Assembly: GCA_964504535.1 (NCBI GenBank)
Contig: CAZDED010000001.1
Span: forward strand, 101,804-165,803
Direction of reading: 5' to 3'
Origin: an uncultured Gammaproteobacteria bacterium
Lineage (GTDB): Bacteria; Patescibacteriota; Microgenomatia; Levybacterales; GWA1-39-11
DNA length: 64,000 bases
The notes under the pieces are model-generated. The model searched no databases and was not told where the DNA came from. It saw only the letters and a list, made by a program, of their open reading frames with translations. This document shows, piece after piece, positions 1 through 64,000 of this stretch. Each line of letters starts with the position of its first letter. The first letter of the stretch is position 1. Position numbers and translations under genes: made by a program.

Positions 1-742
1 TGTTTGCTACAACAACACTGACGTTTGTCGTAAGATATGCATTGTTCAAAGATCCTTCCCCATTACCAGATATCATAAGAAGGCTATTTCCCAATCCATT
101 TGACCCGAAATATGCACTGTTGTTGATGTTTTTATTGTTTATTGTTGTTGAAGAGAAAATATTTCCCGTCGTGATACTTGTTGAACTACCATTATATGAA
201 GCTTTGTTATACCCGGTATTGGCGTTCGCTGTAATATTATTTGAAATATAGGCTGTATTATTTTGTCCAACAACAATGCTTGTCGAATTTGAGTTTACGG
301 CAACATTGGTAGAATCTGCACCATTACCAATTATATAGGTGGAGGAGTTATTTTGGCATCCACAATCGGTGTTTGCGTTGTTTGTATTGATATTTTGATT
401 GTTGACTGTTGTTGATGAATTTACTTCACCAGTTGTAACACTAGCACTTCCATTTGCATTATTTGATGTTGTGTTATTCCCAGTGTTTGAATTCGAGGTT
501 ACATTGTTATCAATGTTTGAATTATTGTTTTGCGATACCTGGGTATTATTTTGTGAGCTGACCTGAACTTGATTTGAAGAATCTGATCCATTTCCGTTGA
601 CTGTCACGACTATTTCGTCTGCTTTTACGTGGCTTGTTAACGTGAGATTTGCAACTAGGCAGATCAAAAATATGACTGCTTTTTTAGTCCATGAAATGGA
701 GAAGGTTTTTGGGACAGAAACTAGTCCCGAAAACTTCATCAT
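1..742 (-). CDS. Secreted Asn/Thr/Gly-rich repeat protein, paralog of the 3113-4387 protein. It is partial because the 3' end runs off the window start.
   Basis: I translated the minus strand by hand. It reads MMKFSGLVSVPKTFSISWTKKAVIFLICLVANLTLTSHVKA, which is a signal peptide, then VNGNGSDSS...NTGNN...CGCQNN...IIGNGADSTN... modules matching the GNGxxSxN / NTG repeat logic of the neighbouring genes. The ATG at 742-740 overlaps the TGA stop of the upstream gene (ctATGAtg). It is absent from the ORF track only because no stop codon falls inside the window. Confidence 0.6.
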   Translation of the reverse strand, partial: MMKFSGLVSVPKTFSISWTKKAVIFLICLVANLTLTSHVKADEIVVTVNGNGSDSSNQVQVSSQNNTQVSQNNNSNIDNNVTSNSNTGNNTTSNNANGSASVTTGEVNSSTTVNNQNINTNNANTDCGCQNNSSTYIIGNGADSTNVAVNSNSTSIVVGQNNTAYISNNITANANTGYNKASYNGSSTSITTGNIFSSTTINNKNINNSAYFGSNGLGNSLLMISGNGEGSLNNAYLTTNVSVVVAN

Positions 743-3000
743 AGGAAGAGATGTATTCCCCGGATTGCGAGTGTTCGGACAGGAACAAATGATTTTTTAG
801 CCAAGAATGCAATTCCAAAGAGTGGAAGTGCAAGGAGCAACCATGCGAGATTTAGAGAAATTGTCTTTTTAGCTACTGTCGCAGAACCGTCTTGCCCTAC
901 GCTTTTTGCAACAGTAGCGTCATTGTAAGTGGTCCCTCCTCCAGTAGTAATGCCTTGTACGCTTCCACCTGAGGTGTTTGTATTCCCGGTTGTTCGGACT
1001 ATATTTTGAGCTACTGCATTTCCGGTTGCTGCAGATACTATTGATGAACCGTTTGAATTTGAATTCCCATTATTATTATTGTTGTTTGATCCACCCGTAG
1101 ATCCACCTGATGTAGTGTTATGAGCTTGTTGCTGTTGGTTTGGCCCTACAAAGTCACCAATCCAGCTTCCGAAAACATTAACAACTGTGACTACTAGTTT
1201 TCCGCCGCCGGTTATATTGTTGTTGACGAAGTTAACGAGATTTGCGATGACATTTACATCTCCTGTTTTGATGTTTGAATTTCCGCCTGTGTTGTAATTT
1301 GCATCATTTCCACCAGTGTTGGCATCAAGGTTTACATTATTTTCAATCTTTGCGTTGTTGGTTTGGGTTGTTGTTGAGTTGTTGGTTGTGTTGTTATTTG
1401 CAGTATTTGTTGAATTGTCACCATTTCCTGAGTTTGAAGTATTGGCACCAAGTGCAGTAACTTCACCTGTTATTGGATCTACTTCAAATTCAGTCCCTGC
1501 GCTTCCAGCCATTGTTGCACCATCTGGGGATCCAACGATTTTTCCTATCCATTTGCCAGCTTGGTTTACGATAACCAACCACCATGTGCCCCCATCAATA
1601 TTCGTATTTGCGACATTGAGGACATTGGCAACTACATTTGATGCTCCTGTTTCGATTCCTGAATTTCCACCGGTGTTAAAACTTGAATCATTGTTTCCTG
1701 TTGTTCCATTTATGTTGACATTGTTGTCGATAGTGGCGTTATTGGTCTGGGTTGTTGTTGCGTTGTTAGTTGTGTTGTTACTTGCAGTATTTGTTGAATT
1801 GTCACCATTTCCTGAATTTGAGGTTGATGAAGATCCACACGTGGTACAAAGGAGTGAATCAATAGTTGATTGTGGCAAGAGTATATCTCCTACCAAGTTT
1901 CCATATATATTGACTACGTTGTAGAGCACATTCCCTGCGATATTATTGTTTGCCATCGTCAAGACATTTGCACTAACATTTGCATCCCCTGTCGTAATAT
2001 TTGAGTCTCCACCGGTGTTAAAGCTCGTGTCATTTCCTCCAGAATTTGCAGATAGATTGAGGGTGCTACCAATTACAGCGTCGTTTGACTGATCAGTTAC
2101 ACTATTATTTGTCGTGTTATTTGAAGCATTATTTGTGGAGTTTGCTCCATTTGCCGTGTTTGAAGTGTTGTTTGTTGCACCGCATCCGTTTGTACAACTA
2201 CTTGTTGCATTTCCTGGAGCAAGAACAATATCTCCCGTGTGATTATCAGCGATGTCAAATGTTGCAACCGCAACTCCATCAACATTTGTGTTAAGTGATG
2301 TAATTACGGTTCCTGTCGTATTTGCATCTCCTGTTGTAATAGAAGAATCACCAACATTGAAAGAAGCATTATTGTTTCCTGTATTGGTACCTGCTGTTAG
2401 ATTGTTTGCTACATTTGCACTATTGTGCTGGCCAGTGGTAGCTGAATTACTGTCTGTTGATGAGGCACTGTTATTTGATCCAATACCATTTTCTGAATTC
2501 GTAACTGATGCTCCACCTAAGCAGGTGTTGCACCCTCCATCAACAGCGGCGTTATTGTTACCAGTTGTTGTAATCCCAGAATTATTGGTAGCATCCCCAG
2601 TTCCAATTGTTGTGTCTCCTACATTGCCGCTTCCATTAGTTGCACCGGTTCCTGATGTCGTATTAGGATTAACTTCCTGATTTTGAGCAGGTGCATCTCC
2701 ACTATGTCCCTCATCGTTATTGTTTGGTGCTGGTGGTGGGGTAGGTGCACTAGGTGGTGTACTGTTGTTGTTCTGTGGAGGGGTTGGTGCGGATGGCGCT
2801 TGATGAGGTGCATCATTATGTTGTGGAGGTGTTGGTGCACTAGGTGCTGAAGGTGCGCTTGGAGCCGATGGAGCTGAAGGTGCGCTTGGAGCAGATGGAG
2901 CATCTTCTGCAAGAGCCGCAATCGGAGCTGCAAGCTTTCCTACAAAAATAACGAGTATTAATGTTAGCGACAGTAGTTGTTGTATTCTTTTGAGTGTCAT
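739..3000 (-). CDS. Large (753 aa) secreted surface protein with low-complexity repeat modules separated by Cys pairs and a C-terminal hydrophobic anchor.
   Basis: It has an N-terminal signal peptide (MTLKRIQQLLSLTLILVIFVGKLAAPIAALA), a (SAP)n and TPPQ/PAP proline-rich linker, and an Asn/Thr-rich body. The body carries a repeated ~75-aa module (SNSGNGDNSTNTA-NNTTNN-TTTQTNNA-I-NNVN-TGGND-FNTGGNS-I-TG--NV-ANV) separated by CxxC/CxC pairs (CNTC, CTNGC, CTTC). The C-terminus is hydrophobic with basic residues (ISLNLAWLLLALPLFGIAFLAKK). Confidence 0.75.
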   Translation of the reverse strand: MTLKRIQQLLSLTLILVIFVGKLAAPIAALAEDAPSAPSAPSAPSAPSAPSAPSAPTPPQHNDAPHQAPSAPTPPQNNNSTPPSAPTPPPAPNNNDEGHSGDAPAQNQEVNPNTTSGTGATNGSGNVGDTTIGTGDATNNSGITTTGNNNAAVDGGCNTCLGGASVTNSENGIGSNNSASSTDSNSATTGQHNSANVANNLTAGTNTGNNNASFNVGDSSITTGDANTTGTVITSLNTNVDGVAVATFDIADNHTGDIVLAPGNATSSCTNGCGATNNTSNTANGANSTNNASNNTTNNSVTDQSNDAVIGSTLNLSANSGGNDTSFNTGGDSNITTGDANVSANVLTMANNNIAGNVLYNVVNIYGNLVGDILLPQSTIDSLLCTTCGSSSTSNSGNGDNSTNTASNNTTNNATTTQTNNATIDNNVNINGTTGNNDSSFNTGGNSGIETGASNVVANVLNVANTNIDGGTWWLVIVNQAGKWIGKIVGSPDGATMAGSAGTEFEVDPITGEVTALGANTSNSGNGDNSTNTANNNTTNNSTTTQTNNAKIENNVNLDANTGGNDANYNTGGNSNIKTGDVNVIANLVNFVNNNITGGGKLVVTVVNVFGSWIGDFVGPNQQQQAHNTTSGGSTGGSNNNNNNGNSNSNGSSIVSAATGNAVAQNIVRTTGNTNTSGGSVQGITTGGGTTYNDATVAKSVGQDGSATVAKKTISLNLAWLLLALPLFGIAFLAKKSFVPVRTLAIRGIHLFL
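2822..2905. repeat. In-frame tandem DNA repeat: two near-perfect 27-nt units (tgaaggtgcgcttggagcNgatggagc) plus a degenerate leading copy, encoding the (SAP)n linker.
   Basis: Direct reading gives copies at 2848-2874 and 2875-2901 that differ at one base. The preceding 2822-2847 is a diverged copy. The translated product is SAPSAPSAPSAPSAPSAP. Confidence 0.6.
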
Positions 3001-3057
3001 ATTTATCTTTTTAAGTTTTATGTTTATAGTTTTAAGTTTTTTTTGTTTTCAAAACTT

Positions 3058-3097
3058 GTAGGGTGATCTTGTCGAAGTGCTAACAAAAGCACCCTAC
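3058..3097 (-). terminator. Candidate hairpin terminator downstream of the 3113-4387 gene.
   Basis: The arms GTAGGGTG (3058-3065) and CACCCTAC (3090-3097) form an 8-bp stem with an inner GTGCT..AGCAC stem. On the minus strand it is followed by a modest AAGUUUUG U-tract. Confidence 0.35.
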
Positions 3098-3112
3098 TTG
3101 TTCCGTATCAAA

Positions 3113-4387
3113 CTAAACGTGCATTCCGAAGAATGCCATTAAAGCTTGAAAGTTGAAAGAAACAGAAACACTTGAATTTCCAGGCATTGGAATTACAAAT
3201 GGTGCTCCTCCAACAGTGTTGACATTACCGCTGTTAGAAACATCGGTTACGTCAGTTGCTGCTCCGGTGTTGATAGCTGGATCAGATCCAGTTTCTCCGG
3301 TGTTAAGGTCAGCATCGTTACCTCCGGTCTTAGCAGTTGCTTCGACATCGTTATTGAGGTAAGAATTGTTTCCTTGTCCAACGTTATTAGCGTTAACTAA
3401 ATCAAGAAGGATAGTATTATCATTCTTGTTCCAGAAGTCATAACCATGATGGCCATGTCCTTGAGGTGTAGCGCCATTTCCGTCGATCTTAGCAAGAACG
3501 TCAGTGACGCATCCGCAGTCGAGGTTAGCTGAATTAAAGTTAACCATATTATCTACGTTTGCTTCTGACCAAGCAGCTCCGGTGCCGATCATTACATCGC
3601 CTCCGGTGTTAAACCCTGCATCGTTGTATCCTGTCTTCGCTTTTGATTCAACATCGTTATTAACGGTTGCTGAATTATTTTGTGAAACAGTGTTGGTATT
3701 AGCGAGTTTAGCGTCAATCCAGTTGTCGCTACCTGCACCATTACCAGAAATTACAAAAGAAGCAGAATTGTGTCCAGCTCCAGCTCCGCCTCCGATCATT
3801 GCAGAATTTGCATTCGCAACGGTCGTAACGTTTGCTACAGCTGTAGCAGCTCCAGCGCCGATCATTACATCGCCTCCAGTGTTGCTATTTGCTGTGTTGC
3901 CACCACTATTTGCCTTGTTCTCAACTTTGTTGGTAACGTTAGCAACGTTATTTTGTCCGATAGAATTTACATTCGTATCTTTCAAAGTAACGGTATTGTC
4001 AGAATAAGCTCCGTTTCCGGATATTTTGACATCAGTGTCTCCTTCACAATTGCATCCTGCAATTTGAGCAGCATTGCTGTTCAAAGTGTTGGTCACGTTT
4101 GCAACGGTTGTAGCTTTTCCAGTGCCGATTTGTACATCGCCGCCTGTGTTAAAACCAGCTTTATTGTTTCCTGTGTCTGCATTTGAGGTAACATTGTTGG
4201 TGACATTTGCTGTGTTATTCTGAGAAACAGTGTTTGTGTTGGTTTGATTAACTGTTGTGTAGTTATCTGAACCAGCTCCGTTTCCAGAAATTTGAATTGT
4301 AGTATCCGCAAGAACTGGAGATGCTACGCTTACGAGTAGAGATCCAGCTGCGACTACTGAGAAAATTTGTTTTTTGAAATTTGTCAT
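3113..4387 (-). CDS. Secreted Asn/Thr/Gly-rich repeat protein (424 aa) with four ~95-aa modules separated by CNC/CGC Cys pairs.
   Basis: The signal peptide is MTNFKKQIFSVVAAGSLLVSVASPVLA. The repeated module is I/VSGNGAxSDN...NTNTVSQNN-A-V-N-V-S-A-TG-N-AGFNTGGDV-IGTG-A---ANV-N. Cys pairs occur in IAGCNCEGD and LDCGCVTD. An AAAGGAGG RBS lies 8 nt upstream of the ATG at 4387. Confidence 0.75.
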   Translation of the reverse strand: MTNFKKQIFSVVAAGSLLVSVASPVLADTTIQISGNGAGSDNYTTVNQTNTNTVSQNNTANVTNNVTSNADTGNNKAGFNTGGDVQIGTGKATTVANVTNTLNSNAAQIAGCNCEGDTDVKISGNGAYSDNTVTLKDTNVNSIGQNNVANVTNKVENKANSGGNTANSNTGGDVMIGAGAATAVANVTTVANANSAMIGGGAGAGHNSASFVISGNGAGSDNWIDAKLANTNTVSQNNSATVNNDVESKAKTGYNDAGFNTGGDVMIGTGAAWSEANVDNMVNFNSANLDCGCVTDVLAKIDGNGATPQGHGHHGYDFWNKNDNTILLDLVNANNVGQGNNSYLNNDVEATAKTGGNDADLNTGETGSDPAINTGAATDVTDVSNSGNVNTVGGAPFVIPMPGNSSVSVSFNFQALMAFFGMHV

Positions 4388-4471
4388 ATATATTTCACCT
4401 CCTTTGGTTTAAGATTTCTTTTTCAAGAGCACTTCGTTTCTCCCGCCTAATTTTATTTCCGGTAGCCCCAA

Positions 4472-4530
4472 GAAACAAAAAAACGGAGACTTCCGCACAC
4501 AAAAATTGATTGTGTGAAGAAGCCTCCGTT
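4472..4530 (-). terminator. Rho-independent terminator for the 4609-4848 gene on the minus strand.
   Basis: The arms at 4484-4504 and 4509-4529 (aaacggagacttccgcacaca / tgtgtgaagaagcctccgttt) form a ~19-bp imperfect stem. On the transcribed minus strand it is followed by UUUUUUUGUUUCUU, the complement of the A-run at 4472-4483. Confidence 0.55.
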
Positions 4531-4608
4531 TGCGGTCAGCTCTATCTAATTACCCTAACTTATATACTATATAAATAGTAGTGTCAAGACCTATTTAGCT
4601 ACTTATAG

Positions 4609-4848
4609 CTATCTAATCTTTACAGAACTTTTTTGTATATGGGAATGGGTTTCCATGTGACTTGTAACACTATGCGATTCTTGCCTTTCAATATCCATAC
4701 TTGTCTTGTGGATATTCCTAACTATGATCTGAGTGATGACTTTATTTTGGACGAAAATTTCAATGCTACCGTATTTAACGCTTTCTAAAGCCGTCTTTAT
4801 TTCGGCTAGTAGATGGTTGGGGATATTATTCTGGTTTGAATTGGTCAT
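4609..4848 (-). CDS. Small DUF2292 (YezD-like) protein with a His-rich tail.
   Basis: The 79-aa product has a core (LLAEIKTALESVKYGSIEIFVQNKVITQIIVRNIHK) matching the GS-x-EI-x-V-x-N/DG-x-V-x-QI pattern of DUF2292. The tail is SHSVTSHMETHSHIQ. Confidence 0.5.
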   Translation of the reverse strand: MTNSNQNNIPNHLLAEIKTALESVKYGSIEIFVQNKVITQIIVRNIHKTSMDIERQESHSVTSHMETHSHIQKSSVKIR

Positions 4849-4890
4849 ACGAAGTCAAACGATCACTTAATTTGAATTTCGATTTAAAAT

Positions 4891-5496
4891 TTAGAACTTA
4901 AAGTTGAGATCGATATTTTGTTTTGATCCATCAATCTCTCCAACTTTCATATGGATTGTCTTTTTGGTATCTGCGTCGTCAAGTGCGATTCCTACTCTTG
5001 TGAATTTGGTTGATATTGCTTGTACTTCGACTGGGTCATTGTGGATGTCAGCTGCAAGTTGCTCATTTGCATCCCCTGCAGTAATGATCCTGATATAGTC
5101 TCTTGTATTTAGTTGAATTGTCTTCTTTAGATTGTTTGTAATTTTTAGATTTACGATAAGAAATTCCCGTCCAGAAACTGCAGTTGCACGTTGTCCTTGG
5201 ACAATGATCTGTTTTTGGATATTGACCGACTGGATCATGTATTCAAAATTACCAACAACTGCTCCTTTTTCATCTTTTAATGGGAACATGAATTTTCTGT
5301 CTAAATTAATGGTCGAAAGTGCATTTGGAGCTGCAACTTGATTTGAGTCAGCTGGTCTACTCTGTGCATCCGGAAGAGATTTCACAAGACTTACAATTGA
5401 AGCGAAAACTACAAAACCTAATATCAGAGGAAAGATAACTTTTAGATATTTTTTATCGAATTTAAATTTATTTCCGGACATTCGTGGAAATTTCAT
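4891..5496 (-). CDS. DUF4352-like membrane-anchored extracytoplasmic protein. The true start is probably the internal Met (MKFPRM), not the 5739 ORF start.
   Basis: Starting from MKFPRMSGNKFKFDKKYLKVIFPLILGFVVFASIVSLV gives a basic N-terminus plus a TM anchor. The C-terminal domain (FLIVNLKITNN...IQLNTRDYIRIITAGDANEQLAADIHNDPVEVQAISTKFTRVGIALDD) fits the DUF4352 pattern. The upstream 81 codons overlap the divergent gene and have no features. Confidence 0.55.
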   Translation of the reverse strand: MKFPRMSGNKFKFDKKYLKVIFPLILGFVVFASIVSLVKSLPDAQSRPADSNQVAAPNALSTINLDRKFMFPLKDEKGAVVGNFEYMIQSVNIQKQIIVQGQRATAVSGREFLIVNLKITNNLKKTIQLNTRDYIRIITAGDANEQLAADIHNDPVEVQAISTKFTRVGIALDDADTKKTIHMKVGEIDGSKQNIDLNFKF

Positions 5497-5801
5497 TCTT
5501 TGTGCGCGAGAAGTAGCTCCTTCTGACGCTTTGTTGATACCACTACTCATTGGGTTATAGATGCTTGAGAAAAGTTGGAAAGAGAAGTTTTTAATTTTTG
5601 CAAGAAGTACTTCAAAATTAACGCTTGGAAGGGTTAATGTGACTTCTACTTTTTTTGTTGTTGCCAGAGTTGTATGTTGTGACATATGAACGCGGGCAGT
5701 TGTATTGGGGATATTAACAAACGGTACAAACTGTGTCAAGAGGAAAATATACGAAAATATGTAATTCCCAAATTTATAGTAATGATGATAATATAATATG
5801 T

Positions 5802-7064
5802 ATGAAAAATAATTTAAAAAGCCTCAAAAATATTTTATTAACACCATTACGTCTATTTTTTAAACTTACGTTGAAGCGCAAGATTATAGTAATTATACTT
5901 GGCATTATAACCTTTGCAGCTATCTCTCAGACTGTATCAAACATCACAAAACCATCCCCCTATACTACTGAAAAAGTCAAAAGAGCAAATATTACTGAGA
6001 TAGTCACAGAGTCCGGTAACATCGTGGCCAGCGGAAAGAATGATGTTTATTCACCAACCAATGGGGTTGTGACTGAGACATATGTTGACAATGGTTCCCG
6101 CGTCACAGAAGGACAAAAATTATATATGGTAAAAAGCTCAGCGACAGATCAAGAAGCACAAGCGGCAAATGCAAATTACCTGTCAGCGGTTGCAACACTT
6201 AATGCGGCAGAGGCTGGTGCCAACACCCTAAGAGCTGATATGTATACAAAATGGGATACCTTCAGAAATCTCGCGACCAACTCCACCTACGAGAAAGGTG
6301 ATCAATCACCTAATACTGAGCAAAGGATGTCTGCTGAATTTCAATCAACCCAAGACACATGGTTGGCTGCTGAGAAAAAATTCAAAGATCAGCAAACCGC
6401 AATCCAACAAGCAAGGTCTCTCGTCGCATCAACATACAACCTGTACAAGGCAACTCAGGATGCAGTCGTCACTGCCCCAGTTGCAGGTACTATAGAAAAT
6501 TTGGCTGTTACGAAAGGGTCTACTGTTTCAATTAAAAGCTCGACACTTACTGGAGTTTCTTCTCCTACTCTTATTATATCTTCCGATTCAACTAGTGAGG
6601 TTGCAATAAAGTTATCCGAAACCGATATCTCAAAAGTGGAGCAAGGACAACGGGCGATTGTTTCGGTCAATTCAGTTTCTGATAAGACGTACAAAGGAAA
6701 AGTTGCCAGAGTTGACTCGATTGGAACCGACACTCAAGGTGTAGTTACATATAGTGTCTATGTTGAGATCACAAATCCAGACAACAAGATAAGACAAGGC
6801 ATGACGGTTGATGCGGACATAGTTACAAAGGAAATAAATAGCACCATAAGTGTGCCTAACTCTTCGATAAAACCTTATCAAGGAGGAAAAGCGGTAAGAA
6901 TACCTGATAGTAGTATAAAGGAAAAATACCGTTACGTTCCTGTTGTCGTTGGGATCAGAGGTACTGAAAGAACCCAAATAATAAAAGGAGTGAGTGAAGG
7001 ACAAACAGTTATTACCGCCGTATTAAATGAGAACATAAAAAGACCCGGATTGTTCGGAAATTAA
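5802..7064 (+). CDS. HlyD-family periplasmic adaptor (membrane-fusion protein), MacA-like. The likely start is MKNNLK at 5802.
   Basis: It has an N-terminal TM (KIIVIILGIITFAAISQ), a biotin-lipoyl-like hairpin (VYSPTNGVVTETYVDNGSRVTEGQKLYMV ... VTAPVAGTIENLAVTKGSTV), a long coiled-coil in between and a beta-barrel C-terminus. It is followed by ABC ATPase and permease genes. Confidence 0.8.
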   Translation: MKNNLKSLKNILLTPLRLFFKLTLKRKIIVIILGIITFAAISQTVSNITKPSPYTTEKVKRANITEIVTESGNIVASGKNDVYSPTNGVVTETYVDNGSRVTEGQKLYMVKSSATDQEAQAANANYLSAVATLNAAEAGANTLRADMYTKWDTFRNLATNSTYEKGDQSPNTEQRMSAEFQSTQDTWLAAEKKFKDQQTAIQQARSLVASTYNLYKATQDAVVTAPVAGTIENLAVTKGSTVSIKSSTLTGVSSPTLIISSDSTSEVAIKLSETDISKVEQGQRAIVSVNSVSDKTYKGKVARVDSIGTDTQGVVTYSVYVEITNPDNKIRQGMTVDADIVTKEINSTISVPNSSIKPYQGGKAVRIPDSSIKEKYRYVPVVVGIRGTERTQIIKGVSEGQTVITAVLNENIKRPGLFGN

Positions 7065-7074
7065 AGATCGTGAA

Positions 7075-7770
7075 ATGTCAAAAAGTGTCCCCCTCATTGA
7101 ACTTGCAGATATAACAAAAGAATATTTACTTGGTAATGGTGAAATTTATCACGCGATCAAAAAACTAAGCTTGAAGATATTTGAAGGTGAATTTGTTGCT
7201 ATCATGGGTCCTTCAGGAAGTGGCAAATCAACGACGATGCATATTTTAGGTGCTCTTGATATTCCTACCCGCGGAAAATATTTATTTAAAGGAAAAAACA
7301 TAGAAAATTATTCCGAAGATCGGCTTGCCGAAATTCGGAACCGCGAGATTGGATTTGTTTTTCAGTCTTTCAACCTACTCCCAAGGACTACCGTTCTAAA
7401 AAATGTTGAAAGACCCATGATCTATGCAGGCATTCACGAGTCGGAACGCAAAAAAAGGGCTATGGATGCCCTTAGAATGGTAGGTATTGAAGATAAAGCT
7501 AACAACCTATCCAATCAAATTTCTGGAGGCCAAATCCAACGGGTCGCTATCGCCCGTGCCCTGGTTATGAACCCTTCAATAATTCTTGCCGATGAACCGA
7601 CAGGAAATTTAGACAGCAAAACATCCCATGAAATCATGAAATTCCTAGATGGGCTCAATAAGAACGGAAGAACTATTGTAATAATCACTCACGAACCAGA
7701 CATCGCCGAATATGCAAAAAGAGTCATTAAAATCATGGACGGAACAATAATTTCTGACACAAAAAAATAA
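7075..7770 (+). CDS. ABC transporter ATP-binding protein, MacB/LolD family.
   Basis: Walker A is GPSGSGKST, the ABC signature is [15 protein letters not shown], Walker B is [11 protein letters not shown], and the H-loop is ITHEP. Confidence 0.9.
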
Positions 7771-7771
7771 C

Positions 7772-8983
7772 ATGGAATATAAGGAAATCTTTAAAAGCGC
7801 AATACAAGCATTGAAAAATAACGTTTTAAGGACGTCACTCACAATGCTTGGAATAATTATCGGAATTACAGCCGTAATACTGATTTATTCAATTGGCCAA
7901 GGAGCTGTTGCTTTCATCACTGGAGAGCTTGCTTCATTTGGAACTGACTATTTTCAAATAAATCCCGGTACGAGTCAATTAAGCACTTTTGCTGGATCCA
8001 AAGCTCTCTCTTTTGATGATCTAGACATGATAAAAGATGATAAATCTCTAACAAATATAAAAAGTGTTGCTCCATTTGCAATGACATCAGTCAAAATATC
8101 AGCGAATGGTGAGGAAAAAGACTTATTGGTGTACGGAAGCACACACGAGGCAGCTGAAATATTGAGACCGGACATCATAAGTGGAGAATTTATAACAGAA
8201 GAACAAGAACTCTCTTCAGAAAAAGTAATAGTTCTCGGAAAGGATACGGCAGAAACATTTTTTGGAGTTGATTCCTCTCCAATTGGCGAAACGGTTAGAA
8301 TAAATAACAAAATATTTCGTGTGACAGGAGTCCTGTCATCATCTAGTGCGCTTGCTGGAGGATTTATCAACAATTCCGTCTTTATCCCAATTGATGTAGT
8401 AACAAAAGAGATTGTTGGGGATGAAGTGCTTCAAGAAATTGACATAAGTGTCCATGACCAGAACATCATCAATCAAACGATGGAAGACGTCGAAACTCTT
8501 CTTCGCGACAATCACAACCTAAAAGAAGGTGATGAAAACGACTTTAGAATCTCAAGCGCTCAAGATATCCTAACCACGGTTCAGACAATAACCAGCCTAT
8601 TAACCGCAATGATTGCTGGAATCTCTGGAATCTCTCTTGTCGTTGGAGGAGTCGGGGTTATGAATATCATGCTTGTTTCAGTAACTGAACGCACCAAAGA
8701 GATAGGACTCTTAAAAGCGATTGGTGCAAAGCAAAAAGATATTTTAACCCAATTTCTAATGGAGTCAGTTGTCATGACTCTTATCGGGGGTCTTATAGGA
8801 ATAGCACTTGGTATCACTGGTGCTTTTGTTGTTTCAAAAGCCGCAAATATTCCGTTTGTCGTTAGTTTTCCTGCAATCCTAATTGCAGTTGGGGTCTCAA
8901 CTCTTGTGGGAATCGTATTTGGTCTTTACCCTGCAAGGCGTGCCGCTCGACTCTCACCAATTGACGCTCTCAGATATGAATAA
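7772..8983 (+). CDS. ABC transporter permease of the FtsX/MacB type, with a periplasmic domain plus a 4-TM FtsX domain.
   Basis: It has an N-terminal TM, a large extracytoplasmic domain and a C-terminal FtsX-like 3-TM bundle (LLTAMIAGISGISLVVGGVGVMNIMLVSVTERTKEIGLLKAIGA). It starts 2 nt after the ATPase gene. Confidence 0.85.
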   Translation: MEYKEIFKSAIQALKNNVLRTSLTMLGIIIGITAVILIYSIGQGAVAFITGELASFGTDYFQINPGTSQLSTFAGSKALSFDDLDMIKDDKSLTNIKSVAPFAMTSVKISANGEEKDLLVYGSTHEAAEILRPDIISGEFITEEQELSSEKVIVLGKDTAETFFGVDSSPIGETVRINNKIFRVTGVLSSSSALAGGFINNSVFIPIDVVTKEIVGDEVLQEIDISVHDQNIINQTMEDVETLLRDNHNLKEGDENDFRISSAQDILTTVQTITSLLTAMIAGISGISLVVGGVGVMNIMLVSVTERTKEIGLLKAIGAKQKDILTQFLMESVVMTLIGGLIGIALGITGAFVVSKAANIPFVVSFPAILIAVGVSTLVGIVFGLYPARRAARLSPIDALRYE

Positions 8984-9029
8984 ACCTCTTGCCTAATTGG
9001 CAGTTGACTGATACAATTGATAACAATAT

Positions 9030-10526
9030 ATGGCAAACCGTATCAAGCGGTTGCCAAGCTCAAAAAGATCTGCCCCGATCTACACTCGCTTTAAAAAGTT
9101 TGGTAATTTCTCAACATTCAAATTAAAGATAAAAAACCTTTTAAAAAGAGCTGGTAAAACAATTGACAGAAAACCTTTAACCTCATTCTTTGTTGTGCTT
9201 CTTGTGATTTTTGTTCTCATCGTGGCTGGTTCTTTTTTAAGAAAACCAAAGCAGGAAGCAACAGTTACCCCTCCTGAGAAAGAAGTTGCTGCCTATTCTA
9301 TAGGCTCTGCACCAACTATTAAGGTACAGGCACAAATTGAAAAAAGTGGAGTTATTAAAGTTGTAGCCCAGACTCCTGGAATCGTCAGTACTATAAACGT
9401 CAGCGAAGGCCAACAGGTCGGCAAAGGAACAACGCTCGTAAGTCTTTCCTCAAATTATCAGGGAGGAAATGCAGCTGGAGTTCAACGTGAAATCGCATAC
9501 GCTACCAACAAAAATGCGAAAGACACACTAGATACACAAAAAGATATCATCAAAAAACAAAGAGATTTAGCTAATAAGTCAGATGATAATTCAGATCAAC
9601 TAAGAGACATCACTTCAAAATCAATTGATGAAACAAAATCACTTTTAAGTCTCAATCAAGACATTGTTTCAAGTCTTAATTCGACCCTTTCAACTCTTGA
9701 ATCAACAAATGTTGGAGGAGCAAACGACGCTCAGATCCTACAGACAAAACAAATTATTTCTCAATATCAGTCAGCTGTCAATCAACTTCAGACAGGAGTA
9801 AGAGCATCTGAATATCAAGGAGCCGGTGACAAACCACCTGCAGATCTTTCTAATATGACCAAAGACCTTACTCAAAGACAGTTAGATCTTCAAGAAAAAG
9901 CACTTACCCTTTCAGTTGAGGTCTCGGCACTTCAATTAAAACTTGCCCAAATCCAGGAAGGAACCATGCATCCAGCCGCTCCATTTACAGGAGTCGTTGA
10001 CAGAATCTATGTCACTGAAGGAGAAGCAGTCAACCCTGGAACACCAATTGCTCTTATTCATGGCGCACAAAAGCTAAAGGCAGTAGCTCGAGTGCCAAGA
10101 GACATTGCGCAAAAATTATCCCAAGTTGATGAGGCTACCCTTTCAATTGATGGAAAAACATATAAGACTGCGCCGGTCTATATCTCAACAGAGGCAACTG
10201 ATGGATCACTATACTCCGTAATTTTTGATGTACCGACAGACTTTCAAGACAATCTGACTAACAACGAATTCATAACGGTTGAACTACCTGTTGGATACGC
10301 TGATACCTCAACAGCAGTTCCTTTTGTTCCGCTGGATGCCATCTATCAAAGCACAGATTCCTCATATGTTTTTGTAATCAAAAACGGCAAGGCAACTACT
10401 AAAAAGGTCAAATTAGGGTCTATCGTCGGACAATATGCACAAATAGAATCGGGTCTTACTTCGGGAGATGAGATTGTCCTGACAAGAACGGTTGTGGCAG
10501 GGGATAGTGTGCGCCGCACCAAATAA
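9030..10526 (+). CDS. Second HlyD-family membrane-fusion (periplasmic adaptor) protein, partner of the downstream RND pump.
   Basis: It has a TM anchor (FFVVLLVIFVLIVAGSF), a lipoyl-like hairpin (GVIKVVAQTPGIVSTINVSEGQQVGKG ... FTGVVDRIYVTEGEAVNPGTPI), a long coiled-coil and a beta-barrel C-terminus. Confidence 0.75.
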   Translation: MANRIKRLPSSKRSAPIYTRFKKFGNFSTFKLKIKNLLKRAGKTIDRKPLTSFFVVLLVIFVLIVAGSFLRKPKQEATVTPPEKEVAAYSIGSAPTIKVQAQIEKSGVIKVVAQTPGIVSTINVSEGQQVGKGTTLVSLSSNYQGGNAAGVQREIAYATNKNAKDTLDTQKDIIKKQRDLANKSDDNSDQLRDITSKSIDETKSLLSLNQDIVSSLNSTLSTLESTNVGGANDAQILQTKQIISQYQSAVNQLQTGVRASEYQGAGDKPPADLSNMTKDLTQRQLDLQEKALTLSVEVSALQLKLAQIQEGTMHPAAPFTGVVDRIYVTEGEAVNPGTPIALIHGAQKLKAVARVPRDIAQKLSQVDEATLSIDGKTYKTAPVYISTEATDGSLYSVIFDVPTDFQDNLTNNEFITVELPVGYADTSTAVPFVPLDAIYQSTDSSYVFVIKNGKATTKKVKLGSIVGQYAQIESGLTSGDEIVLTRTVVAGDSVRRTK

Positions 10527-10532
10527 CATCTC

Positions 10533-13500
10533 ATGGAACAAAAAAATTCATACCTGTCACGTCTTAAGTTTGATCCGACTTTGCTTTCATCCTTTAAAGC
10601 AAAATATTTATCTAATATCCGCATTGTTCTGTTGTTGCTTTTTTTGATCGTTGCAACTGGAGTATCAAGTTTTCTGACCCTTCCGAGAAGACTAAATCCT
10701 GAAGTCAAAATCCCAATCGTTGCCGTGACAACTATTTTGCCCGGTGCAAGCCCAAAAGATGTTGAGGAACTCGTCACAAACCCAATTGAAGACGCCATCA
10801 AAGGAACGAAGGGAATAACAACCCTTAACTCAAGTTCCAACGAATCAGCTTCAACAATAATTGTTGAGTTTAGCTCAAATATAAGTCCAGACAAAGCTGA
10901 GGCTGATTTAAAATCAGCAGTAGATACCGTAACAGATCTGCCTGAGGATGCAAAAGACCCAATTGTCAGAAAGTTTGATTTTGAGGACCAACCGATATGG
11001 ATATTTGCCGTAAAAAGTAATGATCCGGCATCACTTTATAGGTTTTCAAAGCAGTTAAGAGATAAGCTTGAGGATGATTCTATTATCGACAGAGTGACCG
11101 TGAGTGGCCTTGAGGATCAGGAAATCCAAATCCTTGCTGACGCTGAGGAAATAACCAACAACGGAATAAATCCCCTAATGCTGTCAGGAACCATCCGCTC
11201 ACTCTTGGCATCCTACCCGTCAGGAAATGTAAATTCACAAAGTCTCTCATTCCCAGTCGGCATTAATCCATCAATTGCTTCAACAAATGATCTTCGCAAT
11301 ATGACTCTTAAAGTAGAGGGAGAACAGGTAAAACTATCTGATATCGCCTCAGTCTCTGAAAAGACAAAACCAGGACTTCAGAAGGCGTTTATTGCTGACA
11401 ACGCTTCAAAAGCAGAAACGGTAGCTACCTTTTCAGTCTATAAAAACAGTTCAGCAACTATTGATGAAGGATCACAAAGGACAAAAAAGATTGTTGAGGA
11501 TATGATAAAACCATACAAAGACACGTTCAAAGTCGTTAGTATCACAGATTCTTCCCATCTTATAGATGATGAATTTGGAAATTTAACTGACAGTTTTCGT
11601 GACACATTAATACTTGTCTTTATTACATTTCTTATTTTCCTTGGTATCAGACAAGCGCTCATTGCTGTTCTTACCATCCCACTCACCTTTCTTGCTACTT
11701 TTACCGTCATCCACAGCGTTGGACTCTCACTAAATTTCTTGACTTTATTTTCACTTCTTCTGGCTCTTGGACTTTTAGTCGATGACACGATTGTTGTAGT
11801 AACCGGTATGACTTCTTACTACAGAACCAAAAAATTTACACCACATCAGACTGGTCTTTTGGTATGGCGCGATCTTATTGTTCCCATCTGGAGCACAACA
11901 ATTACAACATCATGGGCATTTTTACCTTTACTTCTTTCGACAGGAATCATAGGAGAATTCATAAAAACAATTCCAATAGTGGTCGCAACAACTCTCTATT
12001 CATCAACAGCAATTGCTGTTCTTATAACAATACCACTTATGATTGTTGTCTTGAAATTTAACATCCCCAGAAGAGTTGCCATCCTCATGAAGATCGTTAC
12101 TATTCTTCTTGTTGTATTTCTTATATTGACCCTATTTAAAGGCAACCCCTTTGTGATAGTGATTCTTTTATTGACCGCTCTTTTTGCATATATAACGATA
12201 AGGGAAAGGGCATTGCTATACTCGAAATTTGAAGATCTTATTGGCCGTACAAGAATCAGAAATACTAAAGTTCTTGCTACTCGCTTCAATGAACGGTTGA
12301 TAGATATAGAGCATCTAGCACTTTACTACAAACGGGTCATATTAAGGATTCTTTCATCGAAGTCTGCAAGGAAAAAAGTTCTGATAGCAGTTGTCATCTT
12401 CTCTATCTTTTCATATCTTTTGGTTCCTTTAGGATTTGTTACCAATGAATTCTTTCCTAAAAGCGAAAACGATTATATCTATGTGAATTTGGAGATGCCA
12501 AGCGGATCAAATACAACAACCGTCACAAATGCCACAAGTTCACTTCTTGAAAAATTGAGAAAAACAAACGGCATAGAATATGTGTCTGCTGAGGTCGGTA
12601 AAGGGATTGATGCCGGAGCACAAGACTTTAGATCAGGTGGAAATGTAGCACTATTTACATTGTCACTTCCTTCGAAAAATGAAAGAAAAATCGACTCGCT
12701 TGAAATTGCAAATAACATTCGGGAAGAACTAAAACACATCAAAAGTGAAGGAAAAATTTCAGTCGTTGAGTTGTCTGGAGGACCACCGGCTGGAGCTGAA
12801 GTTCAAGTGCAACTATTGGGGGATGATTTGGCGAAACTTGACAGTTATGCAGATCAGATAATGGCTTTTCTTCAAAAACAGCAAGGAATAATTAATGTAA
12901 CAAAATCAGTAAATCCCGGCACGTCAAAGATAGTATTTGTTCCTGATTCTTCAAAATTAGCTGCTTCGGGAATATCACAAGACTCACTTGGTATATGGCT
13001 CAGAACTTTCACAACGGGTCTCACGTTTAAAAGTGTTAAATTCGGGGAGAAAGAATCAAAAGACGTTGTGTTTCGTATGAATCAAGACACACAAAGCCCT
13101 GAGGATCTTTCCCGTCTTTCAGTTCCGGATAGCGACAAATCGTATGTGCCTTTACTCTCTTTGGGAGAACTGAAATTAGATACAAATCCAACCGCAATAA
13201 CGCATCTTGATACCAAAAGGACGATATCGGTGAGTGCTGGAGTGAGTAAAGGTTATTCTGTTTCAAAATCGAATGAAAGCTTGCTGAAATATGTAGATGG
13301 ACTAAAACTTACTGACGGATATGAGTATAGGACTGGTGGGGTTAATGAAGAAAATCAAAAATCAGTCACCTCAATCCTACAATCTATGATCCTTGCTGGG
13401 ATTTTGATTTTAGCAACTATGGTCATCCAGTTCAGAAGTTATAGAAAGGCTCTTATTGTCATGCTTGTTATTCCCCTTGCCGTCTCTGGAGTATTTATCG

Positions 13501-13880
13501 TATTTGCACTTACCGGTACGCCACTTTCTTTCCCAGCACTTATCGGGGTGCTTTCCCTCTTTGGAATAGTGGTAACACACGCCATGTTTTTAGTGGACAA
13601 ATTCAATAGAAACTTAGCAATAAATATGCCATTTAAAGAAGCTATTGCAGATGGTGCCGCAAGTAGGCTAGAGCCGGTCTTTATTGGGTCATTTACCACC
13701 ATTGTGGGACTTATCCCTATCTCTTTATCAAATCCTCTCTGGCGTGGACTTGGAGGGGCTATTATTGCAGGACTCGCTTTTTCAGGAATCATCATGTTAT
13801 TCTTCATTCCGGTAATGTACTATATCGTGTATAGGCACGACTATGAGAAGAAAACTTCTGGAACAAATCCCCGAGTTTAG
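10533..13880 (+). CDS. RND efflux transporter permease, AcrB/HAE family (1115 aa, 12 TM).
   Basis: It shows the typical N-terminus (TM1 then LPRRLNPEVKIPIVAVTTILPGASPKDVEELVTNPIEDAIKG), two large periplasmic loops, and 12 predicted TM helices in a 1+5/1+5 arrangement. Confidence 0.85.
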   Translation: MEQKNSYLSRLKFDPTLLSSFKAKYLSNIRIVLLLLFLIVATGVSSFLTLPRRLNPEVKIPIVAVTTILPGASPKDVEELVTNPIEDAIKGTKGITTLNSSSNESASTIIVEFSSNISPDKAEADLKSAVDTVTDLPEDAKDPIVRKFDFEDQPIWIFAVKSNDPASLYRFSKQLRDKLEDDSIIDRVTVSGLEDQEIQILADAEEITNNGINPLMLSGTIRSLLASYPSGNVNSQSLSFPVGINPSIASTNDLRNMTLKVEGEQVKLSDIASVSEKTKPGLQKAFIADNASKAETVATFSVYKNSSATIDEGSQRTKKIVEDMIKPYKDTFKVVSITDSSHLIDDEFGNLTDSFRDTLILVFITFLIFLGIRQALIAVLTIPLTFLATFTVIHSVGLSLNFLTLFSLLLALGLLVDDTIVVVTGMTSYYRTKKFTPHQTGLLVWRDLIVPIWSTTITTSWAFLPLLLSTGIIGEFIKTIPIVVATTLYSSTAIAVLITIPLMIVVLKFNIPRRVAILMKIVTILLVVFLILTLFKGNPFVIVILLLTALFAYITIRERALLYSKFEDLIGRTRIRNTKVLATRFNERLIDIEHLALYYKRVILRILSSKSARKKVLIAVVIFSIFSYLLVPLGFVTNEFFPKSENDYIYVNLEMPSGSNTTTVTNATSSLLEKLRKTNGIEYVSAEVGKGIDAGAQDFRSGGNVALFTLSLPSKNERKIDSLEIANNIREELKHIKSEGKISVVELSGGPPAGAEVQVQLLGDDLAKLDSYADQIMAFLQKQQGIINVTKSVNPGTSKIVFVPDSSKLAASGISQDSLGIWLRTFTTGLTFKSVKFGEKESKDVVFRMNQDTQSPEDLSRLSVPDSDKSYVPLLSLGELKLDTNPTAITHLDTKRTISVSAGVSKGYSVSKSNESLLKYVDGLKLTDGYEYRTGGVNEENQKSVTSILQSMILAGILILATMVIQFRSYRKALIVMLVIPLAVSGVFIVFALTGTPLSFPALIGVLSLFGIVVTHAMFLVDKFNRNLAINMPFKEAIADGAASRLEPVFIGSFTTIVGLIPISLSNPLWRGLGGAIIAGLAFSGIIMLFFIPVMYYIVYRHDYEKKTSGTNPRV

Positions 13881-14661
13881 GAAAAAAATCCGTTCCTTTT
13901 ATAAAGAAAACAAACGAGAATTTGCGTGGCGAAATACTTCTGACCCTTACGAAATACTCGTCTCGGAAATGATGCTTCAGCAAACCCAAACAGGACGGGT
14001 TATTGAAAAATATGCGTCATTTTTAAATGCCTTTCCAACCGTTTCACACCTTTCAAAAGCATCCACTTCAGAAGTCTTAAAGGCATGGCAGGGCTTGGGA
14101 TACAACAGAAGAGCACTATATCTGAAGCGCACAGCTGAGATAATTTGTGAAAAGCACGATGGTACTTTTCCCAAGCTCAAAGAGGAATTAGTAGAACTCT
14201 CCGGAATAGGTGAAAATACAGCTGGTGCGGTAATTGCATTTGCTTATAATGAACCGGTAATTTTTATCGAAACTAATATAAGACGTGTATTTATTCATGA
14301 ATTTTTCCGTGAAAAAGAAATTGTTGACGATCAGGAAATTTACCCACTCATTGAAGCCTCTTTAGACACCAAAAATCCACGCGAATGGTACTATGCGTTG
14401 ATGGATTATGGCGCCCATTTAGGAAAAACGGTAGTTAACCCAAACAGGAAAAGTAAGACGTATTCCAAACAATCAAAGTTTGAAGGATCACTGCGTCAAG
14501 TCCGCGGAAAGATATTAAAACTCCTTTTGGAAAAGCCTACGACTGAAACGTCACTATCAAAACGAATTGAGAACAAAGAGTTTTATGCAACAGCTCTTCA
14601 TCAATTAGAAAAAGAAGGTTTTATTGTAAGAAAATCAAATAATCTTTCTCTAAAGCCTTGA
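13843..14661 (+). CDS. HhH-GPD base-excision DNA glycosylase (MutY/Nth-like) lacking Fe-S cluster cysteines.
   Basis: The N-terminus aligns with MutY (PYEILVSEMMLQQTQ...VI.KY..F...FPT...LA.A...EVLKAWQGLGYNRRALYLKRTA) and there is an HhH motif (LVELSGIGENTAGAVIAFA). The C-terminal 80 aa contain no cysteines. It overlaps the RND gene 3' end by 38 nt. Confidence 0.65.
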   Translation: MRRKLLEQIPEFRKKIRSFYKENKREFAWRNTSDPYEILVSEMMLQQTQTGRVIEKYASFLNAFPTVSHLSKASTSEVLKAWQGLGYNRRALYLKRTAEIICEKHDGTFPKLKEELVELSGIGENTAGAVIAFAYNEPVIFIETNIRRVFIHEFFREKEIVDDQEIYPLIEASLDTKNPREWYYALMDYGAHLGKTVVNPNRKSKTYSKQSKFEGSLRQVRGKILKLLLEKPTTETSLSKRIENKEFYATALHQLEKEGFIVRKSNNLSLKP

Positions 14662-14692
14662 TTTTAAAAGTGTATTTTTCTAAGATATATAT

Positions 14693-15469
14693 ATGACAGA
14701 TCTAAAGAATTTCTTTAAAGAAAACAAACTTGTCCAAAATTACGCATGGATTCTTATTCTTACCGTTTTTTTCCTCTGGCTGGTCAATTATTTTAATATT
14801 TCCTATCCTCTCACCATAACCTCCCGCGCTGCATCTGGAGAATTAGCAGTTGTTGGCGAAGGAAAGGTCGATATAACTCCAAATAACGCATCTGTTGATC
14901 TTGGGATTGTAACCAATGATGCAAAGTCCGTTGATGATGCACAAAGTCAGATAAATAAAGTAAATAACGCAATTGTTGCAAATCTTACACAACTCGGGAT
15001 TGATAAAAAGGATATAAAGACTTCAAATTATTCGATAATGCCTAATTATGATTACTCCAAAGGTGGGGCTGGAACTATTACCGGATACAATGGCAACACA
15101 ACTGTTACAGTTAAAGTGAAAGACACTTCAAAGTTACCTGACGTAATTGCGGCCGCAACCAAGGGTGGCGCAAATCAAGTAATGGGCACCAACTACTCCG
15201 TCGAATCTCCGGAAAAATACAGAGAGCAAGCCCGCAATAAGGCCATAACAAATGCTAAAGAGCAGGCACAAAAATTGGCAGGAGAACTAGGAATTAGACT
15301 TGGAAAAGTCACAAACATTGTAGAGTCTACAAATGACAATGGATCTTATCCATTAATGTATAAAGCTGAAGCGGTAAGTATGGGCGGTGGAAATGCTCCT
15401 GTCCCAGATCTTCAACCAGGAACCCAAACAATCTCATCCTCAGTCACTCTCTACTTCGAAAAGAGATAG
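14693..15469 (+). CDS. SIMPL-domain (DUF541 / YggE-like) periplasmic protein.
   Basis: It has an N-terminal TM and a core matching the SIMPL pattern (GEGKVDITPNNASVDLGIVTNDAKSVDDAQSQINKVNNAIVANLTQLGIDKKDIKT...YSIMPNYDY). Confidence 0.65.
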   Translation: MTDLKNFFKENKLVQNYAWILILTVFFLWLVNYFNISYPLTITSRAASGELAVVGEGKVDITPNNASVDLGIVTNDAKSVDDAQSQINKVNNAIVANLTQLGIDKKDIKTSNYSIMPNYDYSKGGAGTITGYNGNTTVTVKVKDTSKLPDVIAAATKGGANQVMGTNYSVESPEKYREQARNKAITNAKEQAQKLAGELGIRLGKVTNIVESTNDNGSYPLMYKAEAVSMGGGNAPVPDLQPGTQTISSSVTLYFEKR

Positions 15470-15472
15470 TAA

Positions 15473-16645
<1,173 letters not shown>

Positions 16646-16738
16646 ATTTTTGCATTTCATGGCGGCGCCGTTTCAGAGGCCGAGATGACGCTTGCGCTAA
16701 ACTTGACACACTCACCTCTTTTTTACTATCATGGATAT

Positions 16739-17470
16739 ATGCGAAAAAGACTGCTCGTTATATTTTCTGTCTTAATTTTCGGAATTTCTCCATCCCTTGC
16801 TTTTGCTGAAGATTCTGCAACTACAAATACTATCACCTCTGATACTACCGTTACTGCTACCCCTACCACGACAAAAGAAAAACATAACGAAACATCAAAG
16901 GTCCGCCCTACTATCGCCTCCGCCATGAAAGATGCAAAAACTGAAATGCACGACAAGAAGGAAGAGGTAAGAACAGAATTTAAAACGAAACTGGCAGAAA
17001 TCAAAGACGCTAAGAAGCAATCTATAGTCACAAATATTGATGCCAGAATCAATACAATCAATAAGAACCGGACTGATGAAATGTCTAAAAGACTAGAAAG
17101 ACTTACTACTATTCTTACAAAAATATCTACAAAAGAGGCTACTCTTTCTTCCGAAGGAAAAAACACCACGACGTTGAAAAACGATATCACAGCAGCAACT
17201 ACTGCAATCAATGCAGCAATTACTGCAGTTAGTGATCAGGCTGCAAAAGACTATGTCGTAACACTAACAACTGATACTGCACTTAAAACCAACGTCTCAA
17301 CAGTAATAAAGCAATTCATGTCTGATATGAAGGCTGTGTATGCTAAAGTTGTCGCTGCCCAGTCAGCAGTACGTAAGGCTCATACGGATCTTGCAAAACT
17401 TATGGGTGTCACTCCATCCCCTACAACAACTACACCAACAGTGACGGCAACAACTACACCAACGCCATAA
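16739..17470 (+). CDS. Secreted Thr-rich coiled-coil protein of unknown function.
   Basis: A signal peptide (MRKRLLVIFSVLIFGISPSLAFA) is followed by Thr-rich segments and a charged helical core, with a TPTVTATTTPTP tail. I chose the internal Met start because the upstream 18 codons have no features and a TTGACA / TATCAT promoter-like pair sits at 16703-16732. Confidence 0.45.
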   Translation: MRKRLLVIFSVLIFGISPSLAFAEDSATTNTITSDTTVTATPTTTKEKHNETSKVRPTIASAMKDAKTEMHDKKEEVRTEFKTKLAEIKDAKKQSIVTNIDARINTINKNRTDEMSKRLERLTTILTKISTKEATLSSEGKNTTTLKNDITAATTAINAAITAVSDQAAKDYVVTLTTDTALKTNVSTVIKQFMSDMKAVYAKVVAAQSAVRKAHTDLAKLMGVTPSPTTTTPTVTATTTPTP

Positions 17471-17481
17471 CAATCTAAAAT

Positions 17482-17946
17482 ATGGAAAATAAAGACCAAA
17501 CAACACCAACAACACAAATCCCACCAACACCGGTTCAACCGGAAGCTACAACGCCAGCAACACCTCCTCCAACGACGGGCGCTCCTTCCGCAAGTCAGAC
17601 TACTGTACCTCCTACTCCCGTCCCACCAACACCTCCACCTGTTGCAGCAACAGCTCCTGTTGTTGCACCACCTTCTTCTGGAAAGAAAAATAACGGACTT
17701 CTTGTCGTGGCATTTATCCTTGTTACATTAATCATTATTCTAGGAGCACTTTATTACATCATCATGAAGCAATCCTCATCTCAACAGCAAGTTTCGCCAA
17801 CTCCTGTTCAAAAGATTGTCGTCACCCCAACAACGCCACCGGTAACTCCAACCATTACACCAACTGATGAGGATATACTAACTACTCCAGTCCCCAATCC
17901 TGAGGAGGACACCACCCAGCTTAATACAGAAATCCAAGGACTTTAA
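17482..17946 (+). CDS. Pro/Thr-rich single-pass membrane protein.
   Basis: It contains PTP/PPT low-complexity segments flanking one TM helix (LLVVAFILVTLIIILGALYYIIM). Confidence 0.4.
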   Translation: MENKDQTTPTTQIPPTPVQPEATTPATPPPTTGAPSASQTTVPPTPVPPTPPPVAATAPVVAPPSSGKKNNGLLVVAFILVTLIIILGALYYIIMKQSSSQQQVSPTPVQKIVVTPTTPPVTPTITPTDEDILTTPVPNPEEDTTQLNTEIQGL

Positions 17947-17947
17947 T

Positions 17948-18280
17948 TTACGAAAGACTTGAAAGAAGAGAAGAAACGAGAGAGACTACTATGCTAAAAA
18001 GTATGGCTGTCAAAATTCCACTCACATAAAATCCGGGTACGACTGATCCAACAAGCAGAACAAGAAGTCCATTTAAGATCAATAAGAACACTCCAAGTGT
18101 CAAAATCGTTAGCGGGATAGTCAAAATCACTAGAACCGGTTTTAGGAATGTATTAACAACACCCAAAACTATAGCTACTACCACAAGCGTTGTTATAGAG
18201 TCTATTGTTACACCCGGGATGAGAAATGCAGCCACAAATACCGAGATTGTCAGGATGATGAGTCGAAGTATCAAATTCAT
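17948..18280 (-). CDS. DUF360 / phage-holin-family 4-TM membrane protein (YvlD-like).
   Basis: The 110-aa product has four hydrophobic helices and matches the DUF360 pattern (AAFLIPGVTIDS...VLGVVNTFLKPVLVILTIPLTILTLGVFLLILNGLLVLLVGSVVPGF). Confidence 0.6.
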   Translation of the reverse strand: MNLILRLIILTISVFVAAFLIPGVTIDSITTLVVVAIVLGVVNTFLKPVLVILTIPLTILTLGVFLLILNGLLVLLVGSVVPGFYVSGILTAILFSIVVSLVSSLLSSLS

Positions 18281-18315
18281 TCTTTTATTATATCCCTATG
18301 CATAGATTTATCAAC

Positions 18316-19371
18316 TCATGCCGATCTTCTGAGATTGAATTCTAAAAGATTTTTTAGTATTTCTTTTTGATTTTTCTCCCCTTCCAAATTATTAAAAATT
18401 CTCCAGACGTTAACCATGATATTTTCGATATCCTGATCCAATAGTTCTACGATTTTATACTTAGAAATTAAATTCCGGATACTACTCATTTGTAGCATGG
18501 TAAGATCTGCATTTCCAAAAGCCTCATTGAGCATTTTTCTTTCATCACTATCAACTTTTTCATAAAGAAGAGAACGTATGAGTGTTTTTTTGTTCTCCCT
18601 GATATCTGACCCCACCGGTTTCCCAATAACATTTTCGTCACCTAAAATTCCGATGACATCATCTTTCATTTGAAATATCGTCCCGATATATTCACCCAGT
18701 TCTTCAAATTCATTTTTTATAGACTCCTGTTTTTCAGAAATAATACAAGCCAAAACAAACGGGAGCGAAAAAGTATATCTCGCAGTTTTATATTTATAGA
18801 CAGAATATATTTCATCGATTGCCGCTTCTTCAGGGGTCTGACCAAACTCTGAGTCAATTCCTTCAGCTAAGGCAACAGTTTTAATCTCTTTGGATAAGTA
18901 TGCTATTAGTTTGCCAACAGATTGTGATTCAACCCCTGAGATCAACTCCATCGCCAAATAAAAGGAAACGTCTGCAACCATCATTGCTATTGAAATTCCA
19001 TAATGCTTTGCTTCTGTGGCACCGAGACTTTTGCCTTTATCTTCATAGCTTGCAAATATTGTTTTTCCGCCACGTCTCATGTAATCATTGTCGATGATGT
19101 CGTCCTGAATCAAAAGGGATGAATGTATGAGTTCAATAGCACAAGCAACTTGTATGTGATCTTTTGTAATTTTTTGACCCAATAGTTCGACAGTCAATAA
19201 GAATAACGTTCCGCGGATCAGTTTTCCTTTAAATACAAATTCCTCTAATGAATCGATGATTCCTTGCTTCTGAAGAGAATCTGGTATTTCCTCTTTTTGT
19301 AACTGTAAAAATTGTTTTAAATTTTCTTCGATAAGATTTCTTGAAGAAATCGAATATTCTTGAAATGTCAT
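18316..19371 (-). CDS. Polyprenyl diphosphate synthase (IspA/GGPPS family).
   Basis: The first Asp-rich motif is LLIQDDIIDNDYMRRGG and the second is FQMKDDVIGILGD...GKPVGSDIRENKKT. Confidence 0.85.
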   Translation of the reverse strand: MTFQEYSISSRNLIEENLKQFLQLQKEEIPDSLQKQGIIDSLEEFVFKGKLIRGTLFLLTVELLGQKITKDHIQVACAIELIHSSLLIQDDIIDNDYMRRGGKTIFASYEDKGKSLGATEAKHYGISIAMMVADVSFYLAMELISGVESQSVGKLIAYLSKEIKTVALAEGIDSEFGQTPEEAAIDEIYSVYKYKTARYTFSLPFVLACIISEKQESIKNEFEELGEYIGTIFQMKDDVIGILGDENVIGKPVGSDIRENKKTLIRSLLYEKVDSDERKMLNEAFGNADLTMLQMSSIRNLISKYKIVELLDQDIENIMVNVWRIFNNLEGEKNQKEILKNLLEFNLRRSA

Positions 19372-19432
19372 AGTGGATTTGCTTGAACCATATTATACTT
19401 GAATTTGCAGCTTAAAAATAGTTTTGAGGCAA

Positions 19433-20443
19433 TTATTGTTGTTTTGGAGCAGGTACAATATTTAGAGGCATATTGCTCATAAATCCGGTTAGATTCTGAT
19501 GGGTGGTCTCTACAATCTTATGTAATGCTTCGTTACTATTAAAAGCATTGTGAGGCGTAACAATGACTTTTGGATGTTTTACCAACATGTGATCCTCCAG
19601 AATTGTCATTAACTTATCTTTTTCAAACGAGAGGGAAAGCAGGTCTTTCTCTTCTTCTAACAACGGCTCTTCTTCTAAAACATCAAGCCCTGCAGCTTTT
19701 ACTTTTCCGGCATCCAATGCCTTAAGAAGTGCCATACTGTCAATTAAAGCTCCCCTGGCTGTATTTATAATTACAACCCCATCCTTCATCATATTAAATT
19801 GTTCCTCCCCTATATAATGATGTGTTTCTTTCGTGTAGGGAATGTGTAGTGAAATAATATCTGATTGCTGATACAAAACAGGTAACTCCACGAATTTGCA
19901 TCCCAATTCTTTTTCGAGTGCATAATCTGGGGTTCTTTTGTAAACAATCGCGTTCATTCCAAATCCTCGCGCTATCCGTATTACGTTTGTTCCGATACTT
20001 CCAACTCCTATAACCCCAATTGTTTTTCCTCTCAGTTCAAATCCCGTTAGACCACTTGGCATAAAATTTCCTTCTTTCACCCGCTCAATGGATTCCGGAA
20101 GTCTTCTTGAGATTGCGAGAAGCAAAGCAAACGTATGCTCAGCAACAATGGTTTCGCCATATGTTGGAACATTTGAAATCAAAATGTTACGATTTTTACA
20201 TTCATCGGTATCAATATGATCAAAACCAGTGGACATTGTTGTAATAAATTTAAGATTTGGCATCTTGTCTAAAAGTTCTTTGTTAAATTGAGTATGAATG
20301 AAGGTAATTACTACGTTAAAAGTATCAAGTCCGGGGGTATTCTCATCGAGAGCTCCATCAAAAAAAACGAGTTCATTATCTTTAATTTCGTTTTGGAAAT
20401 ATTCTTTTTCCCAAGGTTCTAAGTCAAAAAAAGCTAACTTCAT
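19433..20443 (-). CDS. D-isomer-specific 2-hydroxyacid dehydrogenase (NAD-dependent, LdhA/SerA-like).
   Basis: It has a Rossmann fold (GKTIGVIGVGSIGTNVIRIARGFGMNAIVY) and a catalytic R/E/H arrangement (NTARGALID...TPHNAFNS). Confidence 0.85.
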   Translation of the reverse strand: MKLAFFDLEPWEKEYFQNEIKDNELVFFDGALDENTPGLDTFNVVITFIHTQFNKELLDKMPNLKFITTMSTGFDHIDTDECKNRNILISNVPTYGETIVAEHTFALLLAISRRLPESIERVKEGNFMPSGLTGFELRGKTIGVIGVGSIGTNVIRIARGFGMNAIVYKRTPDYALEKELGCKFVELPVLYQQSDIISLHIPYTKETHHYIGEEQFNMMKDGVVIINTARGALIDSMALLKALDAGKVKAAGLDVLEEEPLLEEEKDLLSLSFEKDKLMTILEDHMLVKHPKVIVTPHNAFNSNEALHKIVETTHQNLTGFMSNMPLNIVPAPKQQ

Positions 20444-20470
20444 GGCAGTTAATAAAGTATATGGAATTTA

Positions 20471-22819
20471 TCACCTAATAACAAGAGAATTGTTCTCGAC
20501 CGTTATTACCGCAGCCCCACCCTTCTGAAGGGTATTTGATAACAATAATTTTGACAACTGATTTTCGATTGTTTGCTCAATGAACCGTCTTACGTTTCTG
20601 GCACCAAATTCGGTGCTAAAAGAATTTTTAGCAATAAATTCAGTAACATCATCACTATATGTCAAAATGATTTGTTGCTCAGAGATTTTATCTATCGATT
20701 CCTGCAAGAATAACTTAGCAACAGAAACAGCATCTTTTTCTGAAAGCGGTCTAAATACAATTACATCATCAAATCTATTGATAAGCTCCGGTTTGTAGAC
20801 GCCTGATTGCTGAATTCTCTCAATAAGCTCTCTCTTAACATCCTCAACATTCACACCTTCTTTATATTTCTCTCTGATAAATTCGCTTCCGGCATTTGAA
20901 GTTGCAATGATAATGGCATTTTTAAATGAAACAACTCTTCCGAGATGGTCAGTCAGTCTTCCCTCATCCAAAACTTGCAAGAAAAGATCATGTACACCTT
21001 TTGATGCTTTTTCAAATTCATCCAGCAGTATCAATGAGAAGGGGTTATGTAATATTTTGTCGACTATGCCCTCTCCCAATAAGAGGTTAATAGCATCATC
21101 ATTTTGATACTCGCTCATGTCAAGCCGAATCATCGCACTTTCATCTCCGAAATACGATGAAGCAAGCGCTTTGGCTGTTTGTGTTTTTCCAACACCAGTT
21201 GGTCCTAAGAAAAGAAATGAAGCTATTGGTTTTCCTTCATTTTTCATACCACTCCGGACCCTTCTCATGGCATTAGAAATTGCAGAAACAGCTTCATCCT
21301 GGGAAATTACTCTTTTATGGATCATTGCCTCAAGTTCGAGTAGTTTTTCACTTTCTTGCGTGTCAGGCTTATCCAATAATAAATTTGTCTTCTCACCGAC
21401 AAAACTTCTGACTTCTTCTTCTGTAATTTCATTAACGCCATGAGTTTTGCAGTTAGCAATAACATCATCCAATAAGCGAATTGCCCGTCCTGGTAGAGCT
21501 GTTCCGTCGTTTTCGTATGAATCAGACAAACTAGATACCTCTTTCAGGCCGTTATATGAAATCGAAACATGATTTATTTTTTCTAAATCTTTAGATTTTT
21601 CCAGTATCATAAAAAGGGAAGTCTCAGGATCTGGTTCGGCTACCTCCACAACATCAAATAATTCCTTTACTTCTTGTTTTTGATAGATGAAAGTATTGAA
21701 TGCATCCTCGGTGGTACTGCCTATTATCTTGATTCTGCTACTTTTAAGATACTCAACCAATGATCCTGAAATATCCATATTTAGCCCTCCGCCCCCAAAA
21801 ATATTTTCAATATTAGGAATGTAAACAACAACATTCCCCGCATGCGTTAACTCAGAAAATAATTCAACAAAGCGCGCTTCCAGATCTCCTTGATTTTCGA
21901 TTCCAGCAAGAAGACGCTCAGAATAAAACTTAAAGACAATCTTGTTTGAAATATTTTTTGGGAGAACCCCCATATCTGAATCGAGGGCAAATTCTGCTAT
22001 CAATGCTGTCTTACCGACTCCCGCAGGTCCCACCAGAAGAACGTTACTTGAATGATTTTTTGAGAGCGCAGTAATTAATAAATCGTATTCTTTTTCGCGC
22101 CCGATTGGAGTTATAACTGTTTTTGAAAGTATTTCTCTCGTGAAATTGTATGCATATTGCAATAATTGTTGATTCCATCCAAACACAAAAAAGTCAAACG
22201 CACCACTGCCAGTAAATTTTAGATGATGCTGTTTTTTGCGATCAATACCGTACTGTTTTCTGACCCATGAGAGTATAGTTATAATATCTTTTTCATCGAT
22301 GCCTTTTTCAAACAAGGTCTTATTTTGACTATCGAGCAACAATAGATATGCTGCGTATACATCAACTCCATGAATGTATGAGCCCTCAACAGTGTGAACA
22401 AGTGCTGCTGCCTTCTGAAGCACATGTTCTTCAGATATATCTACTTCATTTTTTGCGTAAGAATACTGCAACAACTTATTAAAATATTTAACTTCACCCT
22501 CCCCCAGTAATTCTTTTATAACCTCTGCTACCGTTTTTTTTCTCTCCAAAATTGCACGTGTCTTAAAATCAGCGCATTCGATGACATGAAGAACGTTGTC
22601 TGAGATTTTTTTAGAAGGAATACTATTCTCGAGCTTAAAATGGATAAAGAATTCCTGAAGTATCAAAACGAAATACACCGGCAACAGATGCATAATAAAT
22701 GTCGGGTTCTTGAGATTGAAATAAACAATTACCCCAATTCCAAAAAAAATAAGGACACGTAACCACCGAATGACAGAATTGTCGAAAAAATAATAGAGAA
22801 AATAATAATTGTTTTTCAT
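20471..22819 (-). CDS. Membrane-anchored Hsp100/Clp-family AAA+ ATPase with a degenerate NBD1 Walker B. The likely start is MKNNYY at 22819.
   Basis: It has two N-terminal TM helices (WLRVLIFFGIGVIVYF, FIMHLLPVYFVLILQEFFI), a Clp_N-like region, and NBD1 Walker A LLVGPAGVGKT. NBD1 Walker B reads VVYIPNIENIFGGGG, with IPN in place of I/FDE. NBD2 is intact (FLFLGPTGVGKT, ILLDEFEKA, sensor and arginine-finger region). The first 46 codons of the 828-aa ORF overlap the upstream gene and were discarded. Confidence 0.7.
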   Translation of the reverse strand: MKNNYYFLYYFFDNSVIRWLRVLIFFGIGVIVYFNLKNPTFIMHLLPVYFVLILQEFFIHFKLENSIPSKKISDNVLHVIECADFKTRAILERKKTVAEVIKELLGEGEVKYFNKLLQYSYAKNEVDISEEHVLQKAAALVHTVEGSYIHGVDVYAAYLLLLDSQNKTLFEKGIDEKDIITILSWVRKQYGIDRKKQHHLKFTGSGAFDFFVFGWNQQLLQYAYNFTREILSKTVITPIGREKEYDLLITALSKNHSSNVLLVGPAGVGKTALIAEFALDSDMGVLPKNISNKIVFKFYSERLLAGIENQGDLEARFVELFSELTHAGNVVVYIPNIENIFGGGGLNMDISGSLVEYLKSSRIKIIGSTTEDAFNTFIYQKQEVKELFDVVEVAEPDPETSLFMILEKSKDLEKINHVSISYNGLKEVSSLSDSYENDGTALPGRAIRLLDDVIANCKTHGVNEITEEEVRSFVGEKTNLLLDKPDTQESEKLLELEAMIHKRVISQDEAVSAISNAMRRVRSGMKNEGKPIASFLFLGPTGVGKTQTAKALASSYFGDESAMIRLDMSEYQNDDAINLLLGEGIVDKILHNPFSLILLDEFEKASKGVHDLFLQVLDEGRLTDHLGRVVSFKNAIIIATSNAGSEFIREKYKEGVNVEDVKRELIERIQQSGVYKPELINRFDDVIVFRPLSEKDAVSVAKLFLQESIDKISEQQIILTYSDDVTEFIAKNSFSTEFGARNVRRFIEQTIENQLSKLLLSNTLQKGGAAVITVENNSLVIR

Positions 22820-22821
22820 TG

Positions 22822-23160
22822 TTATGAACTCTTGTAAAAAATAAGGGCTATAAGTGCAACTGGTATCAATATCAAAAAGACTCCAATTAAAAATTCGATA
22901 AGCAAAAGAAAAATAACAACAAGGAGAGACACTGAGATAAGAACGGACTTGATACACATCCCAAAAATAATGGAAAACAAGACCAATCCTTGCCTATATT
23001 CATTCTTAAGAGGTTTGAAGAACGTTTTAATAAGAAGAGGAAGGGACAGTAAAGAAGCTACATACCGGTTCAGATCAATGAAGAAATTAAGCAATCCTCC
23101 GAGAACATCCCTATACCAAAAAGTAATTAAATAAAATGGGTAATAGATAAAGGCAAGCAT
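22822..23160 (-). CDS. Small 3-TM membrane protein of unknown function, immediately upstream of the membrane-anchored Clp paralog (2-nt gap).
   Basis: The 112-aa product has three hydrophobic helices. Its TAA stop at 22822-22824 is followed 2 nt later by the Clp ATG. Confidence 0.35.
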   Translation of the reverse strand: MLAFIYYPFYLITFWYRDVLGGLLNFFIDLNRYVASLLSLPLLIKTFFKPLKNEYRQGLVLFSIIFGMCIKSVLISVSLLVVIFLLLIEFLIGVFLILIPVALIALIFYKSS

Positions 23161-23229
23161 TTATACATTTAGTTTACGGTAAGCTCGAATCATAAATCAA
23201 CAATAGGTCTTGTATGGTTGTTTGAGTCT

Positions 23230-23258
23230 TTGAAAATATTGTATGATTAGCTTATATA
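23230..23258 (+). promoter_or_regulatory. Sigma-70-like promoter upstream of pilB (TTGAAA-17-TATATA).
   Basis: The -35 TTGAAA is at 23230-23235 and the -10 TATATA at 23253-23258, with a 17-nt spacer, about 45 nt upstream of the pilB ATG. Confidence 0.4.
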
Positions 23259-23303
23259 GACTCGAAACCAATCGAGTTATATGTGTTTGTCTAACTGCCC
23301 TAT

Positions 23304-24995
23304 ATGATTCTGTCCGATGATCAAATAAAGGCACTGGTTTTAAAAACCGGCCTTGCTACACAACAAAGCCTTCAAGAGCTCGTCGAGTTCTCAAAAAACT
23401 CCAACGTAACCCTTGCTGATGCTCTCATTGAGAAAGATGTGATTTCAGATGAAAATTTAGGAATTCTGATAGCCGATTTTCTCCATATTCCCTTCATTGT
23501 CCTTTCAAAACTCTCTATTCCTGAAGAAGTCTTTCATGTTGTTCCTGAAAAGATAGCTCGAAAGCAAAAAGTAATACCATTTGAAAAAAATAGTGAAGGA
23601 TTAAAAGTGGCAACGGTTGATCCACGTAACAGTGAGGTTCTTCAAGCAATCAGTAAAAAAACAGGACTAAAAGTGATCCCGTATCTGACTACTGAACGGG
23701 ACGTTGATAATATCTTGCGTATATATAAGAGGGATCTTCAAAAATCCTTTGAACAACTCCTACAAAAAGAGCTTGGCATTTCAGATATCTCAAAAGTAAC
23801 TGATGCTGCTCCAATTGAAAAGATTGTGAATCTTCTGGTAGAGTTTGGATACAGTGACAAAGTTTCTGATATCCATATCGAGCCTGAAGAAAAAGATTCT
23901 CTCGTTCGGTTCAGGATTGATGGTATATTACATGATGTTTTATATCTTCCTAAAAACTTCCATGAAAGAATTATTTCTCGTATCAAAATACTTTCAAAAC
24001 TTCGAACAGATGAGCATCTGAGCCCACAGGATGGAAAGATGCGTATTAAGCTCGATGAAGAAAATCTTGATATCCGCGTGTCTGTACTTCCAATTGCTGA
24101 TGGCGAGAAAGCAGTTCTTAGGCTTCTTGCTTCACACTTCAGGCAATTTTCCCTGATAGATCTTGGTATGAGTGAACCGGATCTGAAGAAAGTAACCAAT
24201 GCTTATAGCAAATCGTATGGCATGGTACTTTCGACCGGACCTACCGGAAGTGGTAAAACTACCTCTATCTACGCTATTTTAAAGATTCTTAACACTCGAG
24301 AAAAAAATATCACAACAATCGAAGACCCTGTTGAATACAGAATTAAAGGGGTCAATCAAATCAATGTAAACCAAAAAACCGACCTTACGTTTGCTAATGG
24401 GTTGCGATCTATTCTACGGCAGGATCCGAATGTTGTTTTTGTGGGAGAAATCCGAGATGGAGAGACGGCTGGCATTGCAGTGAATGCTGCTTTGACTGGT
24501 CATTTAGTTCTCTCGACACTTCACACGAATGATGCAGCAACAGCACTCCCACGACTTATTGATATGAAGGTTGAGCCTTTTCTTGTCGCTTCAACCGTAA
24601 ATGTCATCATTGCACAACGTCTGATAAGAAAGATTTGTGATATGTGCAAAATGTCTTATGACATATTAAGAACTGATCTTGCTAAAAACTTACCACCTAC
24701 CATTATTTCAAAACACTTTGGAGACAGGGAAAATATTAAACTATATAAAGGAAAGGGTTGTAAAATTTGCCACTCGACGGGATATTCGGGTCGACTTGGG
24801 GTATTTGAGGTGTTGGAAGTGACAAAAGACATAAAAGAATTGATTACAGCAAAAAATGATTCTGACATCATTACAAAAAAAGCAGTAGAAGAAGGAATGA
24901 CCACTATGTTAAATGATGGACTGATAAAGGTATCAAAAGGAATTACAACTCTTGAAGAGGTTTTACGAGTAACGAGAGTAGAAACGTCATCATGA
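23304..24995 (+). CDS. pilB: Type IV pilus assembly ATPase (GspE/PilB family).
   Basis: It has an N-terminal T2SE_N domain, Walker A GPTGSGKTTS, Asp and His boxes, and a C-terminal tetracysteine motif (CDMCKMSYD ... CKGKGCKICHSTGYSGR). Confidence 0.9.
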   Translation: MILSDDQIKALVLKTGLATQQSLQELVEFSKNSNVTLADALIEKDVISDENLGILIADFLHIPFIVLSKLSIPEEVFHVVPEKIARKQKVIPFEKNSEGLKVATVDPRNSEVLQAISKKTGLKVIPYLTTERDVDNILRIYKRDLQKSFEQLLQKELGISDISKVTDAAPIEKIVNLLVEFGYSDKVSDIHIEPEEKDSLVRFRIDGILHDVLYLPKNFHERIISRIKILSKLRTDEHLSPQDGKMRIKLDEENLDIRVSVLPIADGEKAVLRLLASHFRQFSLIDLGMSEPDLKKVTNAYSKSYGMVLSTGPTGSGKTTSIYAILKILNTREKNITTIEDPVEYRIKGVNQINVNQKTDLTFANGLRSILRQDPNVVFVGEIRDGETAGIAVNAALTGHLVLSTLHTNDAATALPRLIDMKVEPFLVASTVNVIIAQRLIRKICDMCKMSYDILRTDLAKNLPPTIISKHFGDRENIKLYKGKGCKICHSTGYSGRLGVFEVLEVTKDIKELITAKNDSDIITKKAVEEGMTTMLNDGLIKVSKGITTLEEVLRVTRVETSS

Positions 24996-26065
24996 TGGAA
25001 TTATTTAACAGCAACAATCCAAAGTCATTGAGGATCTCAACAGCTGAGAAACTTGGCTTGATTAGTAATCTCGCAACAATGCTTTCTGCCGGCATCTCAA
25101 TTCTTGAAGTGGTTGACTCACTTCTTGAAGACGCAAAAGGTAACCAAAAAAAACTGCTTGATTCTTTAAAAGCAGATCTTGCTCAAGGAAATCATGTATC
25201 AGATGCGTTGGCAAAATTTCCGAAGATATTTGATAAAATCACGGTCAATCTTATCAAGGCATCCGAGGAAGCAGGAACCCTTGACGTAACACTGGTAGAC
25301 CTAAAATCTTCGATCAAAAAAGACGCAGAATTCATGGACAAAATTAAAGGTGCCTTAACCTATCCGGTTCTTATCCTTTTTGTCTTTGTGGGGGTGCTTG
25401 TTATGATTTTAATTGTTGTTATCCCTAAAATTTCCAGTGTTTTCCTTCGACTCAACGTTGACCTACCACTTCCAACACAAATACTCATCGGGATGTCGCA
25501 GGTCTTAACACAATACACGATATTTGTCTTTCTCGGGCTAGCAGTCATAGGAATTGGTGGTTTTCTTTTCTATCGGGAGAAAAAAAGAACATTTCTGCAC
25601 TTTCTTTTCATGCTCCCGCTTGTATCTACCCTCTCTCAGCAGATAGATCTAACACGGTTCTCAAGGAGTCTATATTTATTACTGAATGCCGGAATTCCTA
25701 TTGCTGCTGCTCTTGAGCTTGCCCAGGAAGTTGTTCTTAAAAAAGAAGTCAGTGACGCGATTGGTCACTGTAAAGATGTTGTTTTGGCGGGTAGTGAGTT
25801 GTCAGACGGCCTGAAAAATGCAAAAAATATTTTTCCAAATATCATGATAAAAATCACCGAAGCTGGGGAAAAAAGCGGATCGTTGGATAAATCGATGCAG
25901 GATGTTTCCGAATACCTAGACTACCAAGTTGAAAACACATTAAAGACACTAACAACACTTCTTGAACCTCTCATGCTTATTTTTGTAGGAGTACTTGTGG
26001 GTGGAATGATGCTTTCAATAATAGCACCTATATACGGACTGATTGGACAAGTAAGTTCTCACTAG
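24992..26065 (+). CDS. pilC: Type IV pilus platform protein (GspF/PilC family).
   Basis: It has two GspF-like repeats with 3 TM helices and overlaps pilB by 4 nt (ATGA). Confidence 0.85.
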   Translation: MMELFNSNNPKSLRISTAEKLGLISNLATMLSAGISILEVVDSLLEDAKGNQKKLLDSLKADLAQGNHVSDALAKFPKIFDKITVNLIKASEEAGTLDVTLVDLKSSIKKDAEFMDKIKGALTYPVLILFVFVGVLVMILIVVIPKISSVFLRLNVDLPLPTQILIGMSQVLTQYTIFVFLGLAVIGIGGFLFYREKKRTFLHFLFMLPLVSTLSQQIDLTRFSRSLYLLLNAGIPIAAALELAQEVVLKKEVSDAIGHCKDVVLAGSELSDGLKNAKNIFPNIMIKITEAGEKSGSLDKSMQDVSEYLDYQVENTLKTLTTLLEPLMLIFVGVLVGGMMLSIIAPIYGLIGQVSSH

Positions 26066-26156
26066 CATGCATCATCTAATAGAAAATAGACAGAAGGCAA
26101 TAGACAGAAGTACTGGAAACAAAAAAAATAATCTAATGTCTAATGTCTTTTTTCTA

Positions 26157-26636
26157 ATGTCTTCTAACCGTGGCCTGACATTAATAGAGCTGCTTCTTGT
26201 TATAGGAATTCTTTCTATTCTTTTTGCGATAGGCATCGTTAGTCTTACCAATATCAGAGTTATTTCCGGTAACAATAGTGCAAGTGTTGTCCTAATTTCT
26301 GACCTCAAAACTCAACAAATAAAGGCAATGACCGGAGATACTGAAGGGCGTGGGGTTCCTGATAATTATGGTGTCAAAATCCTATCAAATAGATATATTC
26401 TGTTTCATGGAATTACATATAACCCACTAGACACATCAAATTTTTCAGTACCGGTAGACAATGGATATATACTGAGTACAACATTCCCCAACAGTACAAT
26501 ACTCTTTGCGTCAGAAAGTGGTCAGTTGGTCGGATTTGTTCCTAACCAAAATACAATCGCTCTAACAAGCACACCGTCTGGGCAAGTCAAAACCATCCAA
26601 TTCAATGCTTATGGAACAGTTACAAATATTAATTAA
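26157..26636 (+). CDS. Prepilin-type pseudopilin / minor pilin (GspH/FimT-like).
   Basis: It has a class III signal (MSSNRG|LTLIELLLVIGILSILFAIGIV). The ORF-track start at 26067 adds 30 residues that do not look like a leader. Confidence 0.65.
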   Translation: MSSNRGLTLIELLLVIGILSILFAIGIVSLTNIRVISGNNSASVVLISDLKTQQIKAMTGDTEGRGVPDNYGVKILSNRYILFHGITYNPLDTSNFSVPVDNGYILSTTFPNSTILFASESGQLVGFVPNQNTIALTSTPSGQVKTIQFNAYGTVTNIN

Positions 26637-29586
26637 CAGTATTAAGAATCGACAGGAAGGACAACTTCTGATTGAGATTATCCTTGCTATCGCGATAACG
26701 GCAATCATGCTCCCCGCGCTTTTGACCGGACTTTTTTCATCAAAACAAGGAAAGGCGCAACAAGGGCAAAGGGTTCAAGCTGTTGCTCTTATGAAAGAGG
26801 CAGAGGAAGTAGTAAGAAATGTTCGAGAACAGGGGTGGACACTTTTCTCTGTCAATGGTACGTATCATCCGTTAATTTCGGGGACTACGTGGTCGTTTGC
26901 ATCCGGAAGTGAAAACGTTAATGGATTGACAAGAACAATAACGGTAAGCGATGTGTATCGGGATAGTAATGGGGTAGTTGTAACAAGCGGAGGAAGCCTA
27001 GATCCATCAACGAAAAAAGTTTACATACAAATAACATGGGGACAACCGTATGCTTCTTCGGTTGATTCTACTATTTATGTAACCCGATATTTGCAAAATA
27101 ATGCGTCAACCCAAACAAGTATCGCGGATTTTAATGCCGGCACAACTATCGATACTGCCGTTACCAATACGTCAGGAGGAGAGATAACGCTTGCACCAAA
27201 TACAAAAGGTAAATGGTGTTCTCCGAGTTTTTCAAGTGCAACCATTACTCTTCCCGATGGACCCCCTGTTGCAGTTGCGGCAACAGCAAGCGCTTCCTCA
27301 ATATCCACGCCAAACGATGTCTTTGTGGCAACCTCACCGACAACTACGAACACCTACAAGCTCGCCCATATAAAAGTGCCAGCAGATATTGATCCTCCGG
27401 TTCCTACACTTCGTGGCACTTTCACCCTTAACGCAGCAAGTTATAGTAACGCATCCCTTGTTCCAGTCAGCCCAGGGATTGATAACAGCTTCATCACAAA
27501 TGCTGTTAAATACTACAAATCATCTAGCGGTAAATTGTATGCGCTTCTTGCAACAACCAAACCTGATCGTGAAGTCATAGCAATACTTGTTGACGATGGA
27601 ATTACCGGCAACGATAACACAAATAATGGAGAGTATCAGGATTATATAAATAAGATCTATAAATATTGGACTTTTTTCGACACAAAGATTTACGGAACAG
27701 CTTCGGGACTTGATACTGGATTTTTGAGTCCGACCGCAAATGCCGCAGACACTGGTGGGGATGGAAATGGTTTTGAATCAAACCCAACTAGGGCGTATTC
27801 GTCTAACTCTTCGTATGCTACTGACTCCAATAGTGGCAATGGCAATGGGACAAACTGCACGGGATCTGATAAAGACAAACATAGGTTCTATAATTACGGG
27901 ATCTCTTTGCCATCCGGCGGGACTATTGATGGAATAGAAATACGACTGGATGGTAGAGCTGACAGTACTACCGGAAGTCCTAAATTTTGCGTACAACTAT
28001 CATGGGACGGTGGCACAACCTGGACAAGTGCAAAATCTTCAAACAATTTAACTACTAATAATGCAACATATACGCTTGGTGGATCGTCAGATACCTGGGG
28101 AAGAACCTGGACGGATAGCGATATGAATGATACAAATTTCCGAGTACGGATAATTGATGTCTCAAGCTCTACCCGTACGTTTTCCCTTGATTGGATTGCA
28201 ACAAAAGTATATTTCAGTGGGGGCACCCTCACGACATCTGATCAAGCACCCTATGGAGCGGGGGCATCATCCATAGCGGTTCTTGACGACAGAGGATATG
28301 TTACCTCTGGTGGATTCTTATATGCCTTTGACCTGAGCAATATCGACAATAAAAGTCAAAGCAGTGGCCTTGATATGATTGGGTGCAGAATAGAACTTGA
28401 CGGTGATGACTGTAACGCCTCAACAAGCAGAATTAGAAAATATGCTGCAGGAAATACTGGCACTAATTGGGGAAGTGAATCTGCAGGACAAACCGCTTGT
28501 GTTGACGGTGGAAATACGCAAATTTATGCAGAAAATGACATCTATCCGGTCAGAGTTGGTAACAATATATATGTGTATGCAGCGGTTGGCGCAGGAACTG
28601 ATCCAGAGCTTGATATAGCAAATGTAAGCACCCCTCCAACGGGGGCTTCGAGTCCTTCGATTACAGCAAGTACTTGTGGAACAATAGCAAGCGGAAATGC
28701 TTCATGGAAAAGAGGAGGATCTTTGGATTTCAATTCAGCGAGCAACACGCAAGAAACTGCTAACTCGGTGTTTGCCAGCCCTGATGGGACACGTGCATAT
28801 ATCTCATCCAACGGTACAGTGGACGCCAATAGTGATGGGATTCCGGACAGTTGGCAGTTTTATATAATAAATACAACTTCAAAAACAGCTCCTGCTTTTC
28901 TCTCAGGAACTCCCGCAACCGGAGCCACAAGCGGATACTATTATGGATCGGGTGCTAATGCAGAATTATATCCAAGAAGATCACTTACCGTATTTAATGG
29001 CTCTCGTGCGATTGTTGTCGGGAAAGATGGACTGACAAATGGCAATAATGCTGCCGAATATCAAGTGGTAAATATTACGAATGAGTCTTCACCTTCTTTC
29101 TGTGGAAGTCTTGATTTCAACCAAGGGTTTAGTGATTTAGCATCAGTAACTGAAGCTGATAATGATAAATTTGCTTATCTTGTTTCAAATACCGGGGTGA
29201 ACGAGCTAAAGATTATTCAGGGAGGACCGGATGGAACATATCTTGACACCGGAACATATGAATCTAGTCCTCTCGATCTTGGGGCGAGCGTACAGCTAAA
29301 TAGGCTTACTTCAAATGCCACAGTCTCTGCCAGTACAACACTGCAGTATAGAGTTGCAGCCACAATACCGGTAAATGGTTCGTGTGCAAATGCAACCTAC
29401 ACATACGTAGGACCCGATGGGACAGCAGGAACATTCTTTCCTGCAACCGGAGGAGCTATTCCATTGAGTGGTATTACAGGTTTTCAAAATCCAGCACAAT
29501 GCGTGAGATACAAGGCGTATCTTTCAACAACAGATTTTAACGTAACGCCAACTCTTTTAGATGCTTCAATCAATTATTCACCATGA
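26605..29586 (+). CDS. Giant (993 aa) modular pilin: a prepilin-type N-terminus fused to large Asn/Thr/Gly-rich beta-rich domains. It is a putative pilus-tip adhesin.
   Basis: The N-terminus is MEQLQILINSIKNRQEG|QLLIEIILAIAITAIMLPALLTGL (G-1, E+5 and a hydrophobic helix). About 930 residues follow with no further TM, containing many G/T/S/N beta-strand-like segments and several Cys. The gene overlaps the neighbouring pilin genes at both ends. Confidence 0.6.
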   Translation: MLMEQLQILINSIKNRQEGQLLIEIILAIAITAIMLPALLTGLFSSKQGKAQQGQRVQAVALMKEAEEVVRNVREQGWTLFSVNGTYHPLISGTTWSFASGSENVNGLTRTITVSDVYRDSNGVVVTSGGSLDPSTKKVYIQITWGQPYASSVDSTIYVTRYLQNNASTQTSIADFNAGTTIDTAVTNTSGGEITLAPNTKGKWCSPSFSSATITLPDGPPVAVAATASASSISTPNDVFVATSPTTTNTYKLAHIKVPADIDPPVPTLRGTFTLNAASYSNASLVPVSPGIDNSFITNAVKYYKSSSGKLYALLATTKPDREVIAILVDDGITGNDNTNNGEYQDYINKIYKYWTFFDTKIYGTASGLDTGFLSPTANAADTGGDGNGFESNPTRAYSSNSSYATDSNSGNGNGTNCTGSDKDKHRFYNYGISLPSGGTIDGIEIRLDGRADSTTGSPKFCVQLSWDGGTTWTSAKSSNNLTTNNATYTLGGSSDTWGRTWTDSDMNDTNFRVRIIDVSSSTRTFSLDWIATKVYFSGGTLTTSDQAPYGAGASSIAVLDDRGYVTSGGFLYAFDLSNIDNKSQSSGLDMIGCRIELDGDDCNASTSRIRKYAAGNTGTNWGSESAGQTACVDGGNTQIYAENDIYPVRVGNNIYVYAAVGAGTDPELDIANVSTPPTGASSPSITASTCGTIASGNASWKRGGSLDFNSASNTQETANSVFASPDGTRAYISSNGTVDANSDGIPDSWQFYIINTTSKTAPAFLSGTPATGATSGYYYGSGANAELYPRRSLTVFNGSRAIVVGKDGLTNGNNAAEYQVVNITNESSPSFCGSLDFNQGFSDLASVTEADNDKFAYLVSNTGVNELKIIQGGPDGTYLDTGTYESSPLDLGASVQLNRLTSNATVSASTTLQYRVAATIPVNGSCANATYTYVGPDGTAGTFFPATGGAIPLSGITGFQNPAQCVRYKAYLSTTDFNVTPTLLDASINYSP

Positions 29587-30155
29587 TTTTTTTTAAACAA
29601 AAAATAATAGTTATTAGTCAAAAGTTATTAGTTATTAAAAAAAAACTACCAGCTACTAACTACCAGCTACTAACTTCTAAACGTGGGTTCACTCTCGTCG
29701 AACTCCTTATTTACATGGGGCTTCTAACAGTTTTGATTCTAATATTTACTGACATATTCACTTCAATAATTGATAATCAATTAAGCTCAAGAAACACATC
29801 AAATGTTGCTGATGATGGACGCTATATTTACTCACGATTCATCTATGATGTAGGGCGGGCACAAGCAATTACACAGCCTTCAACCTATGGCAGTTCTTCT
29901 GCAGTACTTGATCTTACAATCGGTGGACAAAACTATAGTTACTCTCTTCTAAATAATAATCTTGTTGTGACAAGCCCGGCAGGGGCATATGCCCTTAATG
30001 GGTATGGGTCATCAATATCGGGATTACTATTCACCAAGGTAGGGACAACAAGCGCAAAAAGCACTGTTCAGATTAATTTCACAGTAAAGGGGGTCGTGAC
30101 AAGCAGGGGAATAAAAGATCAACAGATATTCCAAACTACAGCCGGACTACGATGA
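29583..30155 (+). CDS. Prepilin-type minor pilin (PilW/GspJ-like).
   Basis: KRG|FTLVELLIYMGLLTVLILIF is a pilin N-terminus with E+5. From the only in-frame ATG the leader is unusually long (35 aa). Confidence 0.6.
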   Translation: MIFFKQKIIVISQKLLVIKKKLPATNYQLLTSKRGFTLVELLIYMGLLTVLILIFTDIFTSIIDNQLSSRNTSNVADDGRYIYSRFIYDVGRAQAITQPSTYGSSSAVLDLTIGGQNYSYSLLNNNLVVTSPAGAYALNGYGSSISGLLFTKVGTTSAKSTVQINFTVKGVVTSRGIKDQQIFQTTAGLR

Positions 30156-30535
30156 AAATATCACCTACAAATCAACAAGGACAAACACTAATTATTCTTC
30201 TCATTTATATGGTTATTGCTATTATCGTAACAACCGCTTCAATTGCCCTTGTAATCAATAGCTCTCGAGGTACAGATAAATTATACCAAGGCGCAAATTC
30301 TTTAGATATTGCAGAAAGTGGAGCCGAAACTGCTATGATTAAATTATTAAGAGATCCCAACTACATTGGCGAGACAGTGACAGTCGGAAATGGACAAGCG
30401 GTAATAACGGTAAATGGCACCAATCCTAAAATAGTAGTCTCAAAAGGAACTCTTAATAACTTTACGAGAACAATTCAAGTGATTGTTGATACAAGTAATA
30501 ATGTGTTAACAGCTACATCCTGGAAAGAAATCTGA
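30152..30535 (+). CDS. PilX/GspK-like minor pilin that lacks Glu+5.
   Basis: After QQGQ|TLIILLIYMVIAIIVTTASIAL comes ANSLDIAESGAETAM, which matches the QA..AEAG.E.A motif of PilX-type pseudopilins. Confidence 0.5.
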   Translation: MKISPTNQQGQTLIILLIYMVIAIIVTTASIALVINSSRGTDKLYQGANSLDIAESGAETAMIKLLRDPNYIGETVTVGNGQAVITVNGTNPKIVVSKGTLNNFTRTIQVIVDTSNNVLTATSWKEI

Positions 30536-30536
30536 T

Positions 30537-31229
30537 ATGGAAAATGTAAAAAAACTACCAGCAATACTATATTTAGATAAAAATGGATTTTACTTTTATG
30601 AGGAGGGGTTTCCTAGTGTTGTAAGTCTTGCGTTCCTTGCTACATCCGTAAAAGATATGGATGTAATAAATGGCGCTTCGATTATGACTCAGGTTAAGTC
30701 ATTTATTGACCAATATAAAATACCCCCAGCGATAATAAATATCATTGTTTCACCAAATATCACATTTGAGAAGGACTTTGTAGACCTTACATCAGAGGCT
30801 TTGGAGGAAAAAACAAAAAATTTTGTTGATACGATCCCTTTCGAAAGTGTCATGAGCAAAAGGTACCCAATTGATAAAGGTGTCAAGGGCATCGGATGGA
30901 ATGAAGAACTCTATTTAGAATTAAAGATGAGTTTTGAAAAAAATTCTTTTATAGTTGACCAGGTGATACCATACCAACTTCTGGGCTCTGACCAGACCCT
31001 CATCCAGAATTTTACCCAAGAAAATGCAGCACAACTACTAAGACGAATGGATCATCTTAAGCAATTTACCATGCTAACTGTTTTAAAAGAAAAACCACAA
31101 GTAACTCAAAATGCTGATGATAAAAAGTCATCAAAACCAAAACAGAGCAAAACCAGACTGTATGTCATGGGTGGAATATTTGTGATTCTTTTCATTATTC
31201 TTGGATACATGCTTCTCAATCAAAAATAG
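30537..31229 (+). CDS. Hypothetical protein with a C-terminal TM anchor inside the pilus operon.
   Basis: The 230-aa product has a single C-terminal TM (LYVMGGIFVILFIILGYMLL) and no recognisable pilin N-terminus or ATPase motif. Confidence 0.35.
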   Translation: MENVKKLPAILYLDKNGFYFYEEGFPSVVSLAFLATSVKDMDVINGASIMTQVKSFIDQYKIPPAIINIIVSPNITFEKDFVDLTSEALEEKTKNFVDTIPFESVMSKRYPIDKGVKGIGWNEELYLELKMSFEKNSFIVDQVIPYQLLGSDQTLIQNFTQENAAQLLRRMDHLKQFTMLTVLKEKPQVTQNADDKKSSKPKQSKTRLYVMGGIFVILFIILGYMLLNQK

Positions 31230-31344
31230 ATTTTGATATATTCAGGTTCAAAATACCCTACGAACAATAAATTTTCGATGTTTGCGACCAATTAAAAATT
31301 GGTGCTTGACAAGATTTTTTGGATATGATTAAGTGAATACAGAT

Positions 31345-31827
31345 ATGAAAACTGCCCAGTTGAAAAATCAAAAAGGTTTCACACTCATCGAGTTACTCGT
31401 TGTTATCGGTATACTCGCTGTTCTTCTTGCAATCACTCTTATAGCTATCAATCCAGCAAGACAATTTGCTCAAGCAAATAATACTAAAAGATCATCAGAT
31501 GTTAATGCAATATTAAATGCTGTTGGTCAATATGCTGCAGATAACCATGGATCACTTCCTGCTGGACTTACTGCTAATTGTTCTGCTGCTGCTTGCGACA
31601 TCACGGGAGTTGTCGCTGCAGGAAATATTGATTTGTGTCCAGCGCTTGTAACTTCATACCTTGCTGCTCTTCCAGTAGATCCTTTAACTAATAATGGAAC
31701 TCCAGTATCTACTTGCAATGCAACATATGTAGCAGGTTACACAATTCAAGTAAGCGCAGCTGACAATAGAGTCACCGTTACAGCTCCTGCAGCAGAACTT
31801 AGCCAAGTTATATCAGTAACCAGATAA
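31345..31827 (+). CDS. pilA: Type IV major pilin (PilA-like).
   Basis: MKTAQLKNQKG|FTLIELLVVIGILAVLLAITLIAI is a canonical type IVa prepilin with F+1 and E+5. A C-terminal Cys pair (CSAAAC...C...C) would form the disulfide loop. I chose the ATG at 31345 over the GTG at 31333. Confidence 0.8.
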   Translation: MKTAQLKNQKGFTLIELLVVIGILAVLLAITLIAINPARQFAQANNTKRSSDVNAILNAVGQYAADNHGSLPAGLTANCSAAACDITGVVAAGNIDLCPALVTSYLAALPVDPLTNNGTPVSTCNATYVAGYTIQVSAADNRVTVTAPAAELSQVISVTR

Positions 31828-31845
31828 AATTAAATTAATCTAAAA

Positions 31846-31872
31846 TAAAACACACTGCGGTGTGTTTTTTTG
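31846..31872. terminator. Bidirectional Rho-independent terminator between pilA (+) and dnaJ (-).
   Basis: The stem aaacacac (31848-31855) / gtgtgttt (31860-31867) has a tgcg loop. It is flanked by an A-run upstream and a T-run downstream. Confidence 0.6.
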
Positions 31873-31880
31873 TGGGTAAA

Positions 31881-32753
31881 TTAGAACCAGTGCTTCTTTT
31901 TTGATTCACGGTCAAACTCTTCAAGAAGTTCCTTTTGTTTTGATGAGAGTTTTGTTGGGATTTCAATTTCAACTCTTACATAATGATCTCCATGTTGCGA
32001 ACTATTTACATGCTTTACGCCTTTACCTTTTATTCTAATAAGAGTTCCTGGCTGAGTCCCTTGCGGAATCTTGAGTTTAACTTTTCCAACTACTGTCTCT
32101 ACCTCTTTGATACTCCCGACAGCAGCCTCCACCATCGTTAACTTGAGATCGGAAACGATATCGTATCCTTCTCTATGAAATTTACTATTTGAAGAAACTG
32201 AAATCACAATATCAAAATCTGAAAACTGTATTCTTGATCCATCATTGACTCCCGCAGGAACCTTTATGTCTTTCCTTGTCCCGTCTAATGAAACGGATTT
32301 TGTTGTTCCTTTAACTGCCTCCATAAAATCGATTCTGAGTGAGTACGAAGGTTTTCTTCTTCCGAAAGGTGTCCCTCCCCCCCCACCAAAAAATTGCTCA
32401 AAAATGTCGAAGGGGTCTGAAAAACCACCAAAATCCTGTGCGCCACCATTTGTTGAATATGAATAAGTAAATGGACCCTGTTGGCCGCCAAACCCTCCAA
32501 ATGGTCCCCCAGCACCCGATCCACGGCCACCATTTTCAAATGAAGCACTCCCGAATTGATCATATTGCTTTCTTTTTTGATCATTACCCAATATCTCGTA
32601 TGCTTGGTTTATTTCCTTAAATTTCTCTTCTGCTTCTTTTGACTTATTTTTGTCAGGATGATACTGCACCGCAAGTTTTCTATAAGCGCTTTTTAGCTCT
32701 GCAGCAGTTGCAGTCTTACTGACACCCAAAACTTTATAAAGATCATTACTCAT
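31881..32753 (-). CDS. dnaJ: DnaJ-family co-chaperone of type B, with a J domain and a G/F region but no zinc-finger domain.
   Basis: The J domain is [32 protein letters not shown] Gly/Phe-rich region ([21 protein letters not shown]) follows, and C-terminal beta-sandwich domains. There are no CxxCxGxG repeats. Confidence 0.8.
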
Positions 32754-32800
32754 ATGTTGTATTTTAGCAGTTTATAGCCTCAATTGCCAGATTCAACTTA

Positions 32801-35074
32801 TCATTGTGGGGTACATTTGAGAGGACATAATTGAATCTTCTTTCCAGACGCCACGCACGTCGGATCTGGGGTACACGTATAATATTGCTCTGGCGTCGGA
32901 GTTGGAGTACCAAGAGGTTCGAATTTACCACTTCCGCCTGGAACCGTCGTTGTTGTTGGAATGAGGGTCGGGGTTGGTGTTGGGGCAATAATAGTAGGTT
33001 GTAAAACAACTGGAGTTGGTGTTGTTTGAAGAGGATTTAGGGCAATAAATAATTTCATCGTCGTTGGTGAACCACTTGGTATAGTAAATGTTCCTTGTCC
33101 AACTATAGAACCTGATACTTTAACAACCAGAGTATACCCACCAGAAGGAACAGTATGAAAAGCGAAGTTACCGCTCGTATCCGTTGTAGCACTTGAATTC
33201 AGTGCTCCAGTTGTCGTAATTTGTGCACCCGAAAATCCTGATTCTCCTGGATCAAAAGTAGAATTACTATTCGTATCAGTATATACCGTACCTATGATTT
33301 CATTTATGATTACCCCTGGAGTAGATCCACCCGGAACTGGACTTGATGTAACAGTGGGAGTAATTGATGACGTTGGATTTGGCGAAGGGTTACCGGATGT
33401 TGCACAGGTTGCAGGTTGCAAGGTTGCTCCAGAACATGTAGGACTTTTTGAAACTCCAAGTGGTTGCTGGTCGATAAGTGTTGCTTGCATTGCTCGGTTA
33501 ACATTGTCACACTCTGTTGAGGAGGCACCATATATGTCACTACAAGCTTGTAAAAAAGAGGTGTATGCGTCTTTGAAATTTGAGGTTGCTGATAAATATT
33601 TTGTTAATGCCAAATATATAATTGGGTAACTTTTAATTCTCCCAATACCGCTCACAGAACACCCGTTAAAATTTCCCCCATCTGTCATAAGATAAAAAGT
33701 TTTATTTATTATTCCGCTATTTATGTGTACTCCACCAAAATCTGCAGCAGTACAAGCAAACGATGAAAGCTTGTCAGGCTGATCTCTTAATAATGGATTA
33801 CTCATTGATCTCAGCGGTACGGGAAGACCAGATGAAGGTGGCAAATTTTCTCCTAATTCCCAATTGTTATCCATCGCACTTCCAAAAATATCAGATACTG
33901 CCTCATTAAGAGCACCTGACTCATTTGAATATATAAGCCCAGCAGTTTCACCAGTTATAGCATGTGTCAATTCGTGACCAGTTACATCAAGAACCACAAG
34001 ACCAGTACAAAAAACCATTTCACTGCCATTCCATTGAGCATTTGGACAACTGTTTCTTGGGGCTCCTCCGGTACCAATATTTGGAGGAACTCTAACATAC
34101 CCATTATAGGAAGCACCCCTATTGTCATAACTGTCTCTATTGAAGTTGAGCTTGAAATAATCATATGCCGTATAAAAATAGTTATATAGATTATCAGACT
34201 CTGTATCTCCAGAAGCAGCTGATCCTTCAGCCCTCACCTTGGGGCATGATGTAGTACCACTACAATTAAAGATGTTTCTATTTAGTAGGTCTCTTGTTTG
34301 AGACTCCGAATAAATAAGTTTTCCATCACTAAGGCTTATGACATATTCTGTCCGAAAAATTGTTGGTTTTCCTTCTGACTTTATCATGATTCTCAATGCA
34401 ATTTGATTTTTTGGATTATCTGAAATACCAAGGAGTTGCTCATTTATATAAATTTTCTTTGCTCCCTCAACCTCAAGATTTGCAGTTTTACTTTCTCCTT
34501 TTGCTATATCTAATGCAAGTTGGATAGCTTTGGATTCCTGGATATTTTGAGAAGTGACTTCTTTTGTTGAAGAAACATTCCCGCTTATGGAATATACTTC
34601 ACTTTCATTTTTAATATGAACTGCAACGGATGACTTATAAATAGGAATGCCATTTAGAGATTGGGTAAAGAAATAATGTTCATTATTGATCACTATCCCG
34701 TTTTTCTTTAGATAACTATCATCCTTGTCTTGAGCTTGACGGGTAGGATTGGCATTTTTCGAAAAACCATCCGGGAACAATGGACCTGAATTTCCAATAG
34801 ATGGATTTTTTTGAATAAACTCTTTAGCTGCATCCAATCCTTTTTTATTCGATTTATAAAGATAAGTGTTTGTCGTGTTGATGGAAAATATTGTTCTTCC
34901 GGTATCTCTTGTTATACTTGAGTAAGGCGTTATTTCTAATGCATCAGTATTCGATTTCCCATTGAGGTATGTTATCAAAAAGCTAGCAAAAAAAACTACA
35001 ATAATAATTACTAATGCTACTAGTTTTGAATGCTTTTTGATTATTTTTTTGGGGGCTCTCAAGAACTCACTCAT
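32801..35074 (-). CDS. Membrane-anchored secreted zinc metalloprotease of family M4 (thermolysin-like), with a Pro/Thr-rich C-terminal region.
   Basis: It has an N-terminal TM (KLVALVIIIVVFFASFLITYL) and a propeptide-like region. The catalytic motif is HELTHAITGETAGLIYSNESGALNEAVSDIFG, i.e. HExxH plus the NEAxSD third zinc ligand. A C-terminal PT-rich linker ends in CTPDPTCVASGKKIQLCPLKCTPQ. Confidence 0.8.
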   Translation of the reverse strand: MSEFLRAPKKIIKKHSKLVALVIIIVVFFASFLITYLNGKSNTDALEITPYSSITRDTGRTIFSINTTNTYLYKSNKKGLDAAKEFIQKNPSIGNSGPLFPDGFSKNANPTRQAQDKDDSYLKKNGIVINNEHYFFTQSLNGIPIYKSSVAVHIKNESEVYSISGNVSSTKEVTSQNIQESKAIQLALDIAKGESKTANLEVEGAKKIYINEQLLGISDNPKNQIALRIMIKSEGKPTIFRTEYVISLSDGKLIYSESQTRDLLNRNIFNCSGTTSCPKVRAEGSAASGDTESDNLYNYFYTAYDYFKLNFNRDSYDNRGASYNGYVRVPPNIGTGGAPRNSCPNAQWNGSEMVFCTGLVVLDVTGHELTHAITGETAGLIYSNESGALNEAVSDIFGSAMDNNWELGENLPPSSGLPVPLRSMSNPLLRDQPDKLSSFACTAADFGGVHINSGIINKTFYLMTDGGNFNGCSVSGIGRIKSYPIIYLALTKYLSATSNFKDAYTSFLQACSDIYGASSTECDNVNRAMQATLIDQQPLGVSKSPTCSGATLQPATCATSGNPSPNPTSSITPTVTSSPVPGGSTPGVIINEIIGTVYTDTNSNSTFDPGESGFSGAQITTTGALNSSATTDTSGNFAFHTVPSGGYTLVVKVSGSIVGQGTFTIPSGSPTTMKLFIALNPLQTTPTPVVLQPTIIAPTPTPTLIPTTTTVPGGSGKFEPLGTPTPTPEQYYTCTPDPTCVASGKKIQLCPLKCTPQ

Positions 35075-35598
35075 TGTTTTTTAATTGACACCTGGGCAGT
35101 TGAATCGGTAGAGTTTTCCAGAGTTACTTCCAACCCATACTCAATGATTTTATCAGTACATTTCCCGGCAATACCCCCACAGGAATAACTTAAAATTTTT
35201 CTTATATCATCTTTTACTAAAGCGATGTCGGTTGTTGCAATACAGTCAAAACATTTCGAATCGGGTAATATTGCTCCTACATATTCTATAGTCACGCTCG
35301 TTGTAGGGACAGTGACGACCTTTCCTTTTATAAGGCTCATTTTAATCGGGGCAGTAGAGGAAGATATTGTGGGAACCGGGGTAATTACTGGAGCTTTCAC
35401 GCCCGGAGTAACCGTTGGAACCACATTGGAGTTATTGCTGTAGATAAAAAATGATCCAAAAATTATAACAAGCGTAATACATACTATGATCGCAATAAGA
35501 ATTATTTTTTTTGTATTTTTTTGACTTGTAGGACTGATCATAGCATTTTGATCAACAACAATGGGAGATTGTGATTGATCAAGTATATTATTTTCCAT
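35071..35598 (-). CDS. Small membrane-anchored extracytoplasmic Cys-containing protein, translationally coupled (ATGA overlap) to the M4 protease gene.
   Basis: It has a TM (KIILIAIIVCITLVIIFGSFFIY), a PT-rich linker and a ~90-aa domain with four Cys (CFDC ... SCGGIAGKC). Confidence 0.4.
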   Translation of the reverse strand: MENNILDQSQSPIVVDQNAMISPTSQKNTKKIILIAIIVCITLVIIFGSFFIYSNNSNVVPTVTPGVKAPVITPVPTISSSTAPIKMSLIKGKVVTVPTTSVTIEYVGAILPDSKCFDCIATTDIALVKDDIRKILSYSCGGIAGKCTDKIIEYGLEVTLENSTDSTAQVSIKKQ

Positions 35599-35609
35599 AC
35601 AAAACTTAT

Positions 35610-38468
35610 TTACTGGATTGCAGTTGTAGGATCTTTTTGCATCTGTGTGCCATCAGATCCTAAGGTTGGCATCGGGTTTGGAGCAGTTGACCCTCCTCCT
35701 ATTCCATCAGCATTAAATGGATTGAACGGCGGAGGTGCCATAGGGTTTTGGATAGGTGTATAAGGATCTACAATCATACTGTTTGTGGGTGTTGGAACCG
35801 GTTGCGTAACACCATTTGCTGGGGGGAAACCTGGTTGTTGTTGAATTGTTGTCCCGTCTGGCGCAACTGGATTTGCCCCAGGAACAGCTGCAGGCGTTGC
35901 ACTTTTAATAAATGTGTACTCACCCTTTGCCATATCGTAATCAATTTTTACGGTATCTCCAACGACAAACTTCTGTCCAATGATTTGAATACTTATTGGA
36001 TTCTCAATGACATTTTGAATAAGTCGTCTCAATGGTCTTGCTCCATAGACTGGGTCAAAACCTTCACCACCAAGCATCTCAAGCGCTTTATCACTAACCT
36101 CTAAATTAAACCCTTGTTCCTTTAAGAGTTTGGCAGTATGACCAATATTAATTTTTGCTATCAATTTCATGTCTTGCTTTCTTAACGGTTTGAAAATAAC
36201 TACTCCATCAAATCTGTTAACAAGCTCCGGTCTAAAGAATTTTGTCAATTCATCCATAAGCTTTTTAGATAAATCTGCAAATACCTTTTGCATATGGGGA
36301 TCTTGATTTGCAACTTTTGGAACCGCAGCAACCGCTCCATTCGCACTAACAACTGAAGCTGTAGTTGTAGCTGTAACCGGTGCTGCTGTAACTGGTTGTG
36401 GCTCTACACCAGGAATTGGAATTTCAGTTGCTCCTATAGGCGCTGTTCCTGTTAGAAGGGTAGTTGTGGATACTGCCTCTGCCTTGGCGTTTGCATCTCC
36501 TTGCTGCTTTGCATTTACTAATGCTTCTTGTATAAGTCCACTTCCAATATTTGATGTTGCAATAACGATTGTATTTTTAAAAGAAATTGTATTTCCTTTG
36601 TTGTCAGTCAGTCTTCCATCCTCAAGGAGCTGAAGAAGAATATTAAACACGTCCGGATGAGCTTTTTCAACCTCATCAAGCAGTACTATTGAATAAGGCT
36701 TTGCACGCACTGCCTCAGTTAATTGACCTCCTTCTTCGTAACCCACATATCCTGGGGGCGCACCTATGAGTTTTGCAACTTCGTGCTTTTCCATATATTC
36801 AGACATATCGAGTCTGATCATCGCATCATCTTTTCCAAATAATATTTCGGCCAAAGTTTTTGCAAGCTCTGTCTTTCCAACTCCTGTTGGTCCTAAGAAA
36901 ATAAATGACGCAATAGGCCTATTGGCGCTGGCAAGACCAATTCTTCCACGCCTAACTGCTTCGGCAACAGCTGAAACCGCCTCCTCTTGATCAATAAGTC
37001 TTTTATGGATGAGGTCCTCAAGCTGTAGCAACTTTTTGCCTTCATCCTCAGTAAGTCTTGTTATAGGAATTCCTGTCCAGTCAGAAACTACTTTCTCTAT
37101 GTCTGCTCTTGATACATTCGAATCTTGCCTTTGACCCTCAGCCTTTTTTAGCTTAACCTCAGCAGCAGCTTCGTCAAGAAGGTCAATCGCCTTGTCGGGA
37201 AGGTACCGCTCTCCAACATATTTCTTAGACAATGTAACAGAAAATTTTATAGCATCAGGAGTCAGAACAACCTCATGAAACTTTTCGTATTTTTCCTTTA
37301 ATACTTCAAGCATTTTCATTGCCGTCTCCTCATTTGGTTCATCAACGATTACAGACTGAAAACGCCTCTGAAATGCCTTGTCTTTCTCAAAATACTTTCG
37401 ATATTCGGCTGTCGTTGTGGTTCCGATCAATTGTAATTGACCGCGAGCAAGATATGGTTTTATTATGTTTGAAGCATCCATGGCTCCTCCACCTTCTTCT
37501 CCTGCCCCTATCAATGTGTGGATTTCATCAATAAAGAGAAGGATCTTCCCGCCACTGACCTGAACTTCTTTTATGACATTTTTGAGTCTTTCTTCAAATT
37601 CTCCCCGGTGAGATGCTCCGGCAATAAGGGCAGCCAAATCAAGCTGGATAATCTTTTTATCTTTCAACTGATCAGGAACTGTTCCTGCAATTATTTTTTG
37701 AGCAAGTCCTTCAATAACAGCAGTCTTACCTACCCCTGCTTCTCCAATAATGATGGGGTTATTTTTTGTGCGCCTCAACAGAATATGAACAAGTCTCTCT
37801 ATTTCCTTATCGCGACCAATCACCGGATCCAATTTCCCATCTTTTGCTTCGTTGGTAAGATCAATCCCAAATTGCTCAAGAACAGATTTTTTTCCGGCTG
37901 CCTGAAAGGTAGGATTTTTAGAAAGATTTTTTTCAAGACCCTCCTTCTGTACACCTTTGGAGGAGAGGTATTGAGATGTAGTATCAGAATTAAAAAGTGA
38001 CAAAAGGATATCTTCAGGAGTTATAAAACTAGATCCTCTATTTTTAGCCATGGTAAATGCATCATCAAATATTTTTTGAGAAACAGGGGAAAGAACGGGT
38101 GGGCCTTCAAATGTTCCTGGAGTTTGTTTTTGCTGCAGCTCACGAGCCAGATCCCCTGCATTAACAGTAAACTCTTGAAGTGTCTTATATACTTCTTTGT
38201 CATAAAGAAGCCCTAGCAAAACAATATCGGGCTCAATGAGGGCTAGTTTTGCTTTTTTTGCTTCATTTTGAGCTTGTTGAAGAACTTGATTTGCCCGTGC
38301 GTCTAAATGCGTTAGACTCTCCACATTTTGTCTTTTTACGGGATCCATGCCAGCAGGCTGTATAGGACTTTCCACAACCTGTTGTGGTTGATTAGCATTT
38401 TGAGCTACTTGATCTCCAGGCCCTTCACCTTCTCCGTATTTTTTTGTACTAAATAAATTTCCAAACAT
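35610..38468 (-). CDS. ClpB/ClpC-type Hsp100 AAA+ chaperone ATPase with two intact NBDs, an insertion in NBD2 and a long Pro-rich C-terminal tail.
   Basis: It has Clp_N repeats. NBD1 has IIIGEAGVGKTA and LLFIDEIHTLIGAG. NBD2 has FIFLGPTGVGKTE and IVLLDEVEKAHPDVFNILLQLLEDGRLTD. A ~75-aa Ala/Thr/Pro-rich insertion follows NBD2 Walker B. The C-terminal ~110 aa are P/G/Q-rich. Confidence 0.85.
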   Translation of the reverse strand: MFGNLFSTKKYGEGEGPGDQVAQNANQPQQVVESPIQPAGMDPVKRQNVESLTHLDARANQVLQQAQNEAKKAKLALIEPDIVLLGLLYDKEVYKTLQEFTVNAGDLARELQQKQTPGTFEGPPVLSPVSQKIFDDAFTMAKNRGSSFITPEDILLSLFNSDTTSQYLSSKGVQKEGLEKNLSKNPTFQAAGKKSVLEQFGIDLTNEAKDGKLDPVIGRDKEIERLVHILLRRTKNNPIIIGEAGVGKTAVIEGLAQKIIAGTVPDQLKDKKIIQLDLAALIAGASHRGEFEERLKNVIKEVQVSGGKILLFIDEIHTLIGAGEEGGGAMDASNIIKPYLARGQLQLIGTTTTAEYRKYFEKDKAFQRRFQSVIVDEPNEETAMKMLEVLKEKYEKFHEVVLTPDAIKFSVTLSKKYVGERYLPDKAIDLLDEAAAEVKLKKAEGQRQDSNVSRADIEKVVSDWTGIPITRLTEDEGKKLLQLEDLIHKRLIDQEEAVSAVAEAVRRGRIGLASANRPIASFIFLGPTGVGKTELAKTLAEILFGKDDAMIRLDMSEYMEKHEVAKLIGAPPGYVGYEEGGQLTEAVRAKPYSIVLLDEVEKAHPDVFNILLQLLEDGRLTDNKGNTISFKNTIVIATSNIGSGLIQEALVNAKQQGDANAKAEAVSTTTLLTGTAPIGATEIPIPGVEPQPVTAAPVTATTTASVVSANGAVAAVPKVANQDPHMQKVFADLSKKLMDELTKFFRPELVNRFDGVVIFKPLRKQDMKLIAKINIGHTAKLLKEQGFNLEVSDKALEMLGGEGFDPVYGARPLRRLIQNVIENPISIQIIGQKFVVGDTVKIDYDMAKGEYTFIKSATPAAVPGANPVAPDGTTIQQQPGFPPANGVTQPVPTPTNSMIVDPYTPIQNPMAPPPFNPFNADGIGGGSTAPNPMPTLGSDGTQMQKDPTTAIQ

Positions 38469-38493
38469 AGTTAATTATATGCAGATATCAACT

Positions 38494-40617
38494 CTAAACT
38501 CCAGGAGCACCTCCAGGCTGACTTCCCGGCTCATCTTTTGGCTCGTCAGTTGGCAATTCTTGTTGCATTGCCATCTCGGCATGTCCAGCCTTACTTACAT
38601 CATCAGCTCTATCAACCATTGTGTCTTCCTCTTCTTTCTTTTGATCTACGGCTGTTAATACAGACTTGGCAGCTTCCATTTTTGCCTTAAGATATGAGAT
38701 AACTTCAGTCTTTGAGAATCCACCCAAAAGTAAGAATGGCAAGATATTTGCTACCCGCTCCATTCCCCTATCAACATTATCCTGGTTCTCAGAACTGAGA
38801 AGATTGATGGTCTCAGTTATGTTTTCTACATCTTGCTGTATAAATGAATGCTTGTCTGATGGAATTCCGTTTGGTCCGACTGGAGTTTCCATATTTTGAT
38901 AATTTTCTTGCCACATTTTCTTAACATCTTCATATTCTTCTATGCTTACCTGCTGAACCTGATTCGTTTGTGGCAACTTTACATCCTTAATATTTGCGAG
39001 TGATTCTTTTTTCTGTCCTGGTAATACTGCCTTGGTTTTGTTATTTACTTCTTCAGATACTTTAGAAGCAGATAAAACGTTGTCGGCCAATTTGTCTCCT
39101 TGTTTTTGTTGAGCAACAAGCTTTTCTTTAATTGTTGTGAATTTCTCCCTATCATGTGTGGCGGTCGCAGTGGTCGGCTTTGAGATCTTTTCGAGTGTTT
39201 CATGGAACTTGTTTACCTCGGTTCTTGAAACACTATCATGCTTCATCATTGATGTCTCATATCGCGCGATGTCTCTCATCTTAGGAACAGTAAGATTTGC
39301 AAGGCGCAATACGTCACGAGTCTCCCTTACAGATTGCAGACTACTTAGTGATGCCCGCTCCAATGTACTTGTTGTTCTTGAGGCAGGAATTTCCATCGAA
39401 CGTTTGTTGAAGAATGGAATGCTCTTAGCAAGTCCAAATGGTGAAGGTTGCTGCGGTGGCTGGCCCGGGGCAGGGGACGGTCCACCATACGCCTTATTAA
39501 ACCAGGAGTTTGAGGTAATTTTTTTAACAACCGGGCTTTCTCCAATTGACATCCCGGAAAGATAATCAAGAAATATTTGGAGCAATAAGAATGGCAAGAG
39601 AATTACCACCCAAAGCATGAGAAGAGCGACAACATACAGGGCAAAGGTATCATTAACATTTACCGAATTATCCAATCCAATTTGCTGGCCAGGCCCTCCA
39701 AGCAAGATATTTATAGCGGTCTTGTACCTGACTTGATCAGGAACATTTTTTGAAAAATCAAAAAACATCGGTATCCCACTTCTCCAAACATTCACAAGAC
39801 CGTGAAGAAATAGCGCAAACAATGGAGCGTATAGTAGCCAACGGAAAAACTCTCCTATCCAAATTTTTGCTGTATTTTTGACGGGTCGGAAAAATAAAAG
39901 GAGCGGAAATATTGGAGAAACGATAATAAAAAACCACAAGATGATTTTTCTTATGATAAGAAGTCCTGTCATGACATAGTAGGTTATTGCCGTAAGTTTT
40001 ACTAAAAGAAGAGATATAAATGCGGACTCGTCATATTCTATACCGACCTTCCTAAAACCAAGGAAATCGTATTGGAACGCAATATAGAGAAGATCTCTTG
40101 AATCAATATTTCGATTTGTTCCATCTAGGGGATCTTTTATGTTGAGGAAAAATCCTTGTAAAACATCCGTCGCTTGGTACAGAAACCTGATAATAGCAAA
40201 AGACAGTACAACAAGAACTACAATAAAGATGAAACGGGGAATAAATTTCATAATTGTCAGATTTTGACCGCGGGTTATGATCATTACAAAGGCAGATCCC
40301 AAAACAAATAGAGCCAAAAGTACAAAAACGATATTTCTAACAAGTGCCCAAAATGTTTGAATAGGATTTTCACCCGTAGAAGGCAATACAATCCATTTAT
40401 AATTTTGACTTTGAAGTGTCCAATCAAGAAAATTGTTGGCTCGGGTTGCAGTTTTACCGACAAAGGTAACTTCCTGATCTTTTACCCATCCTGTTGTGAC
40501 ATCAGGGGCTGTTGTAGGAACTGCTTGTGCATGGGTGGGACGACTAAAAGAGAAAAAGCCAACAAAAAGTATTGAAAATAAAAGGACTTTGATAAATCTG
40601 GGCAGTTTGTTATGCAT
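38494..40617 (-). CDS. Polytopic membrane protein (signal peptide, ~6 TM, then a ~380-aa hydrophilic coiled-coil/acidic C-terminal domain) with a VirB6/TrbL-like architecture. The likely start is MHNKLPRF at 40617.
   Basis: MHNKLPRFIKVLLFSILFVGFFSFSRPTHAQA is a signal peptide. Multiple long hydrophobic helices lie between residues ~120 and 400. The C-terminal half is charged, K/E/Q-rich, and ends in a DEPKDEPGSQPGGAPGV tail. Its ATG lies 1 nt after the stop of the upstream small gene. Confidence 0.5.
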   Translation of the reverse strand: MHNKLPRFIKVLLFSILFVGFFSFSRPTHAQAVPTTAPDVTTGWVKDQEVTFVGKTATRANNFLDWTLQSQNYKWIVLPSTGENPIQTFWALVRNIVFVLLALFVLGSAFVMIITRGQNLTIMKFIPRFIFIVVLVVLSFAIIRFLYQATDVLQGFFLNIKDPLDGTNRNIDSRDLLYIAFQYDFLGFRKVGIEYDESAFISLLLVKLTAITYYVMTGLLIIRKIILWFFIIVSPIFPLLLFFRPVKNTAKIWIGEFFRWLLYAPLFALFLHGLVNVWRSGIPMFFDFSKNVPDQVRYKTAINILLGGPGQQIGLDNSVNVNDTFALYVVALLMLWVVILLPFLLLQIFLDYLSGMSIGESPVVKKITSNSWFNKAYGGPSPAPGQPPQQPSPFGLAKSIPFFNKRSMEIPASRTTSTLERASLSSLQSVRETRDVLRLANLTVPKMRDIARYETSMMKHDSVSRTEVNKFHETLEKISKPTTATATHDREKFTTIKEKLVAQQKQGDKLADNVLSASKVSEEVNNKTKAVLPGQKKESLANIKDVKLPQTNQVQQVSIEEYEDVKKMWQENYQNMETPVGPNGIPSDKHSFIQQDVENITETINLLSSENQDNVDRGMERVANILPFLLLGGFSKTEVISYLKAKMEAAKSVLTAVDQKKEEEDTMVDRADDVSKAGHAEMAMQQELPTDEPKDEPGSQPGGAPGV

Positions 40618-40618
40618 A

Positions 40619-40936
40619 TCAAGAAAATCCTGGAATATGTAGAATATTCGTCGCGACAACCTGAATAAATACAAACCCAAAAATCGCAAGCAAAATCCCA
40701 ATGATGGCGTATGTTATATATGATTTACCTGTTTGAAGCTGCGCAGGATCCCCCCGAGATATAAGAATGTGGTATCCACCTATAATAAGAAAAAGTAATC
40801 CAACCAAGCCAATGAGTCCAAGCCCCCACGTATAAAATTTGCCTACAAAACCCGCAGGAGAACTAGGAAGACATCCAAAATCTGTCAGTATTTCGTTAGG
40901 CAAGCAGGTTAGAGCCATACTCATTAATACTAGCAT
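40619..40936 (-). CDS. Small (105 aa) two-helix membrane protein resembling the TrbC/VirB2-type (T4SS pilin-like) fold.
   Basis: An N-terminal hydrophobic, signal-like segment is followed by GKFYTWGLGLIGLVGLLFLIIGGYHILISRGDPAQLQTGKSYITYAIIGILLAIFGFVFIQVVATNIL. This is two hydrophobic helices flanking a short polar loop, as in VirB2/TrbC pilins. It lies 34 nt downstream of dnaK. Confidence 0.4.
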   Translation of the reverse strand: MLVLMSMALTCLPNEILTDFGCLPSSPAGFVGKFYTWGLGLIGLVGLLFLIIGGYHILISRGDPAQLQTGKSYITYAIIGILLAIFGFVFIQVVATNILHIPGFS

Positions 40937-40970
40937 TTTTTATGCTTGCAAGGCAATGTTTTTGGAAAAA

Positions 40971-42896
40971 TTAACTAACTACTTCGCCTTCTTCGGCGTC
41001 TTCTTTCTTTGAGGAACTGTCGTCGGTGTTGTCGTCCGATTTTGGCTCTTCCGAACCTGTATTTTTATGTTCTTCCGTACCCTGTCCACTGTCTCCTGTC
41101 CCTTGATTCGCATACATCTTTTCTCCGACCTTTGAGATTTTCTCTGAGAGATCCTTTGTTTTTGATTCGATCTCATCCTTGTCTTCTCCATCTTTTACCT
41201 TTTTTAACTCGGAAATTGCCTCTTCTACTTCCTTTTTGTCCGCCTCTTCAATTTTCCCTTCCATATCTTTCATTGATTTTTCTGCCGTAAAGATGAGATT
41301 ATCAGCACTATTTTTTACCTCAATAAGTTCTTTCTTTTTCGCATCCTCATCTGCATGCATTTCTGCATCCTGGGTCATCTTTTTGATTTCATCATCTGTA
41401 AGCCCAGTTGAACCTGTTATTTTGATGCTTTGCTCTTTCCCAGTTGCCTTATCTTTTGCTGTTACAGACAAGATTCCTGACGCATCGATGTCAAAAGTTA
41501 CCTCAACTTGCGGTACTCCCCGAGGTGCAGGTGGAATTCCATCCAATATAAATCGTCCGAGTGACTTGTTGTCGTTTGCCATTGGACGCTCTCCCTGAAC
41601 AACATTAATTTCGACTTGTGTTTGATTATCAGCTGCTGTTGAGAATACTTGTGATTTTTTACTTGGAATTGTTGTATTTTTCTCAATTAATGGAGTTGCA
41701 ACTCCACCCATTGTTTCGATTCCAAGCGTCAAAGGTGTAACGTCTAACAAAAGCACATCTTTCACTTCTCCACCCAGAACCCCAGCCTGTACTGCAGCAC
41801 CAACTGCAACAACTTCGTCCGGATTTACTGATTTATTTGGTTCTTTGCCAAAGAATTTTGATACTTCCTCAATTATTTTTGGCATTCTCGTCATACCTCC
41901 AACAAGAATTACCTCATCAATTCCTGATGTTTCAACCTTAGCATCTTTTAAAGCCTGCTTGACTGGTCCAAATGATTTTTCAACAAGGGGGGAAACCAAT
42001 TGCTCCAACTTTGATCGTGGGATTTTAACCGTTAAGTGAAGTGGTCCATTTGGTCCTTGAGTTATAAATGGTTGATTGATCTCAGCTTCCATTGATGAAG
42101 ATAACTCAATTTTTGCTTTCTCAGCAGACTCTTTAAGTCTTTGTAGAGCTTGAGGATCGGACCGAAGATCAATATTATTGTCCTTCTTAAATTCATCTGC
42201 TAGGTAATCGATAAGTACTTGATCAAAATCATCTCCACCAAGATGAGTGTCTCCGTTCGTTGCTTTTACCTCATATACTCCTTCTCCCAATTCGAGGACT
42301 GAAATATCAAATGTTCCTCCTCCAAGATCATAAACTGCTACTGTATGTGCATGTTTTTTGTCTAACCCATAAGCTAGTGCTGCTGCTGTTGGTTCGTTAA
42401 CGATTCGGAGTACTTCAAGTCCAGCAATTTCTCCAGCCTGTTTTGTGGCTTGTCTTTGGGCATCGTCAAAATATGCAGGAACGGTAATAACAGCTTGAGT
42501 TATTTTGTCTCCCAAATAATCCTCGGCATCCTTTTTTAGTTTTTGAAGAATTTGTGCAGAAATTTCTTGTGGAGTAAATGTTTTACCATCAACCTCAACA
42601 ACAGCCATGCCTTCGCGCCCAGACTTTACATCGTATGGCAAAAGCTTAAGGTCTTTTTGGACAGACTCGTCTTTCAATTTTCGACCCATAAGTCTTTTTA
42701 CTGAAAAGACAATCTTTTTTGGTTTTAGAACCATCTGACGCTTTGCAACATCACCAACAACTCTCTCGATTGGATCGACAACCGAAGGAGTAGTGTTTCT
42801 TCCTTCAGATGAAAAGATGACTTTTGGAGAGCCTCCCTCCATTACAGCCATACATGAATTTGTTGTTCCTAAATCTATTCCTATAATTTTTCCCAT
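40971..42896 (-). CDS. dnaK: Molecular chaperone DnaK (Hsp70).
   Basis: It begins [22 protein letters not shown] and contains [13 protein letters not shown] and [13 protein letters not shown]. It has an acidic, Gly-poor C-terminal tail. Confidence 0.95.
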
Positions 42897-42947
42897 ATGT
42901 TTTTAATTATTTAATAAACTTTATACTTTATTCTATATTCTATATTC

Positions 42948-43454
42948 TTAATTCTTAAGGTCTTCCCCGTTACCAACTTTTACCTGTGCTGGACGGATCA
43001 GTCTTCCATTTATCATAAATCCCGGTCTTACTTCTTCAATTACGGTGTCTTTGGCTCCAGGTACCACTTCTATCACTTCCATTGAGTCTGCATTATATTT
43101 TACATTCTCACACTGTATCTTATCAATACCATTTTGTTGTAAGACTTCAAGTATTCTTCCGATTGTCAATTTTACACTCTCATCTGTTGTATATTTTCCT
43201 GCCAAAAAGAGTGTATCAAATGCAGGCAAAAGTGCTTCTATTAATTGCTTGTTTGCAAATTTGACTGCCTCACTTCTTTCATCAAAACTTCTTCTTTCTA
43301 AGTTTCTATAGTCTGCTACTGCCCGTTTTAGTTGCTCATCAAGTTCTTGTATCTTTACATCCCGTTCGTCTACCTCTTCGGTAATCTCCTCAATAATTTC
43401 TTCTTCGTCCTTTTTATCTTGTTTTATCTTATTATTATCCATCGCACTAATCAC
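42948..43454 (-). CDS. grpE: Nucleotide exchange factor GrpE.
   Basis: It has an acidic N-terminus and a coiled-coil (DYRNLERRSFDERSEAVKFANKQLIEALLPAFDTL). The C-terminal beta domain reads EVVPGAKDTVIEEVRPGFMINGRLIRPAQVKV. Confidence 0.9.
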   Translation of the reverse strand: MISAMDNNKIKQDKKDEEEIIEEITEEVDERDVKIQELDEQLKRAVADYRNLERRSFDERSEAVKFANKQLIEALLPAFDTLFLAGKYTTDESVKLTIGRILEVLQQNGIDKIQCENVKYNADSMEVIEVVPGAKDTVIEEVRPGFMINGRLIRPAQVKVGNGEDLKN

Positions 43455-43480
43455 TATTTACTAATTCCTAATCACTGATT

Positions 43481-44203
43481 TTACCATCCTGCAACTTCTT
43501 CTATTAAAGAGCCGTAGTATCTTACTAGTGGTACGATATTTTCGTATCGAAGTCTTGCAGGCCCGATAACTCCAATAGTACCATCATGATTTCCTCGCGT
43601 GTGGAATTTAGAAAACACAAAACTGTATGGTTTGAATAGTTCTAATTCCAAATCTTCTCCCAAAATTACTGAAAATTTCTCATGAATATTTCCAAAAATC
43701 GTATCAAAATAAGTTGAATTATCTAATAAATTTAATAAATTCTTCGTGACATCGATGTCATAAAATTCTGGCATATCCAAAATGTGAGAGTATCCAGAAC
43801 AGTAAAAGTCACCCATGTCATTTCTCGCAACCGCCAATGTTCCTGTTTTATCAGCTAGTCTCTGAGTTGCTGTACGCATGAATTCTCCTTCTTTTTCCCG
43901 TACATCCCAAACCTTTTCTTTTGCTTCAACCTCCTCAGCAACTGAAAGATCCTTCTCTTTCATTAATTCATTGACGTACAGTTTCATCGCTTTTGAAGTC
44001 GGAATACGGCCAGCCGATGTATGAGGTTTTGCAAGATATCCCTTTTTGACCATTACGGCCATCTCGTTCCTTATCGTAGCGGGGCTCACACCTACATCAT
44101 ACTTTTTCTCCAATGTTTCGGAGCCGACTGGGTTTGCCGTATCGATATATTCTTTAACTATCTGCTTTAATATCTCGATTTGTCTCTGTGTTAAATCGTA
44201 CAT
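43481..44203 (-). CDS. hrcA: Heat-inducible transcription repressor HrcA (short form).
   Basis: It has an N-terminal winged helix (LTQRQIEILKQIVKEYIDTANPVGSETLEKKYDVGVSPATIRNEMAVMVKKGYL), and a CIRCE operator lies immediately upstream. Confidence 0.85.
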   Translation of the reverse strand: MYDLTQRQIEILKQIVKEYIDTANPVGSETLEKKYDVGVSPATIRNEMAVMVKKGYLAKPHTSAGRIPTSKAMKLYVNELMKEKDLSVAEEVEAKEKVWDVREKEGEFMRTATQRLADKTGTLAVARNDMGDFYCSGYSHILDMPEFYDIDVTKNLLNLLDNSTYFDTIFGNIHEKFSVILGEDLELELFKPYSFVFSKFHTRGNHDGTIGVIGPARLRYENIVPLVRYYGSLIEEVAGW

Positions 44204-44268
44204 AATAAGATTGTAATGAAGTTAATGAATTCAATCTCATATAACCTTCCGTTTGGTGATATACGAGA

Positions 44269-44295
44269 TTAGCAATACTATATCACGAGTGCTAA
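44269..44295. promoter_or_regulatory. CIRCE operator (HrcA binding site): TTAGCAATA-N9-GAGTGCTAA.
   Basis: The half-sites are at 44269-44277 (7 of 9 matches to TTAGCACTC) and 44287-44295 (a perfect GAGTGCTAA), separated by a 9-nt spacer. It lies 66 nt upstream of the hrcA ATG. Confidence 0.8.
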
Positions 44296-44305
44296 ATTAT
44301 GTCAA
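44277..44305 (-). promoter_or_regulatory. Sigma-A-type promoter for the hrcA operon that overlaps CIRCE (TTGACA-17-TATAGT).
   Basis: On the minus strand the -35 TTGACA is at 44305-44300 and the -10 TATAGT at 44282-44277, with a 17-nt spacer. CIRCE occupies the spacer and the -10, which is the classic arrangement. Confidence 0.5.
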
Positions 44306-44334
44306 GCCCCTCCTATTTATGGTACTCTAGACGC

Positions 44335-44670
44335 ATGCAGAAAAGGAAAAAATTGATCCCACATTTGATTATTGCCATACTTGCACTTCTTGGCGTAACA
44401 CTGTTAGTTATTACTTTTAGTCCCGCCCGTCACATAGATTTATCTTTTACAAAACTTTCCCCAGTCATACCATTTTTCTTATGCGTCTTTCTCTCAATAG
44501 CCGGAATATTAGGGTTTATTTTGAATAATTTGAGACACGGTATCCTCGCAGCACTATTTGCAGTTGCTTTTTTCCTTTTGCAAATGATGCGGTACAACAA
44601 TATTTTTTACACAATAATACTCATTATTATCTTTGTTCTTCTTGAATTTCTTTTTTGGAAAAAGAAGTGA
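44335..44670 (+). CDS. Small 4-TM membrane protein. The ORF-track start at 44299 would overlap the hrcA promoter, so the Met at 44335 is preferred.
   Basis: Hydrophobic helices are found at LIPHLIIAILALLGVTLLVITF, VIPFFLCVFLSIAGILGFIL, GILAALFAVAFFLLQMM and FYTIILIIIFVLLEFLFW. There is no recognised motif. Confidence 0.35.
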   Translation: MQKRKKLIPHLIIAILALLGVTLLVITFSPARHIDLSFTKLSPVIPFFLCVFLSIAGILGFILNNLRHGILAALFAVAFFLLQMMRYNNIFYTIILIIIFVLLEFLFWKKK

Positions 44671-44705
44671 TTTTCTTTTAGCCTCAAAAATTGGTATAAT
44701 ATCGT

Positions 44706-46121
44706 ATGAATAAATATTTTATTACAACTGCAATTCCTTATGTAAATGGCAAACCACACATTGGTCATGCTCTTGAATATTTCCAGGCAGATACGATAAG
44801 AAATTATCGAAAACTTTTAGGAGATGATACTCTATTTCTATCTGGAGCTGATGAGAACGCATTAAAGAATGTTCAGGCAGCAGAAAAAGAAAATATTCCG
44901 ATACAGGAATTCTTAGACAAGAACTCTCAGGTTTTTAAAGACTCATACAAAAAACTTGGAATTCATCTTGATGTTTTTGAAAGAGGCTCTGACCGAGAAA
45001 AGCATTGGCCTGGAGTCCAAAAATTATGGGAACTCTGCGATAAGAATGGAGATATCTACAAAAAATCATACACAGGTCTATACTGTGTTGGATGCGAGAG
45101 TTTTAAAACTGAAAAGGAACTCGTTGATGGAAAATGTCCAGATCATTTAACAGAACCTGAAAAAATCACTGAAGAAAATTACTTTTTCAAACTCTCAAAT
45201 TATCAAGAAAAGCTTTTAGAATTAATCGAATCTAATAAACTACAAATAATTCCTGAAAATAAACGGAATGAAATTATTTCTTTTATCAAACAAGGGCTTG
45301 ATGACTTTTCCATTTCAAGATCTACTGAACGAGCCCGCGGTGTTGGGGTTCCAGTTCCCGGTGATGATTCACAAGTAATGTATGTTTGGTTTGATGCTTT
45401 GGCAATTTACATAACTGGCATTGGATACGGATATGATGAAGAGAATTTTAATAAATGGTGGCCGGCAGATATTCATGTTATTGGAAAAGACATAAATCGT
45501 TTTCATACTGTTTATTGGCCCGCGATGTTAATGTCTGCTGGGCTTGATATTCCAAAAACAATTTTAATTCACGGCTTCATAACGTCGAAAGGACAAAAAA
45601 TGTCAAAAACACTTGGCAATGTTATTGATCCATTTGAAATTGCCCAAAGATATGGGCTTGAACCATTCCGCTATTTTATGCTTTCTCAAATTCCAACTGA
45701 TGATGATGGAGACTTTACAGAAGAAAGATTTCGGGAAATTTACAATGCACACTTAGCAAATGGTATTGGAAATCTTGTCGCAAGAATCGCAAAACTATGT
45801 GAAAATGTTGGATTTGTAAACGAGAACACACAATACGAGCTTAATACTAAAGTGACAGCTACTATTGAAGAATATAAATTTAATGTAGCACTAGAACATA
45901 TTTGGGGGAAGATTTCTGATTTGGATCGAGAAATAAATGAGAAAAAACCATGGACTCTTGAAGGAGATGAATTAATTAATTTTCTGAAGGATGCAACTCA
46001 TACGATTGGTCTTATCGGGTATCATCTTCAACCATTTTTACCGGAAACTGCTGCGAAAATTTTAAAACAATTTAGTGGAGAGATAAAAAGTTCAGATTCC
46101 CTTTTCCCCCGGATTTCATAA
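44706..46121 (+). CDS. metG: Methionyl-tRNA synthetase (minimal form, lacking the C-terminal tRNA-binding domain).
   Basis: It has the HIGH motif (PHIGHALEY), a zinc knuckle (CVGCESFKTEKELVDGKCPDH), YVWFDAL, and the KMSKS motif (KMSKTLGN). Confidence 0.9.
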   Translation: MNKYFITTAIPYVNGKPHIGHALEYFQADTIRNYRKLLGDDTLFLSGADENALKNVQAAEKENIPIQEFLDKNSQVFKDSYKKLGIHLDVFERGSDREKHWPGVQKLWELCDKNGDIYKKSYTGLYCVGCESFKTEKELVDGKCPDHLTEPEKITEENYFFKLSNYQEKLLELIESNKLQIIPENKRNEIISFIKQGLDDFSISRSTERARGVGVPVPGDDSQVMYVWFDALAIYITGIGYGYDEENFNKWWPADIHVIGKDINRFHTVYWPAMLMSAGLDIPKTILIHGFITSKGQKMSKTLGNVIDPFEIAQRYGLEPFRYFMLSQIPTDDDGDFTEERFREIYNAHLANGIGNLVARIAKLCENVGFVNENTQYELNTKVTATIEEYKFNVALEHIWGKISDLDREINEKKPWTLEGDELINFLKDATHTIGLIGYHLQPFLPETAAKILKQFSGEIKSSDSLFPRIS

Positions 46122-46153
46122 AAAAACCTCCCGTAGCGAACGAGAGGTTTTTT
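46121..46153. terminator. Bidirectional Rho-independent terminator between metG (+) and hsp20 (-).
   Basis: The stem cctcccg (46127-46133) / cgagagg (46141-46147) has a 7-nt loop. An A7 tract precedes it and a T6 tract follows it. Confidence 0.55.
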
Positions 46154-46180
46154 AAAGCCTAAGCTTAAACAGTTAAAAGA

Positions 46181-46618
46181 TTACTTTTTTGATTTTGCAG
46201 AAATTTTGATTTTTCGGGGCTCTTTCTTTTCTGCCTTTTTGAAGACTAACTTTAATACCCCATTTTCAAGTTCTGCGACCGGTTCTTGATCGGCAACTAT
46301 TCCTTCAGGAATTCTAAATGAGTAGTTAAATGTATTTGCCATCGAAGTCATGAAGTATCTTCTCTTAGTAGACTCTTCGTCATGCTGTTCAGCTGATCCA
46401 CTAATTCTGACTACTCCATTCTCAAATGTTATATCTATTTTTTCTTCAGGAATTCCAGGAACATGAGCTTCGGCTACCAAAGAGTCCTCAGTCTCATAAA
46501 GATTTAATCCTTGTGACATGAATTTTGATACACCAGGAAACGTAGGGAACTCAAAATCATCATCCAAAATTCTGTCTAGATTCCATGGATTTAATCGCAT
46601 TAATGACATATTGTTCAC
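46181..46618 (-). CDS. Small heat-shock protein (Hsp20/alpha-crystallin family).
   Basis: The alpha-crystallin domain reads EDSLVAEAHVPGIPEEKIDITFENGVVRISG...FRIPEGIVADQEPVAELENGVLKLVFKK. Confidence 0.9.
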   Translation of the reverse strand: MNNMSLMRLNPWNLDRILDDDFEFPTFPGVSKFMSQGLNLYETEDSLVAEAHVPGIPEEKIDITFENGVVRISGSAEQHDEESTKRRYFMTSMANTFNYSFRIPEGIVADQEPVAELENGVLKLVFKKAEKKEPRKIKISAKSKK

Positions 46619-46742
46619 CTCCTTTACATTATAATGATGAACTATTCAAGTTCAAATCATTCAATTTCTATCAGTATAGCACCGAGAGTGCTAATTTGTC
46701 AATACTTCCTATCTCTGGTATGATTGGTTTACTTTAACCCCT

Positions 46743-47606
46743 ATGAAAAGGCGTCTTCTTTTGGCTCTATCTATAATCCTTGTCGCATCAGGTCTCTTTC
46801 TTCTAGTGCGTGTCATCTATAGTTTTAAAGATATTGAAAAGGGAGGTCTACAAGTTACATCAAATGTAAAAGGTCGTGTTCTTTTGGATAATAAATATAT
46901 AGGTGATATCCCCGTTAGAAAGATCAATCAACCCGATACTGTTGCAGTTGGGAATTATGAATTACGTATCGAGCCGGAGGACAAAACACTTACTGCATAC
47001 ACAGCACGAGTGAGAGTAAATGGAGGAGTACTCACGGCAGTTGACAAGACTTTTCTCCCTGGATCTTTAGGAAGCTCCTATGTTCTAACTCTTGAGAAGT
47101 CGTCAAGCCCAAAACCACAAATTGAGATCACCACAATTCCTGATGGCGCCCTCGTTACAATTGACAGTGTTGCATTAGGAGCAACACCTTTCAAAACAGA
47201 TTCCCTGTCAGCATCAGAGCATGAGGTGGAAATACAAAAAGAGGGTTTTGCAAAAAAAACAATACGAATAAGGACAGTCGACAATCATATTCTCGTAGTA
47301 AGCGCGAGCTTGGGAACTGGTGATATCGGCACCATTCCGCAAATTACACCAAGTCTCTCACATGCATTAACCGGAACGCCTGCCGCTTCTCCTTCACCGG
47401 AAGTTACAGGCAAAGTTACAATACTCCCAACACCGAATGGATTTTTGAGAGTTAGAAGTGGAGCGGGAACTTCTTTTAGTGAAGTGGGAAGGGTCAAACC
47501 AAATGAAACGTACGATATTCTATCAGAACAATCTGGGTGGTTTGAAATTCAACTTGATGCAACAACTACCGGATGGGTAACTTCCCAATATTCTAAAAAA
47601 GAATAG
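46743..47606 (+). CDS. Membrane-anchored PEGA-domain plus SH3b-domain protein.
   Basis: It has an N-terminal TM, a PEGA-like repeat (IEITTIPDGALVTIDSVALGATPFKTDSLSASEHEVEIQKEGF) and a C-terminal bacterial SH3 (GFLRVRSGAGTSFSEVGRVKPNETYDILSEQSGWFEIQL...GWV). Confidence 0.6.
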   Translation: MKRRLLLALSIILVASGLFLLVRVIYSFKDIEKGGLQVTSNVKGRVLLDNKYIGDIPVRKINQPDTVAVGNYELRIEPEDKTLTAYTARVRVNGGVLTAVDKTFLPGSLGSSYVLTLEKSSSPKPQIEITTIPDGALVTIDSVALGATPFKTDSLSASEHEVEIQKEGFAKKTIRIRTVDNHILVVSASLGTGDIGTIPQITPSLSHALTGTPAASPSPEVTGKVTILPTPNGFLRVRSGAGTSFSEVGRVKPNETYDILSEQSGWFEIQLDATTTGWVTSQYSKKE

Positions 47607-47680
47607 TTAGTGTAGCGACTGCATAGGAGCGGAACCAAGACTTTCTACTATAGCTTAGATTTATAATCCTGAAGAAAGGC

Positions 47681-48640
47681 TTATCCTCCTACGAAATAAA
47701 TTATAAATATAACAAGAAATCCCCAGATGATAACGGATGCGAGAAGTGGTCTATCTGTAAGAAGTACTTTGTCAGGACTTTCTCCCTCTTTTTTCTCATA
47801 AATATCTTGCAAATATCTCATGACTCCATAAATTACCGGAATAATTGTTACCATGAGCCACTTTCTGTTGAAATATGTCGGAAGATATTCTGGCAGTAAA
47901 ACGTCTAGTCCAATATGGAGTCCTTTTGGAGTTGCAAGAAAAGTAAACAATCCATAAAAGACAAATGTTGATGTAGCAAAAATTGTTGAGAAAGAATCAA
48001 GTAATGCTTCTGAATAATGAGATAACGTCTTTCTGACCTCATCAATTTTTGCACCTTTAACATTTTGCAGAAGCGTTAACTCAGATCTTCTCTTTCCAAC
48101 TGCAAGAAAAAGAGATAGAGAAACTGCAGTCAAGAGTAACCAAATTGACGTATGGAAATTTGAGATAGCTTCCCCCGCGAGTATTCTTAAAATGTATCCG
48201 GTCGCAATAAAAAGGATGTCAAATATTGTTATCGATTTAAACACGGTAGAATACAATATTTGAAGCAATATATATGAAATAGCGATAACAGTAAAAAGAT
48301 AACTGGTGTTTAGCGCTATAATAAAGGCTGCAGTAAGGATCAATGCTAATAAAAATACAGCTTCCGGAACTGAAATAATTCCGCTGGCAATTGGTCTCAT
48401 CTTTTTAAATGGATGGAGCCTATCTTTTTTTACATCTAAAATATCGTTGAATATGTATGTTGCTGATGCGAACATGCAAAAAGCAATAAACCCACTAACA
48501 ACCTGGGAAAGGAGATCTAATTCAAATAATTTACCAGCAAAGGTAACGCCCGCAAACAATGCAAAATTCTTAATCCATTGCCTTGGACGCAATAACTTCA
48601 ATATATAATATCCGTGTCGTAACATAATTTTACCAATCAT
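47681..48640 (-). CDS. UbiA-family prenyltransferase (decaprenyl-phosphate phosphoribosyltransferase-like).
   Basis: The Asp-rich motif is NDILDVKKDRLHPFKKMRPIASG and the product has ~8 TM helices. Confidence 0.75.
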   Translation of the reverse strand: MIGKIMLRHGYYILKLLRPRQWIKNFALFAGVTFAGKLFELDLLSQVVSGFIAFCMFASATYIFNDILDVKKDRLHPFKKMRPIASGIISVPEAVFLLALILTAAFIIALNTSYLFTVIAISYILLQILYSTVFKSITIFDILFIATGYILRILAGEAISNFHTSIWLLLTAVSLSLFLAVGKRRSELTLLQNVKGAKIDEVRKTLSHYSEALLDSFSTIFATSTFVFYGLFTFLATPKGLHIGLDVLLPEYLPTYFNRKWLMVTIIPVIYGVMRYLQDIYEKKEGESPDKVLLTDRPLLASVIIWGFLVIFIIYFVGG

Positions 48641-48664
48641 CGCTCGACTAAAATCGGAACGATT

Positions 48665-49717
48665 TTAGTCGTAGTCTTCTTTCTTGCCAGCTACTCGCAA
48701 CATAAATACAAACCCCAATACGACAACTCCCACCAACATTATAACAAAAAGTTTTCCACGACTAGAGACACTTAAAGCAACAACCCCCAAAAGTAATGAC
48801 ATGAACCAATAAAAAACGGCTATGCTTCTATGCCCCATCCCATAATTTAATAGAAGGTGGTGGAGATGTCCTCGGTCATGCCAGAAGGGAGATTTTTTTG
48901 CTAACAATCTTCTGATTATTGTTATAGCAGCATCAACACTTGGCACTCCCATAACTAGTACTGCGGTTGCCAGTTTCACCCCTGAAGTTATAGAAAGTAT
49001 TCCAATAAAATAACCAAGTATAGTGGCACTGTAGCCAGGGAATATTTTTGCTGGATAAAAATTGTAGACTAAAAATCCTAGAGACGCACCACCTACAATA
49101 AAAGAGATCATTGATGTTGCGTAGCTTAATTGCTCAGTTGAAACAAATCTAAAAGCCGCAATACCAATAACAAAAGCCGAGATTGCAGCAATGCCTGGCA
49201 TTTGTCCATCAACTCCCTTACTCCAATTCAACATATTCATAACCCACACGATCCAAATGATTGCTAAGAGATCTCCCAGATGAAAGGTTTGAGACAAAAT
49301 GACAAATTGAAAATTAGTAAAATGCAAAATTCCTCCTAATGGATTTGTGATAAAGGGAACAGTAACTCCTGCATATACAGCAATGGCTGCTGTTAGAATA
49401 TTGATTCCAAACCGTATATATGGAGACAGATCAAATTTGTCATCCAAAACTCCGGTAATAACTACGATAAGGCCTCCAACAAATATGGTCTTGATGAAGT
49501 TATCAAACGGAACAAAAATAATCGCTGCCAGTGCAATTCCAATATAAATAGCAAGACCTCCTGCCCTTGGGATTGGTTTTTTATGTAGAATTGCAGGATG
49601 AATATGTTTTTTGGGATCATCCATCAATTTGGCTTTCTTTGCGAATTTAATGATAAAAGGAACTGCAACTACTGTAATGAGAAAAGCAATAATAGGAGCT
49701 AAAATTAAATTTTGCAT
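48665..49717 (-). CDS. Polyprenyl-phosphate N-acetylhexosamine-1-phosphate transferase (MraY/WecA family, GT4 superfamily). The likely start is the Met at 49717.
   Basis: It is a multi-TM protein. FVGGLIVVITGVLDDKFDLSPYIRFG has the conserved DDxxD-like loop, and HRSIAVFYWFMS is present near the C-terminus. Confidence 0.7.
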   Translation of the reverse strand: MQNLILAPIIAFLITVVAVPFIIKFAKKAKLMDDPKKHIHPAILHKKPIPRAGGLAIYIGIALAAIIFVPFDNFIKTIFVGGLIVVITGVLDDKFDLSPYIRFGINILTAAIAVYAGVTVPFITNPLGGILHFTNFQFVILSQTFHLGDLLAIIWIVWVMNMLNWSKGVDGQMPGIAAISAFVIGIAAFRFVSTEQLSYATSMISFIVGGASLGFLVYNFYPAKIFPGYSATILGYFIGILSITSGVKLATAVLVMGVPSVDAAITIIRRLLAKKSPFWHDRGHLHHLLLNYGMGHRSIAVFYWFMSLLLGVVALSVSSRGKLFVIMLVGVVVLGFVFMLRVAGKKEDYD

Positions 49718-50085
49718 TAAAATGTTAGAAATAATATCTGCAAATAAGCAAGCAATCCAAGTAATAAAATCAGAAAACAATTAAACAAAACAATCCTTGA
49801 GATAAGAACATATTTAGTATAAACAAAAGTCGCCAATAAAACATTCCCAACAAATATAGCAACAAGTAGCATAGGCAAGATAATTGTAATATTGGAACCA
49901 ATCAGTCTTTGTTCACCCCAAGGCATGCTATTAAAAAATGGGATCAGCGGAGGAAGACTTCCATATGTGACAATTATTATGGTTATGAGAGGAACAATAA
50001 AAAGAATAGACAACAATAACGATATCCTTACAAATTGGTCACTCAATACTGTACTAAATTTCTCTTTCATAAATTTTGGTTCCAT
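49717..50085 (-). CDS. Small 3-TM membrane protein of unknown function.
   Basis: It has hydrophobic helices only. It is wedged between two glycan-pathway genes with overlapping ends. Confidence 0.3.
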   Translation of the reverse strand: MEPKFMKEKFSTVLSDQFVRISLLLSILFIVPLITIIIVTYGSLPPLIPFFNSMPWGEQRLIGSNITIILPMLLVAIFVGNVLLATFVYTKYVLISRIVLFNCFLILLLGLLAYLQILFLTF

Positions 50086-51520
50086 CCATGATATACCTCA
50101 ATTGATACGATGATAGTATGTTGTCGACAACAGGTACATCCATTGTTTGTATTATATATTTTGGTTGTTCTTTATCAATCTGCTGTTTCGTTATTGTGTC
50201 TGCATTTTTATAGAATGTGATGTGATAAGCAACCACATATTTTCCAATAGGAAGCCTGTTGGAGAGTGCATATATCTGTGCGCTGTCAGACCAGAGAAAA
50301 ACTCTTTCATTGCTTTTTATATTCATACGGATAAAATTTGCTATGTCATAATCCCGAGGGGTATTCCGGTCAAAAAATGCCTCGTACTCAACGATGTGCT
50401 CTTTGTTCATTATAAATTTTAAATAATTACTGTAATAAGGAATAGAACGGAGATAGATCTGAAAATGGAAATACGCAAAATAACAAATGACTACAATTGC
50501 AACCACGTTAACTATGCGTAATTTTACTTTCTCAAATAATTGTCCTATCAAAAGAGAAAAAACCGGAAGAATTACAAGTGAATAATGTATATAAGGTCTT
50601 TCCGAAAAGAATGCGTTATACAAAGAAAATATCAACCAGAGATAAATAAACAAAGAAGTCTTTGATATCCTCGTTCGATTCACGAAGATTATCATCAAAC
50701 CAACGGATAATAAAATGGTTTTAATAACGAGTATCCCCATCGGGAATATAAATCTATTTTGCTCTCCTACGTACGAAACATTCTGCAGAAATACAGCGCC
50801 GATAAATTCCTTTGGGATTCCCAAAAATAAGAAAAATACAAAACATATCACAAGAAGTAAAATGGTTGATAGAAAAAAATCTAAGAAACGCCTAACGTTT
50901 TGATTTGAAATCACAACTCTACTTGAAAATAAAATGAATGTCATAAATGCTGCAAAGTCAAAAACGGCAACTATCTTTGTGATGACAGCAATTGACAAAA
51001 GCAACCCTGCATAAATAAGTTTTTTCCTTTGTTTGTTTTCGAGATAAGAATAAATCAAATAAGCTGCGCTTATAATAGGAAGTAACATAAAATTCTCCGC
51101 GTTGGCTATATTTCCTTCCAAGATAGGTAGACCAAAAAGTATCGAAAATACCGTTGTCGAAATGTAAAATGACAGAGGATTTTCAAACATTTTTTTTGAC
51201 AACAGAAAAAAGATTACCGTTGAAAATAAACCGGCAAATAAAGATAAAAGTTTTATCAAATAAAGATTCCCATTTACTAATGCGTAAATAATGTAAAGAA
51301 GTGGCGGCTTATTATCCCAAATATCTTTATATAATGTCTTTCCTGAAAGCAAAGCTCTTCCAATCACTTGATATATTCCCTCATCGCCGTACCAATGAGG
51401 CTCTATAAGAGAGGGGATTCTAAGAACTACAAAAACAGTGCAAATAACGAGTAAAAACCAGGCATCGCGATACTGGTAGAAAGATTTTGACTTATAAATT
51501 CTCAAAAAAAAACTTTTCAT
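50054..51520 (-). CDS. GT-C fold membrane glycosyltransferase (family 39/83, ArnT/PMT-like).
   Basis: There are about 11 TM helices and an N-terminal loop (PHWYGDEGIYQVIGRALLSGKTLYKDIWDNKPPLLY) matching the PMT_2 / ArnT N-terminal motif. Confidence 0.65.
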   Translation of the reverse strand: MKSFFLRIYKSKSFYQYRDAWFLLVICTVFVVLRIPSLIEPHWYGDEGIYQVIGRALLSGKTLYKDIWDNKPPLLYIIYALVNGNLYLIKLLSLFAGLFSTVIFFLLSKKMFENPLSFYISTTVFSILFGLPILEGNIANAENFMLLPIISAAYLIYSYLENKQRKKLIYAGLLLSIAVITKIVAVFDFAAFMTFILFSSRVVISNQNVRRFLDFFLSTILLLVICFVFFLFLGIPKEFIGAVFLQNVSYVGEQNRFIFPMGILVIKTILLSVGLMIIFVNRTRISKTSLFIYLWLIFSLYNAFFSERPYIHYSLVILPVFSLLIGQLFEKVKLRIVNVVAIVVICYFAYFHFQIYLRSIPYYSNYLKFIMNKEHIVEYEAFFDRNTPRDYDIANFIRMNIKSNERVFLWSDSAQIYALSNRLPIGKYVVAYHITFYKNADTITKQQIDKEQPKYIIQTMDVPVVDNILSSYQLRYIMDGTKIYEREI

Positions 51521-51525
51521 GTAGA

Positions 51526-53025
51526 TTAGACTTTCTCAGTGACTTTGTACTCTAATCTTTTTCCTATAATAAGCTGTATGTGGGAAATTAAAGCAGGAAG
51601 TGCTGACAAGAAAAATCCAGCAACTGGCATGAAAAGAAATTCTACGGGAAAAAGCATCTTTCTAATTCGTGAATGTTTTTCTTGGTTTTTCTTTGGCCCT
51701 AAAGAATAATCTACATAGATCATAGCCAAAATGGAGACAAGACAAAGAGTCAATATGAAAGCAGAGATATGAGGTAGTGTATACCCCAGATTTGTTCTCG
51801 TAAAAACCGGGTTAATTAACGCTACTAAATTTGCAGAAATTGTAATAATAAACCAGTTCACCGGCCACAAGATATGGTCTACAATGACATTTGTAACAAG
51901 CATCGTTTTTCTCCAGAATGGAACATTGGGTACTGTGAGATACCATTTGATGTACGTTGCGTCATCTGCAATTCCCCATGACCATCTCCTCTCTTGATGA
52001 TACTTATTCATCAAACTTCTTCTGTATGAATGTGACATGGCTGCATCCATTGAAGTTTTGAGAAATATCGGCTCTACAACAACTCTTCCCTTCGTTTTGA
52101 AAAAGGCTTTAAAAAATACTCGATAGTCCTCTGGGATCACATCCACATCCCAATTCCCAATGTCCATGAGTAATTTAAATGAAAGTGAATAAACTGAATT
52201 TGGAACTAGACGAGTATGCTGTACAAGAACCGATGTCCTCCAAAGACTTCCAAAGAATGAAATTACTCTTGTAAAAGATGGCACTTGCCAAAAATTGTTG
52301 TATGTTACATTTGCTGATTGCCAAAAAGTGAACAATGGATCTTTAACAGTAAGAAAAGAATATGAAAGATAAGAGAAGAATGATTTATCAAAGAGTACAT
52401 CAGCATCTGCAGATGTCACTGTCATACAATTGATATCAAGCTTACCTGATTCAACTAACTTTTTGTATGCATCAGCGGCAGCAAATGCTTGATTAGACGA
52501 CTTTCCTTTCACTTCATCTGGTAGATCTGGATGGAGCGTATAGTCAAACCCCCCAAATATTTTTTCGTACTCTTTTTTTAACCTATCTCCCTTTGCTGAA
52601 ACGTCTTCTTCTCTCTTCTCAAAAGCCATATAGATATAGATCTGATGCATTGGAAATGTTTGATCATGAATGCTCTCGAGTGTCTCTTTTATTTTTTCAT
52701 AACTTTCCTTATAGCTTGGAATGACGATAAGATGGTGAACTTTAGAGAAATCCGGAAATGCTTTTGCTTTTGCTAACCAGTCAGTCCGCTCTGCACTCCT
52801 GATCTTTCGTGCTGCAACATATGAAGTACCCACTAAATGTACAGATTTATAGAACCAATACACGTCAAAAAAGATTATAAAATAGGAAAGAGCTATCGGG
52901 AAAAAATACGCACCCCACACCGGCATTGTAATCAAAAAAAGTCCTATAACAGGAGGAATGATCTCAAGTGCCCTTCGGGATTTGATAGGATATCTGGTAA
53001 ATAATCTGTCGAGTGTTGTATGCAT
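51526..53025 (-). CDS. Processive family-2 glycosyltransferase (membrane-integrated synthase-type, with a QxxRW motif).
   Basis: It has N-terminal TMs and a cytoplasmic GT-A domain with D, DxD-like (TSADADVLFD) and QERRWSWG motifs. Multiple C-terminal TM helices follow. Confidence 0.65.
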   Translation of the reverse strand: MHTTLDRLFTRYPIKSRRALEIIPPVIGLFLITMPVWGAYFFPIALSYFIIFFDVYWFYKSVHLVGTSYVAARKIRSAERTDWLAKAKAFPDFSKVHHLIVIPSYKESYEKIKETLESIHDQTFPMHQIYIYMAFEKREEDVSAKGDRLKKEYEKIFGGFDYTLHPDLPDEVKGKSSNQAFAAADAYKKLVESGKLDINCMTVTSADADVLFDKSFFSYLSYSFLTVKDPLFTFWQSANVTYNNFWQVPSFTRVISFFGSLWRTSVLVQHTRLVPNSVYSLSFKLLMDIGNWDVDVIPEDYRVFFKAFFKTKGRVVVEPIFLKTSMDAAMSHSYRRSLMNKYHQERRWSWGIADDATYIKWYLTVPNVPFWRKTMLVTNVIVDHILWPVNWFIITISANLVALINPVFTRTNLGYTLPHISAFILTLCLVSILAMIYVDYSLGPKKNQEKHSRIRKMLFPVEFLFMPVAGFFLSALPALISHIQLIIGKRLEYKVTEKV

Positions 53026-53027
53026 TA

Positions 53028-53891
53028 TTAGACTGAAAAAACAGTGCGAAAATTACGCTCGATTTGAGCCTCAAGAGTATTATATGAAATTCCCTTAACC
53101 TTAGCAATGAACTCTAAGATGATAGGGATGTTGGCAGGAGTATTCCTTTGACCTCGCAATGGATTCGGAGACAGAAAGGGACTATCAGTTTCGGTCAAGA
53201 TCATATCCTCTGGAACAAATTTCACAAGATCAACAAGTGGTGTTGTCTCACCGGGTGGAACCCCATCATATGTTATGTTTCCATCAAATCCTACCTTAAA
53301 TCCCATGTCCAAAACCTTTTTCGTAAAATCGATATTTCCTGAAAAACAATGAAACATCCCAGGCGCACCCCGCAACCGATCTTCATAGTCCCCAAGTATA
53401 TTAAGAGTTTCATCCCAAGCAAGTCGTGTATGAATCTGTAAAGGCAAACCAAGCCGTATAGATAGTTCTATTTGTTTTCTAAAAGCATCTTCCTGAAGAT
53501 CGACGGGAACAACTCCATTGGTTCGGTAATTCCAGAAATCCATTCCTATTTCACCAATTCCTATCACTTTGGGCTGCTTTGCCAACTCCTCAAGCTGTTC
53601 TAGCCAGTCCTCTGGCATGAGACCTTCATATTGCGCGTCAGATTTGTCTGCATGATGCGGGTGGATGCCAACAATTGCATAAAGCTCTTCGTATTTTTGA
53701 GCCAATTTGACTGCCTTTTGGGAAGAGTCTATCGATGTCCCAGTGTTTACGATTGTAGAAACTCCTTTTGAGACAGCGTCAGCAATAACAACATCGTAGT
53801 CGTCTTCGAATTTATGAAATTGCATGTGACAATGCGCATCAAGCATAGAGTAAGTATAAAGAATTAAGTATCGAGTATAAAGTGGAAACAA
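53028..53891 (-). CDS. tatD: TatD-family metal-dependent hydrolase/DNase.
   Basis: The N-terminus is MLDAHCHMQF (an HxH motif) and the product has a conserved His/Glu/Asp scaffold (IGEIGMD, LQIHTR, CFSG). Confidence 0.85.
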   Translation of the reverse strand: MFPLYTRYLILYTYSMLDAHCHMQFHKFEDDYDVVIADAVSKGVSTIVNTGTSIDSSQKAVKLAQKYEELYAIVGIHPHHADKSDAQYEGLMPEDWLEQLEELAKQPKVIGIGEIGMDFWNYRTNGVVPVDLQEDAFRKQIELSIRLGLPLQIHTRLAWDETLNILGDYEDRLRGAPGMFHCFSGNIDFTKKVLDMGFKVGFDGNITYDGVPPGETTPLVDLVKFVPEDMILTETDSPFLSPNPLRGQRNTPANIPIILEFIAKVKGISYNTLEAQIERNFRTVFSV

Positions 53892-53919
53892 CTAAAAACT
53901 GAGGACTACAAACTGTTAA

Positions 53920-55605
<1,686 letters not shown>

Positions 55606-55647
55606 CTATCTTTTCGTGCTTCGAATTTAGTGCTTAGTGCTTCCACC

Positions 55648-55953
55648 CTAATTTAGGATGGCTAATATATCTTTTTGTTCAACAATTGTCCACTCTTCAT
55701 TTTCGACCTTTACCTCATTTCCACCCCATTTTTTGTACATTACACGGTCTCCAACTTTTACGACCATTTTTTCTTGTTCACCTTTCGGCGAGACATTTCC
55801 TTCACCAATTGCCATAACAATTCCCTCTGCTGGTTTTTCTTTTGCACTATCCGGGAGAATAATTCCGCTTGCAGTCTTGGTTTCAGGAACAACTGGTCTA
55901 ACCAAAACGTTGGAAAAGAGTGGTTTTATAGTAATATTAGCTGCCTTTGTCAT
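55648..55953 (-). CDS. groS: Co-chaperonin GroES (Hsp10).
   Basis: IKPLFSNVLVRPVVPETKTASGIILPDSAKEKP is the mobile loop, and the product is ~100 aa. Confidence 0.9.
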   Translation of the reverse strand: MTKAANITIKPLFSNVLVRPVVPETKTASGIILPDSAKEKPAEGIVMAIGEGNVSPKGEQEKMVVKVGDRVMYKKWGGNEVKVENEEWTIVEQKDILAILN

Positions 55954-55995
55954 AGAAAATGTCCAAACAAGTCAAACTTGATTGGACTATTTGCA

Positions 55996-56024
55996 TTTAT
56001 ACAAAACCGTTATCAATTTGTCAA
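55996..56024 (-). promoter_or_regulatory. Sigma-70-like promoter for groES-groEL (TTGACA-17-TATAAA).
   Basis: On the minus strand the -35 TTGACA is at 56024-56019 and the -10 TATAAA at 56001-55996, with a 17-nt spacer, ~45 nt upstream of the groES ATG. Confidence 0.5.
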
Positions 56025-56130
56025 GTAGTCTGCTAATTTAGCAGTAGATACGCTTGCAAAAGTAAGCAAAATCTTCTACGCTAATATCATCTTGTATTGC
56101 AGGCTATTAGGCTTGTGACCTTGAGATGGA

Positions 56131-57315
56131 ATGAACATTTTTAAAAATAAATATTTTCTCCTTGGCAATCTGGCTTTCTTATTAATAGTTATTCCTGTCG
56201 TTCTCTTTTTCGTGAAGAATCAAACTTCTACCCGAGGGAGCGCTGCACCCACAAGCACTCTTTCATTTATTGATCCTACAGTGATAGCCGACCAATGCGA
56301 TAATACCAAAACCGCACGACTAGTCCTTAATCCTGGGCAAAATGTGGTCAATAGAATCGCACTAGCCCTGAAGTGGGATAAGACAAAATTTGACGTCGTA
56401 TTTACTCCCAACAAGACTGCGTTCCCTGATATAGCAAAAGACGCTACTCCAACAGCCGATGGCATGACAATTACACTTGCTATCGGTCCTGATGTAACAA
56501 AAGCTATAAATACTACAACTGATGTCGGGACTGTGCAGATAAAACCAATTGCTCCAACAACCAAAGTTGATCTTGAAGTTGACCCGGTCAATACAAAAAT
56601 CTTTTCACTTTCAAGTCAAGATGGAGCAGCCGAAAACGTACTCAATCCCGGAGGACTTGTACCGCTTCAAGTTGCTATAACTGCAAAGGTCTGTACGGAT
56701 GCTACTATTACACCAACAGTCACAAGCACTCAGTCTCAAACATCAATAACACCTACAGTTACCACACAACCAACAATAACTACTGCGGTCACACCAACAA
56801 CTGCACCAATAGCGACAGCTACCCCAACCTCTGGTGTTGCTAACCAGTCACCAACTTGTCTCAATCTAACATCTTCTACGTCTTCGGGTTCAGCACCACT
56901 TTCAGTAACCTTGACAGCAACGGGAAGAGATACTGACGGAACCGTTTCAAAAGCTACATTTAATTTCGGTGATGGATCTCAGCAAGATGTCACCACCGGA
57001 CTTGGGACAGCATCTGTCTCAGCGCAACTGGCACACACATACAATTCTGGAGGGAACTTTACATCTACCGCAGTATTTACGGATAATTCAGGCGCAGTAA
57101 GCGCGACATGCTCACAAGTCATTGCAGTCAGCGGAGCAATTGCGACCATTCCACCCACTGCTACTCCAACCATTGAGCTTGGGAGCTTGAGCCCAACAGA
57201 TACTCCAACAGCAACTCCAACCATCTCAAATCCTGGTGGAGTTAGTGTCACCTTCGGTCTGATTGGTGGAATTGTTCTTGCAATAATCGCCGGCATCTTC
57301 TTACTAGCACTTTAA
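56131..57315 (+). CDS. Secreted/anchored surface protein with a PKD domain and a C-terminal hydrophobic anchor.
   Basis: It has an N-terminal TM/signal sequence and Thr-rich linkers (TPTVTSTQSQTSITPTVTTQPTITTAVTPTTAPIATATPT). A PKD-like domain (FNFGDGSQQDVTTGLGTASVSAQLAHTYNSGGNFTSTAVFTDNSGAVSATCSQVI) is followed by a C-terminal GGVSVTFGLIGGIVLAIIAGIFLLAL segment. Confidence 0.55.
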   Translation: MNIFKNKYFLLGNLAFLLIVIPVVLFFVKNQTSTRGSAAPTSTLSFIDPTVIADQCDNTKTARLVLNPGQNVVNRIALALKWDKTKFDVVFTPNKTAFPDIAKDATPTADGMTITLAIGPDVTKAINTTTDVGTVQIKPIAPTTKVDLEVDPVNTKIFSLSSQDGAAENVLNPGGLVPLQVAITAKVCTDATITPTVTSTQSQTSITPTVTTQPTITTAVTPTTAPIATATPTSGVANQSPTCLNLTSSTSSGSAPLSVTLTATGRDTDGTVSKATFNFGDGSQQDVTTGLGTASVSAQLAHTYNSGGNFTSTAVFTDNSGAVSATCSQVIAVSGAIATIPPTATPTIELGSLSPTDTPTATPTISNPGGVSVTFGLIGGIVLAIIAGIFLLAL

Positions 57316-57440
57316 AGTTTACAATTCTCATTTTTCAATTCACAGTTAGTTTTCACTGAATAATTAAAATAATTAAAGTCAATGAAAATTAAATGGAAAC
57401 TGAAAATTGGAAACTGGAAACTATATTCTGTTTATCCTGA

Positions 57441-59201
57441 TTAAACTTTTAAGATGCTCATGAAAGCTTCTTTGGGGACGTTGACGCGACCGATACTTTT
57501 CATCTTTTTCTTTCCTTCTTTTTGTTTGTCGAGTAACTTATCTTTTCTCGTTCTATCCCCTCCATATAGTTTCCCGGTAACATCTTTCATATAAGCACCA
57601 ATCTTTTCAGATGCTATTACCTTCGCTCCGATCTGAGCCCTTACCGCAATTTGGAAGGAATGCTTGGGAATTGATTTGGAAAGAGTCTCAACAATTCTTC
57701 TTGAGAAAGACTCTGTGTTTGATTTGTGAACTATAAATGACAATTCAGGAACCACTACATCATTTACTGAAATGTCTACCCTTTCCAAGTCAGAATTTCT
57801 GTAGTCTAAAAAGTCGTAGTCAAATGATGCATATCCTGCTGATGCAGATTTTAATTTGTCATAGAAATCGTAGACAATATTTGAAAGTGGCATTTCGAAA
57901 GTCACTTTTACTTGTGATCCAAAATAAGAAACGTCTCCCTCTGTCCCACGTCCTTTATAGACAAGATCTAAAATTCCACCGAGATATTGTGATGGTGTAT
58001 ATACTTCCCCTAAAATGAATGGCTCCTTGATATCATTTTTTGAGATATCAAAATCCTTAGGACTTGAGACCTCAACACCATCTACTAGATAAAGTATGGA
58101 AGGAGGCGCACTGAATACATCAAGATTGTATTCCCGTTCTATCCGCTCCATCACAATTTGTGAGTGTAATAGTCCTAGAAATCCGCAGCGAAAACCACTA
58201 CCAAAAACTGTTGAATAATCAGGAGCAATAACAAGTGCAGCATCGGTTAACTTTAATGAATAAATTGCTTTTCTTAAATTTTGAAAATCTGATGAATCAG
58301 TTGGGTAGATAGACAGGTAAACAAAAGACTTTTGCTCTTTGTATCCCGGTAGACTTTCTCCTGGATTTTTTGACAGCGTCATTGTGTCTCCAACTTTTGC
58401 TTGGGTTATATCTTTGATGTTTGTGATCACATACCCTACGTCTCCATTTTTAAGAATTTGGGAAGAAGTAAAATTGGGGGTCATAAAACCCACGTCCATG
58501 ACAAGAGCTTTAGAATTATCTGACAAAAAGGTTATCTCATCGCCCTTTTTAATATCACCATTTCTAACCCTTACAAAGATGACAATTCCTCTATGCTCAT
58601 CGTATTTACTGTCAAATATGAGTGCTTGCGTTTTATCTCCATCTACAATTGTTGGCGGCGGAACTTTCTCAATTAAAACTTCTATCAACTTTTCTACACC
58701 AAGCCCTGACTTTGCGCTGATTCTTAATATTTCAGATCGGTCAAAACCAAATGATTCAACAATTTCGTTTTCTACTTTTTCAACCTCTGCGCTATCAAGG
58801 TCTACTTTATTGATAACAGGAATAATAGTAAGTCCCAAACTTTTTGCCACATTGAAATGACTGACGGTTTGCGCCTGAATACCTTTTGTGGCATCAACAA
58901 CTAATATTGCTCCTTCGCAAGCATAAAGAGTACGAACAACTTCATATGAAAAGTCTACGTGTCCTGGAGTATCGATGAGATTAAGAATATAATCCTGACC
59001 GTTCAAATTATATTTCATGTGAACTGGGGCAAGCTTTATTGTTATTCCCCGTTCCCGAGAGATTGGATTGCTATCCAAATATTGCTCTTGTTCTAGTTGA
59101 GAACGGGTAAGAGTACCTGTTATTCCCATAAATCTGTCGGCAAGCGTTGACTTGCCATGATCAACATGGGCAATAATTGCGAAATTCCTTATATTATTTA
59201 T
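57441..59201 (-). CDS. lepA: Translation elongation factor 4 (LepA), extended upstream of the ORF-track Met to an apparent non-canonical ATA (or ATT) start.
   Basis: The ORF-track protein starts at MGITGT, but the conserved G1 motif NIRNFAIIAHVDHGKSTLADRF is encoded in-frame immediately upstream with no ATG, GTG or TTG. An AAAGGAGG RBS sits at 59213-59206, 4 nt before the ATA at 59201-59199. The aligned E. coli N-terminus is MKNIRNFSIIAHIDHGKST. Confidence 0.8.
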   Translation of the reverse strand: MNNIRNFAIIAHVDHGKSTLADRFMGITGTLTRSQLEQEQYLDSNPISRERGITIKLAPVHMKYNLNGQDYILNLIDTPGHVDFSYEVVRTLYACEGAILVVDATKGIQAQTVSHFNVAKSLGLTIIPVINKVDLDSAEVEKVENEIVESFGFDRSEILRISAKSGLGVEKLIEVLIEKVPPPTIVDGDKTQALIFDSKYDEHRGIVIFVRVRNGDIKKGDEITFLSDNSKALVMDVGFMTPNFTSSQILKNGDVGYVITNIKDITQAKVGDTMTLSKNPGESLPGYKEQKSFVYLSIYPTDSSDFQNLRKAIYSLKLTDAALVIAPDYSTVFGSGFRCGFLGLLHSQIVMERIEREYNLDVFSAPPSILYLVDGVEVSSPKDFDISKNDIKEPFILGEVYTPSQYLGGILDLVYKGRGTEGDVSYFGSQVKVTFEMPLSNIVYDFYDKLKSASAGYASFDYDFLDYRNSDLERVDISVNDVVVPELSFIVHKSNTESFSRRIVETLSKSIPKHSFQIAVRAQIGAKVIASEKIGAYMKDVTGKLYGGDRTRKDKLLDKQKEGKKKMKSIGRVNVPKEAFMSILKV

Positions 59202-59274
59202 AATGCCTCCTTTCGCGGTTATATGAGCGACAGCGAAATATGATTACTACGTTGCGAATATTGTTCATGTAGAG

Positions 59275-59280
59275 ATTATA
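59275..59280 (-). promoter_or_regulatory. Candidate -10 box (TATAAT) for lepA.
   Basis: There is a perfect TATAAT on the minus strand about 75 nt upstream of the lepA start. No good -35 was found. Confidence 0.3.
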
Positions 59281-59375
59281 TCATCATAGATGCTACAAGC
59301 TTCGCATATACCTTTGCCAATGGTGTACCAGTTGCCTCTGTTAGAGAAAAGGGGGATTGTTTCAAATATATTCTA

Positions 59376-61028
59376 CTAGGGGTTGAGTTTTGATCCGTCG
59401 AGGAGTTCGCTGATTTGCTTTATTATTTTGTCATGATACTTAAATTGTTTTATGACGGCAATTATATAGAAAGCTTCTTTGATATCAAGTAACCATGTGA
59501 AAAAAATATAGGCAACAATTCCAGTTGTTGATGCAATTCCGGTTAAAATAAGCAGATTTATGGTTCTTGTTGTGTCAAAAACTAATTGATCCAAGAGCTT
59601 TATCGGAATATATAAAGCTACTCCCATAACCAAAGTTGCTGTCAGAATTTTTAACGTTGTTATAACTATCTCAAGTTTTGGCAAGGTGATTTTTGCGTTA
59701 AGGGTTATGAGTAAAAGTATAAAACTCATAATATTACCTATTGTGAACGATACCCCAAGATAATAGACAGGAAGCTTTAGGAACAAAATAAAATAATAAG
59801 AAAGGGCAATATTAATAATTACGGAAAACAGTGTTATAAAAAATGGTGTTTGTGAATCTTTCAATGCAAAAAATGCTCTTGAAAAAAGATAGATTGCACT
59901 TTGGGCTGCTATTGAAATCCCAAGAAGTGCCAGCGTAAGACCTGTTGCAACAGTAGCATCCCAATCAAACCGTGATGCTCCAAAAAACAACCGAACAATT
60001 GGGATCCTCAAAACAACAAGAAGCGCACTTATCGGAAGCGTAAGATACATGATTTGATTGAGAGAGCTAACAAAAATCGAAACAAATTCCTGAGGTTCTT
60101 TTGACTTAAGAGAAAGTGATGGGAAGGAAGCCTGTGCAATTGATTGGCCAAACAATAGTACTGGGGCAAGCATTAATGTTTGCGCTAACTCAAGTATTAC
60201 AAGTCCGCGGGCTGTCGTAAAGGAAGCAAAGAAAACGTTAGCAGTAATTGCAATCTGCGCGATGAGTAATGTTAAAGACCGTGGAACCATTAAGGCTGCG
60301 ATTTTTCTCACTGCATAATCACGATGGAGAGTGAACCGAAAACGAAAGCCAGTTCCTCGAAGCAATGGAAGCTGTGCCGCAAAAAAGAAAAATGCTCCGA
60401 TGACTACTCCAAAAGTCGCTCCGTATATACCCAAATGAAAAATTCCAGAAAGAACAGTTATCCCAATTATTATCCCAAGATTATATAAGGCAGATGCTAT
60501 CCCTGGAACCAAAAAATGTTGAAAAGACTGCAAAACTCCGGAAAATACAGTTCCTACAACAAAAAACACCTCAGATATCTGGATTATGATCATGAGATTT
60601 GCCATAAGCTCTATCTCACGGTCAGAAAATCCTGGAGCAACAGCGCGGGCTAGGGGGTGAGCAAATACAACTATAAAAACAGAAATGATCACAAAAACAA
60701 GAACCCCGTAGGATAGAATGGCAGAGGTAAATCTATTTGCCTCATCTTTTTTGTTTTGGGATACAAATTCAGAAAAAATTGGAATAAATGAGGTAGAAAG
60801 TGCGCCCGTTATAAATATCTGAAAAAGAAAATCAGGAACCCTAAAAGATGCTAAAAATACACCCAGATCACTTGATGCTCCAAATATGGCAACAAGAAGC
60901 CTATATTTGAATAGTCCCAGAACTTGACCAAATATTGTTGTTGCCACAATAAAAAAAGCAGCTGTAAAAATATTTGACTGCTTTAATGTTAACGCTTGTA
61001 GTCCCTTTTTAAAAATGTCTTTTACCAT
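59376..61028 (-). CDS. murJ: Lipid II flippase MurJ (MviN family).
   Basis: The product has 14 predicted TM helices. The N-terminus (FFIVATTIFGQVLGLFKYRLLVAIFGASSDLGVFLASFRVPDFLFQ) matches the MurJ signature, and it has conserved Arg/Asp in the central cavity helices. Confidence 0.85.
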   Translation of the reverse strand: MVKDIFKKGLQALTLKQSNIFTAAFFIVATTIFGQVLGLFKYRLLVAIFGASSDLGVFLASFRVPDFLFQIFITGALSTSFIPIFSEFVSQNKKDEANRFTSAILSYGVLVFVIISVFIVVFAHPLARAVAPGFSDREIELMANLMIIIQISEVFFVVGTVFSGVLQSFQHFLVPGIASALYNLGIIIGITVLSGIFHLGIYGATFGVVIGAFFFFAAQLPLLRGTGFRFRFTLHRDYAVRKIAALMVPRSLTLLIAQIAITANVFFASFTTARGLVILELAQTLMLAPVLLFGQSIAQASFPSLSLKSKEPQEFVSIFVSSLNQIMYLTLPISALLVVLRIPIVRLFFGASRFDWDATVATGLTLALLGISIAAQSAIYLFSRAFFALKDSQTPFFITLFSVIINIALSYYFILFLKLPVYYLGVSFTIGNIMSFILLLITLNAKITLPKLEIVITTLKILTATLVMGVALYIPIKLLDQLVFDTTRTINLLILTGIASTTGIVAYIFFTWLLDIKEAFYIIAVIKQFKYHDKIIKQISELLDGSKLNP

Positions 61029-61098
61029 TGTTTGTTTATCAGATACTACTAAACAAACAATGTCGAAACATTAATTTCTTAATGTTGTCCCATTGTTT
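61026..61098. promoter_or_regulatory. Cluster of three inverted repeats spanning the murJ start codon and the region upstream of the rpsT promoter.
   Basis: A 12-bp IR (CATTGTTTGTTT, 61026-61037) pairs with AAACAAACAATG (61051-61062). An 8-bp IR pairs AAACAATG (61055-61062) with CATTGTTT (61091-61098). A second 8-bp IR pairs AACATTAA (61067-61074) with TTAATGTT (61079-61086) across a 4-nt loop. Confidence 0.4.
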
Positions 61099-61118
61099 AT
61101 TTTTTGAGGCTTCTTTTC

Positions 61119-61147
61119 TTGTAATTGGTCTTTATCCATGTTAGAAT
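61119..61147 (+). promoter_or_regulatory. Sigma-70-like promoter for rpsT (TTGTAA-17-TAGAAT).
   Basis: The -35 is at 61119-61124 and the -10 at 61142-61147, with a 17-nt spacer, ~33 nt upstream of the rpsT ATG. Confidence 0.5.
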
Positions 61148-61179
61148 AACCAAGTTCCGAATACAATACATTTAAATTT

Positions 61180-61506
61180 ATGCCAGTAATTAAATCAGCA
61201 ATTAAGAAATTGCGACAAGATAAAAAAAGAGAAAAAGCTAATGACGCGCTCCGAGACTCATTGAAAAACGCCGTCAGAAGCGCTAAAAAAACCAAAACAG
61301 GTAAGTCTGTTGCTAAAGCTGTTGCTATAGTCGATAAAGCAGCAAAGCAAAACATAATTCACGGAAATAAGGCATCCCGCCTCAAATCTTCACTAAACAA
61401 ACTAGCAAAACCTGTGTCAGTAAAAAAGGCTGACATTAAAGAAACGAAAGCCGTCAAGAAAACTGCTCCAGTCAAAAAAACAGCAGTCAAAAAAGCTTCT
61501 AAGTAG
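61180..61506 (+). CDS. rpsT: 30S ribosomal protein S20 with a Lys-rich C-terminal extension.
   Basis: MPVIKSAIKKLRQDKKREKANDALRDSLKNAVRSAKK...AAKQNIIHGNKASRLKSSLNKLAK matches the S20 pattern. Confidence 0.85.
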   Translation: MPVIKSAIKKLRQDKKREKANDALRDSLKNAVRSAKKTKTGKSVAKAVAIVDKAAKQNIIHGNKASRLKSSLNKLAKPVSVKKADIKETKAVKKTAPVKKTAVKKASK

Positions 61507-61606
61507 TTTTTGATATAGCCTCATTTTTTCCGCATTTTGCTTTGACAATCCCTCAAAAAAACTCTACACTGAGATAAGTACCAGTGCAATTACTGGCTTA
61601 TTAGCT

Positions 61607-62179
61607 ATGGCAAAAAAAGCGGCTCCAAAAATAAATATCAACCTTAGCTCGGCTGGAAAAGCAACGGTAGGAAAAGTTGTCTACGGGTGGACCATTGATG
61701 CTGGACGCGCAATAATTGTTGGGATAGAACTAATTGCTCTGGCTGCCTTGGGATATCGATTTATTATCGACAGACAAATAGTCGATCTCCATGATCAAAT
61801 AAAAACACAAGAAGTCTACATTGCAGCTCAATCAAGCGATGAAAAAAGATTCAGAAGTATTCAAGAACGTCTTAAAAACATAAAGACAACAAATGAACAA
61901 ACTGAAGCCAAAGTTCAAATCATGAACGAAATCCTAAAAGTAATTTCATCAGGAACATTTTTCGCAACTAATTTGTCCATCAATAACAACAGTATTCTCG
62001 TAGACGGTAGTACTTTTTCTATCTATACACTTACCGATTTTCTCAATAATCTCAAGAAATTTCCTTCAGTTGCAGCCATATCAATTGACGAGATCAATAC
62101 TGCCGATGAAGGGGTGAGATTTAAGACACGCATTGATATTAAAGATATCGCACCAACACCAAAAGTAAAAACTAAATAA
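61607..62179 (+). CDS. PilN-like bitopic membrane protein (type IV pilus alignment subcomplex candidate).
   Basis: The 190-aa product has an N-terminal TM (GRAIIVGIELIALAALGYRFI), a coiled-coil and a C-terminal alpha/beta region. It sits immediately upstream of a PilO-like gene. Confidence 0.4.
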   Translation: MAKKAAPKININLSSAGKATVGKVVYGWTIDAGRAIIVGIELIALAALGYRFIIDRQIVDLHDQIKTQEVYIAAQSSDEKRFRSIQERLKNIKTTNEQTEAKVQIMNEILKVISSGTFFATNLSINNNSILVDGSTFSIYTLTDFLNNLKKFPSVAAISIDEINTADEGVRFKTRIDIKDIAPTPKVKTK

Positions 62180-62180
62180 T

Positions 62181-62804
62181 ATGTTTAAAGACAAAGATAA
62201 ATTGAAAACTGAAATAAAGAGCCTCATAGACAAAGGGAATGCGATGTTAAATGCTAGTCAAAATAAGCAACGGGTGACTGCATATCTCTATATAATTTTT
62301 TCCCTTTTCGCATTATCATTCTTTGGTATATTTGCCATCGGCCCCACAATCACAACGATTTCAAATCTCAACAAACAACTTGAAGAGGATAAGTCTGCAC
62401 TAAAACAACTTCAAGATAAAAATGCCGCCTTAAAATCTCTAAGCGCTCAATATCTTGAAATAGAACCACAGCTCGAACTGATAGAAAACGCCATTCCACA
62501 GAGTTCGAAAGTTGCTGATATTTCCAGACAACTAGAACTATTAACGGTTAAGCACAATCTTATCGTTCAAAAATTAGATAGTGGGCTTATGGAATTGTAT
62601 CCGGCTAAAAATACGAATAGCCCAATATTTTCCTTCTTATTTTCTATTGGCGTAAGTGGTACCGAGCAAGATATCAATGCATTTATTGGCGACCTTATTA
62701 ATATGGGGAGAATTATAGGAATTGAGAAGCTTACAACCGGAAAACAACAAAACAATCAATTCTCAGCATCAATAACCGGTCGTGCCTTTTTCTATAAGGA
62801 GTAG
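62181..62804 (+). CDS. PilO-like bitopic membrane protein.
   Basis: It has an N-terminal TM (VTAYLYIIFSLFALSFFGIFAIGP), a long coiled-coil (SNLNKQLEEDKSALKQLQDKNAALKSLSAQYLEIEPQLELIENAIP) and a C-terminal globular domain. The size and topology are typical of PilO. Confidence 0.45.
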   Translation: MFKDKDKLKTEIKSLIDKGNAMLNASQNKQRVTAYLYIIFSLFALSFFGIFAIGPTITTISNLNKQLEEDKSALKQLQDKNAALKSLSAQYLEIEPQLELIENAIPQSSKVADISRQLELLTVKHNLIVQKLDSGLMELYPAKNTNSPIFSFLFSIGVSGTEQDINAFIGDLINMGRIIGIEKLTTGKQQNNQFSASITGRAFFYKE

Positions 62805-62884
62805 TTTAACTTTCTTGAATTAAACTACTCCGCATATGAGCAAGTGCTAACGAGCGAAATACAGAGAATGAGCTTTTAAAAAAT

Positions 62885-63220
62885 ATGTTAAAAAATCTTT
62901 TACTATTGGCAGGATTTAGCACATTTGTTGTCATTGTTATTGTTGGCTTGAATGTATTCCATGATCATGAAGTTTCTTCTTTACCTTCTTCCACTCAAAT
63001 ACATATAACTGCTATTACGCCAAATTTCGATGTCAAAACCCTCAATAATTTGAAAAAAAGATCAGCAATCTCAGTAAGTCTCCAAGAAAAAAGTGCCGTA
63101 GTTTCTGAAGACTCGAAGCAAACAACAACGCTTCCGACCCCATCAATTAGTCTTACTCCAGTTACTGCAACAAAAAGTGCCATTCCTATCATTACTATTA
63201 CGCCCGTTGTGCAACCGTAA
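62885..63220 (+). CDS. Small membrane-anchored Ser/Thr-rich protein (PilP-like position).
   Basis: The 111-aa product has an N-terminal TM (LLLAGFSTFVVIVIVGLNVF) and a Ser/Thr/Pro-rich tail. Confidence 0.3.
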   Translation: MLKNLLLLAGFSTFVVIVIVGLNVFHDHEVSSLPSSTQIHITAITPNFDVKTLNNLKKRSAISVSLQEKSAVVSEDSKQTTTLPTPSISLTPVTATKSAIPIITITPVVQP

Positions 63221-63223
63221 AAT

Positions 63224-64000
63224 ATGAAAAAAGGTTTATTTAATAAAAGAATCCCAACCATGGTTGCTCTCCTTATCCTCGTGGCGGTTATAGGAATATC
63301 AACTTATCTTATTCAGAAAGGGGTTTTTTATGTCGGAAAAGCCGCTCCTGATACTCAACCACAAAATGTATCAATCAACAATGTCACTGACACCTCCTTT
63401 ACTGTTGTTTTTACGACTGCTGGGCTTACAGACTCTGTTATTGGTATGAATGATGCGACTGCGGGCAATTCTATAATATTTGACGATAGAGATAAAAAAA
63501 CTGGAACACATAATAAATATTATTCTCACCACATAACTGTTCCTAACTTATCGCCAAATACTTCCTATACTTTTAAACTAATAGTTGGAGGAAAAGATTA
63601 TCTTAGTAGTGGATATTCTGTCAAAACCGGTGGACAAATAACTACTCCACCCCCTAGCCAAAACCCGATTTTTGGAAAGATAATCCTTCCCGATGGAACT
63701 CCGGGCAGCGATTCCGTAGTTGTGTTCAAGACTGGAGGAGCTGGACAAGTTTCAGCAGTAACGGATCTTAAAGGAGAATTTATAATCCCCACTAATTCAA
63801 TACGGGATACCACAAACAGTTCGTATGTGATTCTTGACAATGACTCAACCATAACAATTACTGCTTATCGTGAATTGATGAGCGCGTCTGTTACAACGAA
63901 TTTTAGGGTAGCACAAAATCTACCCCCCATAACTCTACAACAGCAATACATATTCACCCAGGCAGAAGAAAAAATATCAACTATGAGTTCTCAGCTTACT
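63224..64000 (+). CDS. Membrane-anchored secreted protein with an FN3/PAP-N-like domain and a CarboxypepD-reg-like beta-sandwich. It is partial and runs off the window end.
   Basis: My own translation from the ATG at 63224 gives MKKGLFNKRIPTMVALLILVAVIGISTYLI (a signal anchor). PQNVSINNVTDTSFTVVFTT...NTSYTFKLIVGG is an FN3-like strand pattern. GKIILPDGTPGSDSVVVFKTGG...GEFIIP is a CarboxypepD_reg-like pattern. There is no stop before position 64000. Confidence 0.5.
   Translation, partial: MKKGLFNKRIPTMVALLILVAVIGISTYLIQKGVFYVGKAAPDTQPQNVSINNVTDTSFTVVFTTAGLTDSVIGMNDATAGNSIIFDDRDKKTGTHNKYYSHHITVPNLSPNTSYTFKLIVGGKDYLSSGYSVKTGGQITTPPPSQNPIFGKIILPDGTPGSDSVVVFKTGGAGQVSAVTDLKGEFIIPTNSIRDTTNSSYVILDNDSTITITAYRELMSASVTTNFRVAQNLPPITLQQQYIFTQAEEKISTMSSQLT

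Follow-up and report, generated by a model that had tools for sequence, protein, structure and literature searches.

What is the gene for a secreted protease, coupled to that for a small, cysteine-rich membrane protein, doing within a chaperone operon? The question is raised by a 64-kb stretch of DNA (the window, by which we mean the whole stretch analyzed) from one of the CPR (Patescibacteria) bacteria, which are ultra-small and mostly uncultured, and many of which are thought to be epibionts; to our knowledge, little has been established about the ways in which these organisms process protein from outside and shield their surface. The protease belongs to family M4, whose members are known as virulence factors and as industrial enzymes. 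Its gene and that of the small protein, which we refer to as the partner, do lie between clp and dnaJ in the dnaK operon, as had been proposed, in a nine-gene string on the minus strand (hrcA-grpE-dnaK-pilin-like-TM-clp-partner-M4-dnaJ) with the following features.

44269..44305, minus strand: promoter and CIRCE-like operator, upstream of hrcA
43481..44203, minus strand: hrcA, heat-shock repressor, first in the string (Pfam HrcA, E = 1e-19)
42948..43454, minus strand: grpE (Pfam GrpE, E = 2e-29)
40971..42896, minus strand: dnaK (Pfam HSP70, 857 bits)
40619..40936, minus strand: small two-TM protein, T4SS pilin-like (VirB2/TrbC-like; Pfam T4SS_pilin, 27.5 bits, cut-off 26.6)
38494..40617, minus strand: polytopic membrane protein (called as 707 aa in public contigs; the mechanical ORF reaches 40701)
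35610..38468, minus strand: Hsp100/Clp ATPase, "clpB" (Pfam Clp_N, AAA, AAA_lid_9, AAA_2 and ClpB_D2-small)
35071..35598, minus strand: partner gene, 175 aa, single-pass membrane protein (ORF list)
35071..35074, minus strand: ATGA start/stop overlap, the 4 nt common to the partner TGA and the M4 ATG
32801..35074, minus strand: pre-pro M4 (thermolysin-family) zinc metalloprotease, 757 aa (Pfam, thermolysin alignment)
31881..32753, minus strand: dnaJ, last in the string (Pfam DnaJ and DnaJ_C)
31847..31868, minus strand: terminator-like hairpin followed by a T-run, 13 nt past the dnaJ stop

The promoter is σ70-like (TTGACA-17-TATAGT with a TG extension, an 11/12 match), and a CIRCE-like inverted repeat, TTAGCACTC-N9-TATTGCTAA, overlaps it at 44269-44295. 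With TTAGCACTC-N9-GAGTGCTAA as the consensus, this was the one match found, with 2 mismatches (16/18 specified positions), where 0.04 would be expected by chance, and the same operator is kept upstream of hrcA in five related loci (L001, L007, L008, L010 and L011). Gaps between genes of the string are at most 51 nt throughout, and no terminator-like sites were found between them, those reported on the minus strand being inside coding sequences. The cassette of partner and M4 genes is fixed directly behind Clp inside an HrcA/CIRCE-headed operon, and therefore is probably co-transcribed with the chaperones in the Levybacteria-like lineage; judging from gene spacing only, the pair may also be co-regulated by heat shock.

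In its hrcA-grpE-dnaK start, its dnaJ end and the CIRCE-like repeat over its promoter, the string resembles the HrcA/CIRCE dnaK operons of Gram-positive bacteria. Unlike those operons, it has five genes between dnaK and dnaJ (those for the pilin-like, polytopic TM, Clp, partner and M4 proteins), of which three encode membrane proteins and a fourth a secreted enzyme. The pilin-like protein, which also has a match below cut-off to the NCBIfam Mbov_0395 pilin-like family, is encoded at the same position in all Levybacteria-like loci. The 707-aa polytopic protein has no Pfam or NCBIfam match and is 94% identical to its counterpart in L007 and 44% identical to that in L013. The Clp ATPase has two AAA modules and a low-complexity insertion of ~80 aa, and is without the ClpB coiled-coil middle domain: its alignment to E. 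coli ClpB breaks off at query residue ~448 and resumes at ClpB residue 527. The dnaJ product is of a short form in which the zinc-finger domain was not detected.

The M4 protein comprises the following parts.

34964..35023, minus strand: N-terminal hydrophobic segment, about residues 18-37, read from the sequence, after a Lys/Arg-rich start
34574..34681, minus strand: FTP (fungalysin/thermolysin propeptide), residues 132-167 (PF07504, 26.9 bits against a cut-off of 21)
33482..34180, minus strand: catalytic domain, residues 299-531 (Pfam, thermolysin alignment)
33962-33976, minus strand: HELTH, zinc motif
33902-33904, minus strand: third zinc ligand, E391 of NEAVSD, in the catalytic domain
33053..33289, minus strand: CarboxypepD_reg / SdrD_B-like β-sandwich, residues 596-674 (Pfam, 30.8 and 29.6 bits, just below the cut-offs)
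32804..32875, minus strand: C-terminal four-Cys tail, C-TPDPT-C-VASGKKIQL-C-PLK-C-TPQ, kept in Levybacteria-type M4s

Both catalytic profiles match (Peptidase_M4, PF01447, 52.3 bits against a gathering threshold of 22.4; Peptidase_M4_C, PF02868, 143.5 bits against 24.4), and residues 287-532 align to thermolysin (E = 5e-48), the catalytic region being about 40% identical. In particular, the zinc motifs GHELTH (H367, E368 and H371) and GALNEAVSD (E391 and D395) correspond to thermolysin H142, E143, H146, E166 and D170, while N345, Y382, R422, D445 and H450 are identical to thermolysin N112, Y157, R203, D226 and H231 and vary little or not at all among 27 CPR homologues. On careful alignment, then, the active site is intact, every one of the ten thermolysin residues compared being identical; motifs and profiles together place the protein in peptidase family M4, and zinc-dependent endopeptidase activity is predicted. 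The hydrophobic segment is a putative signal peptide or signal anchor, and in L015 and L095 the homologues begin with what look like ordinary signal peptides. The original prediction of a membrane-anchored M4 could be valid for the pre-pro form only, because this segment precedes the propeptide, which characterized M4 enzymes remove. As for the propeptide itself, FTP was found but no PepSY came up at E ≤ 0.01; a divergent copy could lie within residues ~170-255.

The protein thus shares its catalytic Pfam domains, FTP, zinc ligands and catalytic residues with the M4 enzymes thermolysin, bacillolysin and aureolysin. Unlike these, it carries eight clade-specific catalytic-domain cysteines (invariant in the associated M4 clade and all absent from thermolysin and the Bacillus-type enzymes), a first catalytic domain whose N-terminal half is divergent (the Pfam match begins at profile position 71), no detected PepSY and a long C-terminal extension, and it is encoded in a chaperone operon. 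The extension consists of the β-sandwich, with Pro/Thr-rich linkers on both sides, and the four-Cys tail, which in Levybacteria-type M4s holds the place of a dockerin in other lineages; no further ORF with such a tail was found in the DNA searched. Overall, the architecture is that of an ordinary secreted pre-pro M4 with C-terminal surface-binding modules.

The partner is laid out as a cytoplasmic N-terminal tail (residues 1-31), a TM segment (about 32-54), a Pro/Thr/Val linker (55-84) and an all-β extracytoplasmic domain (85-175). Its one hydrophobic segment (helix 27-54 in the model) has Lys residues on its N-terminal side, and the modeled TM helix is followed by eight strands; the predicted topology is therefore type-II, N-in/C-out, with the domain tethered outside the cell by the flexible Pro/Thr linker. 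Modeled alone, the domain gave a pLDDT of 91.9 and a pTM of 0.81. It contains C116, C119, C140 and C147 (a fifth cysteine, C40, lies in the membrane segment), in agreement with the four-Cys extracytoplasmic domain proposed at the outset, and these cysteines fall in two loops.

35158..35253, minus strand: Cys-bearing loops P-x-x-K-C116-F-D118-C119 and C140-G-G-I-A-G-K-C147, invariant columns

The two loops hold the sole invariant or near-invariant residues of the partner family, and in the model they lie at the same end of the β4-β5 hairpin, flanking it. CxDC occurs in 106/111 members and CGGxxGxC in 72/111, 31 others keeping only xGGxxGxx; position 117, inside the first Cys pair, is variable (F, Y, V, A, N, T or R), and the N-terminal tail (MENNxPD...) is moderately conserved. 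The partner matches no Pfam family at E ≤ 0.01 and nothing in NCBIfam, a profile search against PDB sequences gave TM or low-complexity matches only and none in the β domain, and Foldseek found nothing in the PDB at E < 0.001 for that domain. We saw, then, no homology to an enzyme family, and the family, of about 110 sequence clusters, is unannotated and previously undescribed.

Several observations indicate that the two genes belong together. At the junction (...aaaaaacaATGAgtgag...), the partner TGA stop and the M4 ATG overlap by 4 nt, as originally described, and the two genes are translationally coupled. A junction of -4, -1 or 0 nt is found in 12 further independent loci (listed: L005-L014, L095, L097-L099 and L101); the pairing is not due to chance, because overlap and order recur on independent contigs at partner identities down to 31-47%. 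An M4 gene lies immediately downstream in 10/10 evaluable loci retrieved via the partner, no partner was found in 79 non-CPR M4 loci, and the partner tracks the eight-Cys M4 clade. (One eight-Cys M4, P0057 of L096, has no partner on its 13.9-kb contig.) The pair recurs across CPR bacteria and is inside the hrcA-dnaK heat-shock operon in the Levybacteria-like group only: in L095 it adjoins tsf-frr, with an M50/PDZ (RseP-like) gene directly after M4 that was seen in that locus alone, in L101 and L102 it adjoins an RND transporter, and in L015 its gene order is inverted. The cassette thus moves as a unit, and because it is found outside heat-shock operons in other lineages, the conserved unit is the pair. 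The linkage of Clp, partner and M4 is kept between genomes in which DnaK is 75% and M4 40% identical, even where dnaJ has been relocated. The two-gene cassette is conserved in CPR bacteria.

Partner and M4 identities fall in parallel (70/78%, 47/62%, 42/54% and 34/40%). The partner is a real gene under purifying selection, because its dN/dS against L007 is 0.125; for M4, which is likewise under purifying selection, omega is 0.084. The nonsynonymous rate of the two genes is 3-5 times that of the neighboring chaperone genes, M4 being 78% identical where the chaperones are 92-96% identical.

Relatives of the two proteins suggest that they may associate physically. Long-form partners bear a cohesin-like domain, although the match is weak (Pfam Cohesin, 26.4 bits in P0200), and in L103 such a partner is encoded 109 nt upstream of a dockerin-bearing M4 (dockerin-bearing M4 P0064, 35.7 bits). 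This juxtaposition, seen at L103 alone, a locus that encodes other cohesin-like proteins too, points to association of the pair by analogy with cellulosome-type cohesin-dockerin systems, in which the related CPR M4 would end in the dockerin and the anchored long partner would carry the cohesin-like module; unlike these relatives, the partner and M4 of the window have neither module in Pfam. The long forms also retain the β domain, which therefore is likely to have a role beyond tethering. Among seven pairs, the M4 bears the tail wherever the partner has the second Cys pair (5/5) and a dockerin wherever the partner lacks it (2/2), a correlation that is confounded by phylogeny because only two clades are reflected. 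Near dockerin M4s whose partners are short, separate cohesin proteins occur (L015 and L096), so anchoring there needs no partner.

Co-occurrence and the cohesin-like/dockerin neighbors strengthen the earlier idea of a dedicated inhibitor, chaperone or adaptor, and we consider it probable that the partner is a dedicated M4-binding partner. What it does to the enzyme is less certain. There is a functional parallel in Serratia proteamaculans, where the operon of the M4 enzyme protealysin also encodes emfourin, a 1:1 inhibitor that binds the active site, and where the arrangement (pln-m4in) has been likened to effector-immunity pairs (as summarized in PMC9505478, citing Chukhontseva et al. 2021); protealysin is intracellular (PMC9505478). 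Like that system, ours has an M4 gene and a small-protein gene in one operon, a likeness of function and not of membership. Emfourin is not known to carry a signal or anchor, and its gene is downstream of that of the protease, whereas our partner is an extracytoplasmic protein tethered to the membrane, and its gene lies upstream. We did not recognize the partner as an emfourin homologue, there being no Pfam match and nothing in the β domain against the PDB, a result that holds if these libraries include emfourin. AprI/Inh and SMPI are soluble, small, β-rich, disulfide-containing extracytoplasmic inhibitors of secreted zinc proteases; AprI/Inh targets M10, has its gene in the operon of the protease and is believed to guard the compartment of the producer, and SMPI is not known to be operon-linked. 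The partner is likewise small, β-rich, extracytoplasmic and Cys-containing but, unlike them, TM-anchored, and neither of these folds appears to be its own: SMPI, AprI/Inh and the staphostatins were absent among the top 50 Foldseek PDB matches to the β domain, and no sequence similarity to SMPI or AprI/Inh was detected.

Our preferred reading, which we hold tentatively, is that the partner, tethered to the membrane, acts as an inhibitor or latency factor of the secreted pre-pro M4. Both proteins would be exported together, roughly 1:1, and the tethered β domain would use its conserved loop patch to bind the protease at the membrane surface. Close to the envelope of the producer, the protease would thereby stay latent or inhibited until its release or relocation through its C-terminal modules. 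The partner would thus be a membrane-tethered self-protection or latency factor, functionally comparable to emfourin or to the periplasmic serralysin inhibitors, with no relation in sequence. Against this, the β domain is like no known protease inhibitor (Foldseek, PDB profile search); M4 propeptides themselves give latency, which leaves no obvious need for a second inhibitor; the variability of position 117 argues against a substrate-like P1' reactive site; and the invariant cysteines and glycines could be purely structural.

The same loops might instead serve folding. As Lif foldases serve lipases and PrtM serves PrtP, the partner may be a dedicated extracytoplasmic maturation factor, either a tethered steric chaperone or a thiol-disulfide helper, for the Cys-rich M4: no feature of the family is better conserved than its CxxC-type motif, CxDC (106/111), the M4 clade has eight invariant catalytic-domain cysteines with four more in the tail of the Levybacteria type, the partner gene precedes that of M4 and is translationally coupled to it, and the tether would place the domain where proteins are exported. 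We think this rather unlikely, given that the domain is all-β with no thioredoxin fold, that the M4 retains an FTP propeptide, the usual intramolecular chaperone, that 31 members do without the second Cys pair, that the eight-Cys M4 of L096 is without a partner, and that homology to known foldases was absent from Pfam, NCBIfam and the PDB profile search. The cohesin-like long partners beside a dockerin-bearing M4, the Cys tail in the dockerin position, its correlation with the second Cys pair, and the long Pro/Thr linkers of both proteins would all fit a partner that is a surface anchor or adaptor only, that is, a scaffoldin-like receptor on whose four-Cys domain the four-Cys tail of the Levybacteria M4 docks. 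That correlation, however, reflects two clades, retention of the β domain alongside cohesin suggests a separate role, and separate cohesin proteins lie near dockerin M4s that have short partners, which leaves us regarding a pure anchor as unlikely.

The original prediction had M4 as an extracytoplasmic quality-control protease analogous to HtrA. A heat-shock-regulated enzyme of this kind, replacing HtrA and with the partner as substrate adaptor or regulator, would be in keeping with a cassette that lies in an hrcA-headed string behind a CIRCE-like operator with gaps of at most 51 nt, with the survival of the Clp-partner-M4 linkage at DnaK and M4 identities of 75% and 40% after dnaJ had moved, and, weakly, with the absence of an HtrA-like gene within the 64-kb window. 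As stated, the proposal is not supported: elsewhere the cassette is outside chaperone operons, beside tsf-frr or an RND transporter, M4 evolves far faster than the chaperones, its propeptide and C-terminal binding modules are those of a secreted nutritional or surface M4, and unrelated genes are commonly strung together in CPR genomes. The enzyme is, moreover, a metalloprotease with no trypsin-fold serine protease or PDZ domain in Pfam, so that its likeness to HtrA/DegP could be functional at most; we find the quality-control role distinctly unlikely. A partner that is a tethered substrate or sensor, cut by M4 as site-1 protease before an RseP-type protease frees its N-terminal tail, as in anti-sigma proteolysis, seems to us very improbable. 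Type-II topology and the moderately conserved tail fit RIP substrates, the RseP-like gene follows M4 in L095, and in Levybacteria the pair comes after a Clp ATPase gene; but the tail, of about 30 residues, is low-complexity and variable and has too little length to make up an anti-sigma domain, the pair has no sigma factor gene beside it, and the M50 neighbor occurs in one locus only.

More speculatively, and with considerable doubt on our part, the ~90-aa CxDC/CGGxxGxC domain might represent a structurally new kind of metalloprotease regulator, membrane-tethered (inhibitor or obligatory maturation factor) and specific to the eight-Cys CPR M4 clade. In Levybacteria the pair would then have been recruited to the HrcA regulon along with two membrane proteins and an M-domain-less Hsp100, all forming a stress-induced module for envelope proteostasis or surface remodeling in minimal genomes.

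Our findings provide a testable gene pair in which a well-understood enzyme class is joined to a family of about 110 clusters with a confidently predicted fold and no significant PDB match. Were the partner an inhibitor, it would add a new, membrane-tethered class of M4 inhibitors; were it a foldase, it would explain how a Cys-rich secreted enzyme matures in CPR bacteria. If transcription confirms it, the conserved placement of the pair behind a Clp ATPase in an HrcA/CIRCE operon would mean that this very conservative regulon had, unusually, come to include exported proteins.

The contig that contains the window is present in identical form in a public metagenome assembly (ENA ERZ4216102). The gene for the 175-aa partner and that for the M4 protease lie side by side in a string of nine co-directional minus-strand genes between 44.3 kb and 31.8 kb of the window, separated by spacers of -4 to 51 nt and running from hrcA to dnaJ:

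43481-44203, minus strand, hrcA, first gene of the string
42948-43454, minus strand, grpE
40971-42896, minus strand, dnaK
40619-40936, minus strand, small T4SS-pilin-like protein
38494-40617, minus strand, polytopic membrane protein of 707 aa, without a family match
35610-38468, minus strand, Hsp100/Clp ATPase ("clpB")
35071-35598, minus strand, partner, 175 aa
32801-35074, minus strand, M4 protease, 757 aa
31881-32753, minus strand, dnaJ, last gene of the string

The TGA stop codon of the partner gene overlaps the ATG start codon of the M4 gene (ATGA), a near-consensus promoter with a TG extension (TTGACA-17-TATAGT) lies 5' of hrcA, and a T-run hairpin lies 3' of dnaJ. Overlapping the hrcA promoter, at 44269-44295, is TTAGCACTC-N9-TATTGCTAA, which is CIRCE with two mismatches and the sole such match within the 64 kb (0.04 expected by chance); this CIRCE-like operator is kept in every Levybacteria-like locus whose upstream region exists in the data. 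We infer that the pair is probably co-transcribed with the chaperone genes and may be induced by heat. Upstream of hsp20 (46181-46618, minus strand), at positions 46668-46694, TTAGCACTC-TCG-GTGCTA comes after a TTGACA promoter. These two CIRCE-like half-sites are set much closer together than those of CIRCE, with 4 mismatches to its full form, and might serve as another operator of the HrcA type or as one of a different type. Ahead of groEL (53920-55953, minus strand; region examined to 56135), no CIRCE at three or fewer mismatches was found upstream of a putative groES (101-aa ORF), and a TTGACA box in that region has another inverted repeat, CTGCTAAATTAGCAG, ahead of it.

The M4 protease adds a member to a well-known family; its named relatives come from Candidatus Levybacteria (Microgenomates group, Patescibacteria). 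It has the following Pfam matches:

residues 132-167, FTP
residues 299-374, Peptidase_M4
residues 378-531, Peptidase_M4_C
residues 596-674, CarboxypepD_reg/SdrD_B-like beta-sandwich

It aligns with thermolysin at E = 5e-48, and the profile alignment shows it to be identical at each of the ten active-site positions of thermolysin (N112, H142, E143, H146, Y157, E166, D170, R203, D226 and H231), so that the active site presupposed by the original prediction is unbroken. Eight catalytic-domain cysteines, absent from thermolysin and the Bacillus enzymes, are invariant in ~58 CPR-type homologues. Enzymes of this clade carry a long C-terminal extension with Pro/Thr linkers. The conserved four-Cys C-terminal tail (C-x5-C-x9-C-x3-C-TPQ), at residues 734-757 of the present enzyme, gives way to a dockerin in other lineages. 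A wider role of this tail as a tag for sorting or docking was rejected, since a regular-expression search of every ORF in the window and in 100 loci returned M4 proteins only. At the N-terminus, a Lys/Arg-rich stretch is followed by 20 hydrophobic residues, which by sequence should be a signal peptide or signal anchor. The description of the enzyme as membrane-anchored can therefore hold only for the pre-pro form: to judge from the maturation of characterised M4 enzymes, mature M4 would not remain anchored through this segment, because the propeptide comes after it. In some ~1100-aa Levybacteria homologues (P0019 and P0023), an M28-type aminopeptidase domain (PF04389/PF01546) replaces the Cys tail; this fusion suggests an endo-plus-exopeptidase for amino-acid harvesting.

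The partner has a constant architecture, comprising a short N-tail, one TM segment, a Pro/Thr linker and an all-beta domain of ~90 aa, which spans residues 85-175 in the window's protein; Lys residues precede the TM segment and imply an N-in, C-out orientation. The beta domain has no Pfam or NCBIfam family match, the few sub-threshold matches of the protein being confined to its TM and low-complexity segments. A word-indexed search yielded no more than 12 close relatives; when 1.84 billion representative proteins were searched exhaustively with a profile, ~100 clusters emerged. In a set of 63 diverse members, invariance is limited to C116, C119, C140, G142 and C147, with D118, G141 and G145 coming close. 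CxDC is present in 106 of 111 members, 72 of which also have CGGxxGxC; a further 31 of the 111 retain the Gly motif only, and 17 members are long forms of ~290 aa with an extra cohesin-like domain. An AlphaFold2 model of the domain alone (68 sequences; pLDDT 91.9, pTM 0.81) has eight strands, and the two conserved loops would sit side by side at one pole, because in strand order, as distinct from coordinates, both flank the beta4-beta5 hairpin. Homology of the partner to an unrelated enzyme family did not emerge: a Foldseek search of the PDB with this model returned nothing below E = 0.001 (best match, an archaeal S-layer domain, TMq 0.47), and a profile search of all PDB sequences gave no match in the beta domain. 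Weak Foldseek matches to lipocalin, FABP and RseB had TM scores below 0.35. An SMPI-like or other known inhibitor fold was likewise rejected, with no significant Foldseek PDB match for the full-length or domain-only model, as was the possibility that the partner is a detached part of the M4 propeptide (in hhalign its profile aligned with that of M4 over 11 columns only, at 25% probability).

The two genes travel together. M4 lies directly 3' of the partner in 10 of 10 partner-retrieved loci that are long enough (the window, L005, L006, L007, L010, L097, L098, L099, L101 and L102), and junctions in partner-retrieved loci are -4, -1 or 0 nt. Loci retrieved with M4 (35-54% M4 identity) also carry a diverged partner, upstream of M4 in L011, L013 and L095; L103 has a long-form partner upstream and L015 a partner downstream, and L096 has an eight-Cys M4 with no partner on its contig. 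When a species-representative genome collection was scanned with the M4 alignment, non-CPR genes dominated, with no Levybacteria among the matches listed; the partner was absent from 79 of the 80 M4 loci listed, including all 79 non-CPR loci among them (these 80 negative-control loci being secreted thermolysin-like rather than protealysin-like). A scan of metagenome contigs with the partner alignment recovered only 4 loci. Relative to L007, both genes are under purifying selection (omega 0.125 for the partner and 0.084 for M4, rough values given dS near saturation), with nonsynonymous change 3-5 times faster than in dnaK, hrcA, clp and the membrane-protein genes (omega 0.02-0.04). Positive selection on either gene was rejected, NG86 omega being well below 1 for both at near-saturated dS. 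In the same comparison, dS is 0.25 for hrcA, 0.59 for dnaK and 1.3-1.6 or saturated for the remaining seven genes, a difference that may stem from codon bias or from a recombination boundary within the string.

The pilin-like, TM, clp, partner and M4 genes form a block adjoining hrcA-grpE-dnaK in all Levybacteria-like loci, including one with only 75% DnaK and 40% M4 identity, where dnaJ directly follows dnaK. In more distant lineages the partner–M4 cassette lies elsewhere: it follows tsf-frr in L095, and an RND transporter gene in L101 and L102. The partners of L101 and L102 bear a cohesin, and the M4 sequence beside them is truncated in L101 and frameshifted in L102. Linkage to the heat-shock genes is thus confined to a single lineage, within which it is stable. 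No relevant paper on Levybacteria or CPR in connection with protease, thermolysin or HrcA emerged from the literature searches.

Several neighbours deserve mention. In L095 an RseP-like M50/PDZ protease gene lies directly 3' of M4. Around the M4 gene of dockerin-type lineages (L095 at 4170-5372; L096 and L103 over the whole locus) lie the genes of several cohesin and cohesin+dockerin proteins with TM anchors, an arrangement that resembles a small scaffold of cellulosome type on the CPR cell surface. The pilin-like and 707-aa membrane protein genes (38494-40936, minus strand) lie between dnaK and the Clp gene in all Levybacteria-like loci, the proteins being 93-94% identical in L007 and 62% and 44% identical in L013. 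The "clpB" Hsp100 is without the ClpB coiled-coil middle domain (the E. coli ClpB alignment jumps from ~404 to 527), and at residues 650-730, where ClpA/ClpC have the ClpP-binding loop, it carries an ~80-aa Ala/Thr/Pro/Val-rich insertion with no clear IGF/VGF tripeptide seen; disaggregation in concert with DnaK may therefore not be its role. A second, divergent Clp-like ATPase (20471-22957, minus strand; 828 aa) has a weak first AAA module, and L013 has a comparable 798-aa gene (12683-15079) 3' of M4 after one 108-aa ORF. Convergent with dnaJ is a type IV pilus-like cluster (23304-31827, plus strand) encoding PilB-like T2SSE, PilC-like T2SSF, several N-methyl prepilins and, at 26605-29586, a 993-aa protein that matches no Pfam family; its synteny is retained in L001, L007 and L008.

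Strict co-occurrence, translational coupling, shared extracytoplasmic location and parallel divergence together lead us to argue that the partner acts on the M4 protease. In L103 a cohesin-like partner is paired with a dockerin-ended M4, which, as domain-fusion evidence, would point to physical association of the two at the cell surface. That the partner is a pure anchor for the M4 Cys tail is rather unlikely; its beta domain is retained in the cohesin-like partner of L103, which suggests that the domain does more than tether. A role as foldase or redox helper dedicated to the Cys-rich M4 is a minority possibility, and a substrate of regulated proteolysis is highly improbable. We favour, tentatively and at somewhat less than even confidence, a membrane-tethered inhibitor or latency factor of M4. 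Such an inhibitor would shield the producer's own envelope from the protease, and the nearly invariant Asp between two Cys in the stapled loop could, speculatively, reach the catalytic zinc in the manner of the Asp or Cys "switch" residues in zymogens of other metalloproteases.

In the protealysin–emfourin system, as one report describes it, an M4 protease has an operon-encoded inhibitor that binds the active site 1:1 (PMC9505478). The present M4 with its operon-encoded dedicated protein would resemble that system, the partner being the putative inhibitor. Periplasmic serralysin inhibitors form a second precedent for the inhibitor reading. The original prediction of a stress-regulated quality-control protease appears improbable to us, and could be compatible with any role of the partner; each of these readings was judged singly, not as one of an exclusive set.

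Arrangements in which an M4 gene shares its operon with a partner gene are of a known kind. What is new is the partner family itself, a membrane-tethered one with neither annotation nor a structural match, and an exported protease pair whose insertion in an HrcA/CIRCE dnaK operon is conserved. The pair is no overturning surprise; it is a clean, testable lead.
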